Assembly: GCF_037042905.1 (NCBI RefSeq)
Contig: NC_087251.1
Span: 19,034,001-19,098,000 of the forward strand
Origin: Lytechinus pictus
Taxonomy: Eukaryota
Reading direction: 5' to 3'
DNA: 64,000 nt
Both the position numbers and the translations under genes were made by a program. The notes beneath the pieces were generated by a model that was not told the DNA's origin, did not search any database, and saw only the letters and a program-made list of their open reading frames with translations. This document shows positions 1 through 64,000 of the stretch, one piece after another. How positions within the stretch are numbered: position 1 is the stretch's first letter; each line of letters opens with the position of its first letter.

Positions 1-2212
1 GGGAGGGAGGAGAGAGAGGCAGAGGCAGGGAGAGGTACAAGGGTCAAACGAAGGGAGAAGGGGAAATCATAGAGTATGATGAGGGGGGTATTGTTTATAC
101 GGGGTCCATGCGAGGACTTTTTATGACGTCTATCAAGCCTGCAATGCCGTCAATAGCTGCTTCAATGGTATGACAGGAATGCCGGTTCGCCCGCCATCCT
201 AGGGTGTGTTCACATCTTGGTATGATAGCGTGTCGACTTAACCCATATAAACTGGTAAAGGTACGTCCAAGTGTGAACATAACACCAGCTGTTGCCTTAC
301 TGTTTGGCACTTTCACTTTCGGCCTAACCATTATTTTGTTCACTATATATACTTTAGCAGCTCCCAACAACATTTTGAGATAATAATCTTGGGCTTGGGA
401 TGCTCGAGGAATTCAGCTCTCGGAGGGGGGGGGGGGGCAATAGATGTCATTATTGTAATTATCTATAGAGTCATTAATCGATGTAATAACTCTGATCACT
501 GTATATTGCACATTCTTTTCTCATCTGCAAATGCAAGATGTCAGTGCAGAATTCACAAATCTATTTCAAAAGGGCACTGCTCCTTTGCTATGATTATATC
601 ACGTTGAAATCGAGTAAACGAATTTTCATGTTAGGAATATTATTTAACCAAAGTAAATTATTTGAATTACCGGACTTGGTAGATTTACAAGGGAGCTCGA
701 TGCAATGTTTATATGACGTATGTATGGACAAATGGATTATTATGGTATATTTTATTGTAAAATAGAGATCTTCACTATGACACCAAACTTTCAGGACATA
801 TTGCAAAGTTAATTTCAGTTTAGCTTTTTGGAGCTGCAAGAGGAATTATCTCATCAAGTATCAAGTATACGTTAAGATTATCACCAATGTCATTCTCGGG
901 TATCTTTTCTTCNNNNNNNNNNNNNNNNNNNNNNNNNNNNNNNNNNNNNNNNNNNNNNNNNNNNNNNNNNNNNNNNNNNNNNNNNNNNNNNNNNNNNNNN
1001 NNNNNNNNNNNNNNNNNNNNNNNNNNNNNNNNNNNNNNNNNNNNNNNNNNNNNNNNNNNNNNNNNNNNNNNNNNNNNNNNNNNNNNNNNNNNNNNNNNNN
1101 NNNNNNNNNNNNNNNNNNNNNNNNNNNNNNNNNNNNNNNNNNNNNNNNNNNNNNNNNNNNNNNNNNNNNNNNNNNNNNNNNNNNNNNNNNNNNNNNNNNN
1201 NNNNNNNNNNNNNNNNNNNNNNNNNNNNNNNNNNNNNNNNNNNNNNNNNNNNNNNNNNNNNNNCCTGTTATTGACACTGTTATGTTTATGATGATACTAT
1301 TATTACTTAGAGATAGAAAGACAAATCGAAATATTGTCATGATCGTGGCAGAAAAAGTTGAACAGCGATGTTTTAAATATCAGTATAAAATATTACATTC
1401 ATTTATGAAGATATAGTCTATCAAAGGTTAATAAAAATAAATACTAACTTTTTATGAGTGGGCATTATATTGGTGTGATTCAACAACGTACAACTGTAAC
1501 ATATTCTAGCATATAGTTACCACTACCACTACCACTACTTCTATTCAATAAATGGCAAGGACTTTGTAGTTGAAGATTATAAAAGAGAGTCAATTAAAGG
1601 TTAATACTATAGACGACCGTATTGGAATGGGGTCGATTGTTAAACCTCACAGCAGGATTTCATGATGTGATGACCAACAAAGAAAATAAAAGTAATATTT
1701 AAACCCTTTGGTGACCGAATGGCTTGTCAAAAGACTTTATAATCAAACCATTTCAGATTAAACGATGCGTCTTAATCTAATTATAATAAAAAGTTTATGC
1801 TATCCTGATTTGCTCATACAAGACATGGATTAAAATGTACCATTGCATGGCGCCTCATCGTCATGAGATGATGATAACGTGGGTTTATGCGATGTTAATT
1901 TATAAAATGTCGTCAAAACATTATTTCGAATCGGAGATATTGTTGAGAAAGTGGTGTGTTTGTTGGACTCAAACTACAGTGGGTTCTATGGTTCGAATCT
2001 TAGTTCGGAATTTTAAGAAGGCAATCCTCCACATTTCCCGGCTATTTGCTTGCGTGTGGAAAAATTATTGGATAGATATTTGCTTTGTTGATAATAATTA
2101 CATGAAATATAATACTTACATTACATGGAATGTAGTATTTCATATTCTTTTTAATTAGAAAAAATGATTTCATTTGCGATTAGTTTTTACTGTAGTCGTA
2201 CTGTTAACTGTT

Positions 2213-2216
<4 letters not shown>

Positions 2217-2294
<78 letters not shown>

Positions 2295-2302
2295 CATATA
2301 TA
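2217..2302. repeat. (TA)n microsatellite
   Basis: Direct reading. Confidence 0.95.
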
Positions 2303-2947
2303 CATTAATTGTGTTTGAATTAATAAACTAACTAATGAAAACGATTCATTGAAATGAATGAATCAAAATAATACACCCATAACACAGGCACTCTCACAAC
2401 CTTGATGATTGATGCCAAATACATAACAGTGGAGATAAAGATGAAATCCCGAATGAAATACTTGTCAGGATGTTAATTTAGAAAGCAATCCATCATGAGA
2501 AATGTTTACGTCACTTGGCATGTCACTCCATCTCAGATCTATCTCAGACAGCAAGCAGTGCATCTTATTGGTACAAAACGAGGGCGCAAGTTGCGATATT
2601 AATCTTTCCCCTATCATGAGATTTTGTTTTGTTTAATATAATTGTCATCGAAGTCAAACAGAGATCCCTGATCCCAGATGTGGAGCTAAACGAGGTATTC
2701 ACCTTCTCGGCATATTGTTGGCATAGTACCAAGTTGGGTACTATTATAGCACACATTATACATTTATATCTATACATTGTAATTAAGAATGAGATATTTA
2801 TAACCTGAGTACAGTTTAATGTCGTTTCTACTTTTGGTCGGCTACTTGATTTTGACATCTCAATCGCTTTCAAAATGTATGCTTCGGTCAGGGTGTTTAA
2901 TATTTTTCTTTATCTCTCTCTCTCTTTCTATCTTCCTTCTAATCCAG

Positions 2948-5125
2948 GTATCGTCAAACCTGTACTCTCTGGTGGAGAATCGGAAACGGAAGGTCATTCC
3001 GCACCTCAGAAGACACCCTCTCGAGATTTATCCACAGAGAAGAAACACTTACCCAGCTCAAGGAGTCTGAGTAGTCCATTGCCATCGATCACGGTAATGG
3101 CCCCAGCGACCATTCATGAGGAAAGTGAAGCAACAGAATCTGCAATCAAAATACCAACCTCTGAAAGTCCTGGAATAGTCGTGCCTAAGGTCTCATTTAC
3201 GACAGAGTTAACTCCGACACCTCTGGCAGATGTTGATGTGAGAATCCTCGAAAGCAGGGATCCTGGTCGTAACAAAGACGGTGAGAAGGAACAGTCACCA
3301 TCACTTCCAAAGAAACGCATCGCATTGCCAATCATCTGCATTGAGAGTGAATCGGACAAAAGTGACAGCGACACTCCGGCTAACACAAGCGGAGAGAGTT
3401 CTCCTCCTGTAAACAAATCAAACGATCTCTTCGTTAAGTTCTCAGTGAGGCCAGCTTTTGAAAGGCCACCACCGAGTAGGAGAGTTTCAGCTGATTCAGC
3501 CAGTTCAGGGCCGGTGCGTCCATCGGGGGTGATACGGAAAGACAGCCTCGGTATACCATCGGTTGTGAAAGGGGAGATTGCTTACCCTGGCGTCCAACGG
3601 AAAATGCCGACACGAAGGCAGTCTGAACCATTGACAATTACAGTACAGCCACCTGCTATTTGTGAGACAAAACAAGAAAAGGACCAAACAATCTCACAGG
3701 AGGTTATTAGACCAATTCCGCAGAGGGCTGATAGTCTTGGAGTTCCCCAAGTCTTCACGGGTGAAGCATCTTTTCCAATGAAACAACCTCAGACTGGACC
3801 GCCAGGCAATATGCCACCTGCAACTGTCAACCCAAAGAAACCACCAGGTGCCAGGAGGAAAGAAAGCCTCGAGGTACCAACAATTGCAACTGATGAAGTG
3901 TCCTTTCCCCCAATGACAAAGACTGTAATGGGACCACCTCTGGAAAGACCAATCAAGCGCCATCGGCCACTTAGTTTGAATATTCCATCGCTTTCGGCCA
4001 CATCTCCAGAAGAATGCTCAGAAGACAGACCTCCGTTTTCTGCTCCAGCTGCCAAGAGAAAACATACATCTATCCTGAAACGTGGAAACAGTCATGAAAA
4101 ACCCGGTCCCAAAAAATCTGTTACATTCTCGCCGACAGTATCTCCACAGGAGATCCCACCTGAATTCAATTTCGATCGCGAATCTGATGGAGCTATTTAC
4201 ACTCTTCCAAAGCGACCCAAAATGTTCCGCCATTACAGCATTGACTCATCCGATATGTCTTTAAGACAAGAGAGATACCGCGCCGCTGGGAGACAAACCG
4301 CTCAATGTAGAGAAGCTGGTATCCTCTTTTCAGATGATCAACCAAATATCTCTGGTGTGAACAGGACTAGTAGTGATTTCGGCAGCCTTTCTGATTTTGA
4401 CATGAACATGTCTCCTTCAGTATCAGAAGGAAGCAAGGATGTTGACATGGAAACACATACATCGGACATGGAAGAAAGTGATGATGTTTTTGAGGATTCC
4501 AAAGCTCTCGAAATCAGCAATGCCAAGGCTCGATTCCTCGCCGCTGGTGGCGCTCGCGCTGTTATGTCCGTTTTATGCACACAAGACTCAAGTGATTCCA
4601 ATGGTCAAGGGTCAAAGTATTCCAGTGTTGACCTCCTTGAAGCAGAGGCCAAGACCGACTCATCACCGTCAGATGAATCGCCTCAATCAACTTCAGACAC
4701 GACGCCAACAACAGATACCCTTTTCAAGGAACCAGAGACCACTACGATCAAGATTGTTCCTGAAACCGAATCGACAAGAACAATCACTACGCTCTCCTCA
4801 CCTGATAAAGACAAATCTGATATTGGTCCTAAGCGTTTCATATCAAGCGAGGACCTTGACATACGTGCTTCACTTCTCTTCGTGGAGACCGTTCGGAGTT
4901 CTGTGGAATCTGATCTTTCGGAAGGGCGACACAGTCATTCATCTGAAGAAAGTGAGAATTCTGCGAGCGAAGACGTCGTCCGCCTTCCCGCAGCCGATTC
5001 CAATAGTGCCAAGAGTCGGTTCTTCCAGTCTTGTCAAGAGACCAACATCACGCCAAGGCACCATCGTCACCATGGAGAAGATACCTGGAACACTCCGACA
5101 ATACCAGAATTACCTGAACCATTGG
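2948..5125 (+). CDS. Actin-fold fusion gene: giant internal exon (726 codons), Ser/Pro/Glu-rich disordered region
   Basis: Lies within ORF 2875-5208. Pyrimidine-rich acceptor ...ttctaatccag|G at 2948 and donor G|gtgagt at 5125, phase 1 at both ends. GC content is well above the flanks. Confidence 0.85.
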
Positions 5126-6359
5126 GTGAGTACCATAATCTATACTCATATTTCACATATTTGTTAACTATAAAACTATTACGATCCTTAACAATACCGA
5201 CCCTTTGAAAACTATCACTTGTGTCAGGCCTGTTCTTGATTTAGCAAGGAAATAAACATGATAAAGGGATTACTAATTTCTGTTTTGCCTTATGCAAGGT
5301 GTGGCATGATCTTCATCGGAAAAAATGAGGATATCCAGCAATGATTGTTTGATTAAATGCATCTTCTCCTTTAAAAAAAAAGGGGGGGGGGGGTGTTAAA
5401 AATGCCGAGTAAGCTGGTGCTGATTTCTGGTGATGATCACGTTGATGAAGTACTGGTCATTATAAAAATGACAAAGATAACAATTATCATAGTTGTGATC
5501 ATAATAATGGTAATGATGGTGATTGGGATGATTCAAGAGGTATATGCAATCTCTTTTATATGGTAAAATGAATCCGGAAATGAATGATCAGGAGATAGAC
5601 AAATGAAATTCATGAAAATACATCCGAACACATGGGGGAAATACGTCTTTATTGAAAGAATATTCCAAAATGTTATACAGTTTTAATGTATAATTTATAT
5701 CATGAAATAACAAAGAATTTCAAAGCAACGATTTCCTAGAATACAAAATGATAAGCAACGAAGCAAATTTGACTTATAATATTTATTGAACGCTGTGAAA
5801 TAAATAAAATTGAATTGAGATACTAAGGATTTGACAAAAATAATTCCTCATTCATCCCGTGATGATAAACTTACAGTAGTGTTTAATCTCTATCATAATA
5901 CTGTATTGTTTTGCACAGGTTTTTAACTAAATAATGAAAGAACAAAGCGCCACGTTCGCTGTTAAACAAGTCAAAGTTTTTCACTATCATAATAACGAGA
6001 CAGGCCCACCTAATAGTGAACGTATTCATTAATTCCTTTTACACTGGTCGTTGTAATTGCAATGTACGTTAGATGCGATGGTAGGCGCGTGGCGTTTTTT
6101 CTTCTCTCTGTGCAAGGGAATTAAAGATAACGAGTGAAACAGATGACTTCCACGGGTACCGGATTTAGATTCCAGTAGCATCCAGAATAGCATCTTATTT
6201 ATTCCAGATGTTTATATTTAGCTGTCAAGGGCAGCACGATATACGAGTTGAATCCGGGGTTGTTCATCTTTGGACAGCGGGGAAACCATGACGACAAGAA
6301 TGCATGCAATGTGACAGAAGGATGTAGGGGGTAGGGGATGGGTCTGGGATGCCCTAGAT

Positions 6360-7588
6360 CAGGGATTCTCAAATGGTGGCGCGCGCGCCACTTGTGGCGC
6401 GCCGAGCCTTGCGGAGTGGCGCTTGGAAGCCGGTATAAAAAAGTAAAAATAAAGAAAAATACGGGAGATAAAAATGTATCTACCAGTAACCTGGAAATAA
6501 GGATTTGGTGATCATTTTAATACAAAGAGAAAACAAAAACTCTTTACTTGACACTTAATTGATTTCCTCAAATTTTGTCCAATTTAGCACTCGATAACCT
6601 CTATTATAGAGGATCGATGTTGTTCTTTTTATTTATTCTATGCGGTACAAAGTTTATGTGCCACACAAGTGATTTGAAAACCCCGTTTGTAGGATTTCTA
6701 TTTCAACGGCGAGAAATGTTGCATTTCCAGAGTATCCTTTTTGTTTAAGAGTTAAACATCAAATAATGTGATATCCATAGAGCATCCTGATCATTAAAAA
6801 ATATGAATTTGGGGCATAACAAGCAGAAAATTTGTTTCCGGAGCCGATTAAAATCCGAAGGTGTAAAGTGAAATACATACATGCTCAGATGTATTGCCTG
6901 CCGTGATTGCCTGCATGCACTCTTGCTTAACACGAACTGAATAAATGATACTGCACGTGAGTTGTAGAGGGGCAGTTTGGGCGCTAGTGCAGTGCAACGC
7001 CTAATTTTCAGCCCTTGCAAAATCGGGGAACGTAACTTTAGCCACTGGCGTACAGATGGGGGCGGGGATTGGGGGCCCCCAAGTGTTTCACGGCCAAGAA
7101 AACAAAAGGAGAAAAGAGGAGAAAAGGAAAGAAAAGGGAAATATTGTATTATCTTAATATTATGTCAAAATATAGATTTTTGTATTGAAAAGTTCAATAT
7201 TTTTGCTTCAGCTGCCATATCTAGCCCCTCATTTTTTTTTACTCATTACGCCACTTGCTTCAGCCAATAGATCTGGTGCAGAACAGTCTGAACTAGTGGT
7301 ATCATTGGTATGTTGTGAAAAAGTCACTGGTCATTTTTCTTTTAATATTGTGTAGTTTGTTGGCATTTGTATTTCTTCTTTTGATATTAATTAGAGCCCC
7401 TCTGGGCAATTTAAAAGGCCTCATATTCCAAAACTTCTTGGGGCTCTGCCCCCTCGACCCCCACGCCACCAGGGGCCTCTGGGCCCCCCATCCGCTGATA
7501 CATTGCTGGTTTGCGTAATGGATAGTGGAGCATTACAGATTCTCAACAAGAAATGTGGCGCTTCCAAAAAAGTAATTGAGAATGGCTG
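6360..7588. mobile_element. Non-autonomous hAT-type DNA transposon
   Basis: TIRs cagggattctcaa / ttgagaatggctg and a perfect 8-bp TSD CCCTAGAT (6352-6359, 7589-7596). Confidence 0.8.
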
Positions 7589-7759
7589 CCCTAGATTATA
7601 CGTCATCTATACCAACACTCACTCCAAACTCCCGAGCCCTAATCCCATGGGTTGATGGAAGGAGAGGGGTAGCCAATGCTGGTGTAATTATTATACGATA
7701 ACTTAAATTAAGCGCAGTTCAATAATAAACACATAGTAGAAATGTGTGTACCGTTTTTA

Positions 7760-7980
7760 TTATGATAATTACAATATTTTAATTATTATCATTATTATTG
7801 TTATAATCAATTTCATTACTTTTATTATTATTGTTATAATTAATTTTATTATTATTATTATTATTATCATTGTTGCTATCACTACTACTACACTATTACT
7901 AATTCTACTTCTATTATCACCACGATCACCATGATCATCACTATCATTATCACAATCATTATTTATTATTATTATTATAA
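7760..7980. repeat. Degenerate (ATT/ATC)n microsatellite
   Basis: Direct reading. Confidence 0.85.
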
Positions 7981-10025
7981 GGGGGCAGAATGCTTTATTT
8001 GTAACGAAAAGATTTTCCAATCTCTATTTTAGATTTAGCTTTCGTAGTTGCGATGCCATTAATCTTCAATATTAATCCATTTGACACTCCATGTCTCTGA
8101 ATGTTTTACAGCAGATATGGCACCACTCCAATGCTTTGATCATCTATGATGATCATCTTTCTCCACTTGATTATACAGGCTCACCATGCATAACTTTTTC
8201 ATAGATCATTAAGTTACAAAATGACAAGTTCAAACAAATGTCGCGACCCTTTCCTTGACACAATCCTACTCCCCTGGTCCGCCGTTCTCCCTTGCTCATC
8301 AAGAGAAATATGCATGGAATTAAGCAAATGCACCCGGGTTTTTCTCTTAGCACGTTTTACGGCTTTACAGTCCAAGCGAGAGTGAAAGTTCTGATGAGGG
8401 AAAAAGCCGAGGGAATTCTTCTCGTCATCAAAACGACTGCATTTATCACGTGTTGCAGAGCTTTGCTCCTCGTGGTGTATTCGTCATGTTCGTACTAGCA
8501 ACATGAATAGTAATTTTAGAACGAGGATATTCAGATTAAGCCAAGTCTGACACACACATCAAACATTGTTATGATCATGATTAGTAGTATTATGGTGATG
8601 GTGATGATGATAATGATAAGTATAGAANNNNNNNNNNNNNNNNNNNNNNNNNNNNNNNNNNNNNNNNNNNNNNNNNNNNNNNNNNNNNNNNNNNNNNNNN
8701 NNNNNNNNNNNNNNNNNNNNNNNNNNNNNNNNNNNNNNNNNNNNNNNNNNNNNNNNNNNNNNNNNNNNNNNNNNNNNNNNNNNNNNNNNNNNNNNNNNNN
8801 NNNNNNNNNNNNNNNNNNNNNNNNNNNNNNNNNNNNNNNNNNNNNNNNNNNNNNNTAGTAGTAGTTAAGTTATCATGACCCTAAAACATTGTTCCTTATG
8901 TTATGGGATCATTGACATTAGATTGGGTGGATCGAAATGGGCTATCCGAAATATTTAATGAGTTAGGAAATATTGCACGAATCAAGACTGAGTACTAATT
9001 AAAAGATTCACATTCACTAGTTCTACATCTACTGAAGATTCGTAACTCTTAGAGGCTTACTACGAAATATCGAGTAATCGCGTCGGATAAGGAAATCGCG
9101 TAACCTGACCTTTTCGTGAAAAATTTAAATCAATGTCCGAAAGTTCAGGTTTATTGGATTGTGGTACTTGTTAAACTGATGGTTTTGCTTAAACATTTTT
9201 AAACAAGTTGTTGAACAAGTATGTTCAGGGTATCAGCGGGTTATTTGGACCTGAACATTCATAGATTAAAGGCGAATATTTCCCAAATAGCAGAACCTTC
9301 CTTTCCAAAATTAGAGGGGGTATGAAACTTCCTTGCGATGGTTTGCAGTAAGCAATATCTAGATATTAATTTTTCAAAAAATTATGTTGATATATTCTAT
9401 ATATTATGTGACAACAGAAAATAAAAACTATTAATAAATTCTTGTGAAATCTCTTCAACTCTGTGATTTTGCAAAGAGGTGGTGAGATTATCTCGAATAC
9501 ACAATGAACAAAATATAAATCGCATTGTTAAAGAAATGATTGGTTGACTGTTCAAGATAAATGAGAACAATCCAAAAGAATGCGAGATAATGTACATGTA
9601 CACTCATAAGTTATATCAGATTTGGATGATACGACTAAAAGAAAAAAAAAATCGTGTCAACATCCGATCAATTGGACATCATCTTTTTAAACATTGGCTA
9701 AGATTTTCATTTATTTAGCCATGCTATTCATTTGGGTATCACAATTTTGTACATTAAGATTGATCCTTTTAAACTATCATATTATACAGATATATGTTTT
9801 ATTTTCAAGAAACAAAATCATGTATCTTGATTTTTTACAATGACGTCGAGATCGAAACGGCCATTACGAGAACCAAATAGTCCAAACTAGATTGACATCG
9901 TTATCAATTATTGGCTCAGATTTTAACATTATGTAATTCTGTTCAACTCTTAACCAACCATGCATTTCAATATAAATAGACAAGATAATTTCATTAAGAC
10001 ATACAACGTTTTCTTTTCTTTCTAG

Positions 10026-10115
10026 AACTTGATTCGCAGGATGAAGAATCAACTTCAGCTGCTCGTGATGCTGATATCGACGACTCAACATCGACATCGA
10101 GTTCACCATCGTATA
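10026..10115 (+). CDS. Actin-fold fusion gene exon (ELDSQDEESTSAARDADIDDSTSTSSSPSY)
   Basis: ttttctttctag acceptor, gtaagt donor, 90 nt, phase 1-1, open in frame with both neighbours. Confidence 0.8.
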
Positions 10116-10399
10116 GTAAGTGCAGCATAATGACATATCTCATTTCAATTTAATTATCTTTATTTGTTTTGTCACTTTCGTCTTCCTTTTTGTCTTGTTT
10201 CTTCCTGATTTTTTAAAATCTTCTATAATTATATATTTTAAAGAGATACAAGGCGACATTAAACGTAACATTAAGTGCGAAAATTTAGGAGGTGAGACAG
10301 AAAATCTTTTTAAAGTAAAGTTATTGACTACTGTTAATTATTTAACAGATGTTCAATTCTCAAATCTTTATATCCTCAATAATTTCCATCTTCTTACAG

Positions 10400-10819
10400 G
10401 CAGTAGTTGGTATGGTTTTCTAGAGCTTGACCCTTCGCGACCGTCTCTCGCCAACCTTGATGTGGAGATCATCGAAAGCACCGACAACGACCTTTCAGCT
10501 CCTCTTCGAGCGGATGACGACACGGGTGACGAGGTCGAGGATGACTGCGGGAGACGAGAAAATCAAGAAAGTGTCACGTTAACTGGGGCAGAGGATGGTG
10601 GGAGGTCTAGAAGAGGAGAGGGGGAAGAAGGGACAGCGGTGGTAGGAAGGACGGAGGATAAAGATGATGAGGCGAAGGACGCGTGCCCAGAGAGGGCTCC
10701 TATTGCCTCGGTGGGGGTTCCTCTTACCGAAGCAGGGGCACCAGCAGAGGAATCCAGAAGTGTCGGGTCCAGTAAGGACGATGCCTTGCGTCATCAATGG
10801 CCACTAGCCGTTTCATCAG
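10400..10819 (+). CDS. Actin-fold fusion gene exon, acidic low-complexity (SSWYGFLELDPSRP...WPLAVSS)
   Basis: ttcttacag acceptor, gtatgt donor, 420 nt, phase 1-1, within ORF 10120-10863. Confidence 0.8.
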
Positions 10820-12145
10820 GTATGTCAGTGACGTCACTGCTTTCCAGGAAAGTCGTGACATGATACATAGACTGGAAGCAATCGAATATATTGAACTTTG
10901 GAATGCGAATTCACAACAATGTGCGTCCCGATATACTAAAGGTCAGACCTTATGGGTATTGATGGCGGAGTTAATAAATTGTATTTTTATTTTAGTGTAG
11001 ACGGATGGTGATTGGTTTGTAATGGGGGAGGGCTGACTATGAGAGATGGGTTATAGAAAGATGATGAAATTTATGAACAAAATGAGCAGAAATTTAGCTT
11101 AGAATACCTAGACGACTCCAGTTCCAAAATTATACTCAAATATACGGTAGAATTTCAAAACATACCCCTCCCAGAGTCACAAAATAGAGAAAATAGTGGT
11201 GTGCAGCTAGGAAGAAGAGGGTCAAGTGCATTTTACTTTGGTAACTTGCCCAGTGGCGGACCGTGACCCGGAGGAGACGATGATTGGAGGGGCACTGTAT
11301 TGTTGGTGAAAAATGCTGTGCCCCTCCAAAGTTTTGTCTCCTCCTGGTCACGGTCCGCCACGTTAACTGCCCCTTTTGTCGCGCAGCCCCCTATGCCGGT
11401 AAATTTCCCACTTCACGGCGTCACAGTCCACGTCACCGCAGCTAGGGTCAAATAGTTTCCGTACAAATATATTTATAGCACGATATATATATATACATAT
11501 TGCATCTTGATAAAGGTCATTATTTCCGCCAAGTAATCTTGAGACCTGAATAGATAACGAAAGAAGTGGGCGGGTGTCATGGTCACACTCTTGGATATCT
11601 CTTTTCCGACCCAATGAAATAGAGATATGTCACCTTTGGAGCTTTCGAACAAAAGACGGTTGTTACGAGATGAGAAATATATGCGTTGTGGTTTAGTGGA
11701 TGGATCATGAATAACAAGGTATGGGTTTAAACTCTTTCTTTGTCTCACCGATGTCTCGGCCTCTGAGACATAAGACATTTCCATTTGAGACACACTATCA
11801 CTGCCTTGAGACATATCTCAGGGTATAGACTACAATCTTTCTTCTTTTACCTTATATTCAAACTTTATTAGCCCGGGGTTGTTCGTATACTTTTGCTTCA
11901 GAAAGAAAACAATATTCCCAATGGATAGTCATTAGAGTATGCTAGAGACATCAACAAAGTTTTTGGTGATTTTGTCATTTTTCATGTGCCAACTTTGTTT
12001 GAAAAAAAAAAAAACTTTGAATCATAATGGAAAGGTGAACATTCGCCCCTTCTTAACTTCTGATTTTTTTTTCTTGATGCGGAGGTTTGTGAATCATAAT
12101 TGTATTAAATCTAATCCAGTTATTTGGTTTTAACATTATGCCTAG

Positions 12146-12385
12146 CTTCGTCGCCTGGTCAATCTCGACATCGTCGTCACTTTAATACCCCAATCATCAT
12201 CGATAACGGAACATCGATGGTCAGAGCGGGACTCGCTGATGGCGTGGCGCCCTCTGTCACCATCCCGACAGTGGTTGGCCGACTGAAGAAGGACCTTGAA
12301 AGCTTCCGACATCGTAAAGACCTTTACGTGGGTAATGAACTCACCAAAAAGTACGGACTGGTCTGTGTAAGCAACCCCATGAAAG
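12146..12385 (+). CDS. Actin-like domain exon 1 (PIIIDNGTSMVRAG...PTVVGR...DLYVG)
   Basis: Matches actin phosphate-1 loop DNGSGMCKAG and PSIVGR/YVGD motifs. cctag acceptor, gtaggg donor, phase 1-1. No in-frame Met upstream of the actin fold in this exon. Confidence 0.9.
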
Positions 12386-12662
12386 GTAGGGCCATTATAG
12401 TCGTACGTAGGATGATATATAAGATTGCACATATATGCAGCTTTAAAATTGTGATCCAATGGAAATTATAATTCTCTTTCCATTTGAATTCCATTCTGCC
12501 ATCAGTTACGTAACCAAATAATACTTATGTTTTCAATCGGAATTACTGTTGCAAACCAGATTGGAAATCTATGAAGTTAAAATGCGAAAGTTATTTCGAA
12601 ACTTTTATTAATTTACAGTAGGCGTCGTTTTGTGCACCTTGTATGGTAACTTTTGTCCTGTC

Positions 12663-12821
12663 ATGGGATTTTGATTTATACATTGACATTTATATTAGTT
12701 TTGATGTATCACACAATTCGGCAGAGGACATGATGAAATATGATGGAATTTTGATTTATACATTGACATTTATATTTGTTTTGATGTATCACACAATTCG
12801 GCAGAGGACATGATGAAATAT
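12663..12821 (+). repeat. Two-copy 80-bp tandem duplication in an intron
   Basis: atgg(g/a)attttgatttatacattgac...ggacatgatgaaatat at 12663 and 12743. Confidence 0.9.
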
Positions 12822-13062
12822 TAAGCAGACCAACGTAAACCTCAAATTTCCTTATACTTTAGAAATGTTGATAACATAATATTGTAATAATCAGATATTC
12901 GTTTTCTATTCAACAACTATGCATTCAATAGCCGGTTGATGTGGGTAAAAAAAATATATTATTACACACATTATTTCTTAAAATTTTCTTGTGCTTTTTC
13001 GTAACCTACATTCCACAAAGATTAATCATTTTGAATAACCTTTTATTTTGTGCCCCAAATAG

Positions 13063-13208
13063 GAGGGTTAATCGATAACTGGTCCGAGTTGGAATATATC
13101 TGGGACCACGTGATCAAGAAGGAGCTAAATGTCACGTGGGAAGATCATCCAATTCTGCTGACAGAGGTGGCATCGGCACCAAAACGACAGAGGGAAAGGG
13201 TTCTTGAG
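13063..13208 (+). CDS. Actin-like domain exon 2 (GLIDNWSELEYIWDH...HPILLTE)
   Basis: Matches actin GIITNWDDMEKIWHH / EHPVLLTE; phase 1-0. Confidence 0.9.
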
Positions 13209-13615
13209 GTATACATCAAAGACTTAGCAGAAACTTTTGTTTATTCGCTATGAATAATTACGAATGCCTTAAAATTCACCTTGATAACCATTGAATTATC
13301 TACCAAATAATTATTTTGAAGGTTAATTCATAGCATATAATTAATAGTTCTTGTGTTAATGAGACCAACGTCGGTAGATTTTCATACAGATGATAAAATT
13401 TGCAATAAACATTTATTATAGATATATTGGTACGTTGAAAAGAAGTAGATCAATATTGATGTTAATGATGGTCCAAGATGAATCTTAATTCTTAACTACT
13501 ATCATTGATGAACACTGCATACTAATGACTCATAAACTCTGTAAGAGTCAGAAATAATTAAATTCTCTCATTCGCCATCTCTAAATCTTACTTGTTCATG
13601 ATTTCATACCACCAG

Positions 13616-13783
13616 GTGTTATTTGAGACGTACAAGACTCCAGCTTGCTTTGTGGCTAACCAAGGTGCTTTAGCCCTACATGCCAATGGTGAAACCTCTG
13701 GACTGGTCTTGAGCAGTGGTAGCGGGGTAACGGAGATCGTACCGGTATACCAGGGGTGCACCATGTCTCATGCAGTTACCACG
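13616..13783 (+). CDS. Actin-like domain exon 3 (VLFETYKTPACFVANQGAL...SSGSGVTEIVPVYQG)
   Basis: Matches actin MFETFNTPAMYVAIQAVL / DSGDGVTHTVPIYEG; phase 0-0. Confidence 0.9.
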
Positions 13784-14500
13784 GTAAGCATGGGTTTTAC
13801 CATGGGGAGGTGGAGGGTGATCTCTTGGGGTTTATGACTATTGCAACTTTACGATACAGAACGGGAAGTCACGACGGCGACCAATCGAGCATGCACACCA
13901 CATCTTATAAACGCAATGTTAAATATGAAGTTTTCCATCTTCGCAACATTCACATGGTTCCATCACATATTTTGTCTGTAATGTAATAAAACGTTTGAGA
14001 AAGTAACATTACTGCATGTGCAGAATGGATTTCCATTGTTACCCACAATTCTTCGAGATGCAGCCAAGACAGTTCTATCCCGGAGACAAGTCTGGTAAAG
14101 TCCCTTTGTTCCAGCGATGAGAACAGCTCACTGTTTCGCAAAGTTCGTATCTACAATGTATAACTGGCCCATTTTAAGACTCCCACGGTAATATCTTTTA
14201 CATCTAAATCTGGAACAGCAGTATTCAATTTAATGGCACATCTTGCTGTACTTTTATCCGACGCATATTGCTCGAATTCAGTCAGAACAGCTGACAATAC
14301 AACATGTCGATGATATCCCAAATAGTTCGTCACTAACTGATACTTTTTAATGTCTTCATTGTGATGTCGAGAAAGCATTTGATTATATTTAATTATTCTT
14401 AAGGTCATCACATTCATGAAAAATAATCCTCAAAAATCTTGTTTTTAATCATCGATAATGTGGTAGCACTGGATTTATCTCCTTCATCTCATACATGCAG

Positions 14501-14636
14501 ATGCCAGCAGCGGGCCGAGGGGTCACCAGAAGGCTTCAGCGAATCTTGATGGATGAAAGAGCTTTCTCTGTTTCTACGCCGTTTGACCACCGCATTCTAC
14601 AAGAAATGAAAGAAAACATGGCGTATGTCTGCAAAG
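14501..14636 (+). CDS. Actin-like domain exon 4 (MPAAGRGVTRRLQRIL...MKENMAYV)
   Basis: Matches actin LAGRDLTDYLMKIL / IKEKLCYV; phase 0-1. Confidence 0.9.
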
Positions 14637-15103
14637 GTAAGAATGCTTCTTTAATCAAGTTGTATTCATCGTCGGACTGTAGATCTCGTGGAAATGAATT
14701 TTAGACTTCACCAAATTCACATGGTCTTTTCATTCTCCACATAGGTGTTCAATTGGGCTTCTGCTATAGGATTGAAATCTTTACTCAGTGTAATGACCGC
14801 CATGGCACCTGGCGGATTTAAGGAGCAAATTTTAAGCGTTGCAAAGATTCTCTCTTCAGCTTTAGCACGCCCTGGCAATGGAAGTGTGATATGATTAGAC
14901 GTAATATGAACATCAACACCACCTCGAATTATTTTACATTTTTACATAATAGACAATCTTTATTCTTGGTTACCCACGAAATTTTACCACTTCATTGAGT
15001 CACCATTTGTCATATCTACGGACATTGAATATCTAAATTTGTGAATGCAGATTTATACCTGATAAACCTTTTTATCTTTCCGCTGTTTCTTGAATCTGGT
15101 CAG

Positions 15104-15287
15104 ATTATGAGAGTGAGATGTCACATTCAGATTTGACTACACCAATCAAATACTCTCTACCTGATGGCTCATCAGTCATGCTCCGGAAGCGAGATCTCTT
15201 CCATTGTTCGGAAACCATCTTTAGACCTGACATAGTTGGACTACCTCAGAAGGGACTGGTTCAAGTCCTCAGTGACTGCCTTGAAAA
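15104..15287 (+). CDS. Actin-like domain exon 5 (DYESEM...KYSLPDG...CSETIFRP)
   Basis: Translated by hand; matches actin DFEQEM / YELPDG / CPEALFQP; phase 1-2. Confidence 0.9.
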
Positions 15288-16019
15288 GTAAGCAATTTTC
15301 GGGGCTGAAGTAGCAGTGTATTTGACGGCACTGCCATTATTACGCCTATTTGTATAGATAGAAAACCAGAAGAGGAATGATAATTTCGTGTCAAATAAAA
15401 ATATTTCATGATTCTTTGATAATATTGTCATTCTGAGTAAAAAAGTTGATTAGTCGGAATAACAATGACCCGACTTTTGCTATTACTTTGATTACTGCTG
15501 ATCCTTTTCCTCGCTCGATAAGGCAATATAGAGACAGTTTTTAACTTGGTCAGTCTTACTCGGCAAAGTAATGTGGGTCAATCGTTCGGAGGCCAGAAAC
15601 AAATATCTGAGTCTGACATATACGAAAAAAGGTCATCAAAGTTCCCGGGACGGCTGCCAAGAGTGCCCTCTCGTTGTCCTCTAAGGCAAGGTCCATTGGA
15701 TCTGTCACTGGTGTGTAGCAACCAGAGCGATGTCGATCGAGTCAGAATAACGCTAATCTTGACAGATGATTATGTACAAAATATTTAAGATGAGAACAAG
15801 AGTGTCATCGATCGCAACTCTCAAAATAAATATAACCAGATTACCTTGGCGAGCTTGACCAACCAAGCCAAACTTGATTTGCATATAACTTCGATAGATT
15901 TGAAAGAATGGCAGCAAAGGGAGGGGAGTGTTAAGGTTATTCATTATGTATTTTATTATTTCTTTAATTGACATTATATGAGATTCTGATCTTACATTAA
16001 TCCCTTATCTGTCGATCAG

Positions 16020-16287
16020 GTGCAACCCAGAGTTCCTTGCTGGTCTGGATCCTACAATCCTGTTAGCCGGTGGTAATACCAAACTCCGTGGATTTACCGA
16101 ACGACTCCAACACGAACTAGACAAAGGTGACTTCAACCGGACCGCCATTGCCCCCGACAACCGCGACATCACCACCTGGATCGGTGGTGCCATCTTGGCC
16201 TCGCACTCGAGCTTCGCTGACAGGCTGATCACTAGTGAAGACTTCGAAGAGTTCGGGACCAGTTTAGTCCACAAACAGACTATCTGA
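16020..16287 (+). CDS. Actin-like domain terminal exon (ILLAGGNTKLRGFTERLQHEL...WIGGAILAS...VHKQTI*)
   Basis: Matches actin LSGGTTMYPGIADRMQKEI / WIGGSILAS; TGA ends at 16287. Confidence 0.9.
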
Positions 16288-17092
16288 AGTCGAGGGCTCT
16301 GTGACCAAGGTGTCGAGTGTAGACAAACTATCTGGAAGATAAAATGACCGTGATGGTCGTAGCATCAGCTGACGCCATCATCAGTCTAGTATCCAGGAAA
16401 GAGATAGGCTTTTGCCTTGCTTGTACGGGCGGGTAGATACGTTCGGGGACGACAATCTCCCTTCCTGAGGTTTCTGTCGTTCGTTGAGGCAGGTAGCTTG
16501 AAACCATTGTGCCGTTTTTCTTGACTAAACGTATATCTATATCCAACATGGTAAAAGCAAACAATTCGCTTGAAATTTAGCAAACATCTACTGAAAGATA
16601 ACAAATCAAATTACGTCCGTTTGTCTTGGAAGAATCCACAATCATGATTTAATCAGAATGAAATCCTTAACATGAATAAATCTTATTTTTTTTATCCTTA
16701 CCTTTCTTTGAATATGAATTGGTAAGATAAAAGTAGTTCTTTTCTATCCCTGTTTTCTATACCTATACTCTGCATGTATACCTCAACAGTAAAACTCTGG
16801 GAAATCCATTACTTTTTCTAAATCAAACTCTCCCCAAACCATGAGCATCGATAGTGAGAATAGAAATGTATCGACCAAAAATAAGTCCCAAATGACATTT
16901 AAAATTAATTCGAATGAAAATGAGAGATTCAGGAAAATGTCAGTTAAAGAAGCATAGGAGCCACGGGAATGAGGGTACGTCCCCAATGATTATAGTAATC
17001 AAAATTAATGATTTAAAAACGGAGGTGGAGGGCAAAAATAATAATCTTAATTGAGAATAAACTCAGGGCATCTAAAAGTTGTCTTCCCCCCT

Positions 17093-18464
17093 CAACCGCG
17101 TAGCTAGGATTTCATTTTGGAGGGGGCGGTAAATGCACGCGAAGCGTGCCAACACTTACAGAGCGCGCTTCGCGCGCTCCCTAGGGGGTGGGTGCAGGAA
17201 GCCTTCGGTGTTTCATAAATGAAAATGAAAAGGAGCCGTCTCTCTTGTCTCTAGTACCAATATCAGCTCCAATTTAGTTGACTTTATTGTGATTTCGAAC
17301 CTTATTTATAATAATAATGGAGGACATTAAAATAATTATTATCCCGCGCAAAGCGCGGAAGCTAAAGCGTTTTATCATTTTTTTCGAAAATAAAAGGGTC
17401 CCGAGAAGAGGTTATTCTCTAAGTCATATTGAATGCTTCCCTTGGAAAGATCAGATTTGATTACAAACAATTTAGCTACAGTGCATATCTTTAACTCACA
17501 AAACAGAGGAGGAGGGTATATGCCGGGAGGAAGATATTCATCCCCACGCAGATCAATTCGAAACTCTGAAATTTCAAAGGGCGGACGTTTCATCAAATGC
17601 AGATATATCTATACCCATCGGCTCTAATTCAATAGATTTTCTAAGATTATTGAACTTCATTACAAGGAAAATAGTGCGCAAAAAGTTGAAACTCTGTGAT
17701 TTATTGAAATTATATAAAAAAGGATGATTCATAATGTCATTGACTTATCCTTAAGCGCTTCATTTTGAATGATAAAGATCGAAACTTAAGTGTCATTCAA
17801 AATTTCAAACTGAGGGCGCAAAATAGGACAGGAAATGAATGTGTAGGGAAATTACACGAAGTTTAATAGAATTTGATTTAAAAAATTGTACTTTTTTATT
17901 TTATACGACACAAATTTTATACCTTCCTCTTTTTAAATTAGGAACCTGTTTGCCCCCAAATTATGGTTGTTCAGTAATGAGCTGAAAAGCGGGAGAAGTT
18001 GCCTATATGGAGGTGACGGCAGAAATTGATTTAAAGATTTTACCCGCCCGGAGCCGACCCGACCAGAGGTTGCGCGATCAATTTGAGAAAAAAAAGATAA
18101 CTTCATACACTTCAGCCTAACCTTACTCTAATTCCATGCCCTCATGTATACATTTGAACTTGAACTGGCAAGAAACACATATAGCTGAGGTGGAAAAACA
18201 GGGTTAGAGAAAGGGTGAGGGAAACAAAGGAGAAGTGACTGCATTATTGTCATTTAACCGCGCGCAGCGCGGAAGCAAAATTCATAAATATGAATTTAGT
18301 GAAGGAGTTTCTCTTTTGAGAAAAAAAAAAGAATAAAAAGAAAAACACACAGAGCTACATTTCTTACCTTTCCTCCCTTCGCTTTTCATTTTCTCCTCTC
18401 TTTTTCCTTTTTTTTGAGGGGGGGGGGGGAGACCGCCCCCACCGCCCCCCTGGCTACGCGCCTA
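17093..18464. mobile_element. Non-autonomous hAT-type DNA transposon
   Basis: Ends caaccgcgtagctagg / cctggctacgcgccta; perfect 8-bp TSD TCCCCCCT; its 3' end recurs at ~52320-52500. Confidence 0.75.
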
Positions 18465-18559
18465 TCCCCCCTGCCCCCATATAAATATCATCTGTTGCCA
18501 CCCCTACTTGCTTTGAATACGAAAAAGTCTTTATTACCATTAATATGGAATGTTGAAAT

Positions 18560-19150
18560 TGAATTCAAGTAGCAAACGTCTACGGGTTGATGGATAGCCA
18601 TGATAGCTGAAGACCAAATAATGTGAGAATAATAATTAGCCCATGGTACACGTCCCACATCGAATTTCAATACCCCCTTTCTCTAATAATTATGGAGATT
18701 TGGCTCCACGACGCGCAACAAATCCAACAACATAGAAAATCTATTGTCAAATGTCCTTCAGAGCAAAGAGCAACCAAGAAGTCTTTATCGAAAATAGGTG
18801 AATCAAAACAGCAGTTTCGTCCCGGACTCTGGACAAACGACATATTTGCAATTTTTCGTCAGCTCCGAAGCCTAGAACGAAACTGCTGTTCCGGTTCATA
18901 AAGGTCGACAAAGACCTCCCAGACTTTCATTGCTATTTGACGGGAACTTTTAATACTGTATTCTTGAGCCCGTTGTGCGTCACAACGCCAAAACTCCCTA
19001 CTGTTGGAAGAAGCAACAGAATTCTTTAATCGCTGGTGACTCATTAATAACATTGAACGGTCACGATTGAACGTGGCAGTCTCATTTAGGAAATCTGATA
19101 GTATCGGATCTTTCAGACTTTATGATGACGATATTTCATCAATTGTTAGA
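18560..19150 (+). mobile_element. Possible decayed LINE reverse-transcriptase fragment
   Basis: QQFRPGLWTNDIFAIFRQL resembles the RT motif QxGFRxGRSTxDxIFxLRQL; heavily degenerate. Confidence 0.3.
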
Positions 19151-20594
19151 TGTAAGTGGCAAAAAAAAAATTGATATAATTTTGAATGATTATGATGATA
19201 AAGAAATCTACACGTACCCATTGTTATTATGAGTATATTTCATTTGCTATTTTGTATTTGGGCTTTTATTCATGTAGTTCTTAAAAATCATTTTATTGTA
19301 TCTTTCATATTAACCAAGATTTGTACAAATGCTTTATTTTCTTTATGCTTTCTTTAATAATTGTTTAAATTGCTCTTTCAAAAAATATCTCGGATAACTT
19401 ATTTGTTTGTTATTTTGTGTTTTGTGTTATTCATTTACTAATAACACTAATATGAAAGTGGTATATTATTTGGTATTTAAAGCATTATTCGAAAACATAA
19501 AAGTGAAAATATAAATCTATATTCATGCACCACGCACAATTTTATTGTATATATTCATTCACTTCTCTTTATTTTGAGTTCACAGATTAAGTTTAAAGGA
19601 GAATGCTGCTTCCATGTTATTGAGGAAACCATCGAAAACACATATACTTATACTATCTATGCAAAAGCTATCAAAGTATTTTTTCTAAATGTAAAAAAAA
19701 CAAAACAAGTATCTTTGTAACGAAGTTGATTGTGATCAGATAGTGTTCTTGAAACGTCATTATTCAATTTAAAGAGTGGATGAATAAATAACATTTCGTA
19801 ATTTGGGACGGATAAGTATAAAATGATGTGATATTTGTGTGCCTTACCATGAAATAAAGACGTCAGCCAAAGAATCGGAAATAACTAACCAATGAGAGAA
19901 GTTCTGATGAGATATGAGAAGTTTTATAGCCAATCATCGAAATCTACCTTCCAAGTAAATATAACAAGTGAAGTGAGCTGGTACGCTGCTTGATTGTTTA
20001 AGGTTTGATGTTAAAAAGAAGATGGGCTGCGCTGAAATGAATAGTTCAATTTTCACCAGTTTGTACAAAGAAGATTATCGTAGATGTAAATGATTATACC
20101 TATATTGAAGGAAAATATGCGGTGACCAATTATAAGGTTATATTGAGCCAATAAATTAGAGTCTTGTATAGAAACTGCCACGCATTTATTATTTTTGATA
20201 ACAGTAACGCGTTTTAATATCGCGTGTAAGAAAAGTGCATCTATCAGCCTAATCGATATTGTGGAAAATGTCTACTCTTTATTATCTTGCTTTTGAATTA
20301 TCTTTGGTGATTAATATTGTTTGAAATGTTTGTGCACTAGTAGGAAGACTCAGAATTCAGTAGATGCGTTACATAATGCTGACTGGTGTATTGCGTTGAA
20401 TTGTAAATTCTGGAGTGTTTTGGACATTAAAAGCAAATTTTAAATAATTCGAAGATTTTGTTTGTTTGCTTGCTGGTCTAATCTCATAAAATTCAAGAGG
20501 CTTTTGAAATTATGAAATATACTCAACTATCTATGCCATAACTGAAATTATGCTCATGTTTATTATCAGTAAATGTACGGTATTCGATTGGCAC

Positions 20595-21520
20595 ATGATG
20601 ATAATGATGGTGACGATGATGGTTATGATGANNNNNNNNNNNNNNNNNNNNNNNNNNNNNNNNNNNNNNNNNNNNNNNNNNNNNNNNNNNNNNNNNNNNN
20701 NNNNNNNNNNNNNNNNNNNNNNNNNNNNNNNNNNNNNNNNNNNNNNNNNNNNNNNNNNNNNNNNNNNTGATCATGAAGTNNNNNNNNNNNNNNNNNNNNN
20801 NNNNNNNNNNNNNNNNNNNNNNNNNNNNNNNNNNNNNNNNNNNNNNNNNNNNNNNNNNNNNNNNNNNNNNNNNNNNNNNNNNNNNNNNNNNNNNNNNNNN
20901 NNNNNNNNNNNNNNNNNNNNTGATCATGAAGTGACGATGATGATGAAGTGATGATGGTGATGATGATGGTGATGATGATGGTTATGATGATGTTGATGAT
21001 GAAGTAACGATGATGATGAAGTGATGATGATGACGATGTTTATGATGATGTTGTTGATGATGATGAAGTGATGATGATGATGTTGTTGTTGATGGTGATG
21101 ATGGAGGGGATGAGGATGATGATAATGATGATGAAGTGATGATGGTGATGTTGAAGTAACGATGATGATGGTTTTGATGTTGTTGATGATGAAGTGACGA
21201 TGATGATGAAGTGATGATGGTGATGATGATGGTTTTGATGATGTTGATGATGAAGTGACGATGATGATGAAGTGATGATGATGTTGTTGATGATGGTGAT
21301 GATGGTTATGATGATGTTGATGATGATGAAGTAACGATGATGATGAAGTGATGATGATGATGTTGTTGTTGATGATGATGGTGATGATGGAGGGGATGAG
21401 GATGATGATAATGATGATGAAGTGATGATGATGGTAATGATGATGGAGGGGATGAGGATAATGGTGATGATGAAGATGGAGATGATAATTATTTGTAGTA
21501 GTATGATAATGATGATGTTG
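20595..21520. repeat. Compound (GAT)n microsatellite with higher-order blocks, partly N-masked
   Basis: Direct reading. Confidence 0.95.
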
Positions 21521-23308
21521 GCCACTGTGGCATATGTCCAAAATTTGGAGGGTATTGCAATTTTGTTGGTACAATAAACGAGTGCTCCAAAGTTATAATT
21601 TAAGAATATAGTTTTGCAATATATTTGATACATTATGCAGTTTGTCCTCTTCTTAGAAAAGGAAATATCATCATTAAAATAACAGAGTAGTGGGTTCGTT
21701 GATCACTTAGGCCTACTGGAATATGATAGGCCTCCACTTATTCATTTTTCAAATACTCTTAAAAAGACTCTCACAAGTGGATGGATATCATAATGTAAAG
21801 TATAATAACGATCATGGAGTTGGTGGTGATTACAGTTGTTGTTGTGTTGGTGATGATGGTGATTATGAGTGTTGATTATATTTTTGAATTTCCAGGCCAA
21901 AATCGGGAGTATATAGCATTGATGTTAACTTTCTTTTCTTTCAAATTCCATTCCATGCACTCGGTGATATCTCTGCTTTATATTCCTTTTTCTTGCTTAA
22001 AAATTCACGCAGTTTTCATAAGAATGAACGGTATTTTCTTTTTAATTAATGAACAATGCCCTTCTTTTTCTTTTTATCATTTAATTTCGTTCATAGCAAA
22101 CAAATTAGCACAATGTGCATTATAATTATGAATAAATTATGTAAATTTGAATAAAACTAAATTTGCCAGCAATAAAATTGTAAATATCTACATTCTATAC
22201 ATTAAAAACAAAACTCAAAATTAAGAAGTAAACACAATAGAATATGCTTAAATGATAGTTTATATCACAGACTTTATTCAACATGCAATACAATTGCAAC
22301 AATCAGATACACATTTTGATGTGTAAATAAACCCACCTGTAAATTACAGTAATATAAGCTGCACATAATATCATGCAAGGCACTTAGAAATTGAGGCATC
22401 TTAAACATCACTTAGTATTCAACAACTCTGAAGTTTCAGTAACCCTAGGTACTGACAGTCTATATATATTCTTTAAAAAAGAAAATAAGGAGAGGCCTCT
22501 ATACAAAATACTCTATGATAAATTCATGTCAAGTGGATCACAATACATACATATGACCACTATGTACAGGTAGACATTATGTAGAAATCTTTATGAAGAT
22601 CACATACCGGTAAGGGACTTTTCAAATATTCCATATTGGATTTAAAAGAAGTACATATATACAGAATATATTTGAGTATATAATAAAACGATCCCTCTTA
22701 GATAAAGTTTTAGTACAATATACCACATAATTTCATCACTTTGGTTCAATCATACGCTAGGTAAACAATGATTTTAAACATCTTTTTTTTTTGGGGGGGG
22801 GGGGGGTGGAGGGCTGGTACAATTTTGGTTAGTGTTCTTAAAAAAAAAATCAAAATCACAAAATGATATTTGAAAACTAATACAATTAGCTAAAAATAAA
22901 GTGTTTTGAGAGCAAAACATTGCCTACCACAGAAGGCATTCATTGAAAGCTTAATATGAAGAGTAAATTACATGTAACATGTTCAACAAAAACAGACCGG
23001 AGATAGAACCTTCACTGTTGCATCCTCAATGGAATGGAACAAACCCCCTCTCACATTAAGACAATCCCCAACAGTTGAATAATTTAAGAAGACCCTAAAA
23101 ACTTTTTTTGTTTTTTTGTTCTAGGCAACTGCCTTCATTTTATATGTATGTCATTCTGTATTTGTTTTTGTATGAATTAGGTAAACTGAAATTATAACCA
23201 CTTTGGGCAATTTGGGAAACGCAGGTTATAAATATTGGATATTATTATCATTAATTAAGAATTCTAAAAAAGAAAATAGGTAATATTGAACATACTGTGT
23301 AACATTAA

Positions 23309-23920
23309 AGGTCTGACATTCAAAGTTTAAAACAAAAGAATCAGGCTGAAGATATTTATGTCTCAATATTAAAATAGGAGTATAATTCAGAGCAAAATGT
23401 TGAAAATTTGATCAAAATCAGACTATAAATAACAGAGTTATTGAATTTTAAAGATTTGCATTATTCAAGTAACAGTTCGAGGCATGTCTTCATGATTATT
23501 TATTAGGTGGGCTGATGATGTCATATCCCCACTATTTCTTTTGTATTTCATTATATGAAATTAGCTTTATTCAAATTTTTTCTCCTAAGAACTTGACAAT
23601 TGGATTGACAACTGATTAAGTGCATTAGTTATTTATTGCTGCAACTTATTTCATCATAATGGAGACACATTCATGAAAAAAATGAAACAATCATGATTTC
23701 ATGAAAAACAATAAGGGAAAGTGGGGATGTGACATCATCAGCCCACCTAATGAATATTCATGAAGACATGCCTAGAACTGTTTCTCTTGAATAATGCTAT
23801 TTTTTTTAATTCGATAACTTTGTTATTTGTTATCCGATTTTGATGAAATTTTCAGCATTTTGCTCTGAGAATTTTACTCTATTTATTTAGATATAAATAT
23901 CTTCAGCCCAGAGCATCCCT
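23309..23920. mobile_element. Foldback MITE with long imperfect TIRs (TTAA-flanked family)
   Basis: ggctgaagatatttat...ataaatatcttcagcc with further mirrored blocks; right end ccct|ttaa; left end uncertain. Confidence 0.65.
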
Positions 23921-26278
23921 TTAAATTCGCTCTTAACTTACGAACAGCTTTATGAAATGGCCCCCAATTCTTTTTTTTTTTTAATAAGACCTTTGTAACG
24001 TTAGCCCATGCCTTTCATAATATAAGACTGATAATACTGTAGATTACATATGAATGAAAAATTTCATAAAATTAATGTATAAAGGTTTGCAATATTCACT
24101 CTACAGTCTCAATGGCTATTCAAAATATGATTGTCACAATAAAGAACATTGCAAGCCAGGTAGCAGTAGTAGCAGTATATATGATTGAAAGGCACTAGAA
24201 CGACACACATTGGGATCAATTACTCATAGGACGGACATATCACCTCTGTCTGCCTGTTGTACTGCCTCTTTGGTGTGACTATTTAGCTTCTTCTTTTATG
24301 ATATTTCATCATCTCTCCTATATCTTGTGAAAATAAATTTCCATTTCTCATTCAAGTAAGGGGCATCATACATGGATATAATGCACATATAAGTGGCATA
24401 TTAAATTCAATTTCCGCAACCTCCTTACATTTGAAAAAAATAGTAAAGAAATCATAAAATTACCTCATTATGTTGTGTAATATTGCACAGAATCAAGAAA
24501 ATTGTGTATATTTACCATTCCAATAATAAAACTATAAAACTATAATAAAACTTGCAAAAAGGTAAAAAAAGAAGTGAATACTCTGTGTATAGATAGGAAC
24601 AACAATTACTTGACTGATGTCAATTTACATAATTCATGTATTTCAAATGAATGGCACTACAATTGATAGCTATGCATGAATATGAGGATGGCACTGAGAA
24701 ATCTGAACATTAAGCTTCAATGCATAAATGATAGGTTTCCCAATTACGCTATAGTACCAACCAACAATGAACACATTGTTGAAATAAAAAATAAGAATTA
24801 CTGATGTTTCAGACAATACTCAATCACATTTCCATACCAGTGAAGGAAGGTGTGATACATTTATGTATGATACTGCATGCTAATTTTAAAGATAATTGTG
24901 GTAATGATTGAAAAATGAGTTTGAACAGAATCCAATAAAATGACCACCCAAGTGTTTGTATGCATAAATAAAAAAGCAAATGCCAAATGGCTCTGGAAGA
25001 AATGCGTAGTTGCTGAGAAATTAGCAAAATAAGCATAGAATTCCATCAAATGTCGGGTATTTTTTCAAGCAATATTAATACACTGTCCCACATATGCTTT
25101 TCTATGTAAGTGATCATCAGAATTGTTTTTTAGCAAAGATTTAATGATTTCTCAAAGATAAGTTTACATAAATGTACCAGATCTAAATATATGATAATAT
25201 AGTGACAATTAACCTTGATGTAAATTAAAAGACTTTCCCATGAAATAATTGTTTACGGCAACTACTTTCTTTGACCTTTAATATCAGCATTGAAACTTCT
25301 TTAAAAAAAGTTTCAGATTACAGTTACATGATACAACTCTTACCAACTTATAAAAAAATAGGAATTGCAGATGTTTCAGAAAATATAATTGCATCACACT
25401 GATATAAAACCAGGGAAGGAAAGCCATAAAAGCAAGATATCATACTCATCACCGTTCATGAGAAAGGGTCATGCAATAAAAACACAATATAGTACACCAC
25501 ATATTTTTAAATATATCACAAGTTATATAGTTTTGAGTTAAACAGAATGATTCACAAATTCAATAATTCCTGTACTGGTATGGAGCAGGGACAATGTTAG
25601 GTGTGCATAACTGGTTTTAACCCCCCCCCCAAAAAAAAAAAAGCAAGTGTGATAAAAATCTATTGGCTTTATAACATTCATGTGATTATATCTATTTTTA
25701 ACCGTTTTAAAAATGTTGACCTCATGAGATATTTTTTGAGACAATGATGTGGCTCATTAGTCAGTGAGTAGTCTAAGTTTGAAATTTGTCATAGTCCCCA
25801 TTGAACAGGGTTGGCTGGGTTCGCCCCTCCCTCAACTTTGCTCTTATGACAACAAATCCTGACTAGTAATTACATGAGGGAGATGTTGTCATGAAATCAA
25901 GGCATCACAAATAAAATGGTTAAGAGATGGTCTGACACATCCCGTTGATCACCCAAACAAATGTCATGATAGAAAAGTATAATACTAATAATATAATACT
26001 AACTAAAGATATACAATATAATAATCTTTACAATGCACTTCTAAGATAAATACTTTGGCTTCTTGGAACTAGTACAGGTATAATTGATAGGCAAAGGAGA
26101 CGGAACACAACCATAAAGTCAAACAAACATTGGCAGTAATTGAGGTGCACAAGTACCTGAACGACACTATTATACAAAACTGTTGAATAATTGATGTACT
26201 AGACCTTAGACAAGAAACAAAAGCACCAAAGTAGTACCTATAGAAAAAAGCTCATAAATATCACCTCTTCATGGTAAT

Positions 26279-26985
26279 AACAAGTGGAACGCCTTCAGCA
26301 GTCTCGCCTGCATTATGCAATTTCAATATAGCAGCAGTGGTGACTTTGAAAACGACTATAAAAAATTATTCACAAAAAACACCATTCATATGATAATAGA
26401 ATACTATGTTCATTGACTCTAAATGACATTTTAACTTGATCATGTGACCCAAGACTTATGCAAGATCATCAGTGATACCTGATTACCCCTATATCCACAT
26501 TTCAATAACTATATCCATAAACTTTCAAAGTTATGATGGCAATTCAACAAATACTCAAATATGGCCAAAGTTCATTGACCTTAAATGACCTTTGACCTTG
26601 GTCATGTGACCTGAAACTCATGCAGGATGTTCATCGATACTTGATTACTCTTGTTCAAGTTTCATGATCTAGATCCATATACTTTCAAAGTTTAGACATT
26701 TCAAAAAAATTAACCGAGGTTAAGAATTTGTTTTGATTCCCCCAACATAATCTAAGTTCATTGACTCTAATGACTTTTGACCTTGGTGATATGACCTGAA
26801 ACTCGCACGGGGCGTTCAGTGATACCTGATTACTCTTATGGACAAGGTCCATATACTTTTTTAAGTTATGGTGACATTTCAAAATCTTAACCTTAGTTAA
26901 GATTTTAATGTTGAGGTTGACGCCGCCGCCGCCGTTGGAAAAGCGGGCTTATGGTCTCACACTGCTATGCAGGCAAGACAAAAAA
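26279..26985. mobile_element. Modular repeat with internal tandem tgacctttgacc units (DINE-1/Helentron-associated-like)
   Basis: About three imperfect internal repeats (gttcattgac..tgacctttgaccttggtcatgtgacctgaaactc), a (gcc)n tract and a short 3' hairpin before an A-run; superfamily is inferred. Confidence 0.5.
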
Positions 26986-27009
26986 TTGGGTGTGGATATC
27001 CATAACTAA

Positions 27010-27716
27010 TTAATTTTCTCTATAAAAATCACCCCGCTGTCCCCCAGTTTTCTGTTCCAGTCTGACTTCTGCAATGACCATGTCATGAGTGACTGCCTTG
27101 CACATGTCATAGATGGTCAGAGCTGCTACAGAGACCGCAGTCAATGCCTCCATCTCGACTCCAGTTCGACCTATGCATTTGACCTTTGACCTGATGAGTA
27201 CGCTGAAAGATTCCTCATCCAGGTGAAGGTCAACATCCACCTTCTGTATGGGGATGTTATGACAGAGTGGGATGAGGGCGCTAGTCTGCTTGGCTGCCAT
27301 GATGCCAGCAAGCTGTGCAACCCGTAAGACATCACCCTTGGCCATCTTGTTCTCCTGGACAAGGTAGAAAGCCTCCTGTCCAAGCTGAACCTTACCTGAT
27401 GCCACCGCCTCCCGCACCGTCGTCTCCTTCCCACTCACGTCCACCATTTCTGCTTGTCCGGAGCAGTCAACGTGGGTCAGCCTCAAATCGGACCCAGACC
27501 CGTCTTTGCAGCTTGAGTCGTCAATCTTACAGGACTTTGTTGAGGAATGGATCCAGGCTCTTGAACTATGATAGGTTTTGTACGAATGGACACCATGATT
27601 GAATAAGATTGATACTGGAAGCACATGCTGATTTGCTACATTAATTGAAGAATACACGCTGTCAGGATTCCTGTGATGAAAAGTACCCAACATTCTAATC
27701 TCCATAGGAGATGAAT
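27010..27716 (-). CDS. MOCS1: MOCS1B (MoaC-like cPMP synthase) exon
   Basis: LTHVD..MVDV, KGDVL..A.LAGIMAAKQTS.LIPLCH, TGVEMEALTAVSVAALTIYDMCKAV, KTGG. Acceptor tttattacag is phase 1; the 5' boundary is less certain than the domain call. Confidence 0.92.
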
Positions 27717-28212
27717 CTGTAATAAAAGAATAAACATCAACAAATAAAGCCATTAGAATGCAAACTTTAATAACATGGCAAAGTGTCATTGGTAATATAT
27801 CTATATTAATCATCACTTTGTCCATCAATTGGAATTGAAAAGAACTGCAGAATTTTAAAGGATGACATGGGTTTTTTTGAGGTGTTAACATAGTCTTCTT
27901 TTGGCAAAAGGACAAATGTTATTAAAAACTTGCAGGATTTTCATGAAAAAAGCAAAACATAAATGTATATGCATGCATCGTGATACTGAGAATCCACTCA
28001 CCATCTGTGAGTAGGATTTAACTGAAAAACTCCTCTTTTTATAGCCCTACTTTCACAGGGTGATAATTGTCTTGGAATGGTGTCAAAAGTCTCTATAAAG
28101 TGTAGTGCTTGAATCTTATTTAGAGTGATTATAAATGGATAGAAAGTCAAAGATATGGAAGGATAACTCTCATCCTACCTAGATCATATTTGAGATAGGT
28201 GTGGAAAAGTTG

Positions 28213-28268
28213 TCACCCACCGATCAGAATCATTGGCCTGTTCTGCATCTTGGCTATCTTGAACATTC
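28213..28268 (-). CDS. MOCS1: MOCS1A last coding exon (GMFKIAKMQNRPMILIGG*), GTP 3',8-cyclase C-terminus
   Basis: Conserved RPMILIGG double-Gly terminus followed by TGA. The assembled MOCS1A ORF is 1236 nt (411 aa). Confidence 0.95.
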
Positions 28269-28602
28269 CTGAAAAATGCACAAAAAATGGGAAAGATAAC
28301 TTGAAGCTCAAGTAGACACAGAAAACAATGATTTCTTCAGAAAGCTTTTAAAATCAATATTAACTGTCAGCATACCATTGTGGATCTAGATCTGGTATGT
28401 TTACATAGACCTAAATTTGTAAAATCATGAAATCTATGATGAAACTTGAGCATTCATATGATCACCCACCCAGAAAAGGACAAGTGTGACCGTGTTCCAT
28501 TACTGCTCGAAAAAGGCCTGCCAAGTGGCAGGAATGCCATGTTTATTCTGATAATTTTTCAGCAATTCTGCATTCTCTACCAGGATCATTTGGTATTTTA
28601 TA

Positions 28603-29235
28603 CAGCTGAGGCCAAAAGTTTACATACACCCACAGAATTCAGTGAAATTTGATTGCTTGCCAAACATCATAAAATTTACTACATCTTCAGAAATATAAAT
28701 ACTACCATGACAAATTTGAATCAAATGAAAGAGCGTATTAAGCGCTTTCACATGATTGGGATGCTGTTGGGATTATAGTATATTTCAGGTGGAATTTTCT
28801 TTGAAGAAAAAAAAGCAATATTCGTGCCAAATGTATTCTACTGTTTATTATATTTTCAAACATCGTTTCATAGAAATGAACAAATGTCAAATCTATCATT
28901 TATACTACATTTTCTATCATGATGATAAGTCACCATTTATTTAAAAACGTAATCTGAAATGTTTGTGTTGAGAACTAGCACAAATATGAAATGTTTAAAG
29001 TTTTTGTTTTGAATTTGTCTAAAATATGAAGATATTTTGGGAAAAATTACACCTAAATAATTTTAAGCTCCTGATGACAAAACAATGTGATGAATGGGCA
29101 TGAAATACTTATTCGTTTGATATCAAATTCGTCATGATAGCACAAATATTTTATAAGATAGAGAAGTTATATGTTTGGTAAGTGTCAACTTTTCTTTGAA
29201 TTTCCTGGGTGTATGTAAACTTCTGGCATAAACTG
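28603..29235. mobile_element. Tc1/mariner-type MITE
   Basis: TA|cagctgaggccaaaagtttacatacaccc ... gggtgtatgtaaacttctggcataaactg|TA. Confidence 0.75.
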
Positions 29236-29596
29236 TACATAAGAGTCATTTTGGTGGCAATTATATTGGATACTGCTTAAACTCATTTTGAAATGATTAC
29301 AACTGGCATTTACATCATAATTTTTTCAGCAGTGTTGTCTTTCTAATCTGATTCTTTGATGTAAATGATTAGCATTCAGGATACAATGAAACTGCAAAAG
29401 AGTCTCCTCCAATAGACAATATACCTGTATGTATTAATGGGCCAAACAAATATTCATCATTTATTAATAATAATAAAAAAATAATTGCTCTACTGCTCTA
29501 CAAGTGGGTCCTTCTCCCATCATTTGACTTACAGAATTTCTTTTTTTAAAGCAAGATTTTTAGTATGAGGATATGACCCATTCTAGTTAAAGTTAC

Positions 29597-29717
29597 CTGC
29601 ATGTTGCTTTTTCTTCTTTCCAACTGCTGCTCCAATGACTTGTAACAACTCCTCATCTGATTTGCCTTCTCTTAAAGCATCTCGAAGCGATACCTCAGCA
29701 TTACCAAACAGACACAC
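29597..29717 (-). CDS. MOCS1: MOCS1A exon ([13 protein letters not shown]...KKKKQHA)
   Basis: Third Cys of the second cluster; phases 0-1. Confidence 0.95.
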
Positions 29718-30194
29718 CTGTTCATGGAAGAAAATCATTTGTTAAAAACTACTGAAATACTTGCATCTTATTGGGCAAATGTGAATTTATCTCAGGGAAT
29801 CACAGACAAGGTGCTTCACGAAACCATGTCAAGGGCTTTCACCGATACAATGCAAGTCAATTGAGTTTTAAAATATATAACAACTTTTAATGGCCAGACC
29901 ACTCGGGGTGCCAAATTGCATCATATCATTAATAGAACTCTACAAGCAATAGCATACAAATTACACATATCATCAAAGGGATTAGTAAGAATTACACGCC
30001 CAAAATACCACTGGAACAGATCCAGCAATTGCATGAACAATAGAATGGTTTACAAAGGGAAAATATGAATGATCCAAAATTGACCCAGATGAACATTACA
30101 TTCTGTGTTGATTATGTTATCTGGTCTTCCTATCTATCCTTGCTCATTTCCTCACATGTGCAATGTTTTCAAGAATAACCCCTTAAGATCTCAC

Positions 30195-30305
30195 CTTCAA
30201 ATTACCATCCGCTGTCAGTCTGAGTCTGTTACATGAACCACAGAATGGTTTAGACATGGAAGCTATGATCCCAACCTGACCTACAAAACCTGGTACTCTG
30301 TATGC
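30195..30305 (-). CDS. MOCS1: MOCS1A exon ([17 protein letters not shown])
   Basis: C-terminal Fe-S cluster motif CxxC of MoaA; phases 0-0. Confidence 0.95.
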
Positions 30306-30366
30306 CTGCAAAATACAAAATATCACAACTCAATTCATCTGTTACTCTAAATTATACTTTATGTCT

Positions 30367-31107
30367 AATTCTCGCTACCCCAAATAGCAATTTCGCCGAA
30401 ATCCGGGAAAAATCCCTGTAACGCGCATTGCATTATGGGATAGCTTTTCGGTATTACAACTTCCTGTTTGGAAGTCCAATGCACTGTTTTGCCATTCAGA
30501 TCAACAGTGCCGTCATCCACAACACAACATCGCTTTTGCTTGAAAGTTCATGATCACAACCCTCTCTTTCACGATACAGTTTAACGGCCTTTTCTGCTAA
30601 AGTCACAAATTCTGCCCGACGCTTTCCATTGCACGGTATTCCTCTGTCAGTTAAGATTTTTTAAAGTTCCGAAACTGATTTTTTATCCATTTTGTGGTCG
30701 ACGAAAAATTGAACGGAATGAATGCTGTAGTGTATATATTTAGCGTCTTGTCGAATACAACCTGATGTCAGGCCGGTCGCTAAATGCAAAATTTCAAGAT
30801 ATTAATTTTTTGTTTTATTTTTTATAACCAAATAAAAACATGAATAAAAATTATTTTCACGTGAAATATATTTTTTATTTATATTTCAAATGGAATCAAA
30901 ACTGACCAAATTAAATACAAAGTATTATAATCTGTACATATATATTACGCTGATTGGCATCGATTTCAGCATGGTGGAAAACTAAGTATCGCGAACCTCG
31001 CGCGAGCATGACTCTGAACCGGAAGTGGTGATTACGACCCGACGGAGTGAAAATTATCTCGTCTCGCGCATTATGAGATTTTGTTCCTATTTGGGGTAGC
31101 GAGAATT
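30367..31107. mobile_element. MITE with perfect 21-bp terminal inverted repeat
   Basis: aattctcgctaccccaaatag ... ctatttggggtagcgagaatt; the outer AATT may be the TSD. Confidence 0.75.
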
Positions 31108-31855
31108 GATTTAATCACACAAAAAGTGCACTTTAAATTCCCAGACACATTTTCAGACAATTGAAAAAATGGATATAAGTTAAACCACTTCTACTGGACA
31201 GCCATCCAGCATCAGGAAGGGGGGGGGGTGCTCCTGGACGACATGAGAATACACTACTGAGCCCATCCCCACTGATTTTTGTTGGTGATTACCTTTGCTT
31301 CCCCTAAATCTTCTAAACAAAACAGAAGTTTTCTGGGGACCTCTTAAATGAAGCCAAACTGCACCGATTTTAACCATGATTTAGATTTAGTATTAAGTGT
31401 TCCCTGCTGCTTAACACTATTTTTTATATAAATTCAGTCAGATGAAATAAAATATGCATCAAATTTCTATCATGAAAACCTACATAACCTACATAAAACC
31501 TACATAGAAAAATAGAAAATGATGCATACGTTTTGCCATTTAAAGTTGCAATTTATCAAGTTGCAAGATATAGACTTCCACTAACACTTGCTTATGCAAC
31601 ATTTTGGTGACTTGGAAAGGGTATTGTATTTTTGAATATAGGTTCTTCTTTTATGCCAAAATGAGCAATTGGGTAAACATGAATATGAAAATGGAAACAA
31701 TTTTCATGCATTCACATAAACCATGATAACACCTTTGGTCATCTTTCTTTTGAAGTTCCCAACTGGAGAATGCTTTTTTTATTAAGTTAGTGATGATCAG
31801 TATTGACAACACACCTTTGTGAATATAGGGTATTGCCTTCATGTTTTATACTTAC

Positions 31856-32008
31856 AACTGATGTATCATTAGGAAGATTATCTATTGGACCAAAGTCAGA
31901 CCACCTCTCTCTAATAGTCTGAACCATCTCATCTTTGGTGAAGAGTTTCTTGTCATTCCATCGATTACCATCAAATGGCATGTACTCTATAAAACGGATG
32001 TCTAATGC
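31856..32008 (-). CDS. MOCS1: MOCS1A exon (IRFIEYMPFDGN)
   Basis: MoaA motif; phases 0-0. Confidence 0.95.
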
Positions 32009-33406
32009 CTGCATATAAGAAGGTGAAAGAAAGAGGGGAATGGAGAAAGGGAGGGATGGAGGAAAGGAAGGGATGAAGGGAGAACAGGATGAAAGGAAAG
32101 ACAGATTACAAAAGAACAGTGTTTAGAGAGAAGGGAAGAAATAAAGAGAGGAATTACACTATTTAAATGTAGAAATTCAAATGTTGCCTAAATTACATGT
32201 AGAAAGCACAGTCTAAACAGAGAATTCCATTTTCCATGTAAGAAAGAATACTCTTCTATTAAAGATAAAAAGACATCTGACAAAACATTCTGGTGAGCCC
32301 AACAAGCAAGTTTGAATTAATTTCTATAGGTATTGAAAAGTAAGTAATAAATGACATAATTGCACATTTACATACATGTAGCAAAATCATTAAGATTGTC
32401 AACAGTCGGTCAACTTGTTAATGATGTTATATATAGAAGCATTTCACACAGTTGTTGAAGAGTATGTATTAAACATTGTTCAACATTGAGGTTCTGTGCA
32501 TGGGACAGCACAGCAAGACACAAGTTTTATTATGAATTCAGCCATGTACCAGTTAAGATGAGGCCTTATTGTCATGTAAGAAATTAATAAGGAAATGAAC
32601 AAATGCTTCTAACCCACTAATGATGCTTTCCTGTAACAACACACATGTGTGTATCTTTAATGGGTCATTTTAAAAGTTCATAAAATATTAGAAAATAATT
32701 ATATGATATTGACTGGCCTTCTTCTTCTTCTTCTGGAAACAGTACAGTCCACCGTCTGGTGTATTGTCGTACTTGAGGGAACATCAAATATATTGCCCAC
32801 AAAAGAATCATATTGGCCAGAGTCGTATTGGCCAGAGTCGAGGGAAATATGGTTCTTTTAAGGGCAATATATTTTGTGTTCCCCGAAAGAAAAGCCAGTC
32901 AATATTTTTATTATCATCCAAATCATATATCTAAAGCAAAATCATGAAAATTTAGATATTTCTTTCAAGAATATGTTTCTACTGTGTCATGTTTATATCA
33001 GGGGACAGGCTCTGCACTTTACCATTATGATGTACTTGTAATTACGGTATAAGAGTGCGTCCCTAGGGACGCATATCCAGTGCCCAGTGCTGTCTTTATT
33101 ATGACGTATATTGTTGCTGTGGGAATCATTATGAAGCGTATCTCTTTCTACGCATCCTCAAATGCCCGAATGTGAGACCAGAGAAAATACAAAGGTATAT
33201 TTTGCATCGTCAATAGGCGCATAGGGACCAAGCAAAATACAAACAATGTACCTATCCATTCCTGATATTCAGAAAATCTTGGTCAATACGGTTTTGTAAA
33301 TTACTAGCTCAGATGTCTGATCCGGGTAATAATGTTACAATGCAGGCCTATTATTTTCAATTTGTACATGTACATGTACACAGTAGGCTATATACGTATG
33401 ATTTAA

Positions 33407-34016
33407 AGGACAAGTCCACCCCAACAAAAAGTTGCTTTTAATAAAAAGAGAAAAATCAAACAGGTACAACACTGAAAATTTCATCAAAATCGGATGTAAA
33501 ATAAGAAAGTTATTACACTTTAAAGTTTCGCTTTTTTTCACAATACAGTTACATGCACATCCTGATCGGTATGCAAATGAGGAGACTGATGGATAATCTG
33601 CTCACTATTTCTTTTGTATTTTATTTATATGAAATATTCTAATTTTCTCCTCATTGTCAAGTGAAACAACAATTAATTCCTCCCTGAACATGTGGAATAA
33701 GCATTGTTTAATACTTCCGGTATATGGTTCAGTCAAGTTGGTCCTTATTGTCAAATCTGCAAAAAAAATGAATATTGTATAATTTAAACAATAAAAAACA
33801 AAAGAAATAGTGAGTGAGGGACATCATCCTCTGTCTCAGTTGCATGTCACTGAGTTGTGCATATTGACTGTTTTGTAAAAAATAAGCAAAATTTTAAAAT
33901 GTCATAACTTTCTTATTTTACATCCAAGTTTGATGAAATTTTCAGTGTTACTGTTATGCTAGTTTGATTTTTCTCTATTTATGCAAATCAACATTTTTCT
34001 AGGGTGGACTTGACCT
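33407..34016. mobile_element. Foldback MITE, TTAA TSD with AGG...CCT ends (Kolobok-like)
   Basis: TTAA|aggacaagtccaccc ... gggtggacttgacct|TTAA with long mirrored arms. Confidence 0.8.
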
Positions 34017-37000
34017 TTAACAGGCTACATGTACACGTACAAGTAGTAAGATTTATTTGAGAACATATAAAATTCAGTACCAGTATTTTAGAAATTCTAA
34101 AATTCCATGTTTTATTGAAGGTTAAATCCATGGTTGCCAAACTGACAATTAACTCATAACAGATGACTGCTAAAACATTCAGTACTCAAATGAAATTATA
34201 TATATATGTTGGCTAAGAAAAAAAACCAAGAGCTTTGGGTGCTCATATCCATTTGTAAACACTGATATTGACAGTGTGAATTGGACATTATATATTTAGA
34301 ACCAGGGAAGTGGGAGGTTACCGCACATACTACCTTTGACCCATTTGCGTTACATATGATAATAAAGTTCTAAGGACTACAATGTACCTTTATGTCGAGT
34401 TTTGCCAATCATTAATTATTTGAATTTAATTTTTACAAGATTTACTATTCAAAGCACGTTATCAACATCTTGAGCTTTCCTTTACAATTTGATATGGGAA
34501 ATATCATGCAATAAAATTACAAGCCTGAAATAATCATGCGTCGAACACGAAGACACAAATGCACTATAAAATGTGCACACATGTGAGATCGGTCACAACA
34601 CTGATCTCTTTCATAATATCAGAGACAGTCCCTAATTCCCGATAGTGGATCTCTGCTCAAGGAAGAGCACTCACTCCAATCATGTGAAACTTCCTATGTT
34701 TACATACACTATACCAAGTAGAATGACAGAAGACTGCCCTAGATGGCCTAAGATAGACCTGTCCACACTATTCAAATCCACTGTATACAATGTAGCATTG
34801 AGCCATCATCATAAATGCATCATGGCATTAAAAAAAAATATGGCTAGATAGAATCTATGTGCTGCTTAAATGCATGATGTGTGAAACACCCTCTTTAAAA
34901 ATGACTAAACTTTTCTTCTTTATTCACTATTCACACAAAGTAAAAATTACAATTATGAACCATGCAACATATGATAAAATTCATTACTTAATGCAGCCTA
35001 TCAAACTATGAGTCTATTTCCTTAAAGGTAAAATTAATTGCAATTGTAAATTTATGTACATATGCCTATCACAAGATCCTTAATTTGAATGGCTATTGCT
35101 ACATGTAGAATAAATTAGGCTATTGTAGGCAAAAATCATAAATTTACAAACGATTTGAGAATTTTGCTGAATATCACGAAAGTTGGTACATAGGCCTACA
35201 CGTCGAATTGCTGGGGTGAAGGGCATTTAGTATAAAAATGTATGATACCTATGTGCTGCGGTTGAGACCCCCATTTTCATCCTAAATTTCTGTTCCTGAG
35301 CATCACCAATAAAGAAAGCCATAGAGATTCCTATTTTTTCCCATTCCGGAGACCCTTAAATCTGTTATTTCTTGTTCCAATTTTTTAATAATGCGCGCCT
35401 ATCATGGACTCCTCAGCTACTTAGCAATCATTGATCCAAGAGCTGTTCCGGAGACCCCCGCTTTAAGACAAAAAATTTAGTTCCATAGCCCCCGCCCCCG
35501 ACTTAGGCACGGCACATAGGTATCATGTTATAACTTGAGTACCTCCCCCCACCCCCTGGGGACAAATTATCACTAAACTTTTTTCAAAATTATGTACACC
35601 ACACAGCATATATCGGTATACTAATTTTTCTAGTGTGAAAAGGGTATGATAGTTGAAGGAGTGTTGTGTGCAGACGCCCTCCCAGGGGTTCTAACTCATT
35701 GGAATGCTAGAGGTCACATTGCACTGTACAAATGAGACCTTTAGCATGGCCTAGTACAAATGTAGGCTATCCTGGCAAGATGCAGTATGTAGTGCTATGG
35801 CTATGATATAATATGTGCATGTAGCCTGCAGCAATCCATGCATTATTGCAAGATAAGGAGATTATAATTTGGGGTGACATGAATTATTGTATGCGCATAT
35901 TCATCATCCTTTAAAGTTTCGACAGCTTCTCATTCAAATACATAGGACCTACATAGGGCCTATACATATATTTGTAAGTTGATCAATGCCATTTAAAAAT
36001 CACAAGTATTTCATTTTTCAATTCTGCAAAATAAAGTAGGATCTTGATTTGACATTGTAAATTCATTCCGTTTCGACATCAATACACCTTAGCTTTATAT
36101 TAAATGTCAATAGAATTTAAATGCAAGCAACCATTTGCAGAAGTCATACATGTACACTCACATGTGAATTTAATAATTTTACAAAAAAGACCTTTATATT
36201 TTGCTTTCATTCATTTTCATTTATAAAATTGGGTAGTAACCCACCCTGCCCCCCCCCCCCAAAAAAAAAAAAGTTGGGGAGAGGAAGAGGGATTTCATAT
36301 GTCTGGGAAAAGTACAAATGCATGCATGAAAGAACAGTTTACAAATTTACATGTTTTTATCTGACAAAGAAGGCAGAACAGTGCTCTCTGTATCTCTTTG
36401 CATTCATTGTACAAATTTATAAGGAGAAAAGTTAATTCCCCATGAAAAGATAACAATAATGAAACTTTTTTTTCTCAGTCAGCAAAATTTCAGAGCATAT
36501 TTACGACCATCAATGCACACTATTTTTTTATTTTTTTACATGGACTTGAGGCAGTGTGATGTTTCTCACAAAGGCAAACACATAAACAAGTTTTCATTGT
36601 TTACCAAGACTGCATGTCAAGGGAAGGAAACTCTTTATTTGCTCAGAAGATATATAGAACATTTAACTAATATGAGAACAAAATAAATAACTGCTAACAT
36701 AGATATCATTACCTTGAACCCGTAACAGAAATATAAAACCAAGTATATGAACTAGAAAACATTAATTAAATTCAAAAGCCTTTTCAATGATCCATCATTA
36801 TAAAGTCTATCACAAAGTCTACCTCAAAACTGACTTTTGATCCCTATAATTCTACAATAATCAATGTTGCTTTTAACCAATAAATCAAAAGAGTCACAAA
36901 GCACACATAATGACTTCTCAATTCATCAGAAAATTATTCAATTTAAAGGTTCTCCTGATGGCAATTTGAGGATAACGATTCCAAAGTGGATTTCATATTC

Positions 37001-38515
37001 TACAATTTAGCAGTCAGGAAGTACATTAGGTTACATCCAAATGTAGATAAAGAAACCAGCCTATGGGAATGAAATGCAAGCATCACATCCAATGTTATAC
37101 ATTAACCATTTTCTATGCATGCACAAAATATACAGTTGAGTCTATCGTTATTGGAAAAGGGAAGCAATCTTGATATTGTAGTAAAAGGTCAGGGGTTTGG
37201 AAAAACACACCAAAATAAATTGGCTAAAATCCAGTCTAAATCTTTAAAAAGGCTTAAACAATATTAGGACTTTATATAATATAGAAAGTCTTAATATTGT
37301 TCAAGCTTTTTTAAAGATTCATGCATTTTCTGTGTGTAGCTTGCTTTATCGGTGTACATATTATGTACACTGATAAAGCAAGCTACACACAGAAAATGCA
37401 TGAATTAAAGAATAACATATTAACATTAAGGCTCAAAAGCAGTTCTGAAAATCTTTCTAGAACTACTTTAATCTCTTTCTTTAATATACGGCATATTTCA
37501 GCTACCCAATCATTCAAAATGAGCTAAATTTGAGTCTAAGATAAAACAAATAGTCTATTCAAAATAGAAAAATCTTATAAAGGAACAATAAAATAATAAC
37601 TCTTGGTAAACTTTGGCATACATGTATAAAGTAACCCATCAGGAATTGTTTCATGATTACATAAATGTAAGAGAACTTCAGCTGACTGGAGCTTTAATAC
37701 CCTTGACATTGAACCATAGCAGGTGTGGCTGTCAGACAGAGGCCAGCTCTAAGAGTGTATGAACATAGTCTGTGACATGACCTACTTGCAATGAACCTAA
37801 TGGTATCCTTGAAATGTTGTGAATGGCCTCTGACAATGACATTGAAAATATATAGTCTGTAACAAAAACTGTTTCTTCATCAGCTAAAGTTTCCACATTT
37901 TCAAGAAATTGACACCAATGGCCCTCCTACAGAAAGCTTGATAATACAAGACACACTGTTTCAATAAGCCTGAGTGGGGCAATTCTTGCCTGGAATAATG
38001 TGGCATTTAGCTATTACACTTTGTGATTCATGTTCAAGAAATTTGGAATGGTTTGGTATCATAAATCATCCTGCACCAAAACCTAAGTGTGTTTTTACCT
38101 GAAAATGAGCTGGCTTTGCCAAATAGTGTGCTATTTTGCCAAAAATAAAAGATTTTAATAACTTCAAGATGGAACCTATAAAACAACACTCTAATCAATT
38201 TTCATTTCAGGTAAATTTCAAGTTTGTTCTCATGGGGATAGCTGCATAAAAGTTACTATTATAGTAACTTTTACCATCCAATGGTAACCTTCATTGAATC
38301 ATTGATTTTGATTGGCAGATGAGCCCTGTTACCAGGGTAAATTACTATTGAATAGCAAAGTAACCGTAATGGTAACTTTGCTATTCAATCAATGGTAATA
38401 AATTGCAACAGGGCCCTGATCGCAAATAACACAATTTGACATACATTAGCTGATTTATATAGGCCTAGTGACAATAGAGTGGACAAGGTAGATACGACCT
38501 AATGGCACTGCTTAC

Positions 38516-38649
38516 CTTTTCCTCGGTGAGAGCAACAAAGTCACATAGTTCATCTTCATTGAGTCCTCTCATCACAACACAGTTGACCTTGACTGGGTCG
38601 TATCCATGCTCTAAGGCAGCCTCTATTCCTCTCATCACATGATGCCATC
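38516..38649 (-). CDS. MOCS1: MOCS1A exon ([15 protein letters not shown])
   Basis: MoaA motif; phases 1-0. Confidence 0.95.
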
Positions 38650-38711
38650 CTAAGAATAACCAAAAGCATATCATCTATAACCTTTTCTAATAATCAATAA
38701 CATTCACAGCC

Positions 38712-38910
38712 GGGCAATTCCATAAAATAATCAACCTTTTTGTACGTCCGACCCCCATTTTCTCAAGATTTACTTCACTTCATAAACTGACCAAGTCATG
38801 GTCATTTGAGAGCATTACAGACTGTCTAAAGAACAAGAAATCAGAGACAGAAAATTTCATGAAGGTCCCACATATAGGGGGTCGGACATACATATTTTAT
38901 GGAATTGCCC
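38712..38910. mobile_element. ~200-bp MITE with 4-bp TSD
   Basis: AGCC|gggcaattccataaaata ... tattttatggaattgccc|AGCC. Confidence 0.75.
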
Positions 38911-40319
38911 AGCCAGAATACAACATGAATCAAACCAAATTATAATACATGCAAACATTTGAAAGTTATCCTAATATATCTTGATTTGTCTGTTTGGCCC
39001 ACTTATAATGACTTTTTCACTTTCATAAAATGGAAATCAATCTGAGTTTTGAATTCAATACTACTTCAAAGTGGATTTGATTTGATACTCTTTATGTGGG
39101 GTTTTCTTTACCTCAAGAATCGATAAAGACTTCACAAAGTAAATATATGAAAAAAGCCACACAGAAAATGAATTTTAAAAATACAATAAAAAAATGAAAA
39201 TAAGTTAATGATAAATAAAATGAATTTATAAAATAATAAATGAAAATATAGATAGAAGATGAACGAATAAATAAATAATAACAAAATAATAGTAATATTA
39301 AGATTTAAATAAATAGAGAAAATTAAAACAAAAATGCAAAATACAATTTTTGTCACATTGACCAACTGACAATAACCATTAAAGTTCAGAACAACAAAAA
39401 CCAAAGAAAAAAAATAAGAAAAAACAAGGTTTTCAAATAAAATTCTACCATTCTGTACCTGTTTATCACCACACAGACCTACACAATTGTCTAGATCAAA
39501 TTAAGGGGACCATACTACCTGTCCCTTTAACTAATGCTTTCTACATGGTATATAAGCACAATTGACCTTTAAGATATTGCAGATGGGTTTGTCAAGAAGA
39601 AATCAATGTTTCATTACATCATGTCAAATGAAATTTAATCTTACTCATATCAACTCATCTCTTTATGATTGCAAAGAGGGAAGTTTATTGAAATGATAAA
39701 TATGAATAACGAGTGGGAGGAAGATGTACTTTGCAAATTGAAATCTTCCCTCATGTAGCTCTTCTTTCATCAGGATATTTGGAAAGCTTTTCAAACAATG
39801 GTCAGTCATAACTTGTGTGTCCATTTTTGATCAATTGCAAATTGCTAAATCATTAAAAAAATCAAATGCACTAGATACATGTATACATTGGCTGGGTAAC
39901 ACACATGACAAGTAGGCCAACTAAAGATTAGGATGCATGCAGGGTTTGATACAAAAAGTGATACAAAAAGTGTCTTTATTTTATGTTTCAAAAAATTGTT
40001 ATCAATTTAAAACATGTTTGAACAAAACACATTTTCATTGTACCAACCCCGGATGCATCAAAGGAAAGAAGGGGAAGGGTGGTAAAACACTCCCTTACAA
40101 CTCTTCAGTCAAAATGACATTTCGGTAACTCTTTAAACATATATCAAACGGTAAAGGAATGATCTGAACAAACAAAGTATGCAATTTGTCATTAAAAAAA
40201 GAAATTTTCTAAGTTCACAAAAATAACAAAAAATATATTTCAATCTTGCTATTTCTTCATATCAAAAAACACAAGAATCAACTTTTTAAATATCAAAGTC
40301 CAGAAAGTCTTTCTCTCAC

Positions 40320-40484
40320 CTTTTCTCCTTGATATAAATTCAAACTTCTGTGGTACTAAGGTATCTATGCTAATATTGATCAGATCTAAACCAGCTTTCT
40401 TGAGATGTGGTAGTCGTTTGGCTAAGGTGACTCCATTAGTTGTCATGGCAATTTGTTTAAGACCCTTCAACTCCCTCAGGCCCT
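40320..40484 (-). CDS. MOCS1: MOCS1A exon (MTTNG...INISIDTL)
   Basis: MoaA motifs; phases 1-1. Confidence 0.95.
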
Positions 40485-40774
40485 CTGAATAAAAGATGAC
40501 AAAGTGAATGTCTATTGATGTTAAATGTCATATGCACCAAATGTTAGCATACTGACATTGATTCTTGCATTGATGTTGATGTATCTAACAAGAGAATACT
40601 GTGAGGGAAACATAAAACTGAGGGAAGCCATAATTTGTTATGGGAAAATTGACATTGTGGTAATGTACAATTTAAGTATTGGATTATTAAGTTTTATGCA
40701 TCAAATTACAAATGAGTTTAATAACCGTTTTTTTAATATTTTGTGTCACATACATTTACACCAACACACATTCC

Positions 40775-40958
40775 TCTGGGCGTTGTGGCGTGCGCCTGTA
40801 ATCCAAACTATGCGGGGAAGTTACAAATTGATGCAGAGGTTCGAGGTTCGAGCCCTGGTCACGTCTTTCGGATGGTGACGTTAAAGGTCGGTCCCAGACG
40901 TAAATAATCACATCTGATTGATACACGTCTGACAAAACTCAAATACACACACACACAC
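40775..40958 (+). mobile_element. SINE-like element with 7SL/Alu-like head, B box and (CA)n tail
   Basis: ctgggcgttgtggcgtgcgcctgtaatcc head; ggttcgagccc at 40845-40855; (ca)n end. Confidence 0.65.
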
Positions 40959-41439
40959 TCTGTGCTTCAAAATTGCTTGGGGAATATAATAGACTTGAAC
41001 TGCCAGTGAAATACCAAAGAATAATGAACAACTATTAATCTCCTGATCTCTGCATGGTTCAAATAATACAACCAATCAGGCAGTTTCAGTACAGTGACCA
41101 TCAACAAACCAAGTTTTAACTGCTATACAGAGGCAGATGGGAGTAAGTGGCAAAAAATGAAATTTACAGAACATGGGCAAAAATGAAATTTTCAGAAAAA
41201 AAGGAGCAAAGTGTGTCACTGTCGGTCATTCAATGTCTAAACCATACTATGGTGTCTTGCCAAAAATGTCAGAACGAATGTTCATGTACAGAATTTGGAG
41301 GTATAAGAACATGCAATAAACGTGCATACAATATGAAAACATCACAAACTAAAGTACCAGTTATTTGCTTCATTATTCTATCAGAGGTCTATGAATAAAA
41401 CACCAAAATACAAGGAATTGTCAGACAGAGTTCTGACTT

Positions 41440-41674
41440 CTGAGTCCTAAGCCTCTTGATCGGTGGTGGTGATTTTTTTTTTACCCCATTGCCAAAGAAA
41501 GCATTAATGCTTGTAAGCAAGCAACCAGAGGACCGGCGGCCTAAGGTCCTCTGTGACGAACCTGGTATTGAGGATAAATGCCTTACCAAAGGGCACTAGC
41601 GCAATAAGTGGGAATCGACCCCGGGTCACTTGAACCCGGAAACCCCTGCTCTACCGAACTGAGCTATCGCGCCT
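41440..41674 (-). mobile_element. tRNA-derived SINE
   Basis: A box tagctcagttcggtagagc and B box ggtcgattccc, followed by the common SINE body motif gtgccctttggtaaggcattt; 3' end approximate. Confidence 0.7.
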
Positions 41675-41745
41675 CAAGGGATTGCATGTTAACAAATTAT
41701 ACAACTGTCATTCAATAATCATACTCAACCCAATATAGAACTTAC

Positions 41746-41913
41746 CTATGATATCTACAATGTCCTTTCTGACTAATGGTTCGCCTCCCGTTAATCTGAT
41801 TTTATCCACTCCTTCACTAACAAACAATTTAGCTAGATGTAAGATTTCATCTGTTGATAAAAGTCTCTCTTTAGGCGAGAGGGTGACCCCTTCCTCAGGC
41901 ATGCAGTACTGAC
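41746..41913 (-). CDS. MOCS1: MOCS1A exon (QYCMPEEG...[10 protein letters not shown])
   Basis: MoaA motifs; splice phases 1-1. Confidence 0.95.
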
Positions 41914-42378
41914 CTATAAAATGGTAAAATACCAATAATTTAGTTTGACTATTTCTACAGAATCACAAAATAGCCCGATCTATGCTAAAATACAGCTTTC
42001 AATGAATATCATTAATATCAAGAGTAGAAATATTTGCTTTGATTGTAGATATGTTCAAATTGAAACAGCAGTCATATTATTAAATGAAAAATCAATTTTT
42101 TGTGTGTGCAGCCACGCATACACTTTAAGGTAAAAATTTAAAGAATGATTTCTTAATATGCCTCATATTCAATGTACATTTATAGTCTATACCTAATAAA
42201 GTCGAAAACTTTTATTCAATAATGATTATTATCAAGATGCTAATGAAATATAATGACTTAACCAAACTTTAATAAATAACAAGAAAACATGAATCATCAA
42301 AATATCACTAAACATAACATGTGCATGTATCTGAAATACATGTTCATGTATGTTAGGTTGGTTAGAGATTAAACTTAC

Positions 42379-42508
42379 ATCTTAAATTGCATCTTTCCGT
42401 TAATGAAATTCTAAGGTAATTATGATGTCTTTGAAAAGGATCCGTTAAAAAAGCTGAAAAGGGGAGTAATGTATCATCTTGAAAGAATTTCACTTTCGCT
42501 GAAGACAC
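42379..42508 (-). CDS. MOCS1: MOCS1A exon ([29 protein letters not shown])
   Basis: MoaA N-terminal signature and start of the radical-SAM CxxxCxxC motif. Confidence 0.95.
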
Positions 42509-45500
42509 CTGAAATAAATAATATAGAGATTCTTGTTATTGACATAATATTTAACTACATTACAATTTACAAGTAATCAGCAGTGTAATAAATGAGGACC
42601 TAACTTCCTATGGCTACTGAAGATCTGAACATCACTTGATTGAGTTTCCTCATAGATGTACATGTATGTACAGGTATGTAGTATTATTTCTTTTTCAAAT
42701 CTTTATCTTATTTTGTTCAACATAATCAATGAATACTGACTGTGTCATTTAAGTGGAGCTTTAAAAGCAAACCTAATAGCCCAACTACAGTCCCACATAT
42801 TTTTTTTTACTTGATATCACACTGCAAACAAATCCCTGTAACCTTGGAGAAGTTCCTGTTAAATTATTTTTATAATTTTGAAAAGTATGATTAATTGCTA
42901 TATTTTCTTTGGGGGTTATAATAATTAGAAATTTGTTTCCACACTGCCAAAACACATCATCATGAACCTGATATTTTCTGATCTGAGTAGAATTCCTTTA
43001 TAGAAAATAACTTTTCTGTAATTGAGTCGGTACGAAAGGACCCTAGGATCCCTTTTCTTCAAATGTCTAAATAAATCAATAAACTTGTTTTCATATTTCA
43101 AGCCAGCTCATCTGGAAATCATGAGCCAGCTGAAATGCTCCAACATTATGTTTTCCAACCAGTGTTCAGTAATAGGAAATTGAAATCGATAAAATCATGT
43201 ATAGAATGCAGCCAAGGATTACTTCAAGGTGAAAAGGGGAGTGGGCCAGTCACTAATATTGAAAACAAGCAGACACAAAAATCAATTAATATGAATCTCG
43301 TTATTCTAATAATACGATGGCAACACTTGATCAGAGAACTGCCAATACTCAAATCTTTCAGTAAATCAATCAATGCATAAACTCTGAATTAAAAATAAAT
43401 TAAAATAAATATCAGTTGTAACAAGCCAAACGCAGGATTTAGATTTCAACCTCAAAAGATTTTTGAATTAAAATCTTGAGAATTAAAAATAAAATCTTTA
43501 AGATTAAAATGAAATCAAGATCACTGTAATTCAGAGTGTACATGCTGTGTAATGACTAGTTGTGAATTTCCATTCAACCCAAAATCATTTGTTATTGTAT
43601 TGTGACAAGATCCAACGAATACAATAATTCACATCCATCCATGCATTCACAAAGACATTAGATTAATGTCCATAAACAAGTGTACCTTTACAAACTACAA
43701 TTGATGGCAATTGCCTGTATTAAAAAGCAGTAAATAATTTTACTCCTGGAAATTTGATTAATAGCAGCTCACGTTCTTGCTGTATTATGGACAGTCCAAT
43801 GTAAAATCATCCAACAAATGTTTTGTGTAGCGTATTTAATAAGAAATAAATAGCAAATTGCGATGCAAATCATGTGATATGACGATGACAGAAAAAAGTG
43901 TTCCCTGCCTAGTCTATACAATGCTTATTAGAACGTGGTCATGCAATTCTGTTTTCAAGATGTAATTCTTGACCATGTTTTGTAGTGCAAATGTCAATGT
44001 CCATGTTGACTGTCAAGGAAAGGTGCAAACAACTACATCTACATGTACGTCAGAGATTCCAATAAAAAATGAAGTGCCCTTTCTTGATTTCCAAAAGAAC
44101 GACATGATATCAACTTAAAGATGAAAATAAGTTTAATAAACCCACCTAACTGACCTATCACTGAAATAATTTTTTCTTTCACTCCTTTTAAAATTTACCC
44201 TGTTTCACATGTATTCTGTACCTACATTCTTGGAATTACCTTGATATCCCAAATGTATAAATACCAGTTACTCTGTTCTATGATTTTAGGCTGATGATGA
44301 GGTCTGAACCTCGAAACATATTCCGTTTAATAAATTTTTATTTTATTTTCCTTATTTTCGTCCTTTCTTGATTGTTTGTAATTATACAATGCAACCATGA
44401 AAGTGTCAAGAGCAGACTTACAGCATATCGTAGGGCTTCCCATAACGGTATTACCAATTTTGTGATGCCAGAATCAGCATTTTGATACACACTTTGTTTA
44501 AAATGCGGAACTAGTGATCTTCTTTTACTTTCACTAAAATGTGATTCTGAATGATCCCTAATGCACAAAAAGGTGCACTAATTGGACATTTAAACAAAAT
44601 GACAATAAACAGCCTTGTTATGGAATTATATTATGTCGCTTGACAAAATGCATCTTAAGAATACAGCACACTGTTAAAACATAGAACAGTTTAACACAAA
44701 ATTAAGTATCAGCCTACATTAATGTATAAAAAATATAAAAAGACAATTGTGGATAGTTTATTACACTATCCATACAAAGCAAACTTCCACACATGATCTA
44801 AAGAGAACGATGCCCTTTTCTGTCAATAAGATTTTTGACTGGGGAATATTTCTTTTTATCACTTCCAGCTTCATCCTGTTTAATGCACTTCTCAATTTCA
44901 TCTTCACATTTCAGACTCCAATTTAGTCCAAATCACACTTTACACAAAAAGAAAAGACTCCATTTCAGATGAAATGTGTAATTTTCAAAAACTTGAGAGG
45001 TACCACAAACATGAAAGTAAAATGCAACTTTCTAGAATAGATTTTAAGAAATGAAAGAACAAGTCTACATTATAATTACCAAAATAATAAATCCCATACT
45101 AATTGTAAAAAATAAAAATAAATGTTTGCAAAATATACAAAAGTAACACATTGTTCAATGCATTAATAAATAACTAATATTTACCAGATCAAATTTCATC
45201 AATAGTAATACAATATACTAATATGCAACATAAACTTGAATTCGAAGTAAGCATGTTTACTGGCTATGAACTTTTTATCATGAATTTTGTAAGAAAAGGA
45301 AAGCCTATCATCCCACTTGTTCTAATTTTGACCCCATGACCCGATACTGAGGCCAACTAAATCAATATACCTTTGTACTCACCTGATTAAAGTCAACACT
45401 AGTTTCACTATGTAGAAATGCTGCTACAACACCTTGGGTGCATTTGAAGGAGACTGATATTTTATCCCAAATCACTCAAAATAGATGTATTTCAATCATG

Positions 45501-46004
45501 TTTAATGTATTCTGAGAATGATATACACATACATGTAATTGCCATTTAAAGGCTGTGGAGTGTGGATGGCTACAATTTGTACTGAAGAAATTATGTAAAA
45601 TCATTATTTTCTTTTGATGTTAAAATCATGAAAAATAATTTCAGACAATTTTACATGTTATTACACAATGTTGGATTAGCATAAATTAAAAAAATGGGGT
45701 AGATTAGGGCAAATGCTCCCTCTTTGCACCCACTCATACACATAAGTCATTCACTCCCTCCCTTTTTAACTTTAAAATGTTAATCCCATTTTTGCTTATA
45801 AAGTCGGGTATTTGGTACATGTGTAAAGCAAATTTTGAGGGCTTTTTGGTTGGGGTGGGAGTGAGGCCCCTTTCCTATCTAAACAAATAGATGACTGGAA
45901 TATTTTTCTATACAGAAATATGAAAAACAAAACAAAACTCTGTTTATTATCCACCCTCTGGGGGAATAGACCTTGATTCATCTCACATAAAGTACTGTAC
46001 TCAC

Positions 46005-46202
46005 CTGTTTGCTACTGGACAACACGGATGCCGTTCTATGCAAGCATCTCTTAGGCACTACCATATGATGATGATGATGATAATGGGGTTGGGGATGTGG
46101 GAGGTGGTTGTTAAGCAACCCAAGAGCCGACACCTTCCATATATGGCATGCCACACAGGGGGTCCTGCTGATCAGTATACTGCATGGTCTATTTGAGAAC
46201 AT
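46005..46202 (-). CDS. MOCS1: MOCS1 first coding exon, putative mitochondrial targeting region
   Basis: ATG at 46202, 12 nt into an exon with acceptor catacag (exon start 46214). Arg/Ser-rich and acid-free. Donor gtgagt, phase 0, fits the next exon. Confidence 0.6.
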
Positions 46203-47360
46203 TTTATTGCGAGTCTGTATGTGATGAGAAATTGAAAAATCATTATCAACAACATAAGCAAAACGCAAACTAGTACTTTTTTTACTGATTCCAGAAGCAA
46301 TTGTCGGAGGCTCTTTTTCAAACTCAACAACAGCGTGAAAAGTGGACCAGCAGTAGCTAAGACAATTTAAATGTAACATGGTTATGTGCCACACGTTCAT
46401 ATATTATATACGTACCTCTATGTACACCCTACTTGATATAGGAGAATTTAATCCTAAGAAGCCCTCGTAATAAAACACGAGCGGGTTTGTCAGGGCATCG
46501 CATCTCGACGGACTTGGTGGATAATAAAAAATGCTATCATTATGTTGCTCTTTCCATATACATGTATTAATAAAAATAATAAGCAAATTTTGATTTAAAA
46601 AAAAAACTATTTCTGATAATCATATAAGAAGGCAATAATAGTTACAATTTGACAGATTTGCCAAAATCATTATCAACCAACCAACCAACCTACTAAATCC
46701 TAAAATTGAAACAACATATTTGTATACCTTAGATTTACCGGTAACCATATATCTGGACAAGACCGAATCATAATCTATTTCTGGTCAAAGAAAAGTTAGA
46801 TACTACCCGTCATAGGTCGACATTTAAATATTGCTCTGTTTGGTAACAATAAATTCTGCATTTTTTGTGAAAATATTGGCAAATTTGTTACCTTATGCGT
46901 CCGTTCCAAGAAAATTTGAACTTCTCAACAAGCATCAAGAAATCGCCAGTTTGCAAGCTGAGGTCTCAACTTATTATAAACCAATTTTATGGCATTTTAA
47001 CCTCCATCTGATCTTACCTTTGTCTGCTTGACTTGTTTTCTAAAGCTTTGCAAAACTATAGTGGGTAAATTAAGGTCACCAGCCAATCACGTTTGTGTTA
47101 CGAGAGCTAGCACCCACATAATGCACAGCGCTAGTGCTAGCGCGCACCATATAGATCTAGTACCGCGATCCTGTTCCATAGACCCCGTTTTTAACACTGC
47201 CCAGTACCCTAAGAATCGACCCTGTAATATTTTACCACTGAAATCGGTTCCTTAGACCGATTTAGGATTTCGTCATCAGGCTAACGTTAAGCATAAGAAA
47301 TATAATTTGAGTACCCCCCCTCCCCCCTCAACATCAAGATCTAGGCCTGGCTAATATTAA

Positions 47361-47866
47361 CCCAGGGAGCTCCGGAGTCGTCCGTGTAATACGAGGCAGA
47401 CATATACTCTCCAAAATGGGGTAGATTGGGGTCGCAATAGCACTCCAAATAAAAAGGGGAAAAATAAATTATGCACTTACCTCGATTATATGGATGAAGG
47501 TCTATCGTGACACAGATATCCTGACATCGAGGCACAAACTGGACCCTCAAAAAAGGAAAAGTTTTACCTCTGTCGCGTTCGTTCTCAGTATCGGCCATTT
47601 TGTTTTCAATTTTGACAGAACGAACGAGACAGAACTTTTCCTTTTTTTGAGGGTCCAGTTTGTGCCTCGATGTCAAGATTTCTGTGTCACGATAGACCTT
47701 CATCCATATAATCGAGGTAAGTGCATAATTTATTTTTCTCCATTTTATTTGGAGTGCTATTGCGACCCCAATCTACCGTACCCCATTTTGGAGAGTATAT
47801 GTCTGCCTCGTATTACACGTATGACTCCTGGGCTACCGCCCGCAAAGCGTGCCGGAGCTCCCTGGG
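47361..47866. mobile_element. Palindromic piggyBac-like MITE
   Basis: TTAA|CCCaggg ... ccctGGG|TTAG; ~225-bp near-identical inverted arms with a ~30-nt loop. Confidence 0.75.
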
Positions 47867-48223
47867 TTAGGCTACTATATATCCATCTTCATATGTTACA
47901 GTTCAGCATAGCCCACTCAAGGGTTCATTACATGCCGCCGCGTACAGAAAAATCAAGCCATAGAAGTCATGTGTTGTGGAAACCAGAAGTGGGATGGCAG
48001 CACGCGCGACCCACTAGATAGAAATCCACTGCCAAACGCGGTTCATGGTTAGTATACTAATAACCTCGCAAACGTGTGAGCATAGCCATAGGTCCCTCGG
48101 CCTAGTGCATCTGCCAACATGGCCAAGCCCAAGGAACTGTTGAGGGAATGAGGAGTCACAAATTCAATTTCAAGCCAGTCCCACCACTAAGAGTAAGACT
48201 AAGTCAGAGTAAGATTCTATAGT

Positions 48224-48670
48224 CAGTAGAGGCGCACGGCCAATATGGGAGACTCTCTCCAATAGGGGAGACAATCTCCCACATTGGAGACTTGCTTTGC
48301 AAAAGGACAAAAGAAACAACACCAACAAAAGCATGAATTTTTCCACCCAATATTTTGTCTCACTGAGGTCAGAAGCCCATTTGTTTTGTGTGTGATTGAC
48401 AACAAAAATCCTTATCAAAACAAAAGTAGACAGTGAATATTTAAAGTAGACTGTGAAAAGGGGTAATTTTTCTTGAGGAATCTGCTTATCACATTTTTAT
48501 TTGCCGCCAAGGTAATCCTTTTGCAGCAAATGTAAACAAAGGAAATTGGACTCCAAAACTGGAGACTGTCTCTGAAATTGGATACCCAAATTCTTTACAA
48601 AAGTCTCTGATATTGGAGATAATCTCCCACATTGGAGACAGTCTCCAATATTGGCCGTGCGCCTCTACTG
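48224..48670. mobile_element. MITE with 5-bp TSD
   Basis: ATAGT|cagtagaggcgcacggccaatat ... atattggccgtgcgcctctactg|ATAGT; subterminal ggaga..tctcc repeats. Confidence 0.8.
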
Positions 48671-48966
48671 ATAGTATGGGAGTATGGGCCTACACTAGTA
48701 GTAGTTTTATGATTCAAACAAAAAGACACTCACAACTGGTTAGATAATGTTACCGACTACTGACTCATCAAGTTCAACTTTAATTAATTCAAGATTAGAT
48801 AGGCCTAATTTTTTAGACAAGAAAATGCAGCCATTTTTACTTTTAGACCATAACGTTAGACCGGTATTAATACCGGTAGGCGGTACCACTACCGCCACCG
48901 GTACGCTGGTACGTTAGAAAAGTGGATCAACAGAATTCAGAAGTCATTTTCGCTACAGACACTTAC

Positions 48967-49100
48967 CTGTGGTTCTACCCTGTTTTTTATTTTGGCTGTC
49001 TAACATTACACGGCAGTTACACTCTATTGATAGCTTTTGTGGATCACTCTGGCTAAATCACATGCTCAGCGAGCTCAGCTCAACATGGTCATGGAATGCA
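48967..49100 (-). other. MOCS1: Putative non-coding first exon (5' UTR) of MOCS1
   Basis: Strong donor CAG|gtaagt at 48967 in a CpG-enriched, promoter-like stretch upstream of the first coding exon; transcription start not determined. Confidence 0.4.
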
Positions 49101-49260
49101 ACTTGAGTACGTACGACCGATACCATACGACATCAGAGACCAGACGAGAGGGGGGTATGGTAAACCACAATCGTGTAACGTAGCGAGCAATTTACCCCAC
49201 TATATATACGCGGTGCTGACAAGAAACTGGTGGCGTATATTAATAGAGGGGGGGGGGGGG

Positions 49261-49656
49261 CAGAAGCGGATCTAGAGGGGGGGTTGGGGGGGTTGCAACC
49301 CCCCCCAAAAAAAAAAATCCGGGGACCATTTTTTTAAATCTTATCTTTTTTTTTTAACTTGTAATTTTATTTTATTCTATTTCTATGTATTTATTTCATT
49401 TATTATTATTATTATTATTTCTTTTTGGGGGAGGGGGGGGGGGGTTGGGCGAACAAATGTCACAGAGTCCCTTGCCCCCCCCCCCCATCAGCTTTTTCAC
49501 ACACAGATTTTCAAAAATTTTCCCTACTGTGGGAGGGGGGACACCCCCCTCCCACACCCTCCCCCCTCGCTCGCTCCGCTCGCTTGGACTCGGTCGCTAC
49601 GCTCCCTCGCATACCACCCCAACCCCCCCCTTTATAAAAAGCTGGATCCGCCCCTG
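49261..49656. mobile_element. Non-autonomous hAT-like element inserted in a G-run
   Basis: cagaagcggatctag ... ctggatccgcccctg, flanked by poly-G on both sides. Confidence 0.6.
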
Positions 49657-52654
49657 GGGGGGGGGGGGACTTAAAAAAATTCCCCCGAAGTTCCACAACC
49701 AGTAAAGACAGGGGAAAGAGAAGTTACAAAGGAAAAAAGGAGAAATCCATATATCATTATCTCGATACATTAGCAGCATTCTCAGTCGCTCACGTCTTCA
49801 AGTTCAATTTATTTTTTTATTTTCAATTAAAAATCACAATATAAAAATTCATAAAAATACAATTGAGCAAATGTAAACCATATTCATGTACAGTATTACA
49901 AAAGTCTTCCACATAAAATATATATATATACAATAAGTTAACATTTTAAACAACAGAGGAAATAGGGAAATTATTTTAAAAAAATAGAGTTTGCATAACC
50001 TCCCCTGAAGGAATTAGACAAAATATAATTGACAAAGTAAGATATAAGAAACTTATTTGCCAACAATTAAACACAAGAAAAACCAAAGAAAAACAAAACA
50101 AGATCAAACAATAAAGGGGAACAAACAAAAACCAAACCAAACAAACCTATACACAAAAGTAAAAAGTGGAAAGTAAATCTACACAAGTTGAAGATTGATT
50201 AAATGCTCCTTTATACTTATTTTAAATGCATTATAATTCCTTGTTGATGTTATATTACTTGGCAGGTCGTTCCAAACTGTTCACGGTGCTTTGTGACTGA
50301 ATGAAAATAGCAAATAGGATTTTTCGACTGCCCATAAATTATATTTATTTTTATTCCTTGTATTATCATGATTATAGTTATTACTGACGTATTGAAAGCA
50401 TATTATTGAGTAAACAAGGTAAAAAAAAACAATTTTATGTTTGAACAATAAAATCAAGGTGCAATATCTATTCAATTGATAAATGTCAAGAATTTAGAGT
50501 GATTTGAACAGTGGCCTACTATGGGCATAATATGAATTCAAAGAATATATTCTAACAGCATTCTTTTGTAATAAAAAGAGGGACTTCAACTTAGATTTGT
50601 ATTAGTGTTTGCCCAAACAGCATTACAGTAAGTCAAAAATGGTAAAATAAATGTATTGTAAAGCAATCTCAGTATATTTTTAGGTAAAAAATTAGCCTTC
50701 CAATTTCTTTCATTTTTTTGAGATGCGAGTCCTTTGGAACTTACAAAGTTGAGTGTGTTAATTGTGATAAATCAGTGATCAAGCATTATCAATTAAGGTT
50801 TTTAGAGCAAATTTCAAAATATATTAAATTGAAATTTAATGCATAAGTGAACATGAAATACAAGTTTCAACTTTTTCACGTGGATCTCAGCAATGTGTTC
50901 ATGGAAGTCAGAATAGGGATGAGATAGGACTTAGGTGGGGGGAAGTAGGTTGATGGGATAAGGGTCAACAGAACACTTAACCCCCTCTCCCTCTCTCTAC
51001 CCCTTTCTCCCCTCCTGAGGGACTAGCCTTTGCTAGGGTGAGCAGGAATTAGCCTTCCATTTTTTTAGAGCTGAATCGTTTGGAACTTGCAAAGTTAAGG
51101 GTGTTATGCTAAATTACTAATGAATTGAGATCAGTTTTGGTTTCTTAAGCAAATTTCAGTTACTAAATTGAAATGTAATGCATGAGTAAACAGTAATTGT
51201 AATTTTAGTGTTGCATTTTTAGTTTATTATGTGGATCTTAGCAAGTGTGCTTGTGAGAGTCAGAGAAATGTGATGGTACATGACATTGTACCTGTTACAT
51301 GCAAGTGGGTGAGATAGGGTAAGACTGGGTTAAATGGGGTTCTTCTTCGTGCTCTCTTACAAATTACAAATCGTGTACTCACCACCGCCCTCCATCCCCT
51401 TTCTTTCTCCCGAATGGTATTCAAAACTTAAATGCCAAGTGACTGATGATTGATGGGTCTTTCTTTTCTGTTGTTGAATGATTATTAAAAACTTGACTAA
51501 TTATGGTGATTTATGAAATAATTCATCGAAAAAGCTGAATGTTTGATTAATAATTTATTGAAAAAGATGAATGTTTGATTGTTCACATTGATTGAGTTGA
51601 TTTACTAACACATTGCTGATTGATTGAATGATTGATAGGTAAAGGCTAATGACCTAATTTTCAGAATTTATTATCAAATTGATAGTCCGCTCTGGACTTA
51701 ATGCGTATACATTGCATGTAATAGCAATCAGTCTCGATCTAAACATCAGGAGGGGGGGGGGCGGACCTCGTAGGAGGGAGGCTAAACGTTCTGTTGACCC
51801 TTTTCCCATCAGCTTACTTCACCCACTGAAGTCCGTCTTATCCCCATCCTCCTGACTCCAATGAACGCACTGCTGAGATCCACATTTTAAAGTTAAAATG
51901 CTGCACTAAAGATTGCAATTCACGCTCACTCATGCATGAAATTCCAATTTGATAATTTATGAAATTTGCTCTAACAATTTAATGAATGAACATTAATATT
52001 TGTCACAACACCATCAAGTTTGCAAGTTCCAAGGGACTCGCCCCTCAAAAACTGAAAAAAATCGGAAGGCTAATTCTTGCCCATCCTTATTTTCATATCC
52101 TTTGTTTAGTGCTCACTCAAGCATGAATAGTTTTCCAACTTTATTTGTGTCATCTGAAAGTTGACTTTATTGGCTTTTCATAGGCTATATATATAGATGT
52201 TTTTCCCCCAAAGTGACATATTTTTTGTTTATATATATATATATATATATATTGTAGCAAAATTTATATATATTAGAGTGAGAGTGAACAGGTGAATTAA
52301 GGTCATGGACCTATTACTGGTTAAGGTACTATTTCTTTTGAGAAAAAAAATAGAAGAATAAAAAGAAAAACCAGCAAAGCTACCTTTCTTCCCTTTCCTC
52401 CCTTCGCTTACCCTTTTCGCCTCTCTCCCCCCCCCTTATTTTTTTTTTTTTTTGGGGGGGGGGGACTTTTTTAGGGGGCGACCCCCTGGCTACGCGCCTG
52501 GAGGATTGTACGGGTGAGGGTTCAGAGATCGAGCGACACAGAAATAAAATTGTAAGTCTTCTCTATAGTTGAAAGAAGCATTGTGAAGCCCCAACATGGT
52601 GTGCCAAAGTAGGGCACTTGCAGGCGCGCGGGGACACTTTTTTGGTGGGGGTGC

Positions 52655-54900
52655 AATATTGTATTGTATTGTATTTATTTAATCACAGTAAAACTTACAT
52701 TCAGTCATAACAGACTACTTTTCAGCAAGTCCGTGAACATTAAAAAACATGAGACGATACGAAAATATTAAAAAATATTACAGTAATACATAAAAACATA
52801 CATTATATTAACATGAAAAACAATGATAGTAAAAGTACATAAAACTGCAGTGCGAAGAGAAATTATAGAAATTCTCTAGCCCCCCCCCCCCTCGGAAAAT
52901 GAGTTAAAAGTCGATGGAATTATCCGATTTAATAAATAAAGAGAACTGATCTAATTGTCGGGTTTTACTTGGTATATAAGGAATTATATAATTGAATACC
53001 TATATAGAGACCACCGTCCCTTTAAAAAAAATTGTTTTTGGTTTTTCGAGACTAATCCTATACACTGGTAATTACGAATAAAATAAATACTTTTCTTGAA
53101 ACTAATTTTGGAGCAGAAGAAAGATGAAAGTTGTCCATGAAATAATTTAAATATAAAGGAAACTGCCTGTTTTTTCTATGGCAATTCTAGCATGTCAGTG
53201 TTCAGAGTAGAATACAATGGTTTCTATAGGCCTATCTATAATCAACCATACGCAGTGCTCGATTTTGATTAACTAAAACTTTCCCTGCATTGAACCATAC
53301 TATACAGTGCGTATCAAAAAAAAGTTAACACTTTGAAAAAGCCCTGGGAATTAAAAAATATATAACATGTGGGTAATTTTTTAAACATAATCTTGTGTTT
53401 GGGTCTCATCTATCCAATGAAAGTAAAAGTTTTGACAGAATGTTACACTTGAGTGAGCACTGTCCATTTTTGTAAAGCTCGCAGAAATCCGTTTGCGCAG
53501 AAATGCTTGTTTTCACCCTGTGTCAAGGGGAAAGGGCGAAATCAGACTTACCCTGCGAAACATTTCTCATACATTTCATTTGCAATTTTAGTCAATTGAA
53601 ATAACACGGATATATTCAAGCATTTTGTAACAATTTTGCCACCCAAATTGAAATTTCAACACTTAGTAAGCACAATCTTTACCATGTTTACCCTTTTTGT
53701 GCCAGCTGGATCTGAGGACATAACTGAATCTGAACAAAATTTTATATCAGACATCTCAAGCATTTTTTCACTAAGTTTTTATCATTTAATGTGGGTTTAC
53801 ATTTCATTTTTCATTTAATACTTGTTTCTCCACACTTTTCCCAAGCTTGACAATGATTAACAAAATGAAAATCAAGCCTAAGTCATTTTATGTAAATCAC
53901 AGCTCGGTGTAAAGCAAATATCGTCAGGATGGCCTCGGTGTGTGGGGGAGTGGGATGGGGCGCAATGCACTCTTCGAAGTGTTTTGGGCAAGGAAACAAG
54001 TTAAAATAGGTAAAAGATATATTCAAATCAATGTTATTAGCTAAATTCCACGTGTTCTTCATGATTAAGGTTTACTTTTATTCGCATTACTATTTCAAAG
54101 TTCTGCGCAAATTATTTTTCGACGGTTATATCGTCATTTGCTTAGATGGATCTGTACCAATGTTAAAATGTGGAAAAATCTTCACGATATTACAAATGAC
54201 TACTTTCACAGGATTTTTTCTAAGTGTAAACTTTTTTTTGATACGCACTGTAGAGCAGTAATAAGTGTGAATGAAAGAGTGATTTGTAAAGCATTACAGC
54301 AGTATTCAGACTGATGAACGGCCTGAGCCGCTTCAAACAATACAGGGTTTTTGTCGCTTTCGTCTTAACAAATTTATGTAACATGAGCATTCCAATTGAG
54401 CGGTGCACTAAGCATAACGCCAAGGTATTTGCACTCTTCCACTTTTTTTTTTTTTTTCACCGTCAATTTGAACATGTGCATTTGCAAATGATAATAATTT
54501 ACGTCTTGATCCAAATATGATAAATTCACATTTCTTATGGTTCAGTAATTATTAATTACATTAAACCAGTCTGAAATCCATGCCAAATCTTCATTTAGAC
54601 AGGAACATAAATCAGAAACATTATCGGAGGAATATTATATACAGGTATCATCATCGTACATTGAAATACTGCAGAACTTTATAATAGTACAAATATCATT
54701 TATGAAAAGAAAAAACATCAACGGACCAATAATACTCCCTTGTGGAATTCCATAGGTAACTGTATTATAAGGAAAAATGTATAATTGATAACTGTTACAT
54801 GTTTTCTTAAAGTTAAATAGCTTTGGAACCATCGTATGCTTGACTCATCGAACCCCAGAAGATCAAGTTTTCTTAACAGAATATCGTGCGGGGAAACCAT
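52655..54900 (-). mobile_element. 5'-truncated decayed LINE (CR1/L2-like RT), interrupted by a Tc1-type element
   Basis: HDILLRKLDLLG..IRWFQSYL and GIPQGSIIGPLMFFLFINDI..SMYDDDT RT motifs with frameshifts; (tacaa)n-type tail near 52655. Confidence 0.7.
53305..54250. mobile_element. Tc1/mariner-type non-autonomous element nested in the LINE
   Basis: TA|cagtgcgtatcaaaaaaaagttaacactt ... aagtgtaaacttttttttgatacgcactg|TA. Confidence 0.85.
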
Positions 54901-55875
54901 ATTTTTCAGGCAGTATCCCTTCAGAAACATTTATTTATACAAAATGCGCGAATGACGCGATCGAGAGCTCAATCATGATAAATTTTCATTTCTCATGGAT
55001 GTTTACCAAAAGTGTGTTTGAACTGGGGTTTGGGACATACTCGTCGAAGGACGCGAGGCTATCATCTATACACCAAATTTGTAAGTGCACCGTTGGGGCC
55101 GAAAGTTCTCGTTTTTCAGTTAAAAAATGTCAATATTTTACACAATAACAGTGCCTTGATTTTTTCTTCATGACTTTTTACGGTCCCACTGATGAATAAT
55201 TGCGTTTTAAACCAATGACATCATATTATCTGCCTACAATAAATTTGATATTTCAGTGAAGGTTCGTTTGTGTGCGGGAGCATAGCGACCAAGCCCCAAA
55301 ATATGCTATTTTCACCAAGGAAACTTCGCAGTTTGAAACAATAACTCTGTACGAAATTTACAAAGTATTCAATTGTTTCACAAACCTATTCGGAAATATC
55401 AAATAAGCCCTTAGGTTTTTGTTGTGAAGGAGTAATTTTTGTTTGCTCCCAAGCATTTTCAGAATACACAATATAACCAGTGGCGTACAGACGCTTTTTA
55501 TAAATTTTGCCCAATACGCCATACCATTTCTTTTTTTTTGTTGGGGGGGGGGGGGCTCATTATGCCACTGCTTATAAAAGGGGTATCAAAATTAATGTAG
55601 AGCCGTTGAATATTTTTACCAGCGAAATCTATTTAAGTTAGTAACGCTTCGAGAATAACGGCCTATAAAGATAAATACAGTCATGTATATTTCAATAGAT
55701 TATACTTTTTTGTGAACAGTGATATATTGCATATAAGCATTTTGCAATTCCTTAGATTTAAAACACAATATATTTTAGAGATGTATTCTGTTTTATAGCC
55801 TGCTGTGCAAGCCCTTCACTCGAGTTCTGAATGTGCAGCCAAGAATACTTTGTGTACTGAAGGCCCTCTCGCTCA

Positions 55876-56379
55876 TACCCCCTTTACACCAGATGAAGTT
55901 TCCGCTACGTTCTTGAAGTTCAGAAGCAAACCACCGTGGCACCAGCTTCGTGATGCCCCCATTACACCGGAGGAAGTTCCCGCTACGTCCTTGAAATTCC
56001 GATAACTTCCTTGTTTTCGAAAAATATGAAATCGTCCCGTGCATGATACGTCCTTGATACGTTCATGGTGCGTTAGTGGTGTTCTTTCCGTGTCCGCTAC
56101 GTCTATGTTACGTCGATGGAGCTTTTAGTACGCGATAAGAAGGTCCTTAGTGCGTCAGTACTACGCACTGCTCAGACGGCGCCCCCGCTACGTGGACTTT
56201 GGACATGTTCAAAGTCCACGTAGCGGAAAATTTGTCTCCGGAGATCATGCAGACTATGCCACGTCAATAACAGTTCTCGCTACGCTCTCGGTACGCTGCA
56301 GCAGTTCCCACTGCGTCATGGCCATTTTTCTTTGACGTAGCGAGAACTGCATGGACGTAGCGTTGGTGTAATGGGGGTA
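55876..56379. mobile_element. MITE-like element with duplicated left end
   Basis: taccccctttacacc (55876) and tgcccccattacacc (55954) versus ggtgtaatgggggta (ends 56379); internal cgctacgt repeats. Confidence 0.5.
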
Positions 56380-57756
56380 TAATGAATTGAAACAGCAAGT
56401 TTTGTATGTGCTAGTCTTTGCATGGAGACCCACTTGTTGATCAAAGTTTCAATCAGGGTTGTTATTTATGTTTCCTACCCTCTCATCTAATCTCCCCCCT
56501 CTCCTATTGTCCTCATCTCTACTTTCTCTCCACTTTTTTTTCTATCTCTCTCCTCTCCGTATCCGTCCACCACACAAGTATACTCNNNNNNNNNNNNNNN
56601 NNNNNNNNNNNNNNNNNNNNNNNNNNNNNNNNNNNNNNNNNNNNNNNNNNNNNNNNNNNNNNNNNNNNNNNNNNNNNNNNNNNNNNNNNNNNNNNNNNNN
56701 NNNNNNNNNNNNNNNNNNNNNNNNNNNNNNNNNNNNNNNNNNNNNNNNNNNNNNNNNNNNNNNNNNNNNNNNNNNNNNNNNNNNNNNNNNNNNNNNNNNN
56801 NNNNNNNNNNNNNNNNNNNNNNNNNNNNNNNNNNNNNNNNNNNNNNNNNNNNNNNNNNNNNNNNNNNNNNNTTATATAGGACGGATGTCCACCTTTCAGT
56901 GCTCATGGCGCTTCAAGAAAATAAAAATATACGCGCATCCTCTTTCAAACAGACACACCCGCATGCTTACCCACCCTCACACACACGCACATATACACAC
57001 CCCTACAACACTAGACACAAAATTTTATTTAAAATTGTTGAATGAATAAATATAATTGAATTAGTAACTTAAAATCATAGAAATTCACCATTTACAATTA
57101 AGATACAAACATCAACGACAATATAATAACTACGAGAATATGATAACTATAACAGAATTTTATAATTTCAATGCATAAATAATATCATACCACTTATGTG
57201 ATTACAAATCTTTGGTTATTTTTCAATTTATATAACAAGTACCTGCTTATGAAGAATAAGCAGACAAATAACGAGACTGATGATGATAATGATAGAAGTA
57301 ATGATAATGAAGAAAGTGACGATGATGATAATGATTATAATGAACAATAACGATGCTGACAAAGATACAATTATGTTGGATTTAACACCACAGACAATGT
57401 CAACTGGAGCTAGTGTTTAAAATGGTGTTACAATCTGGCACTGGTATGTCCAAATACTACTCTGCATGCAGGAGGTGATATTTGACACAGTGTTGGTGTC
57501 GATATAATTAGACCAAGGTTATCTTATAAACCATATAGAGATGTTACAGGTAGTAGGTCAATGGCAATACGGTTTCCGACTCAGTAAGCAGCCTATACAT
57601 CTACGTAGGAGACCACACCATGTAGTGTAAAAGTGTTGGTGACACCAAAGTATAACACCATCAATGGATTAGTACCGGACTGTCATAAATAGTCTTGAAA
57701 ATTATACCCTAAATATTTGTTTTCTGCCAACTATCATAGGTAAGAAATGGGGACAG

Positions 57757-57927
57757 CTATGGAACAAGACGAAGTATCGTGTTGATCTCGTGGACATGGT
57801 CGCGTAAATCTCGCGGCATCGATGTTGCATTGGTGTTTGGTACCTCATTGCCGAACGTGTGTGATTTTTGAAGTTTGGTAAGAAATCCTGGTTTACTGTT
57901 GACATTGGTGTAGAGGTATGGAAAGTC
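57757..57927 (-). CDS. PLB1-like probable terminal exon (DFPYLYTNVNS...RLVP*)
   Basis: PYLxTxxNS motif that closes the PLB1 repeat; TAG at 57757. Confidence 0.75.
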   Translation of the reverse strand, partial: DFPYLYTNVNSKPGFLTKLQKSHTFGNEVPNTNATSMPRDLRDHVHEINTILRLVP

Positions 57928-58488
57928 CTGTTTAATCAGAAAGTGAAAGGGGACAAATGAATTAACCATGCCGCGATATAATACACTAGATAGAGGTACG
58001 ATCTTCGGAATAACATTCAGGTTTTTCATGATTTCGTTCAAACTTGTATCAAATTCAATTCATTTAACCCTTTCAACAGTATAGGAACGAATAAAAATGA
58101 TGTTTCAGTGACGTCATTGTGTTTCAATGGCAGGTGGGTAGGGGGAGGGGGAGTGGCAATGTGACCAAAATTTCATTTCATCTTTATCATCACTGGACAG
58201 TGTTGGCAAACACACATTCAAAATATTTTCAATATCATTTTTTTTCCCTTTTCCCCGACATCGCTTAAATACTCTTTTCTCATAATGTAAAAAAAAATCA
58301 TAGGGTGTGATTAGCTTCCTGTCCCGTAGTTTTGTTTATGGGCGGCATTTAAGTGTCAAACAAATTAATGGAGATACACAGTTAATATAAACAGAAAGTT
58401 AAGACTCAAATGTTTATACATTCATGATAATTTTTATGGGGTTGTGTTGTTGTCATAGCAACTGTACAAGCCCATCACATTTTTTAAA

Positions 58489-58939
58489 ACGAAGTTCACT
58501 CTGACAAGAAAAATAGTAAAAAAATGATAAAAAGTATTAAAAAAATTATTAAAATATTAATTATTTGAATTGTGACGTCAAATACGAGCAGCTTTCTTAG
58601 TTATCGTATTGTAAAAAATAAATGAAATGCCATTTTCTTAGTAAATTGGAGATGGATTTATTGTACCTTCAGTAAATAAATACGCAAATCATTTCACACA
58701 CGCTTGTAAAATGAAAATAAAAAATAAGTCATCACGAACCAGTAAATATGAAATTTATGCATTTTATATTACATAACATATAGGGCAGCTGCTTGTTTAT
58801 GACGTCACAGATAAAAAACTTGAAATTCTGATAACTTTCCTAGTATTTAATGGATTTCCCTCAAACCTTCACCAATATTTTTTTTATTATTTTTGCTGCT
58901 ATTTTGACAACAAACTGTTCGTCAGGGTGAACTGTCCCT
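58489..58939. mobile_element. Degenerate TTAA-flanked foldback MITE related to 33407-34016
   Basis: gaagttcactctgac ... gtcagggtgaactgtccct|ttaa with internal mirrored tgtgacgtca..agcagct. Confidence 0.55.
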
Positions 58940-59111
58940 TTAATAATTAAATACAATGCTGCACTTTGTCGTGTTATTAGATACGAGTACATTTGGCATT
59001 CATCAGAATGGATGAGTATTCTGTACAAATTCCTAATTCTATCACATAATTTTTATAAATACCCCACCCCCCCCAAAAAAAAATCGCTCTATCCTCCACC
59101 ATTTGTCTTAC

Positions 59112-59177
59112 CTGTGAAGGGCAGTTGATTTTTTCTCCAGTGTCGTATGATGTATCTTTGGATCCTACAGGTTCAAA
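59112..59177 (-). CDS. PLB1-like exon (FEPVGSKDT...INCPSQ)
   Basis: EPVGxK / CP motif; phases 0-0. Confidence 0.88.
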
Positions 59178-59719
59178 CTGTAATGAGTAATTTGAAAAAT
59201 AATTTCCAATAGATTATAAAAAATGCATTATTGAATCTCATTGTGAATGAGATAATTATTATTGTTGTTGTTTAAGTCGGCATGTTAAGCCTGTATTGAG
59301 GTTAATAATTATTGCATTCATTTAAAGTTCAAATATGGGCCCGGCAGCATAAAAGACTGTTGTATATTTAAGAGTGACTGTATATTTATATGGAAAATAT
59401 GTACACAAAAGTCACAAGCAATGGTAAATATTAATTGTAAATATCAATACATTTTGCTTTAATTAAACGGTGGCAGCAGTGGGATGTTAAATCACAAAAA
59501 CCCAAAGAATTTAAGCTCATCCCATCATAATAATGATAAAAGTAAATATTTTCTTTTATTAAAAAAAATGGGTTCTACATGCAAGAAATTGATGATTTTT
59601 AATAAGTTATCATTAACCTAAGGTCTTATGGTTAGATGTGCAACGACATTGGTCCCAATCGAGAAAGTAAAATTTTATTGAGAATTATTTTATTTATGGA
59701 TATGAAATTGTTTACATAC

Positions 59720-59815
59720 CAAGTTGTTCCAATTGGCCGTTGACTGAGCAGCCTGTCCCTTCTGACTGAGATGAAAACAATCGGGTGCGAAGAATGACCT
59801 GTCGACATCTCCGTC
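59720..59815 (-). CDS. PLB1-like exon (DGDVDRSFFAPDCFHLSQKG...WNNL)
   Basis: Catalytic DxxH block FAPDCFH; phases 0-0. Confidence 0.92.
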
Positions 59816-60643
59816 CTATAATTCAAGGAATCAAGGAAATGGGATATCAGAAGGAATGAACGAAATCGGGGAAAGCACTATATGTATATCAAAATTTAAA
59901 AAGAACAAGNNNNNNNNNNNNNNNNNNNNNNNNNNNNNNNNNNNNNNNNNNNNNNNNNNNNNNNNNNNNNNNNNNNNNNNNNNNNNNNNNNNNNNNNNNN
60001 NNNNNNNNNNNNNNNNNNNNNNNNNNNNNNNNNNNNNNNNNNNNNNNNNNNNNNNNNNNNNNNNNNNNNNNNNNNNNNNNNNNNNNNNNNNNNNNNNNNN
60101 NNNNNNNNNNNNNNNNNNNNNNNNNNNNNNNNNNNNNNNNNNNNNNNNNNNNNNNNNNNNNNNNNNNNNNNNNNNNNNNNNNNNNNNNNNNNNNNNNNNN
60201 NNNNNNNNNNNNNNNNNNNNNNNNNNNNNNNNNNNNNNNNNNNNNNNNNNNNNNNNNNNNNNNNNNNNNNNNNNNNNNNNNNNNNNNNNNNNNNNNNNNN
60301 NNNNNNNNNNNNNNNNNNNNNNNNNNNNNNNNNNNNNNNNNNNNNNNNNNNNNNNNNNNNNNNNNNNNNNNNNNNNNNNNNNNNNNNNNNNNNNNNNNNN
60401 NNNNNNNNNNNNNNNNNNNNNNNNNNNNNNNNNNNNNNNNNNNNNNNNNNNNNNNNNNNNNNNNNNNNNNNNNNNNNNNNNNNNNNNNNNNNNNNNNNNN
60501 NNNNNNNNNNNNNNNNNNNNNNNNNNNNNNNNNNNNNNNNNNNNNNNNNNNNNNNNNNNNNNNNNNNNNNNNNNNNNNNNNNNCGATAATTTTATTGAAA
60601 TTTGCAATATCTTATTGGAACCAAGGAAATAAAAACAACATAC

Positions 60644-60748
60644 CGGTAGTGTAGGAACACTTGAGTCTTCTAAAAATGGCTGATATACTGCCGTGAAATC
60701 ATCTTTATCATCATATTTTCCACTTTCCACAGAGTTGCGAAGAAGTCG
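60644..60748 (-). CDS. PLB1-like exon (SGKYDDKDDFTAVYQPFL)
   Basis: Matches PLB1 SGRYD..EDFTVV.QPF; phases 0-0. Confidence 0.9.
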
Positions 60749-61025
60749 CTGTGTTCAATAAAACCAGTAAACGAGAGTGAGGAAGAACGAACAGTGCATG
60801 AGGTGTATTTCCTTTTTATCACATGAATTTATATACACGATTAGCTATCAACCCTCTCAAACCTCAAACTTCTTGAGTCAATATATAGGGTCATTATGCT
60901 CATAGCGAATGATTGAAAAAATTGAGAGGATATATAGGATGCATTATACTTTTTTATCATACCCATGACATATAATATTACATCAATTTACATTAAAGGA
61001 AATATACATTCAAGGTTTGTAAATT

Positions 61026-61475
61026 AACAAGGATGTTCATGAACCACGAGTCTCGCCTGAAATTTCGCGATCAATAAAATGTACAATGACTTTTGACCCC
61101 TAGATGACCATTGACCTTATCATCCTCAACAACACACTTGTGGTATTACCCAAGGATAATTTTGATAATAAGTGTGATCATAATTGATGCAGAAATTAAG
61201 AAATGACAGCAAGTTGAAAAAAGCTTTAAAAAAGGATAAACATGACCTCCTATCATTTGACCTTTTGACCCCTAGATGACCATTGACCCCATTATTATCG
61301 TGGGGTCACATGTGGTATTACCCAGGAAATCATAATGTACCAAGTATGAACATAATTGATGCAAAAATAAAGAAATGAGAGCAAGTTGAAAAAAAACTTT
61401 AACACTACAGAGCAACGGACTAATGGACAATTAGTGTTTACTAGTACTCGATCTCATGTTCGAGAGGGCCAGAAC
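61026..61475. mobile_element. Second modular repeat with two tandem ttttgacccctagatgaccattgacc units
   Basis: Units at ~61088 and ~61260; same architecture as 26279-26985. Confidence 0.45.
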
Positions 61476-61906
61476 TAGGCCTATATCTCCAAGCTAAACA
61501 AACTTGTGGGAGCACACCACGGTGTTAGCGAGCGATAATGTTGACCTTTCCGAAGTAAAAATCTGGACTTGCGATAGATTTTGACATTATATTTAAAAAA
61601 AAATTGTAATTTCACCCCTTTCTTTCTTTTCCTCCTTTTTATTTCTTTTCCTTTGTCACGGATCTTTTTGGTCCAGAGCCCTCAAGCCTATACGCCAGTG
61701 ATTTGTCTCATGATAAATCACGATAGACTTAGAAGAAAAAAAAAGAAGAAATGAAGGAAAAACATGCAGAGTAAAAAAAACCAAAAAAAATTTTTGTCCT
61801 CATGATAAAACCGCAATAGTTTCTCTAAACTCTGACTGCTAATTCCATATCAAAGGCGAAAGATTAACTACAAAATATAATCTGAATCCGATCCAAATCG
61901 TCTTAC

Positions 61907-61979
61907 CTGCATTTCTCTGGCTTTGAGATAAACGTATTGCTGTGGGATTGAACCTCCCAATGCGCATGGGCAAAACACA
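61907..61979 (-). CDS. PLB1-like exon (FCPCALGG...)
   Basis: CPC motif; phases 2-0. Confidence 0.85.
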
Positions 61980-62892
61980 CTGGATACAATAAAACAAAAG
62001 CCATAATAATAATAATTATAATAATAAAAGGAGAGCAAAAATCATGACAATGGGAGCAGCGAAACATGCATGAAAATCAATAAGTAAGGTCGTTTGATAT
62101 AATAAAAAGCATAATAAACTATTATACTAAAATAAGTAACCACTAGCATTATGGTCATGATGGTGAGGCAGCAATTATTTCTGATCACTCGAAAACGTTT
62201 CATCACAATCGCATATTTTTCAAATCCAACATTGCTTATTTAAGCTAATTTACTGGAATATGTAGTTGTCTGATTATTTACACACTTTCTGTTAAATAAG
62301 AGTGAGTTGGAGCACGGTTTTTATTTATGATAAGACAGGCATCAGTGGTTACGATTTTTTTTCTGAACTTGGATATATAATCTTTAAAAAAGTATTTGAA
62401 ATTGTGGTCAAACAAAACATGCACAATATACATATACGCGCAGTCGAAACTTAGTTATTCAGCTCTGCATAATAGGAACTATAGGAAAAGTGCGGGTCTT
62501 CATAACAAAGCACGAGGAAGGACTATAATACAAGAAACAAAATCATGCCATTTTTTTTGCTTTACTTTCCATGCTTTTTAGCACTTTCTTTGAGGATTTA
62601 TGCTAAATCAGTTTCGAAATAATACAGGTCTTCATGGAGGTCTTTCTTTGACCTCCATGGTTTTATTAATCAGGATGTTGTTTGTTGCACATACTGCATG
62701 GACCACAGAACCGGGGGGGGGGGCACCGTTTTCACTGAATTGTAAAAATTATCACCAAACCGTGATTTCATGTTCACCCCCCCCCCCCTCCCCCAACTAT
62801 CGAGATCGTTCCGCGGCCCACATTTTTATATATGGGCCAATTCTGCACAAAAAAGCAAAATCATTGGATATTAGCCTATTTAATGAACTTAC

Positions 62893-62984
62893 CTTGTAAT
62901 TAAGTTACATATCGTCGGGCCCTGTAGCTTCATGATCTGATTAGCTTGCATTATTCCAATAACGTTGACGAATGTCCTTGGGCT
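62893..62984 (-). CDS. PLB1-like exon (SPRTFVNVIG...)
   Basis: PRxFVN motif; phases 0-2. Confidence 0.88.
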
Positions 62985-63674
62985 CTTTAAAAAATAAATG
63001 ACAAAACATGACAAAAATGGATCATGCTAAAGGGATTAAGATTGGTATGTAATGACGAAATTGCATTAACGTAAATCCAATGGTAACAGTATATAAGCAT
63101 ATAAAATACCTCAGCACTTGGAGTATTAATATAAGGTAAGGAAGGCGCCAATTCAAGGGAGTGCAAAAGGCAAAATTTATTTTTAAAACAGGATTAAAGG
63201 TAAAATCTGAGCATCGGTGTCAGGAATTTGGAGAAGAGTGTTATTGTCACATGCCCGGGCGCTGTTTTCTAGAATATAATGAATATCCTGGTGAAATACC
63301 AAGCTCCTCATTTTTTTTAAAAGGTAATTTGTCAATCACTTATAAAAGAGGGGTGATCATATAAAGAATGACATAACTTTGGAGTATTAGTAGCTCCATG
63401 ATTTAACGGTAAAAGGAATTAAAATAATGTAAAAATGTGACAATTTAGATGTCACAATCTATACTTTGTTCTCGATCATGGTGAGCACATGATCTGACAA
63501 GGCTCGTACAAAATTTTGTTAGAAAGCAATTCCCCCCGTATTTTCCTCTTTAAAATGGAAAGATGATTAAAAAAGAAAAAAGGCAGGGGCTATAATCCAG
63601 ACTCAACGCCCATTCACCTTAGTTTAAAAAAAACCTTCAACAATACTTAGATAACATCAGCAAAATCCACAAAC

Positions 63675-63870
63675 CTCATCGTGTAATATTTGGATGGTCT
63701 TTTCCACAAATTTGATGTAATTTGCCGGTGAGCTTTCAGCGTAGAGACATCCACTGCATAGGTCATTCCCGCCAATGAATAATGTTATCAGTTTCCAATC
63801 ATTCTCAAAATCGACCGAAGGATCATCTTTCATTGTTTGGATCAGCTCTCGAGCCTGGCCAGGCATGTCT
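63675..63870 (-). CDS. Phospholipase B1-like (GDSL/SGNH) exon (DFENDWKLITLFIGGNDLC)
   Basis: PLB1 signature DWKLITLFIGGNDLC; AG/GT boundaries; the gene continues beyond the window end. Confidence 0.92.
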
Positions 63871-63884
63871 CTGTTCAATTTATA

Positions 63885-64000
63885 TCAATTCAATTCAGTT
63901 CAATTTCAATTCCATTCAATACAATTTAAATCAAATTAAGATCATTTTAATTCAATTCCATTGAATTTAATGTAACGTTAGTCAATTCAATTCCATTCAC
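63885..64000. repeat. Degenerate (ATTCA)n pentanucleotide repeat
   Basis: Direct reading. Confidence 0.7.

Follow-up and report, generated by a model that had tools for sequence, protein, structure and literature searches.

Gene Structure and Transcript Evidence

The window analyzed here, a stretch of 64,000 nucleotides of the Lytechinus pictus genome, carries nine exons on the forward strand between positions 2948 and 16287. Together they comprise 3,830 nt in a single frame of 1,275 codons plus a stop, with AG at all acceptors and GT at all donors. This nine-exon, 3830-nt frame had been proposed from the sequence (hereafter the original prediction), and the open frame, the splice sites and spliced RNA contigs bear it out. 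The accompanying estimate of at least 1270 amino acids is right for the frame, but the full protein is longer (1,597 amino acids) and includes an extra upstream exon: position 2948 is an acceptor site, and the gene starts outside the window. With the upstream exon the coding sequence is 4,794 nt in ten coding exons, nine of which lie in the window, as follows.

G000:C7:19017395-19018358 (L011:3395-4358), 16.6 kb upstream of the window: first coding exon (exon 0), 964 nt, encoding the hydrophobic segment predicted to act as an anchor
2948..5125, forward strand: coding exon 2 (exon 1 of the nine-exon model), 2,178 nt, open frame with AG/GT sites, encoding residues 323-1047 of P0011, disordered linker (predicted)
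8628..8855, no strand: assembly gap (N) within intron 1 (5126-10025), coding frame unaffected
10026..10115, forward strand: coding exon 3, 90 nt, acidic Ser-rich linker; joint 10115/10400 in three runs
10400..10819, forward strand: coding exon 4, 420 nt, acidic linker; in three runs spliced on both sides, at 10115/10400 and 10819/12146
11250..11360, no strand: palindromic dispersed repeat of ~110 bp, intronic
12146..12385, forward strand: first actin exon, actin residues to ~73, phosphate loop 1 (DNGTS); Pfam Actin 5-66, joints
13063..13208, forward strand: actin exon, residues ~74-121; Pfam Actin 68-115, joints; intron at actin 121/122
13616..13783, forward strand: actin exon, residues ~122-177; Pfam Actin 116-170, residue table
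14501..14636, forward strand: actin exon, residues ~178-222; joints; no Pfam match when taken alone, covered by the whole-protein Actin match
15104..15287, forward strand: actin exon, residues ~222-284; Pfam Actin 260-294, joint 14636/15104
16020..16287, forward strand: last actin exon and stop, residues ~285-375, with GGNT and WIGG; Pfam Actin 318-409

The model agrees with the RefSeq L. pictus protein P0011 ("mucin-5AC-like", 1,597 aa) at 99.4% identity with zero indels, and the 2948-5125 exon with its residues 322-1047 at 99.3%. The gene is single-copy in the species' own assembly. The join between the upstream coding exon and the exon at 2948 is taken from the RefSeq model, colinear orthologues and 29 extra 5' nucleotides in one contig.

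Transcript evidence comes from Logan contigs of three runs from two studies (X14, X13 and X1), which are spliced and therefore of RNA origin. These runs contain 0.86-0.99 of the words of the 2948-5125 exon. GT..AG joints are present in the contigs at 10115/10400, 10819/12146, 12385/13063, 13208/13616, 13783/14501 and 14636/15104, and a loose contig end past 15289 matches the start of the exon 16020-16287. The original prediction had singled out three junctions for an RNA check: 10115/10400 and 10819/12146 occur as spliced joints in all three runs, and for 5125/10026 the loose contig letters before 10025 are the final 30 nt of the 2948-5125 exon, a join that is also crossed by record 1 of X1 (2,488 nt; 38 nt of exon 1 and exons 2-8 of the nine-exon model, continuing into exon 9). 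As the contigs join 5125 to 10026 and the alignment to P0011 is gapless, the assembly gap at 8628-8855 conceals no coding exon. The 6% of the rRNA-depleted RNA run X16 that was read gave zero reads on the exons.

A separate first exon of the actin part in 10820-12145, which the original prediction had named as the finding that would speak against it, was not found; the sole covered island in this interval is the repeat at 11250-11360. We rejected this island as an exon: its contigs are short, of high depth and loose-ended on both sides, and a first look yielded 836 candidate copies on both strands of the species' own assembly. An Rfam search assigned it to no family.

The Actin-Like Domain

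The last ~370-380 residues form a complete actin fold, as originally proposed from the sequence and now confirmed by a full-length Pfam match, an AF2 model and Foldseek. Pfam Actin (PF00022) matches the exons at 12146, 13063, 13616, 15104 and 16020 in colinear profile order, and P0011 as a whole matches profile positions 5-409 of 410 with 284 bits (cut-off 27; E 1.5e-84). The AF2 model of the domain has a pLDDT of 91 and a pTM of 0.88; against solved actins Foldseek gives TM 0.88-0.93 and rmsd 2.0-2.9 at 36-38% identity, and the 370 aligned columns hold no large insertion relative to actin. The best PDB matches of the product of the last exon are conventional actins. The actin part opens within a codon and, as had been noted, the sequence from the upstream stop to the fold lacks a Met.

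The family domains are ~36-40% identical to conventional actin, and the very high conservation and intact Q137/D154/H161 of conventional actins are not found, as of these three residues Q137 alone is retained. In phosphate loop 2, SSGSGVTE replaces the DSGDGVTH of actin. Replacements fixed in the family affect both catalytic positions (G15E/D/S, D154S/T, D157S/G, H161E) and the cleft between subdomains 1 and 3 (Y143H, L349H, M355R). The replacements specific to the family do not vary among six of its sequences and are seldom or never found in 44 other actins and Arps; the combined signature SSGSGxTE, H143, H349 and R355 occurs in 0 of these 44. The nucleotide-binding scaffold is kept at D11, N12, G13, K18, Q137, G156, G158, K213, E214, G301, G302 and R335. 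The head is thus probably something other than a normal filament-forming ATPase. Nevertheless, because most nucleotide-contacting residues are kept, ATP binding, and even co-polymerization with actin, are conceivable.

Distribution and Phylogeny of the Family

The original prediction described a lineage-specific orphan and suggested a search for orthologues of the same architecture. That search was successful, and the orphan status has to be given up: the family is present in echinoids, asteroids and a hemichordate. RefSeq models with the same architecture are found in Diadema (P0003 and P0007, ~1,560 aa), Patiria (P0004, 1,425 aa) and Asterias (P0012, 1,340 aa), so that Lytechinus shares it with a second echinoid and two asteroids. 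The acorn worm Ptychodera has a clear orthologue (P0016) with the actin domain, AKSRFL units and SLEVP-type repeats in common, in a model that appears to be cut short at its 5' end. Intron positions within the actin domain are common to Lytechinus and Ptychodera, and the domain is 66% identical between the two urchin genera.

In a tree with actins, Arp1, one sequence labelled Arp2 (P0106) and one reptile actin-like sequence as references, the five family actin domains form one clade (SH-aLRT 100%, stem 0.74) outside the centractin clade and Arp2. Support for the centractin clade, which has 23 rows and leaves the family out, is 99% (SH-aLRT), and the family's identity to Arp1 is ~33-38%; P0106 groups elsewhere and is 28% identical to the actin domain of the window and 29% to that of Diadema. 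The earlier statement that the protein fits none of Arp1-10 therefore stands as far as Arp1 and Arp2 are concerned, on tree placement and an identity to actin of only ~36-40%. The gene models already exist in RefSeq as "mucin-5AC-like" or "uncharacterized protein", and our literature search found no paper on this gene family; the gene itself is thus not new, but the interpretation of its architecture is. That this is a real gene, with this architecture and a conserved family, is very well founded.

The Linker, Its Motifs and the N-Terminal Segment

Residues 1-44 are highly conserved and hold the only sliding windows with a Kyte-Doolittle value >1.6, in four species; basic residues follow this hydrophobic segment. 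Membrane anchoring through it is predicted and somewhat favored, though the ~42-residue hydrophobic stretch could alternatively form a hairpin or a buried helix, or act as a reverse signal anchor.

After residue 44 comes a linker of ~1,100-1,170 residues, rich in Ser (15%), Pro (9%), Thr (8%) and acidic residues. AF2 of residues 680-1060 gives a pLDDT of 45 (predicted disorder) with short helices on AKxRF islands; outside this part, disorder was judged from composition and the lack of a Pfam domain, as a scan of the window exons and of the whole of P0011 found none besides Actin. As the exons are spliced into one mRNA, the actin fold does lie behind a long region, as the original prediction had it, with the qualifications that the disorder is predicted and that the whole protein is longer than proposed. 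Alignment of the family reveals the following conserved segments.

3532..3987, forward strand: three copies of a ~19-aa motif, [RK][RK]xSL[GE][VI]P..[VI]..[GD]E[VIA][SA][FY]P
4057..4128, forward strand: candidate PP1-docking pair KRKHTSILK-x11-KKSVTF (SILK, then RVxF-type)
4522..4599, forward strand: AKARFLAAGGARAVMSVLCTQDSSDS, the best-conserved linker island and the first of three [ST]AKxRF[LF] units
4831..5037, forward strand: second and third units, KRFI...SLLFVETVRSSVESD and NSAKSRFFQSCQE

In the motif at 3532-3987 a basophilic kinase site is paired with an LxVP-like core. Diadema, Patiria, Asterias and the TARA homologue retain copies of it, and the sequence upstream of the Ptychodera model has comparable ones, RHSLEVP and RESLEVP. 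In the first island A-K-x-R-F...G-A-x-A-V-x-S-V-L-C-T-Q-x-S is invariant in eight sequences, and AF2 places a short helix there amid low-confidence surroundings. The second and third units are invariant in the same number of sequences at R, S-x-L-F, V-R-x-S and S-A-K-S-R-F..S-C, and in Ptychodera three AKSRFL units precede the actin domain.

In the candidate docking pair, K-R-K-H, S-I-L-K and K-K-S-V-x-F-S-P are invariant in 8/8 aligned sequences, one of which is only 28% identical. SILK (residues 696-699) lies N-terminal to the RVxF-type KSVTF (residues 711-715) in the region predicted to be disordered, and both fit the experimentally defined PP1 motifs [GS]IL[KR] and [RK]x(0,1)[VI]{P}[FW] (PMC9813921). 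As motifs this short arise by chance, their weight comes solely from deep conservation within a disordered region. On these sequence grounds, the chances that the pair docks PP1 are about even. The readable 10 kb upstream at the Ptychodera locus hold no clear KSVTF, so that docking of PP1 may be a feature of echinoderms only.

Proposed Function and Alternative Explanations

We lean towards a membrane-tethered, PP1-targeting scaffold with a pseudo-actin head, a function deduced from conserved sequence features. The N-terminal hydrophobic segment would anchor the protein in a membrane with its bulk in the cytosol, and the KRKHxSILK-x11-KKSVTF pair would recruit the catalytic subunit of PP1, with the neighboring RRxS/LxVP-like repeats as phospho-regulated docking sites. 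The actin-like head, unlike a normal polymerizing ATPase, would serve as a binding module, linking the scaffold with the actin system or else with a private partner.

Alternatively, the head could itself assemble with actin, by co-polymerizing or by capping or seeding filaments, and the protein would then anchor cortical F-actin at a membrane or seed its nucleation, with PP1 docking secondary or absent. The fold is complete, of canonical length and without insert, its D-loop is of similar length, DNG, K18, Q137, K213/E214, GG and WIGG are kept, and there is precedent in Arp2/3 and Arp1, actin-like proteins that template or cap filaments. However, the residues of the cleft that receives the D-loop are replaced family-wide (Y143H, L349H, M355R, Y169C/F), as are R62, H73, R177 and the catalytic D154 and H161, and identity to actin is just 36-40%, which makes this explanation unlikely. 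We give still less credence to an ambulacrarian orthologue of a named actin-family member (Arp3-10, or a relative of ACTL7/ACTRT/ACTL9) that acquired a long N-terminus. In its favor, the actin-like proteins of vertebrate testis are reported to share ~40% identity with actin at canonical size, and ACTL7 to be slightly extended at its N-terminus (PMC9976968, PMC10925299). The family clade, however, is separate from Arp1, Arp2 and the single uncharacterized reptile actin-like sequence, its domain is without the large inserts typical of Arp3, Arp4, Arp5 and Arp8, and its signature is absent from all 44 comparison sequences.

The Ser/Pro/Thr-rich linker and the hydrophobic N-terminus would also suit a secreted or surface mucin-like glycoprotein with an N-terminal signal peptide. 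This is very improbable: Actin is the only Pfam domain, with no VWD/C8/TIL, cysteine-knot or tandem PTS repeats, so that we rejected membership of the mucins, and the ~42-residue hydrophobic stretch far exceeds the core of a signal peptide. Actin folds, PP1 motifs and basophilic kinase sites are, moreover, features of cytosolic proteins. Least credible of all is an artefact, with read-through or chimeric assembly linking the gene of a disordered protein to an actin-like gene next to it. The exon at 12146 is 1.3 kb from the preceding one, the actin module could stand alone, and a contig that spans two genes does not by itself establish a single transcript; yet the 10819/12146 joint is an exact GT..AG splice that keeps the phase and recurs in three runs of two studies, with contig depth at the joint equal to that of the flanking exons. 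Neither a Met before the fold nor an alternative first exon in 10820-12145 is available to a separate gene, and independent RefSeq models of five species contain the same fusion.

Comparison With Known Systems

With conventional actin (PF00022; PDB 6nbw, 1yag, 6iug) the family domain shares the four-subdomain fold at canonical length (TM 0.88-0.93), most residues of the nucleotide-binding scaffold and one classical intron position (121/122). It differs by fixed replacements at G15, H73, Y143, D154, D157, H161, R177, L349 and M355, evolves much faster and forms the C-terminal part of a protein of 1,597 aa. Arp1 (centractin) and Arp2 have the same fold and a comparable overall identity (Arp1 ~33-38%), but retain the DSGDGVTH that the family has lost, and the family lies outside both in the tree.

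ACTL7A/B, ACTRT1-3/ARPM1 and ACTL9 are similarly actin-sized and actin-derived, roughly 40% identical and outside the conserved Arp classes, and an N-terminal extension is reported for ACTL7 (PMC9976968, 10.1101/2025.03.27.645694). In contrast to the family proteins they are soluble, of about 370-440 aa, and without a membrane anchor or 1,100-aa linker, and we know of no SILK/RVxF pair in them.

A C-terminal actin module in a large protein is also found in Dictyostelium filactin and in primate POTE-actin (P0013, P0014). Outside the family, the actin-domain query matched no long animal proteins except those of the POTE group, whose actin module is 35-36% identical to the family domain. POTE-actin is a recent retrogene fusion of a nearly unchanged beta-actin with ankyrin repeats, and filactin has filamin-like repeats. 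The family, in contrast, is ancient, has its own introns and a disordered N-terminal part, and has no folded partner domain; in P0011 Pfam found neither ankyrin nor filamin-type repeats N-terminal to the actin module.

Phactr1-4, spinophilin/neurabin and phostensin are disordered proteins that target PP1 through RVxF-type docking and link it to actin. No sequence similarity of the family protein to them was detected, and they bind actin via RPEL or F-actin-binding segments and lack an actin fold. The likeness lies in the invariant SILK and RVxF pair, a putative PP1-binding site, which here stands beside an actin-family domain.

Gene model and transcript support

When rebuilt from the window, the nine exons between 2948 and 16287 join into one frame of 3,830 nt (1,275 codons plus the stop), with AG at all acceptors and GT at all donors, as had been proposed from the sequence alone. 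Exons were scanned singly against Pfam, and Actin matches were obtained at successive profile positions in exons 4, 5, 6, 8 and 9. Exon 4 begins mid-codon and no Met is present ahead of the actin fold, which bears out a further point of the original prediction.

Features of the gene (window positions unless prefixed)
First coding exon, upstream of the window, L011:3395-4358 in the locus sequence, G000:C7:19017395-19018358 on the chromosome: good Kozak context at the start; ends GAAG/GTAAGT
Exon 1, 2948-5125, + strand: open frame, AG/GT sites
N gap, 8628-8855: inside intron 1
Exon 2, 10026-10115, + strand: open frame, AG/GT sites
Exon 3, 10400-10819, + strand: open frame, AG/GT sites
Palindromic dispersed repeat, 11250-11360: ~110 bp, MITE-like, in the intron that precedes exon 4
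Exon 4, 12146-12385, + strand: Pfam Actin profile positions 5-66
Exon 5, 13063-13208, + strand: Pfam Actin profile positions 68-115
Exon 6, 13616-13783, + strand: Pfam Actin profile positions 116-170
Exon 7, 14501-14636, + strand: open frame, AG/GT sites
Exon 8, 15104-15287, + strand: Pfam Actin profile positions 260-294
Exon 9, 16020-16287, + strand: Pfam Actin profile positions 318-409, stop codon

Run searches recovered 0.86-0.99 of the exon 1 words in X14, X13 and X1, three runs with spliced, RNA-derived contigs. For 10000-16287, of which exons make up 0.26, a similar share of the words (0.21-0.24) was recovered from the same runs. In contigs of these runs aligned to 9950-15949, the GT..AG joints 10115/10400, 10819/12146, 12385/13063, 13208/13616, 13783/14501 and 14636/15104 are present in all three, and intron depth is zero except for a repeat island in 10820-12145. 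The unaligned letters before 10025 are the final 30 nt of exon 1 and those after 15289 the start of exon 9; one X1 contig (record 1, 2,488 nt) spans exons 2-8, together with 38 nt of exon 1 and a further ~1 kb. Splicing therefore links the actin exons to those upstream, and the gap has no bearing on the frame. RNA support thus extends to the three junctions singled out originally, two as joints (10115/10400 and 10819/12146) and 5125/10026 through the contig letters that match the end of exon 1. A raw-read RNA run (X16, rRNA-depleted), of which 6% was read, gave zero reads on the exons and is uninformative on tissue.

The opposite case, in which the actin exons start from a first exon of their own in 10820-12145, did not materialize: no such exon was seen in the aligned contigs, and the only covered island is a dispersed repeat. 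For this island (11150-11349), an alternative first exon and an intronic RNA were both weighed and rejected, as it is the ~110-bp palindromic repeat, present in hundreds of copies (836 first-look candidates genome-wide, on both strands) and at high depth in RNA-derived contigs. Rfam returned no family for window positions 1-20000.

The RefSeq protein P0011 of L. pictus, named 'mucin-5AC-like', matches the nine-exon model over residues 323-1597 without gaps at 99.4% identity, and its residues 1-322 are encoded by one exon lying 16.6 kb upstream of the window. The resulting ten-exon coding sequence in the window's genome has 4,794 nt and 1,597 aa, with 9 residues differing from P0011; that the upstream exon joins 2948 follows from the RefSeq model, colinear orthologues and one contig reaching 29 nt beyond exon 1, not from reads. 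The gene is single-copy, other loci of the 812-Mb assembly showing at most 46% identity in every exon. A further candidate transcript, P0001, was rejected: its alignment continues into the intron flanks, at 82%, which marks it as a contig of genomic DNA from a related species.

Elsewhere in the window, a ~118-bp dispersed repeat lies at 750-868, with at least 40 copies of 87-96% identity on many chromosomes. The stretch 20500-21650, beside two N gaps, is of low complexity with a GC skew of 0.48, and its His-rich or Ile-rich frames suggest microsatellite-type rather than coding sequence. A long open frame occupies 27010-27915 on the minus strand. Its C-terminal half, which we take by eye to be MoaC-like (LTHVD...GKETTVREA...IPLCH...GVEMEALTA), would relate it to molybdenum cofactor biosynthesis, in which MoaC acts, and the frame probably belongs, as an exon, to a MOCS1-type gene that lies downstream on the opposite strand.

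Orthologues and family range

Exon 1, searched without a profile against 1.8 billion representatives, found six proteins, two of them long with a full C-terminal Actin domain. Such a domain ends both Diadema antillarum XP_071502994 (P0003, 1,560 aa) and Patiria miniata XP_038075690 (P0004, 1,425 aa), each named 'uncharacterized protein' in RefSeq. With the Diadema actin domain as query we retrieved Asterias amurensis P0012 (1,340 aa), L. pictus P0011 (1,597 aa) and Ptychodera flava P0016 (655 aa, 'actin, plasmodial isoform-like'). The protein had been read as lineage-specific, a view that does not survive the same-type proteins in Diadema, Patiria and Asterias and the relative in Ptychodera. 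A word-based search for long proteins with the family actin domain yielded, besides those of echinoderms, just POTE and a chytrid multi-actin protein, which is no proof that other phyla lack it.

P0016 has three AKSRFL units, as in the echinoderm linker. Directly 5' of its annotated start, open frames in the Ptychodera locus (L013:8538-10000) contain a fourth unit, VKSRFL, along with the repeats RHSLEVP and RESLEVP, and the RefSeq model therefore looks 5'-truncated; no clear KSVTF was seen in this upstream sequence. Linker-exon homologues with SILK, KKSVTF and AKxRF intact also occur in marine metagenomes (P0002 on TARA scaffold L002, and P0006 from ENA), presumably from DNA of echinoderm-like animals in plankton samples.

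Five species have RefSeq gene models, whose names are uninformative or misleading. Literature searches on the RefSeq accessions and locus names turned up no paper on these models, and those on orphan actin-related proteins in sea urchin found nothing relevant.

The actin head

That the C-terminal part is a complete actin fold, as first proposed, is confirmed by its AlphaFold2 model (50-sequence alignment; pLDDT 91, pTM 0.88), by Foldseek comparison with solved actins (TM 0.88-0.93, 36-38% identity over ~370 columns, large inserts absent) and by the colinear Pfam matches. Its top PDB sequence matches are conventional actins throughout (~275-284 bits), and the free-standing relatives in the databases are actins and centractins, at 33-40% identity.

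A maximum-likelihood tree with 92 sequences (quick search, SH-aLRT support) unites the five family actin domains in one clade (100%, long stem of 0.74), in which the hemichordate branches before urchins and sea stars. This clade lies outside the centractins (99%) and apart from Arp2, in line, for these two classes, with the original view that the protein fits none of Arp1-10. Introns at actin-numbered positions 73, 121/122, 177/178, 222 and 284 are common to Lytechinus and Ptychodera, and the actin domain is therefore an old, intron-bearing lineage.

Six family sequences were compared with 44 other actins and Arps. Unchanged in all six are D11, N12, G13, Q137, G146, T148, G156, G158, G168, K213, E214, G301, G302 and R335, while K18 is retained in all but Lytechinus, which has R. 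Ten positions that are near-invariant in the other 44 are replaced throughout the family.

Family-wide replacements in the actin head
G15 to E, D or S
H73 to G, D or E
Y143 to H
D154 to S or T
D157 to S or G
H161 to E
R177 to T or V
K336 to D, T or E
L349 to H
M355 to R

In actin, D154, H161 and Q137 have roles in hydrolysis. Y143, L349 and M355 belong to the lining of the cleft between subdomains 1 and 3, where the next subunit inserts its D-loop and where helices of WH2 and RPEL partners bind. From these residues we infer that the head binds nucleotide but is catalytically altered and has a re-specified cleft, features more suggestive of a binding module than of an ordinary filament subunit.

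The N-terminus and the linker

Kyte-Doolittle windows above 1.6 occur solely within residues 1-44, in urchins and sea stars alike. This segment ranks with the most conserved stretches of the protein, and basic residues come after it, an arrangement consistent with anchoring in a membrane and with most of the protein lying in the cytosol. Pfam gave no match for the N-terminal 330-400 residues of two species, nor an ESM Atlas search a usable match for residues 1-330.

The linker (residues 51-1214; 15% Ser, 9% Pro, 9% Glu, 8% Thr) has no Pfam domain, and the AlphaFold2 model of residues 680-1060 shows short helices only (pLDDT 45), which predicts disorder. Within this linker four islands, KRKH-x-SILK-x11-KKSV[TS]FSP, AKxRF..GAxAVxSVLCTQxS, RF..SxLF..VRxS and SAKSRF..SC, are invariant in 8/8 sequences, including the TARA metagenome homologue (28% identity). 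In the five full-length echinoderm proteins MHRSHWVAKP is likewise invariant, and [RK][RK]xSL[GED][VI]P...E[VIA][SA][FY]P is repeated two to three times. The SILK and RVxF-type pair fits experimentally defined PP1 docking motifs (PMC9813921), and this predicted docking site is the strongest functional lead. PxIxIT-type calcineurin motifs were sought and not found.

Interpretation and comparison with known systems

We prefer to read the protein, from its sequence features, as a membrane-tethered PP1-targeting scaffold. The N-terminal segment would tether it to the membrane, the disordered linker would be phospho-regulated and provide PP1 docking, and the pseudo-actin head would dock on the actin system or on a private partner. 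More specifically, this could be a previously unrecognised ambulacrarian class of the actin family, a membrane-anchored pseudo-actin that bears phospho-regulated motifs, provides its own docking site for the PP1 holoenzyme, and has a head that plugs into, caps or seeds cortical actin filaments. We consider this full version quite unlikely; if true, phosphatase signalling would be coupled straight to the contact between membrane and actin, for instance in eggs, sperm or embryos.

Of the alternatives, a head that co-polymerises with, caps or seeds actin is unlikely yet a real contender; its complete actin fold speaks for this reading and its replaced cleft residues against it. Orthology to a named Arp or ACTL class has a slim chance, the family clade being separate from Arp1 and Arp2. 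A secreted mucin, as the RefSeq name of P0011 implies, is highly improbable: the name is a composition-driven misnomer, since a mucin domain is absent and an actin fold forms the C-terminal end. Least probable of all is an artefact fusing two genes, an idea that the Met-less actin exons do not favour and that the spliced joint 10819/12146 in three runs contradicts.

The preferred scaffold would combine an anchor, a putative PP1-docking disordered linker and an actin fold altered at catalytic and cleft residues in a family conserved for about half a billion years. If true, it would offer a natural experiment on an actin fold freed from polymerisation and possibly a new link between the cell cortex and PP1. 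Direct testing is feasible in Lytechinus and other sea urchins, where CRISPR, morpholinos and injection of mRNA are routine methods.

Actin-family proteins are among the best catalogued in eukaryotes, and to our knowledge no class with this combination figures in the standard actin/Arp catalogue. POTE-actin is a recent retrogene with a folded partner domain, whereas the family domain is old and intron-bearing and its linker has no Pfam domain; filactin, another long actin fusion, also has a folded partner domain and a different history. Actin-linked PP1 regulators are actin binders without an actin fold, in contrast to this protein, which itself contains one.

What the first reader, a model, noticed from the sequence alone, without database searches (positions are those of the whole stretch)
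4069..4128. Paired SILK + RVxF PP1-docking motifs in the actin-fusion protein
Seen: KRKHT-SILK-RGNSHEKPGP-KKSVTF-SP. Known: SILK lying N-terminal to a [KR]xVxF motif in a disordered region is the typical signature of protein phosphatase 1 interactors. G-actin is a cofactor of PPP1R15-PP1 and a regulator of Phactr-PP1. Inference: this may be a PP1 regulatory subunit carrying its own actin-like module in cis, an architecture I do not recognise as described.
Basis: partly seen in the sequence, partly recalled or inferred. Interest (0 to 1): 0.8.

Follow-up and report, generated by a model that had tools for sequence, protein, structure and literature searches.

The report
Conserved PP1-docking cassette in membrane-anchored actin-like protein
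A sea-urchin gene encodes a protein with a likely membrane anchor, a long disordered region and an actin-like end, and its disordered region carries a SILK and RVxF motif pair unchanged across echinoderm classes, so it is probably a new, untested regulatory subunit of protein phosphatase 1.

Summary
Window 4069-4128 (+) encodes SILK, an 11-residue linker and KSVTF, inside a 2178-nt coding exon.

The gene has ten exons and encodes 1597 aa: an N-terminal hydrophobic, TM-like segment (exon 1, 16.6 kb upstream of the window), about 1150 aa of disorder, and a C-terminal actin-like fold. My model differs at 9 residues from nr 'mucin-5AC-like [Lytechinus pictus]'. A spliced RNA contig confirms every junction from the second disordered exon into the actin exons.

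Nine sequences were compared: sea urchins, starfish, a brittle-star-like sequence and one further divergent lineage.
- SILK and KKSV[T/S]FSP are invariant in all nine.
- The linker is 11 aa in 8 of 9.
- Identity in this block is 72%, against 21% for the disordered region overall.
- AlphaFold2 scores the block as disordered.

The only PDB sequence resembling it is weak (E 0.25): an engineered PP1-specific peptide with the same 11-residue spacing, crystallised with both motifs in their PP1 pockets.

PP1 docking is therefore well supported but not demonstrated; the complex prediction gave no verdict. The idea that the actin-like fold acts like G-actin in PPP1R15 or Phactr holoenzymes is untested, and its cleft residues are substituted. 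No paper describing this architecture was found.

The parts
2948..5125 (+). Large coding exon (second exon of the gene), 726 aa of disordered, S/P/E/K-rich sequence that carries the motif pair
   Evidence: AG/GT borders and an open frame. Collinear tblastn match to Diadema P0003 aa 360-1037. Single copy in the genome. Pfam finds nothing.
4054..4065 (+). Basic cluster KRKH just upstream of SILK
   Evidence: Conserved in 8 of 9 sequences.
4069..4080 (+). SILK motif (S-I-L-K)
   Evidence: Invariant in all nine sequences. Fits the G/S-I/V-L-K definition in PMC9813921.
4081..4113 (+). 11-residue linker (RGNSHEKPGPK) with a conserved Ser and an E/D-K/R-P-G core
   Evidence: Length is 11 aa in 8 of 9 sequences and 12 in one, while the residues vary. 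The spacing equals that of the PP1-bound engineered peptide 8SW5_C, whose linker comes from CSRNP1.
4114..4128 (+). RVxF motif (K-S-V-T-F), preceded by a further conserved Lys
   Evidence: K-K-S-V-[T/S]-F is invariant. It is the only strict RVxF match in the protein.
4129..4146 (+). S-P-x-V-[S/P/I]-P directly after the RVxF. The first S-P is invariant and the second is present in 7 of 9 sequences. These are possible proline-directed phosphosites.
   Evidence: S31, P32, V34 and P36 are invariant in alignment A5. The regulatory role is inference only.
3532..3987 (+). Four copies of the repeat basic-x-x-S-L-x-[V/I]-P, three of them followed by G/D-E-x-[S/A]-[F/Y]-P. These are candidate phosphosites in the same disordered region.
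   Evidence: The regex finds 4 copies here and 1-4 in every relative checked. The copies align across classes.
4525..4599 (+). Most conserved island of the disordered region (KARFLAAGGARAVMSVLCTQDSSDS), predicted as a helix-turn-helix
   Evidence: 84% identity between sea urchins and starfish. Helices at pLDDT 60-75 in the Diadema model.
10026..10115 (+). Small acidic exon (30 codons)
   Evidence: 90% identical to Diadema aa 1037-1057. Its 3' end is the loose end of RNA contig X1 that joins to position 10400.
10400..10819 (+). Acidic disordered exon that links the disordered region to the actin exons
   Evidence: The X1 RNA contig covers it without mismatch and joins it to 12146.
12146..12385 (+). 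Actin-like fold, exon 1 of 6
   Evidence: Pfam Actin E 3e-9. Junctions confirmed.
13063..13208 (+). Actin-like fold, exon 2 of 6
   Evidence: Pfam Actin E 2e-11. Junctions confirmed.
13616..13783 (+). Actin-like fold, exon 3 of 6
   Evidence: Pfam Actin E 6e-14. Junctions confirmed.
14501..14636 (+). Actin-like fold, exon 4 of 6
   Evidence: 80% identical to Diadema. Junctions confirmed.
15104..15287 (+). Actin-like fold, exon 5 of 6
   Evidence: Pfam Actin E 0.006. Junctions confirmed.
16020..16287 (+). Actin-like fold, exon 6 of 6, including the stop codon
   Evidence: Pfam Actin E 3e-19. Junction confirmed.

Best explanation
The stretch is a bipartite PP1-docking cassette: SILK, an 11-residue linker, then RVxF. 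It sits in the intrinsically disordered middle of an echinoderm protein of about 1600 aa. That protein starts with a roughly 45-aa hydrophobic, TM-like segment and ends with a divergent actin-like fold. I infer that the two motifs occupy the SILK and RVxF pockets of one PP1 catalytic subunit at the same time. This would make the protein a PP1-targeting scaffold that holds the phosphatase at a membrane, next to its own repeated basic-x-x-Ser sites and its actin-like domain. The Ser and Thr inside and beside the motifs, including the invariant S-P right after the Phe, could switch binding off when phosphorylated, as in KNL1. Shown here: motif presence, gene structure, transcript, conservation, predicted disorder. 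Inferred: PP1 binding, membrane anchoring, cytosolic orientation, substrates, phospho-regulation.
For: The motifs are present and are the only SILK and strict RVxF matches in the protein. The ordered pair arose in 0.04% of shuffles. Nine sequences keep S-I-L-K and K-K-S-V-[T/S]-F-S-P invariant, and 8 of 9 keep an 11-aa linker whose residues vary. They are Lytechinus, a related urchin, Diadema, Patiria, Asterias, a starfish-like sequence, a brittle-star-like sequence and one further divergent lineage. Identity between sea urchins and starfish is 72% over the 25-mer, against 21% for the disordered region and 42% for the actin fold. AlphaFold2 gives pLDDT about 33 at the cassette, which fits a short linear motif in disorder. 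A profile of the cassette hit only one of 177,635 PDB sequences, the engineered PP1-specific peptide 8SW5_C, at a weak E of 0.25. That peptide aligns GILK...ERPG...KTVTW with the same 11-residue spacing. It binds PP1 at 4 nM, and its SILK and RVxF motifs are seen in their pockets in the crystal (PMC11536154). SILK plus RVxF is an established cooperative PP1 dock in KNL1 and Inhibitor-2 (PMC6715587; PMC9813921). PP1 genes exist in this genome. The gene is transcribed and spliced as modelled.
Against: No binding data exist. The complex prediction scored 0.91, but one unrelated control scored 0.73, so the tool returned no verdict. The PDB resemblance is not statistically significant on its own (E 0.25). 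No clear hydrophobic (PhiPhi) motif could be identified after the RVxF; PMC9813921 says this motif cannot be reliably read from sequence. If the hydrophobic N-terminus directed the rest of the protein into the secretory pathway, PP1 could not reach the cassette. Three RNA-seq runs of the species gave no reads, so expression is restricted.
Confidence: 0.72

Rival explanations
1. One reading: the actin-like fold is a built-in equivalent of the G-actin that completes PPP1R15-PP1 or regulates Phactr-PP1. On this view the protein is a self-contained three-part holoenzyme in which the actin fold shapes PP1's substrate choice.
For: PP1 dock and actin fold sit in one polypeptide in every full-length orthologue. 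G-actin is a known cofactor of PPP1R15-PP1 (PMC4394352). A conserved helix-turn-helix island between the dock and the fold could be an intramolecular ligand.
Against: About 500 aa separate the RVxF from the fold. No RPEL or PPP1R15 PP1-binding domain is detected. Positions Y143, Y169, L349 and M355, which I recall as the cleft where actin-binding helices dock, are H, C, H and R throughout the family. No contact data are available.
Confidence: 0.15
2. The block is conserved for a reason other than PP1, for example a basic nuclear-localisation or lipid-binding patch, or a docking and phosphorylation site for a basophilic kinase.
For: The block is rich in Lys and Arg (KRKH, KR, KK). It contains an invariant R/H-x-x-S site between the motifs.
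Against: A basic patch would tolerate exchange of the hydrophobic anchors. Here I, L, V and F are invariant, while several basic and linker residues vary. A constant linker length with variable sequence fits a two-pocket ligand.
Confidence: 0.1
3. The protein is a secreted or lumenal mucin-like protein, as its database name suggests, so the motifs never meet PP1.
For: nr names it 'mucin-5AC-like'. It has an N-terminal hydrophobic segment and S/T/P-rich composition.
Against: Actin folds are cytosolic or nuclear proteins. The flank after the hydrophobic segment is basic, and in P0026 the flank before it is acidic, which by the positive-inside rule places the C-terminal part in the cytosol. The disordered region is full of conserved basic-x-x-Ser sites. 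The name most likely reflects low-complexity similarity only.
Confidence: 0.03

Closest known systems
CSRNP1-type SILK-linker-RVxF cassette, as used in the engineered PP1-specific peptide PhosTAP v1 (PDB 8SW5; PMC11536154)
   Same: G/S-I-L-K, then 11 residues containing E-R/K-P-G, then K-x-V-T-F/W. The spacing is identical. In the crystal both motifs occupy their PP1 pockets while the linker stays mobile.
   Different: PhosTAP is a designed chimera of Inhibitor-2, CSRNP1 and PNUTS parts. CSRNP proteins are nuclear factors with a Cys-rich domain. This protein gives no Pfam CSRNP_N match. This genome has its own separate CSRNP gene.
KNL1 N-terminal PP1 dock (SILK + RVSF)
   Same: SILK lies N-terminal to a basic RVxF with Ser/Thr at the x position, inside a very long disordered scaffold. 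Binding there is switched off by phosphorylation of the motifs (PMC6715587).
   Different: KNL1's linker is about 30 aa, against 11 here. KNL1 is a kinetochore protein with MELT repeats and has no membrane anchor or actin fold. There is no sequence homology outside the motifs.
Inhibitor-2 (PPP1R2)
   Same: It uses SILK and RVxF-type motifs in a disordered chain.
   Different: Inhibitor-2 adds a long helix that blocks the active site. Nothing comparable was identified here, and Pfam gives no IPP-2 match.
PPP1R15A/B-PP1-G-actin and Phactr1-4-PP1
   Same: These are PP1 regulatory subunits whose function is tied to actin (PMC4394352).
   Different: In those systems actin is a separate molecule, bound through a helix or RPEL repeats close to the PP1-binding core. 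Here the actin-like fold is covalently attached, lies about 500 aa away and has a remodelled cleft. No RPEL or PPP1R15 domain is present.
Conventional actin and orphan actin-like proteins
   Same: The fold is a full-length Pfam Actin match. Its best PDB matches are conventional actins at E 4e-83.
   Different: It is only 34-37% identical to conventional actins. Family-wide replacements affect nucleotide-site positions (G15, D154, D157, H161, T303, Y306, K336). It evolves fast, at 43-45% identity between sea urchins and starfish. It carries an N-terminal extension of about 1200 aa with a TM-like start.

Membership tests
RVxF/SILK-type PP1-interacting proteins | RVxF motif matching [HKR][ACHKMNQRSTV]V[CHKNQRST][FW] | tested here: met
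   KSVTF at aa 711 of the full model is the only strict match in the protein.
RVxF/SILK-type PP1-interacting proteins | SILK motif (G/S-I/V-L-K/R) N-terminal to the RVxF | tested here: met
   SILK at aa 696 lies 11 residues upstream of KSVTF. The definition is from PMC9813921.
RVxF/SILK-type PP1-interacting proteins | Motifs lie in an intrinsically disordered, accessible region | tested here: met
   AlphaFold2 of the Diadema orthologue gives pLDDT about 33 and no secondary structure at the cassette. PMC8569552 shows that a SILK buried in a fold does not count.
RVxF/SILK-type PP1-interacting proteins | Anchor residues conserved in orthologues against a divergent background | tested here: met
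   The anchors are invariant in 9 sequences. The block is 72% identical against 21% for the background.
RVxF/SILK-type PP1-interacting proteins | Physical, RVxF-dependent binding to the PP1 catalytic subunit | not testable with these tools
   Complex prediction returned no verdict. A pull-down or ITC is needed.
RVxF/SILK-type PP1-interacting proteins | Hydrophobic PhiPhi(xF) motif a few residues after the RVxF (present in most but not all regulators) | tested here: inconclusive
   A conserved Val at +4 and a hydrophobic residue at +9 (I, F, M or V) in 7 of 9 sequences are candidates. PMC9813921 states that this motif cannot be reliably called from sequence.
Actin family (Pfam PF00022) | Full-length match to the Actin profile above the gathering score | tested here: met
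   Orthologues score 292-294 bits over profile positions 3-410. The window's exons match piecewise.
Actin family (Pfam PF00022) | Conventional-actin nucleotide-site residues (D11, G15, Q137, D154, D157, H161, T303, K336) | tested here: not met
   D11 and Q137 are kept. G15, D154, D157, H161, T303 and K336 are replaced throughout the family. It is an actin-like protein, not a conventional actin.
PPP1R15 (GADD34/CReP) | PPP1R15 PP1-binding core domain detectable by Pfam | tested here: not met
   Actin is the only Pfam family found on the full-length orthologues, and nothing is found on the cassette at E up to 10.
Phactr | RPEL repeats and a C-terminal PP1-binding helix | tested here: not met
   No RPEL match appears in the Pfam scans.
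CSRNP | CSRNP_N domain (PF16019) | tested here: not met
   There is no match on the cassette or on whole orthologues. The genome's true CSRNP gene lies on another contig.

The most novel reading that the evidence does not exclude
An echinoderm-specific, membrane-anchored PP1 holoenzyme whose regulatory subunit carries its own actin-like fold. The fold would act as an in-cis substrate-selection or regulatory module, a covalent counterpart of the PPP1R15-PP1-G-actin complex. The same disordered region might also recruit calcineurin through its PxIxIT-like and repeated LxVP-like motifs, which would make it a hub for two phosphatases.
Probability: 0.15. Interest if true: 0.8.

Novelty: new variant of a known kind. 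Interest (0 to 1): 0.62.

Why it matters
PP1 gets its specificity from about 200 regulatory subunits, and actin is already a surprising cofactor of two of those families. This protein combines a textbook-quality PP1 dock, a fast-evolving actin fold with an altered nucleotide site and cleft, and a probable membrane anchor. That combination would be a new way of building a PP1 holoenzyme and a new use of the actin fold. It is directly testable in sea-urchin and starfish embryos, which are good cell-biology systems. It would also correct a misleading database name ('mucin-5AC-like').

Tried and rejected
- **Complex prediction.** I ran complex prediction on a metazoan PP1 catalytic subunit from a metatranscriptome (L009:13-996) with the 60-aa cassette (window:4015-4194). 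It scored 0.91 in three runs, but one unrelated 68-aa control scored 0.73. The tool's verdict is 'no answer', so I do not count it for or against binding.
- **Own PP1 gene.** No intronless PP1 gene exists in this genome, since the open frames are only 72-91 aa. I therefore took PP1 from a metagenome contig.
- **Pfam on the cassette.** A scan of the cassette from five species at E up to 10 gave nothing relevant.
- **PDB search.** phmmer with the single cassette found nothing. Only the profile found 8SW5_C.
- **ESM Atlas.** A search with the Patiria disordered region gave no usable hit.
- **Wider distribution.** The exhaustive profile search of 1.84 billion proteins found 9 hits. Those with source names are echinoderm, and the unnamed ones resemble echinoderm sequences. 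Long actin-containing proteins of fish and mammals lack both motifs and the hydrophobic N-terminus, so I rejected them as orthologues.
- **Raw RNA-seq.** Runs X22-X24 gave no reads on the exons, so I have no information on tissue or stage.
- **Native CSRNP cassette.** The CSRNP exon found here starts after the SILK part, so I could not compare the two cassettes directly.
- **Literature.** Searches for this architecture returned nothing.

Full report
**Observation.** SILK is at 4069-4080 and KSVTF at 4114-4128. These are the only SILK match and the only strict RVxF match in the protein. I shuffled the in-window protein 20,000 times. An ordered SILK followed within 110 aa by a strict RVxF appeared in 0.04% of shuffles, or 0.7% with the loose RVxF pattern. 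That is rare for one protein but not rare across a proteome, so the case rests on conservation.

**Gene structure.** The window is animal DNA with introns, at 36% GC.
- The motif exon runs 2948-5125.
- It is followed by a 90-nt exon (10026-10115) and a 420-nt acidic exon (10400-10819).
- Six exons then encode an actin fold: 12146-12385, 13063-13208, 13616-13783, 14501-14636, 15104-15287 and 16020-16287. All have GT-AG borders and compatible phases, and the exons hit Pfam Actin.
- The first exon lies outside the window, 16.6 kb upstream (L004:3395-4358). I found it by tblastn with the Diadema orthologue.

The assembled ORF is 1597 aa. It differs at only 9 residues, with identical length, from the nr entry 'mucin-5AC-like [Lytechinus pictus]' (P0025). 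The window is therefore from that species or a very close relative, and the gene is annotated but misnamed.

**Transcript evidence.** A contig of run X1 joins 10115 to 10400 and then every later exon at exactly the predicted sites, with no mismatches. The disordered exons and the actin exons are therefore one transcript, and X1 also holds 89% of the sampled words of the motif exon. Three raw RNA-seq runs of the same species showed no exon reads, so expression is restricted. In a further species, a 5171-nt contig carries the whole architecture as one uninterrupted 1457-aa ORF (P0026).

**Architecture.**
- Residues 1 to about 45 are strongly hydrophobic. This is the only stretch above the usual Kyte-Doolittle transmembrane threshold (mean hydropathy >1.6 over 19 aa) in every full-length orthologue. 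It is 59% identical between sea urchins and starfish. The flank after it is basic.
- About 1150 aa follow that Pfam cannot place. AlphaFold2 scores them below pLDDT 50, apart from one short helix-turn-helix.
- The C-terminal 370 aa are a confident actin fold (pLDDT about 90). Its best PDB matches are conventional actins at E 4e-83.
- The fold is only 34-37% identical to conventional actins. It is 67% identical between Lytechinus and Diadema and 43-45% between sea urchins and starfish.
- Family-wide replacements sit at positions I recall as nucleotide-site positions (G15, D154, D157, H161, T303, Y306, K336) and at cleft positions Y143, Y169, L349 and M355.

**Conservation of the cassette.** Searches found relatives that, where a source names them, are all echinoderm. 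They are Diadema antillarum and D. setosum, Patiria miniata, Asterias amurensis, a partial Amphiura filiformis model, and four unnamed sequences from read-archive and metagenome assemblies.

In all nine sequences that cover the region, S-I-L-K and K-K-S-V-[T/S]-F-S-P are invariant. The linker is 11 residues in eight of them and 12 in one, while most linker residues vary. Identity between sea urchins and starfish is 72% over the 25-mer. It is 21% for the disordered region as a whole and 42% for the actin fold. The cassette is the second most conserved island in the disordered region. Invariant hydrophobic anchors joined by a linker of fixed length but free sequence are what I would expect of a ligand that bridges two fixed pockets on one partner.

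**Link to PP1.** SILK (G/S-I/V-L-K) and RVxF are established PP1 docking motifs that act together in disordered regions (PMC9813921; PMC6715587). A SILK buried in a fold does not work (PMC8569552). Here the cassette is predicted to be disordered.

A profile of the cassette matched one of 177,635 PDB sequences: PhosTAP v1, an engineered PP1-specific peptide (8SW5_C). The match is weak (E 0.25). It aligns GILK...ERPG...KTVTW with SILK...E[KR]PG...KSVTF at the same 11-residue spacing. That peptide combines the Inhibitor-2 SILK, a CSRNP1 linker and the PNUTS RVxF. It binds PP1 at 4 nM, and its SILK and RVxF sit in their pockets in the crystal (PMC11536154). An 11-residue linker is therefore long enough for binding at both pockets at once. 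The E-value is not significant by itself, so I treat the match as a structural precedent and not as homology. PP1 genes are present in this genome.

**What is not shown.** The complex prediction of PP1 with the cassette gave no verdict because one control scored high. It counts neither way. No hydrophobic (PhiPhi) motif can be called with confidence. Membrane insertion and cytosolic orientation are inferred from hydropathy and the positive-inside rule only.

G-actin is indeed a cofactor of PPP1R15-PP1 (PMC4394352). Here, however, the actin-like fold is about 500 aa from the RVxF. No RPEL or PPP1R15 domain exists. The cleft positions that I recall as the binding site for such ligands in conventional actin are all substituted. 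The fusion is real and I found no description of it. A PPP1R15-like in-cis mechanism remains a minority possibility, which I put at about 0.15.

**Most likely function.** I read the protein as a membrane-tethered PP1-targeting scaffold (confidence 0.72 that the cassette binds PP1). Candidate substrates in cis are the two to four conserved repeats of basic-x-x-S-L-x-[V/I]-P upstream of the dock. The invariant Ser in the linker, the Ser/Thr within the RVxF and the invariant S-P after it are candidate off-switches, by analogy with KNL1. All of this is inference.

**Verdict.** This is a new, lineage-restricted PP1-interacting protein candidate with an undescribed architecture, which I class as a new variant of a known kind. 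The first-stage notes on the same gene agree with what I found: s1-317532 on the fusion and s1-317754 on the repeats.

Noticed in passing
L004:3395-3530 (window coordinates about -16605 to -16470, outside the window): The gene's first exon starts with a hydrophobic stretch of about 45 aa, possibly two helices split by S-T-Q. It is 59% identical between sea urchins and starfish and is the only segment of transmembrane strength in the protein. An actin-like protein with a membrane anchor is unusual.
   Followed up: partly
window 3532-3987: Four copies of basic-x-x-S-L-x-[V/I]-P, three of them followed by G/D-E-x-[S/A]-[F/Y]-P, with 1-4 copies in every relative checked. The S-L-x-V-P core resembles the calcineurin LxVP docking motif directly after a basophilic kinase site.
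   Followed up: partly
window 3328-3345: P-I-I-C-I-E fits the calcineurin PxIxIT pattern. Lineage variants (PAICVD, PSICVD in brittle-star-like sequences; PSIQVE in both starfish) also fit the pattern, while Diadema's PIICVV does not. Together with the LxVP-like repeats this hints at a second phosphatase dock.
   Followed up: partly
window 4525-4599: The most conserved island of the disordered region (84% between sea urchins and starfish) is predicted as a helix-turn-helix at pLDDT 60-75. Its function is unknown. It could be an intramolecular ligand of the actin-like fold.
   Followed up: partly
window 12146-16287 (actin-like exons): Family-wide replacements at positions I recall as the nucleotide site (G15, D154, D157, H161, T303, Y306, K336) suggest altered or lost ATP hydrolysis. 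The fold evolves far faster than conventional actin.
   Followed up: partly
window 2948-16287 and P0025: The public name 'mucin-5AC-like' for this gene is probably an artefact of low-complexity similarity. The only recognisable domain is Actin.
   Followed up: yes
window 11146-11344 (intron between 10819 and 12146): A short stretch inside the intron is covered at high depth in run X1, and by partial reads in the raw RNA runs that continue into unrelated sequence. This looks like a dispersed, expressed repeat.
   Followed up: no
window about 31790-41962, minus strand: Open frames at 31790-32122, 40252-40527 and 41711-41962 read like pieces of a radical-SAM molybdenum-cofactor synthesis enzyme (MoaA/MOCS1-like). 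This is presumably the neighbouring gene and was judged by eye only.
   Followed up: no
window 63660-63884, minus strand: An open frame containing LFIGGNDLC resembles a GDSL-type lipase or phospholipase B exon. This was judged by eye only.
   Followed up: no
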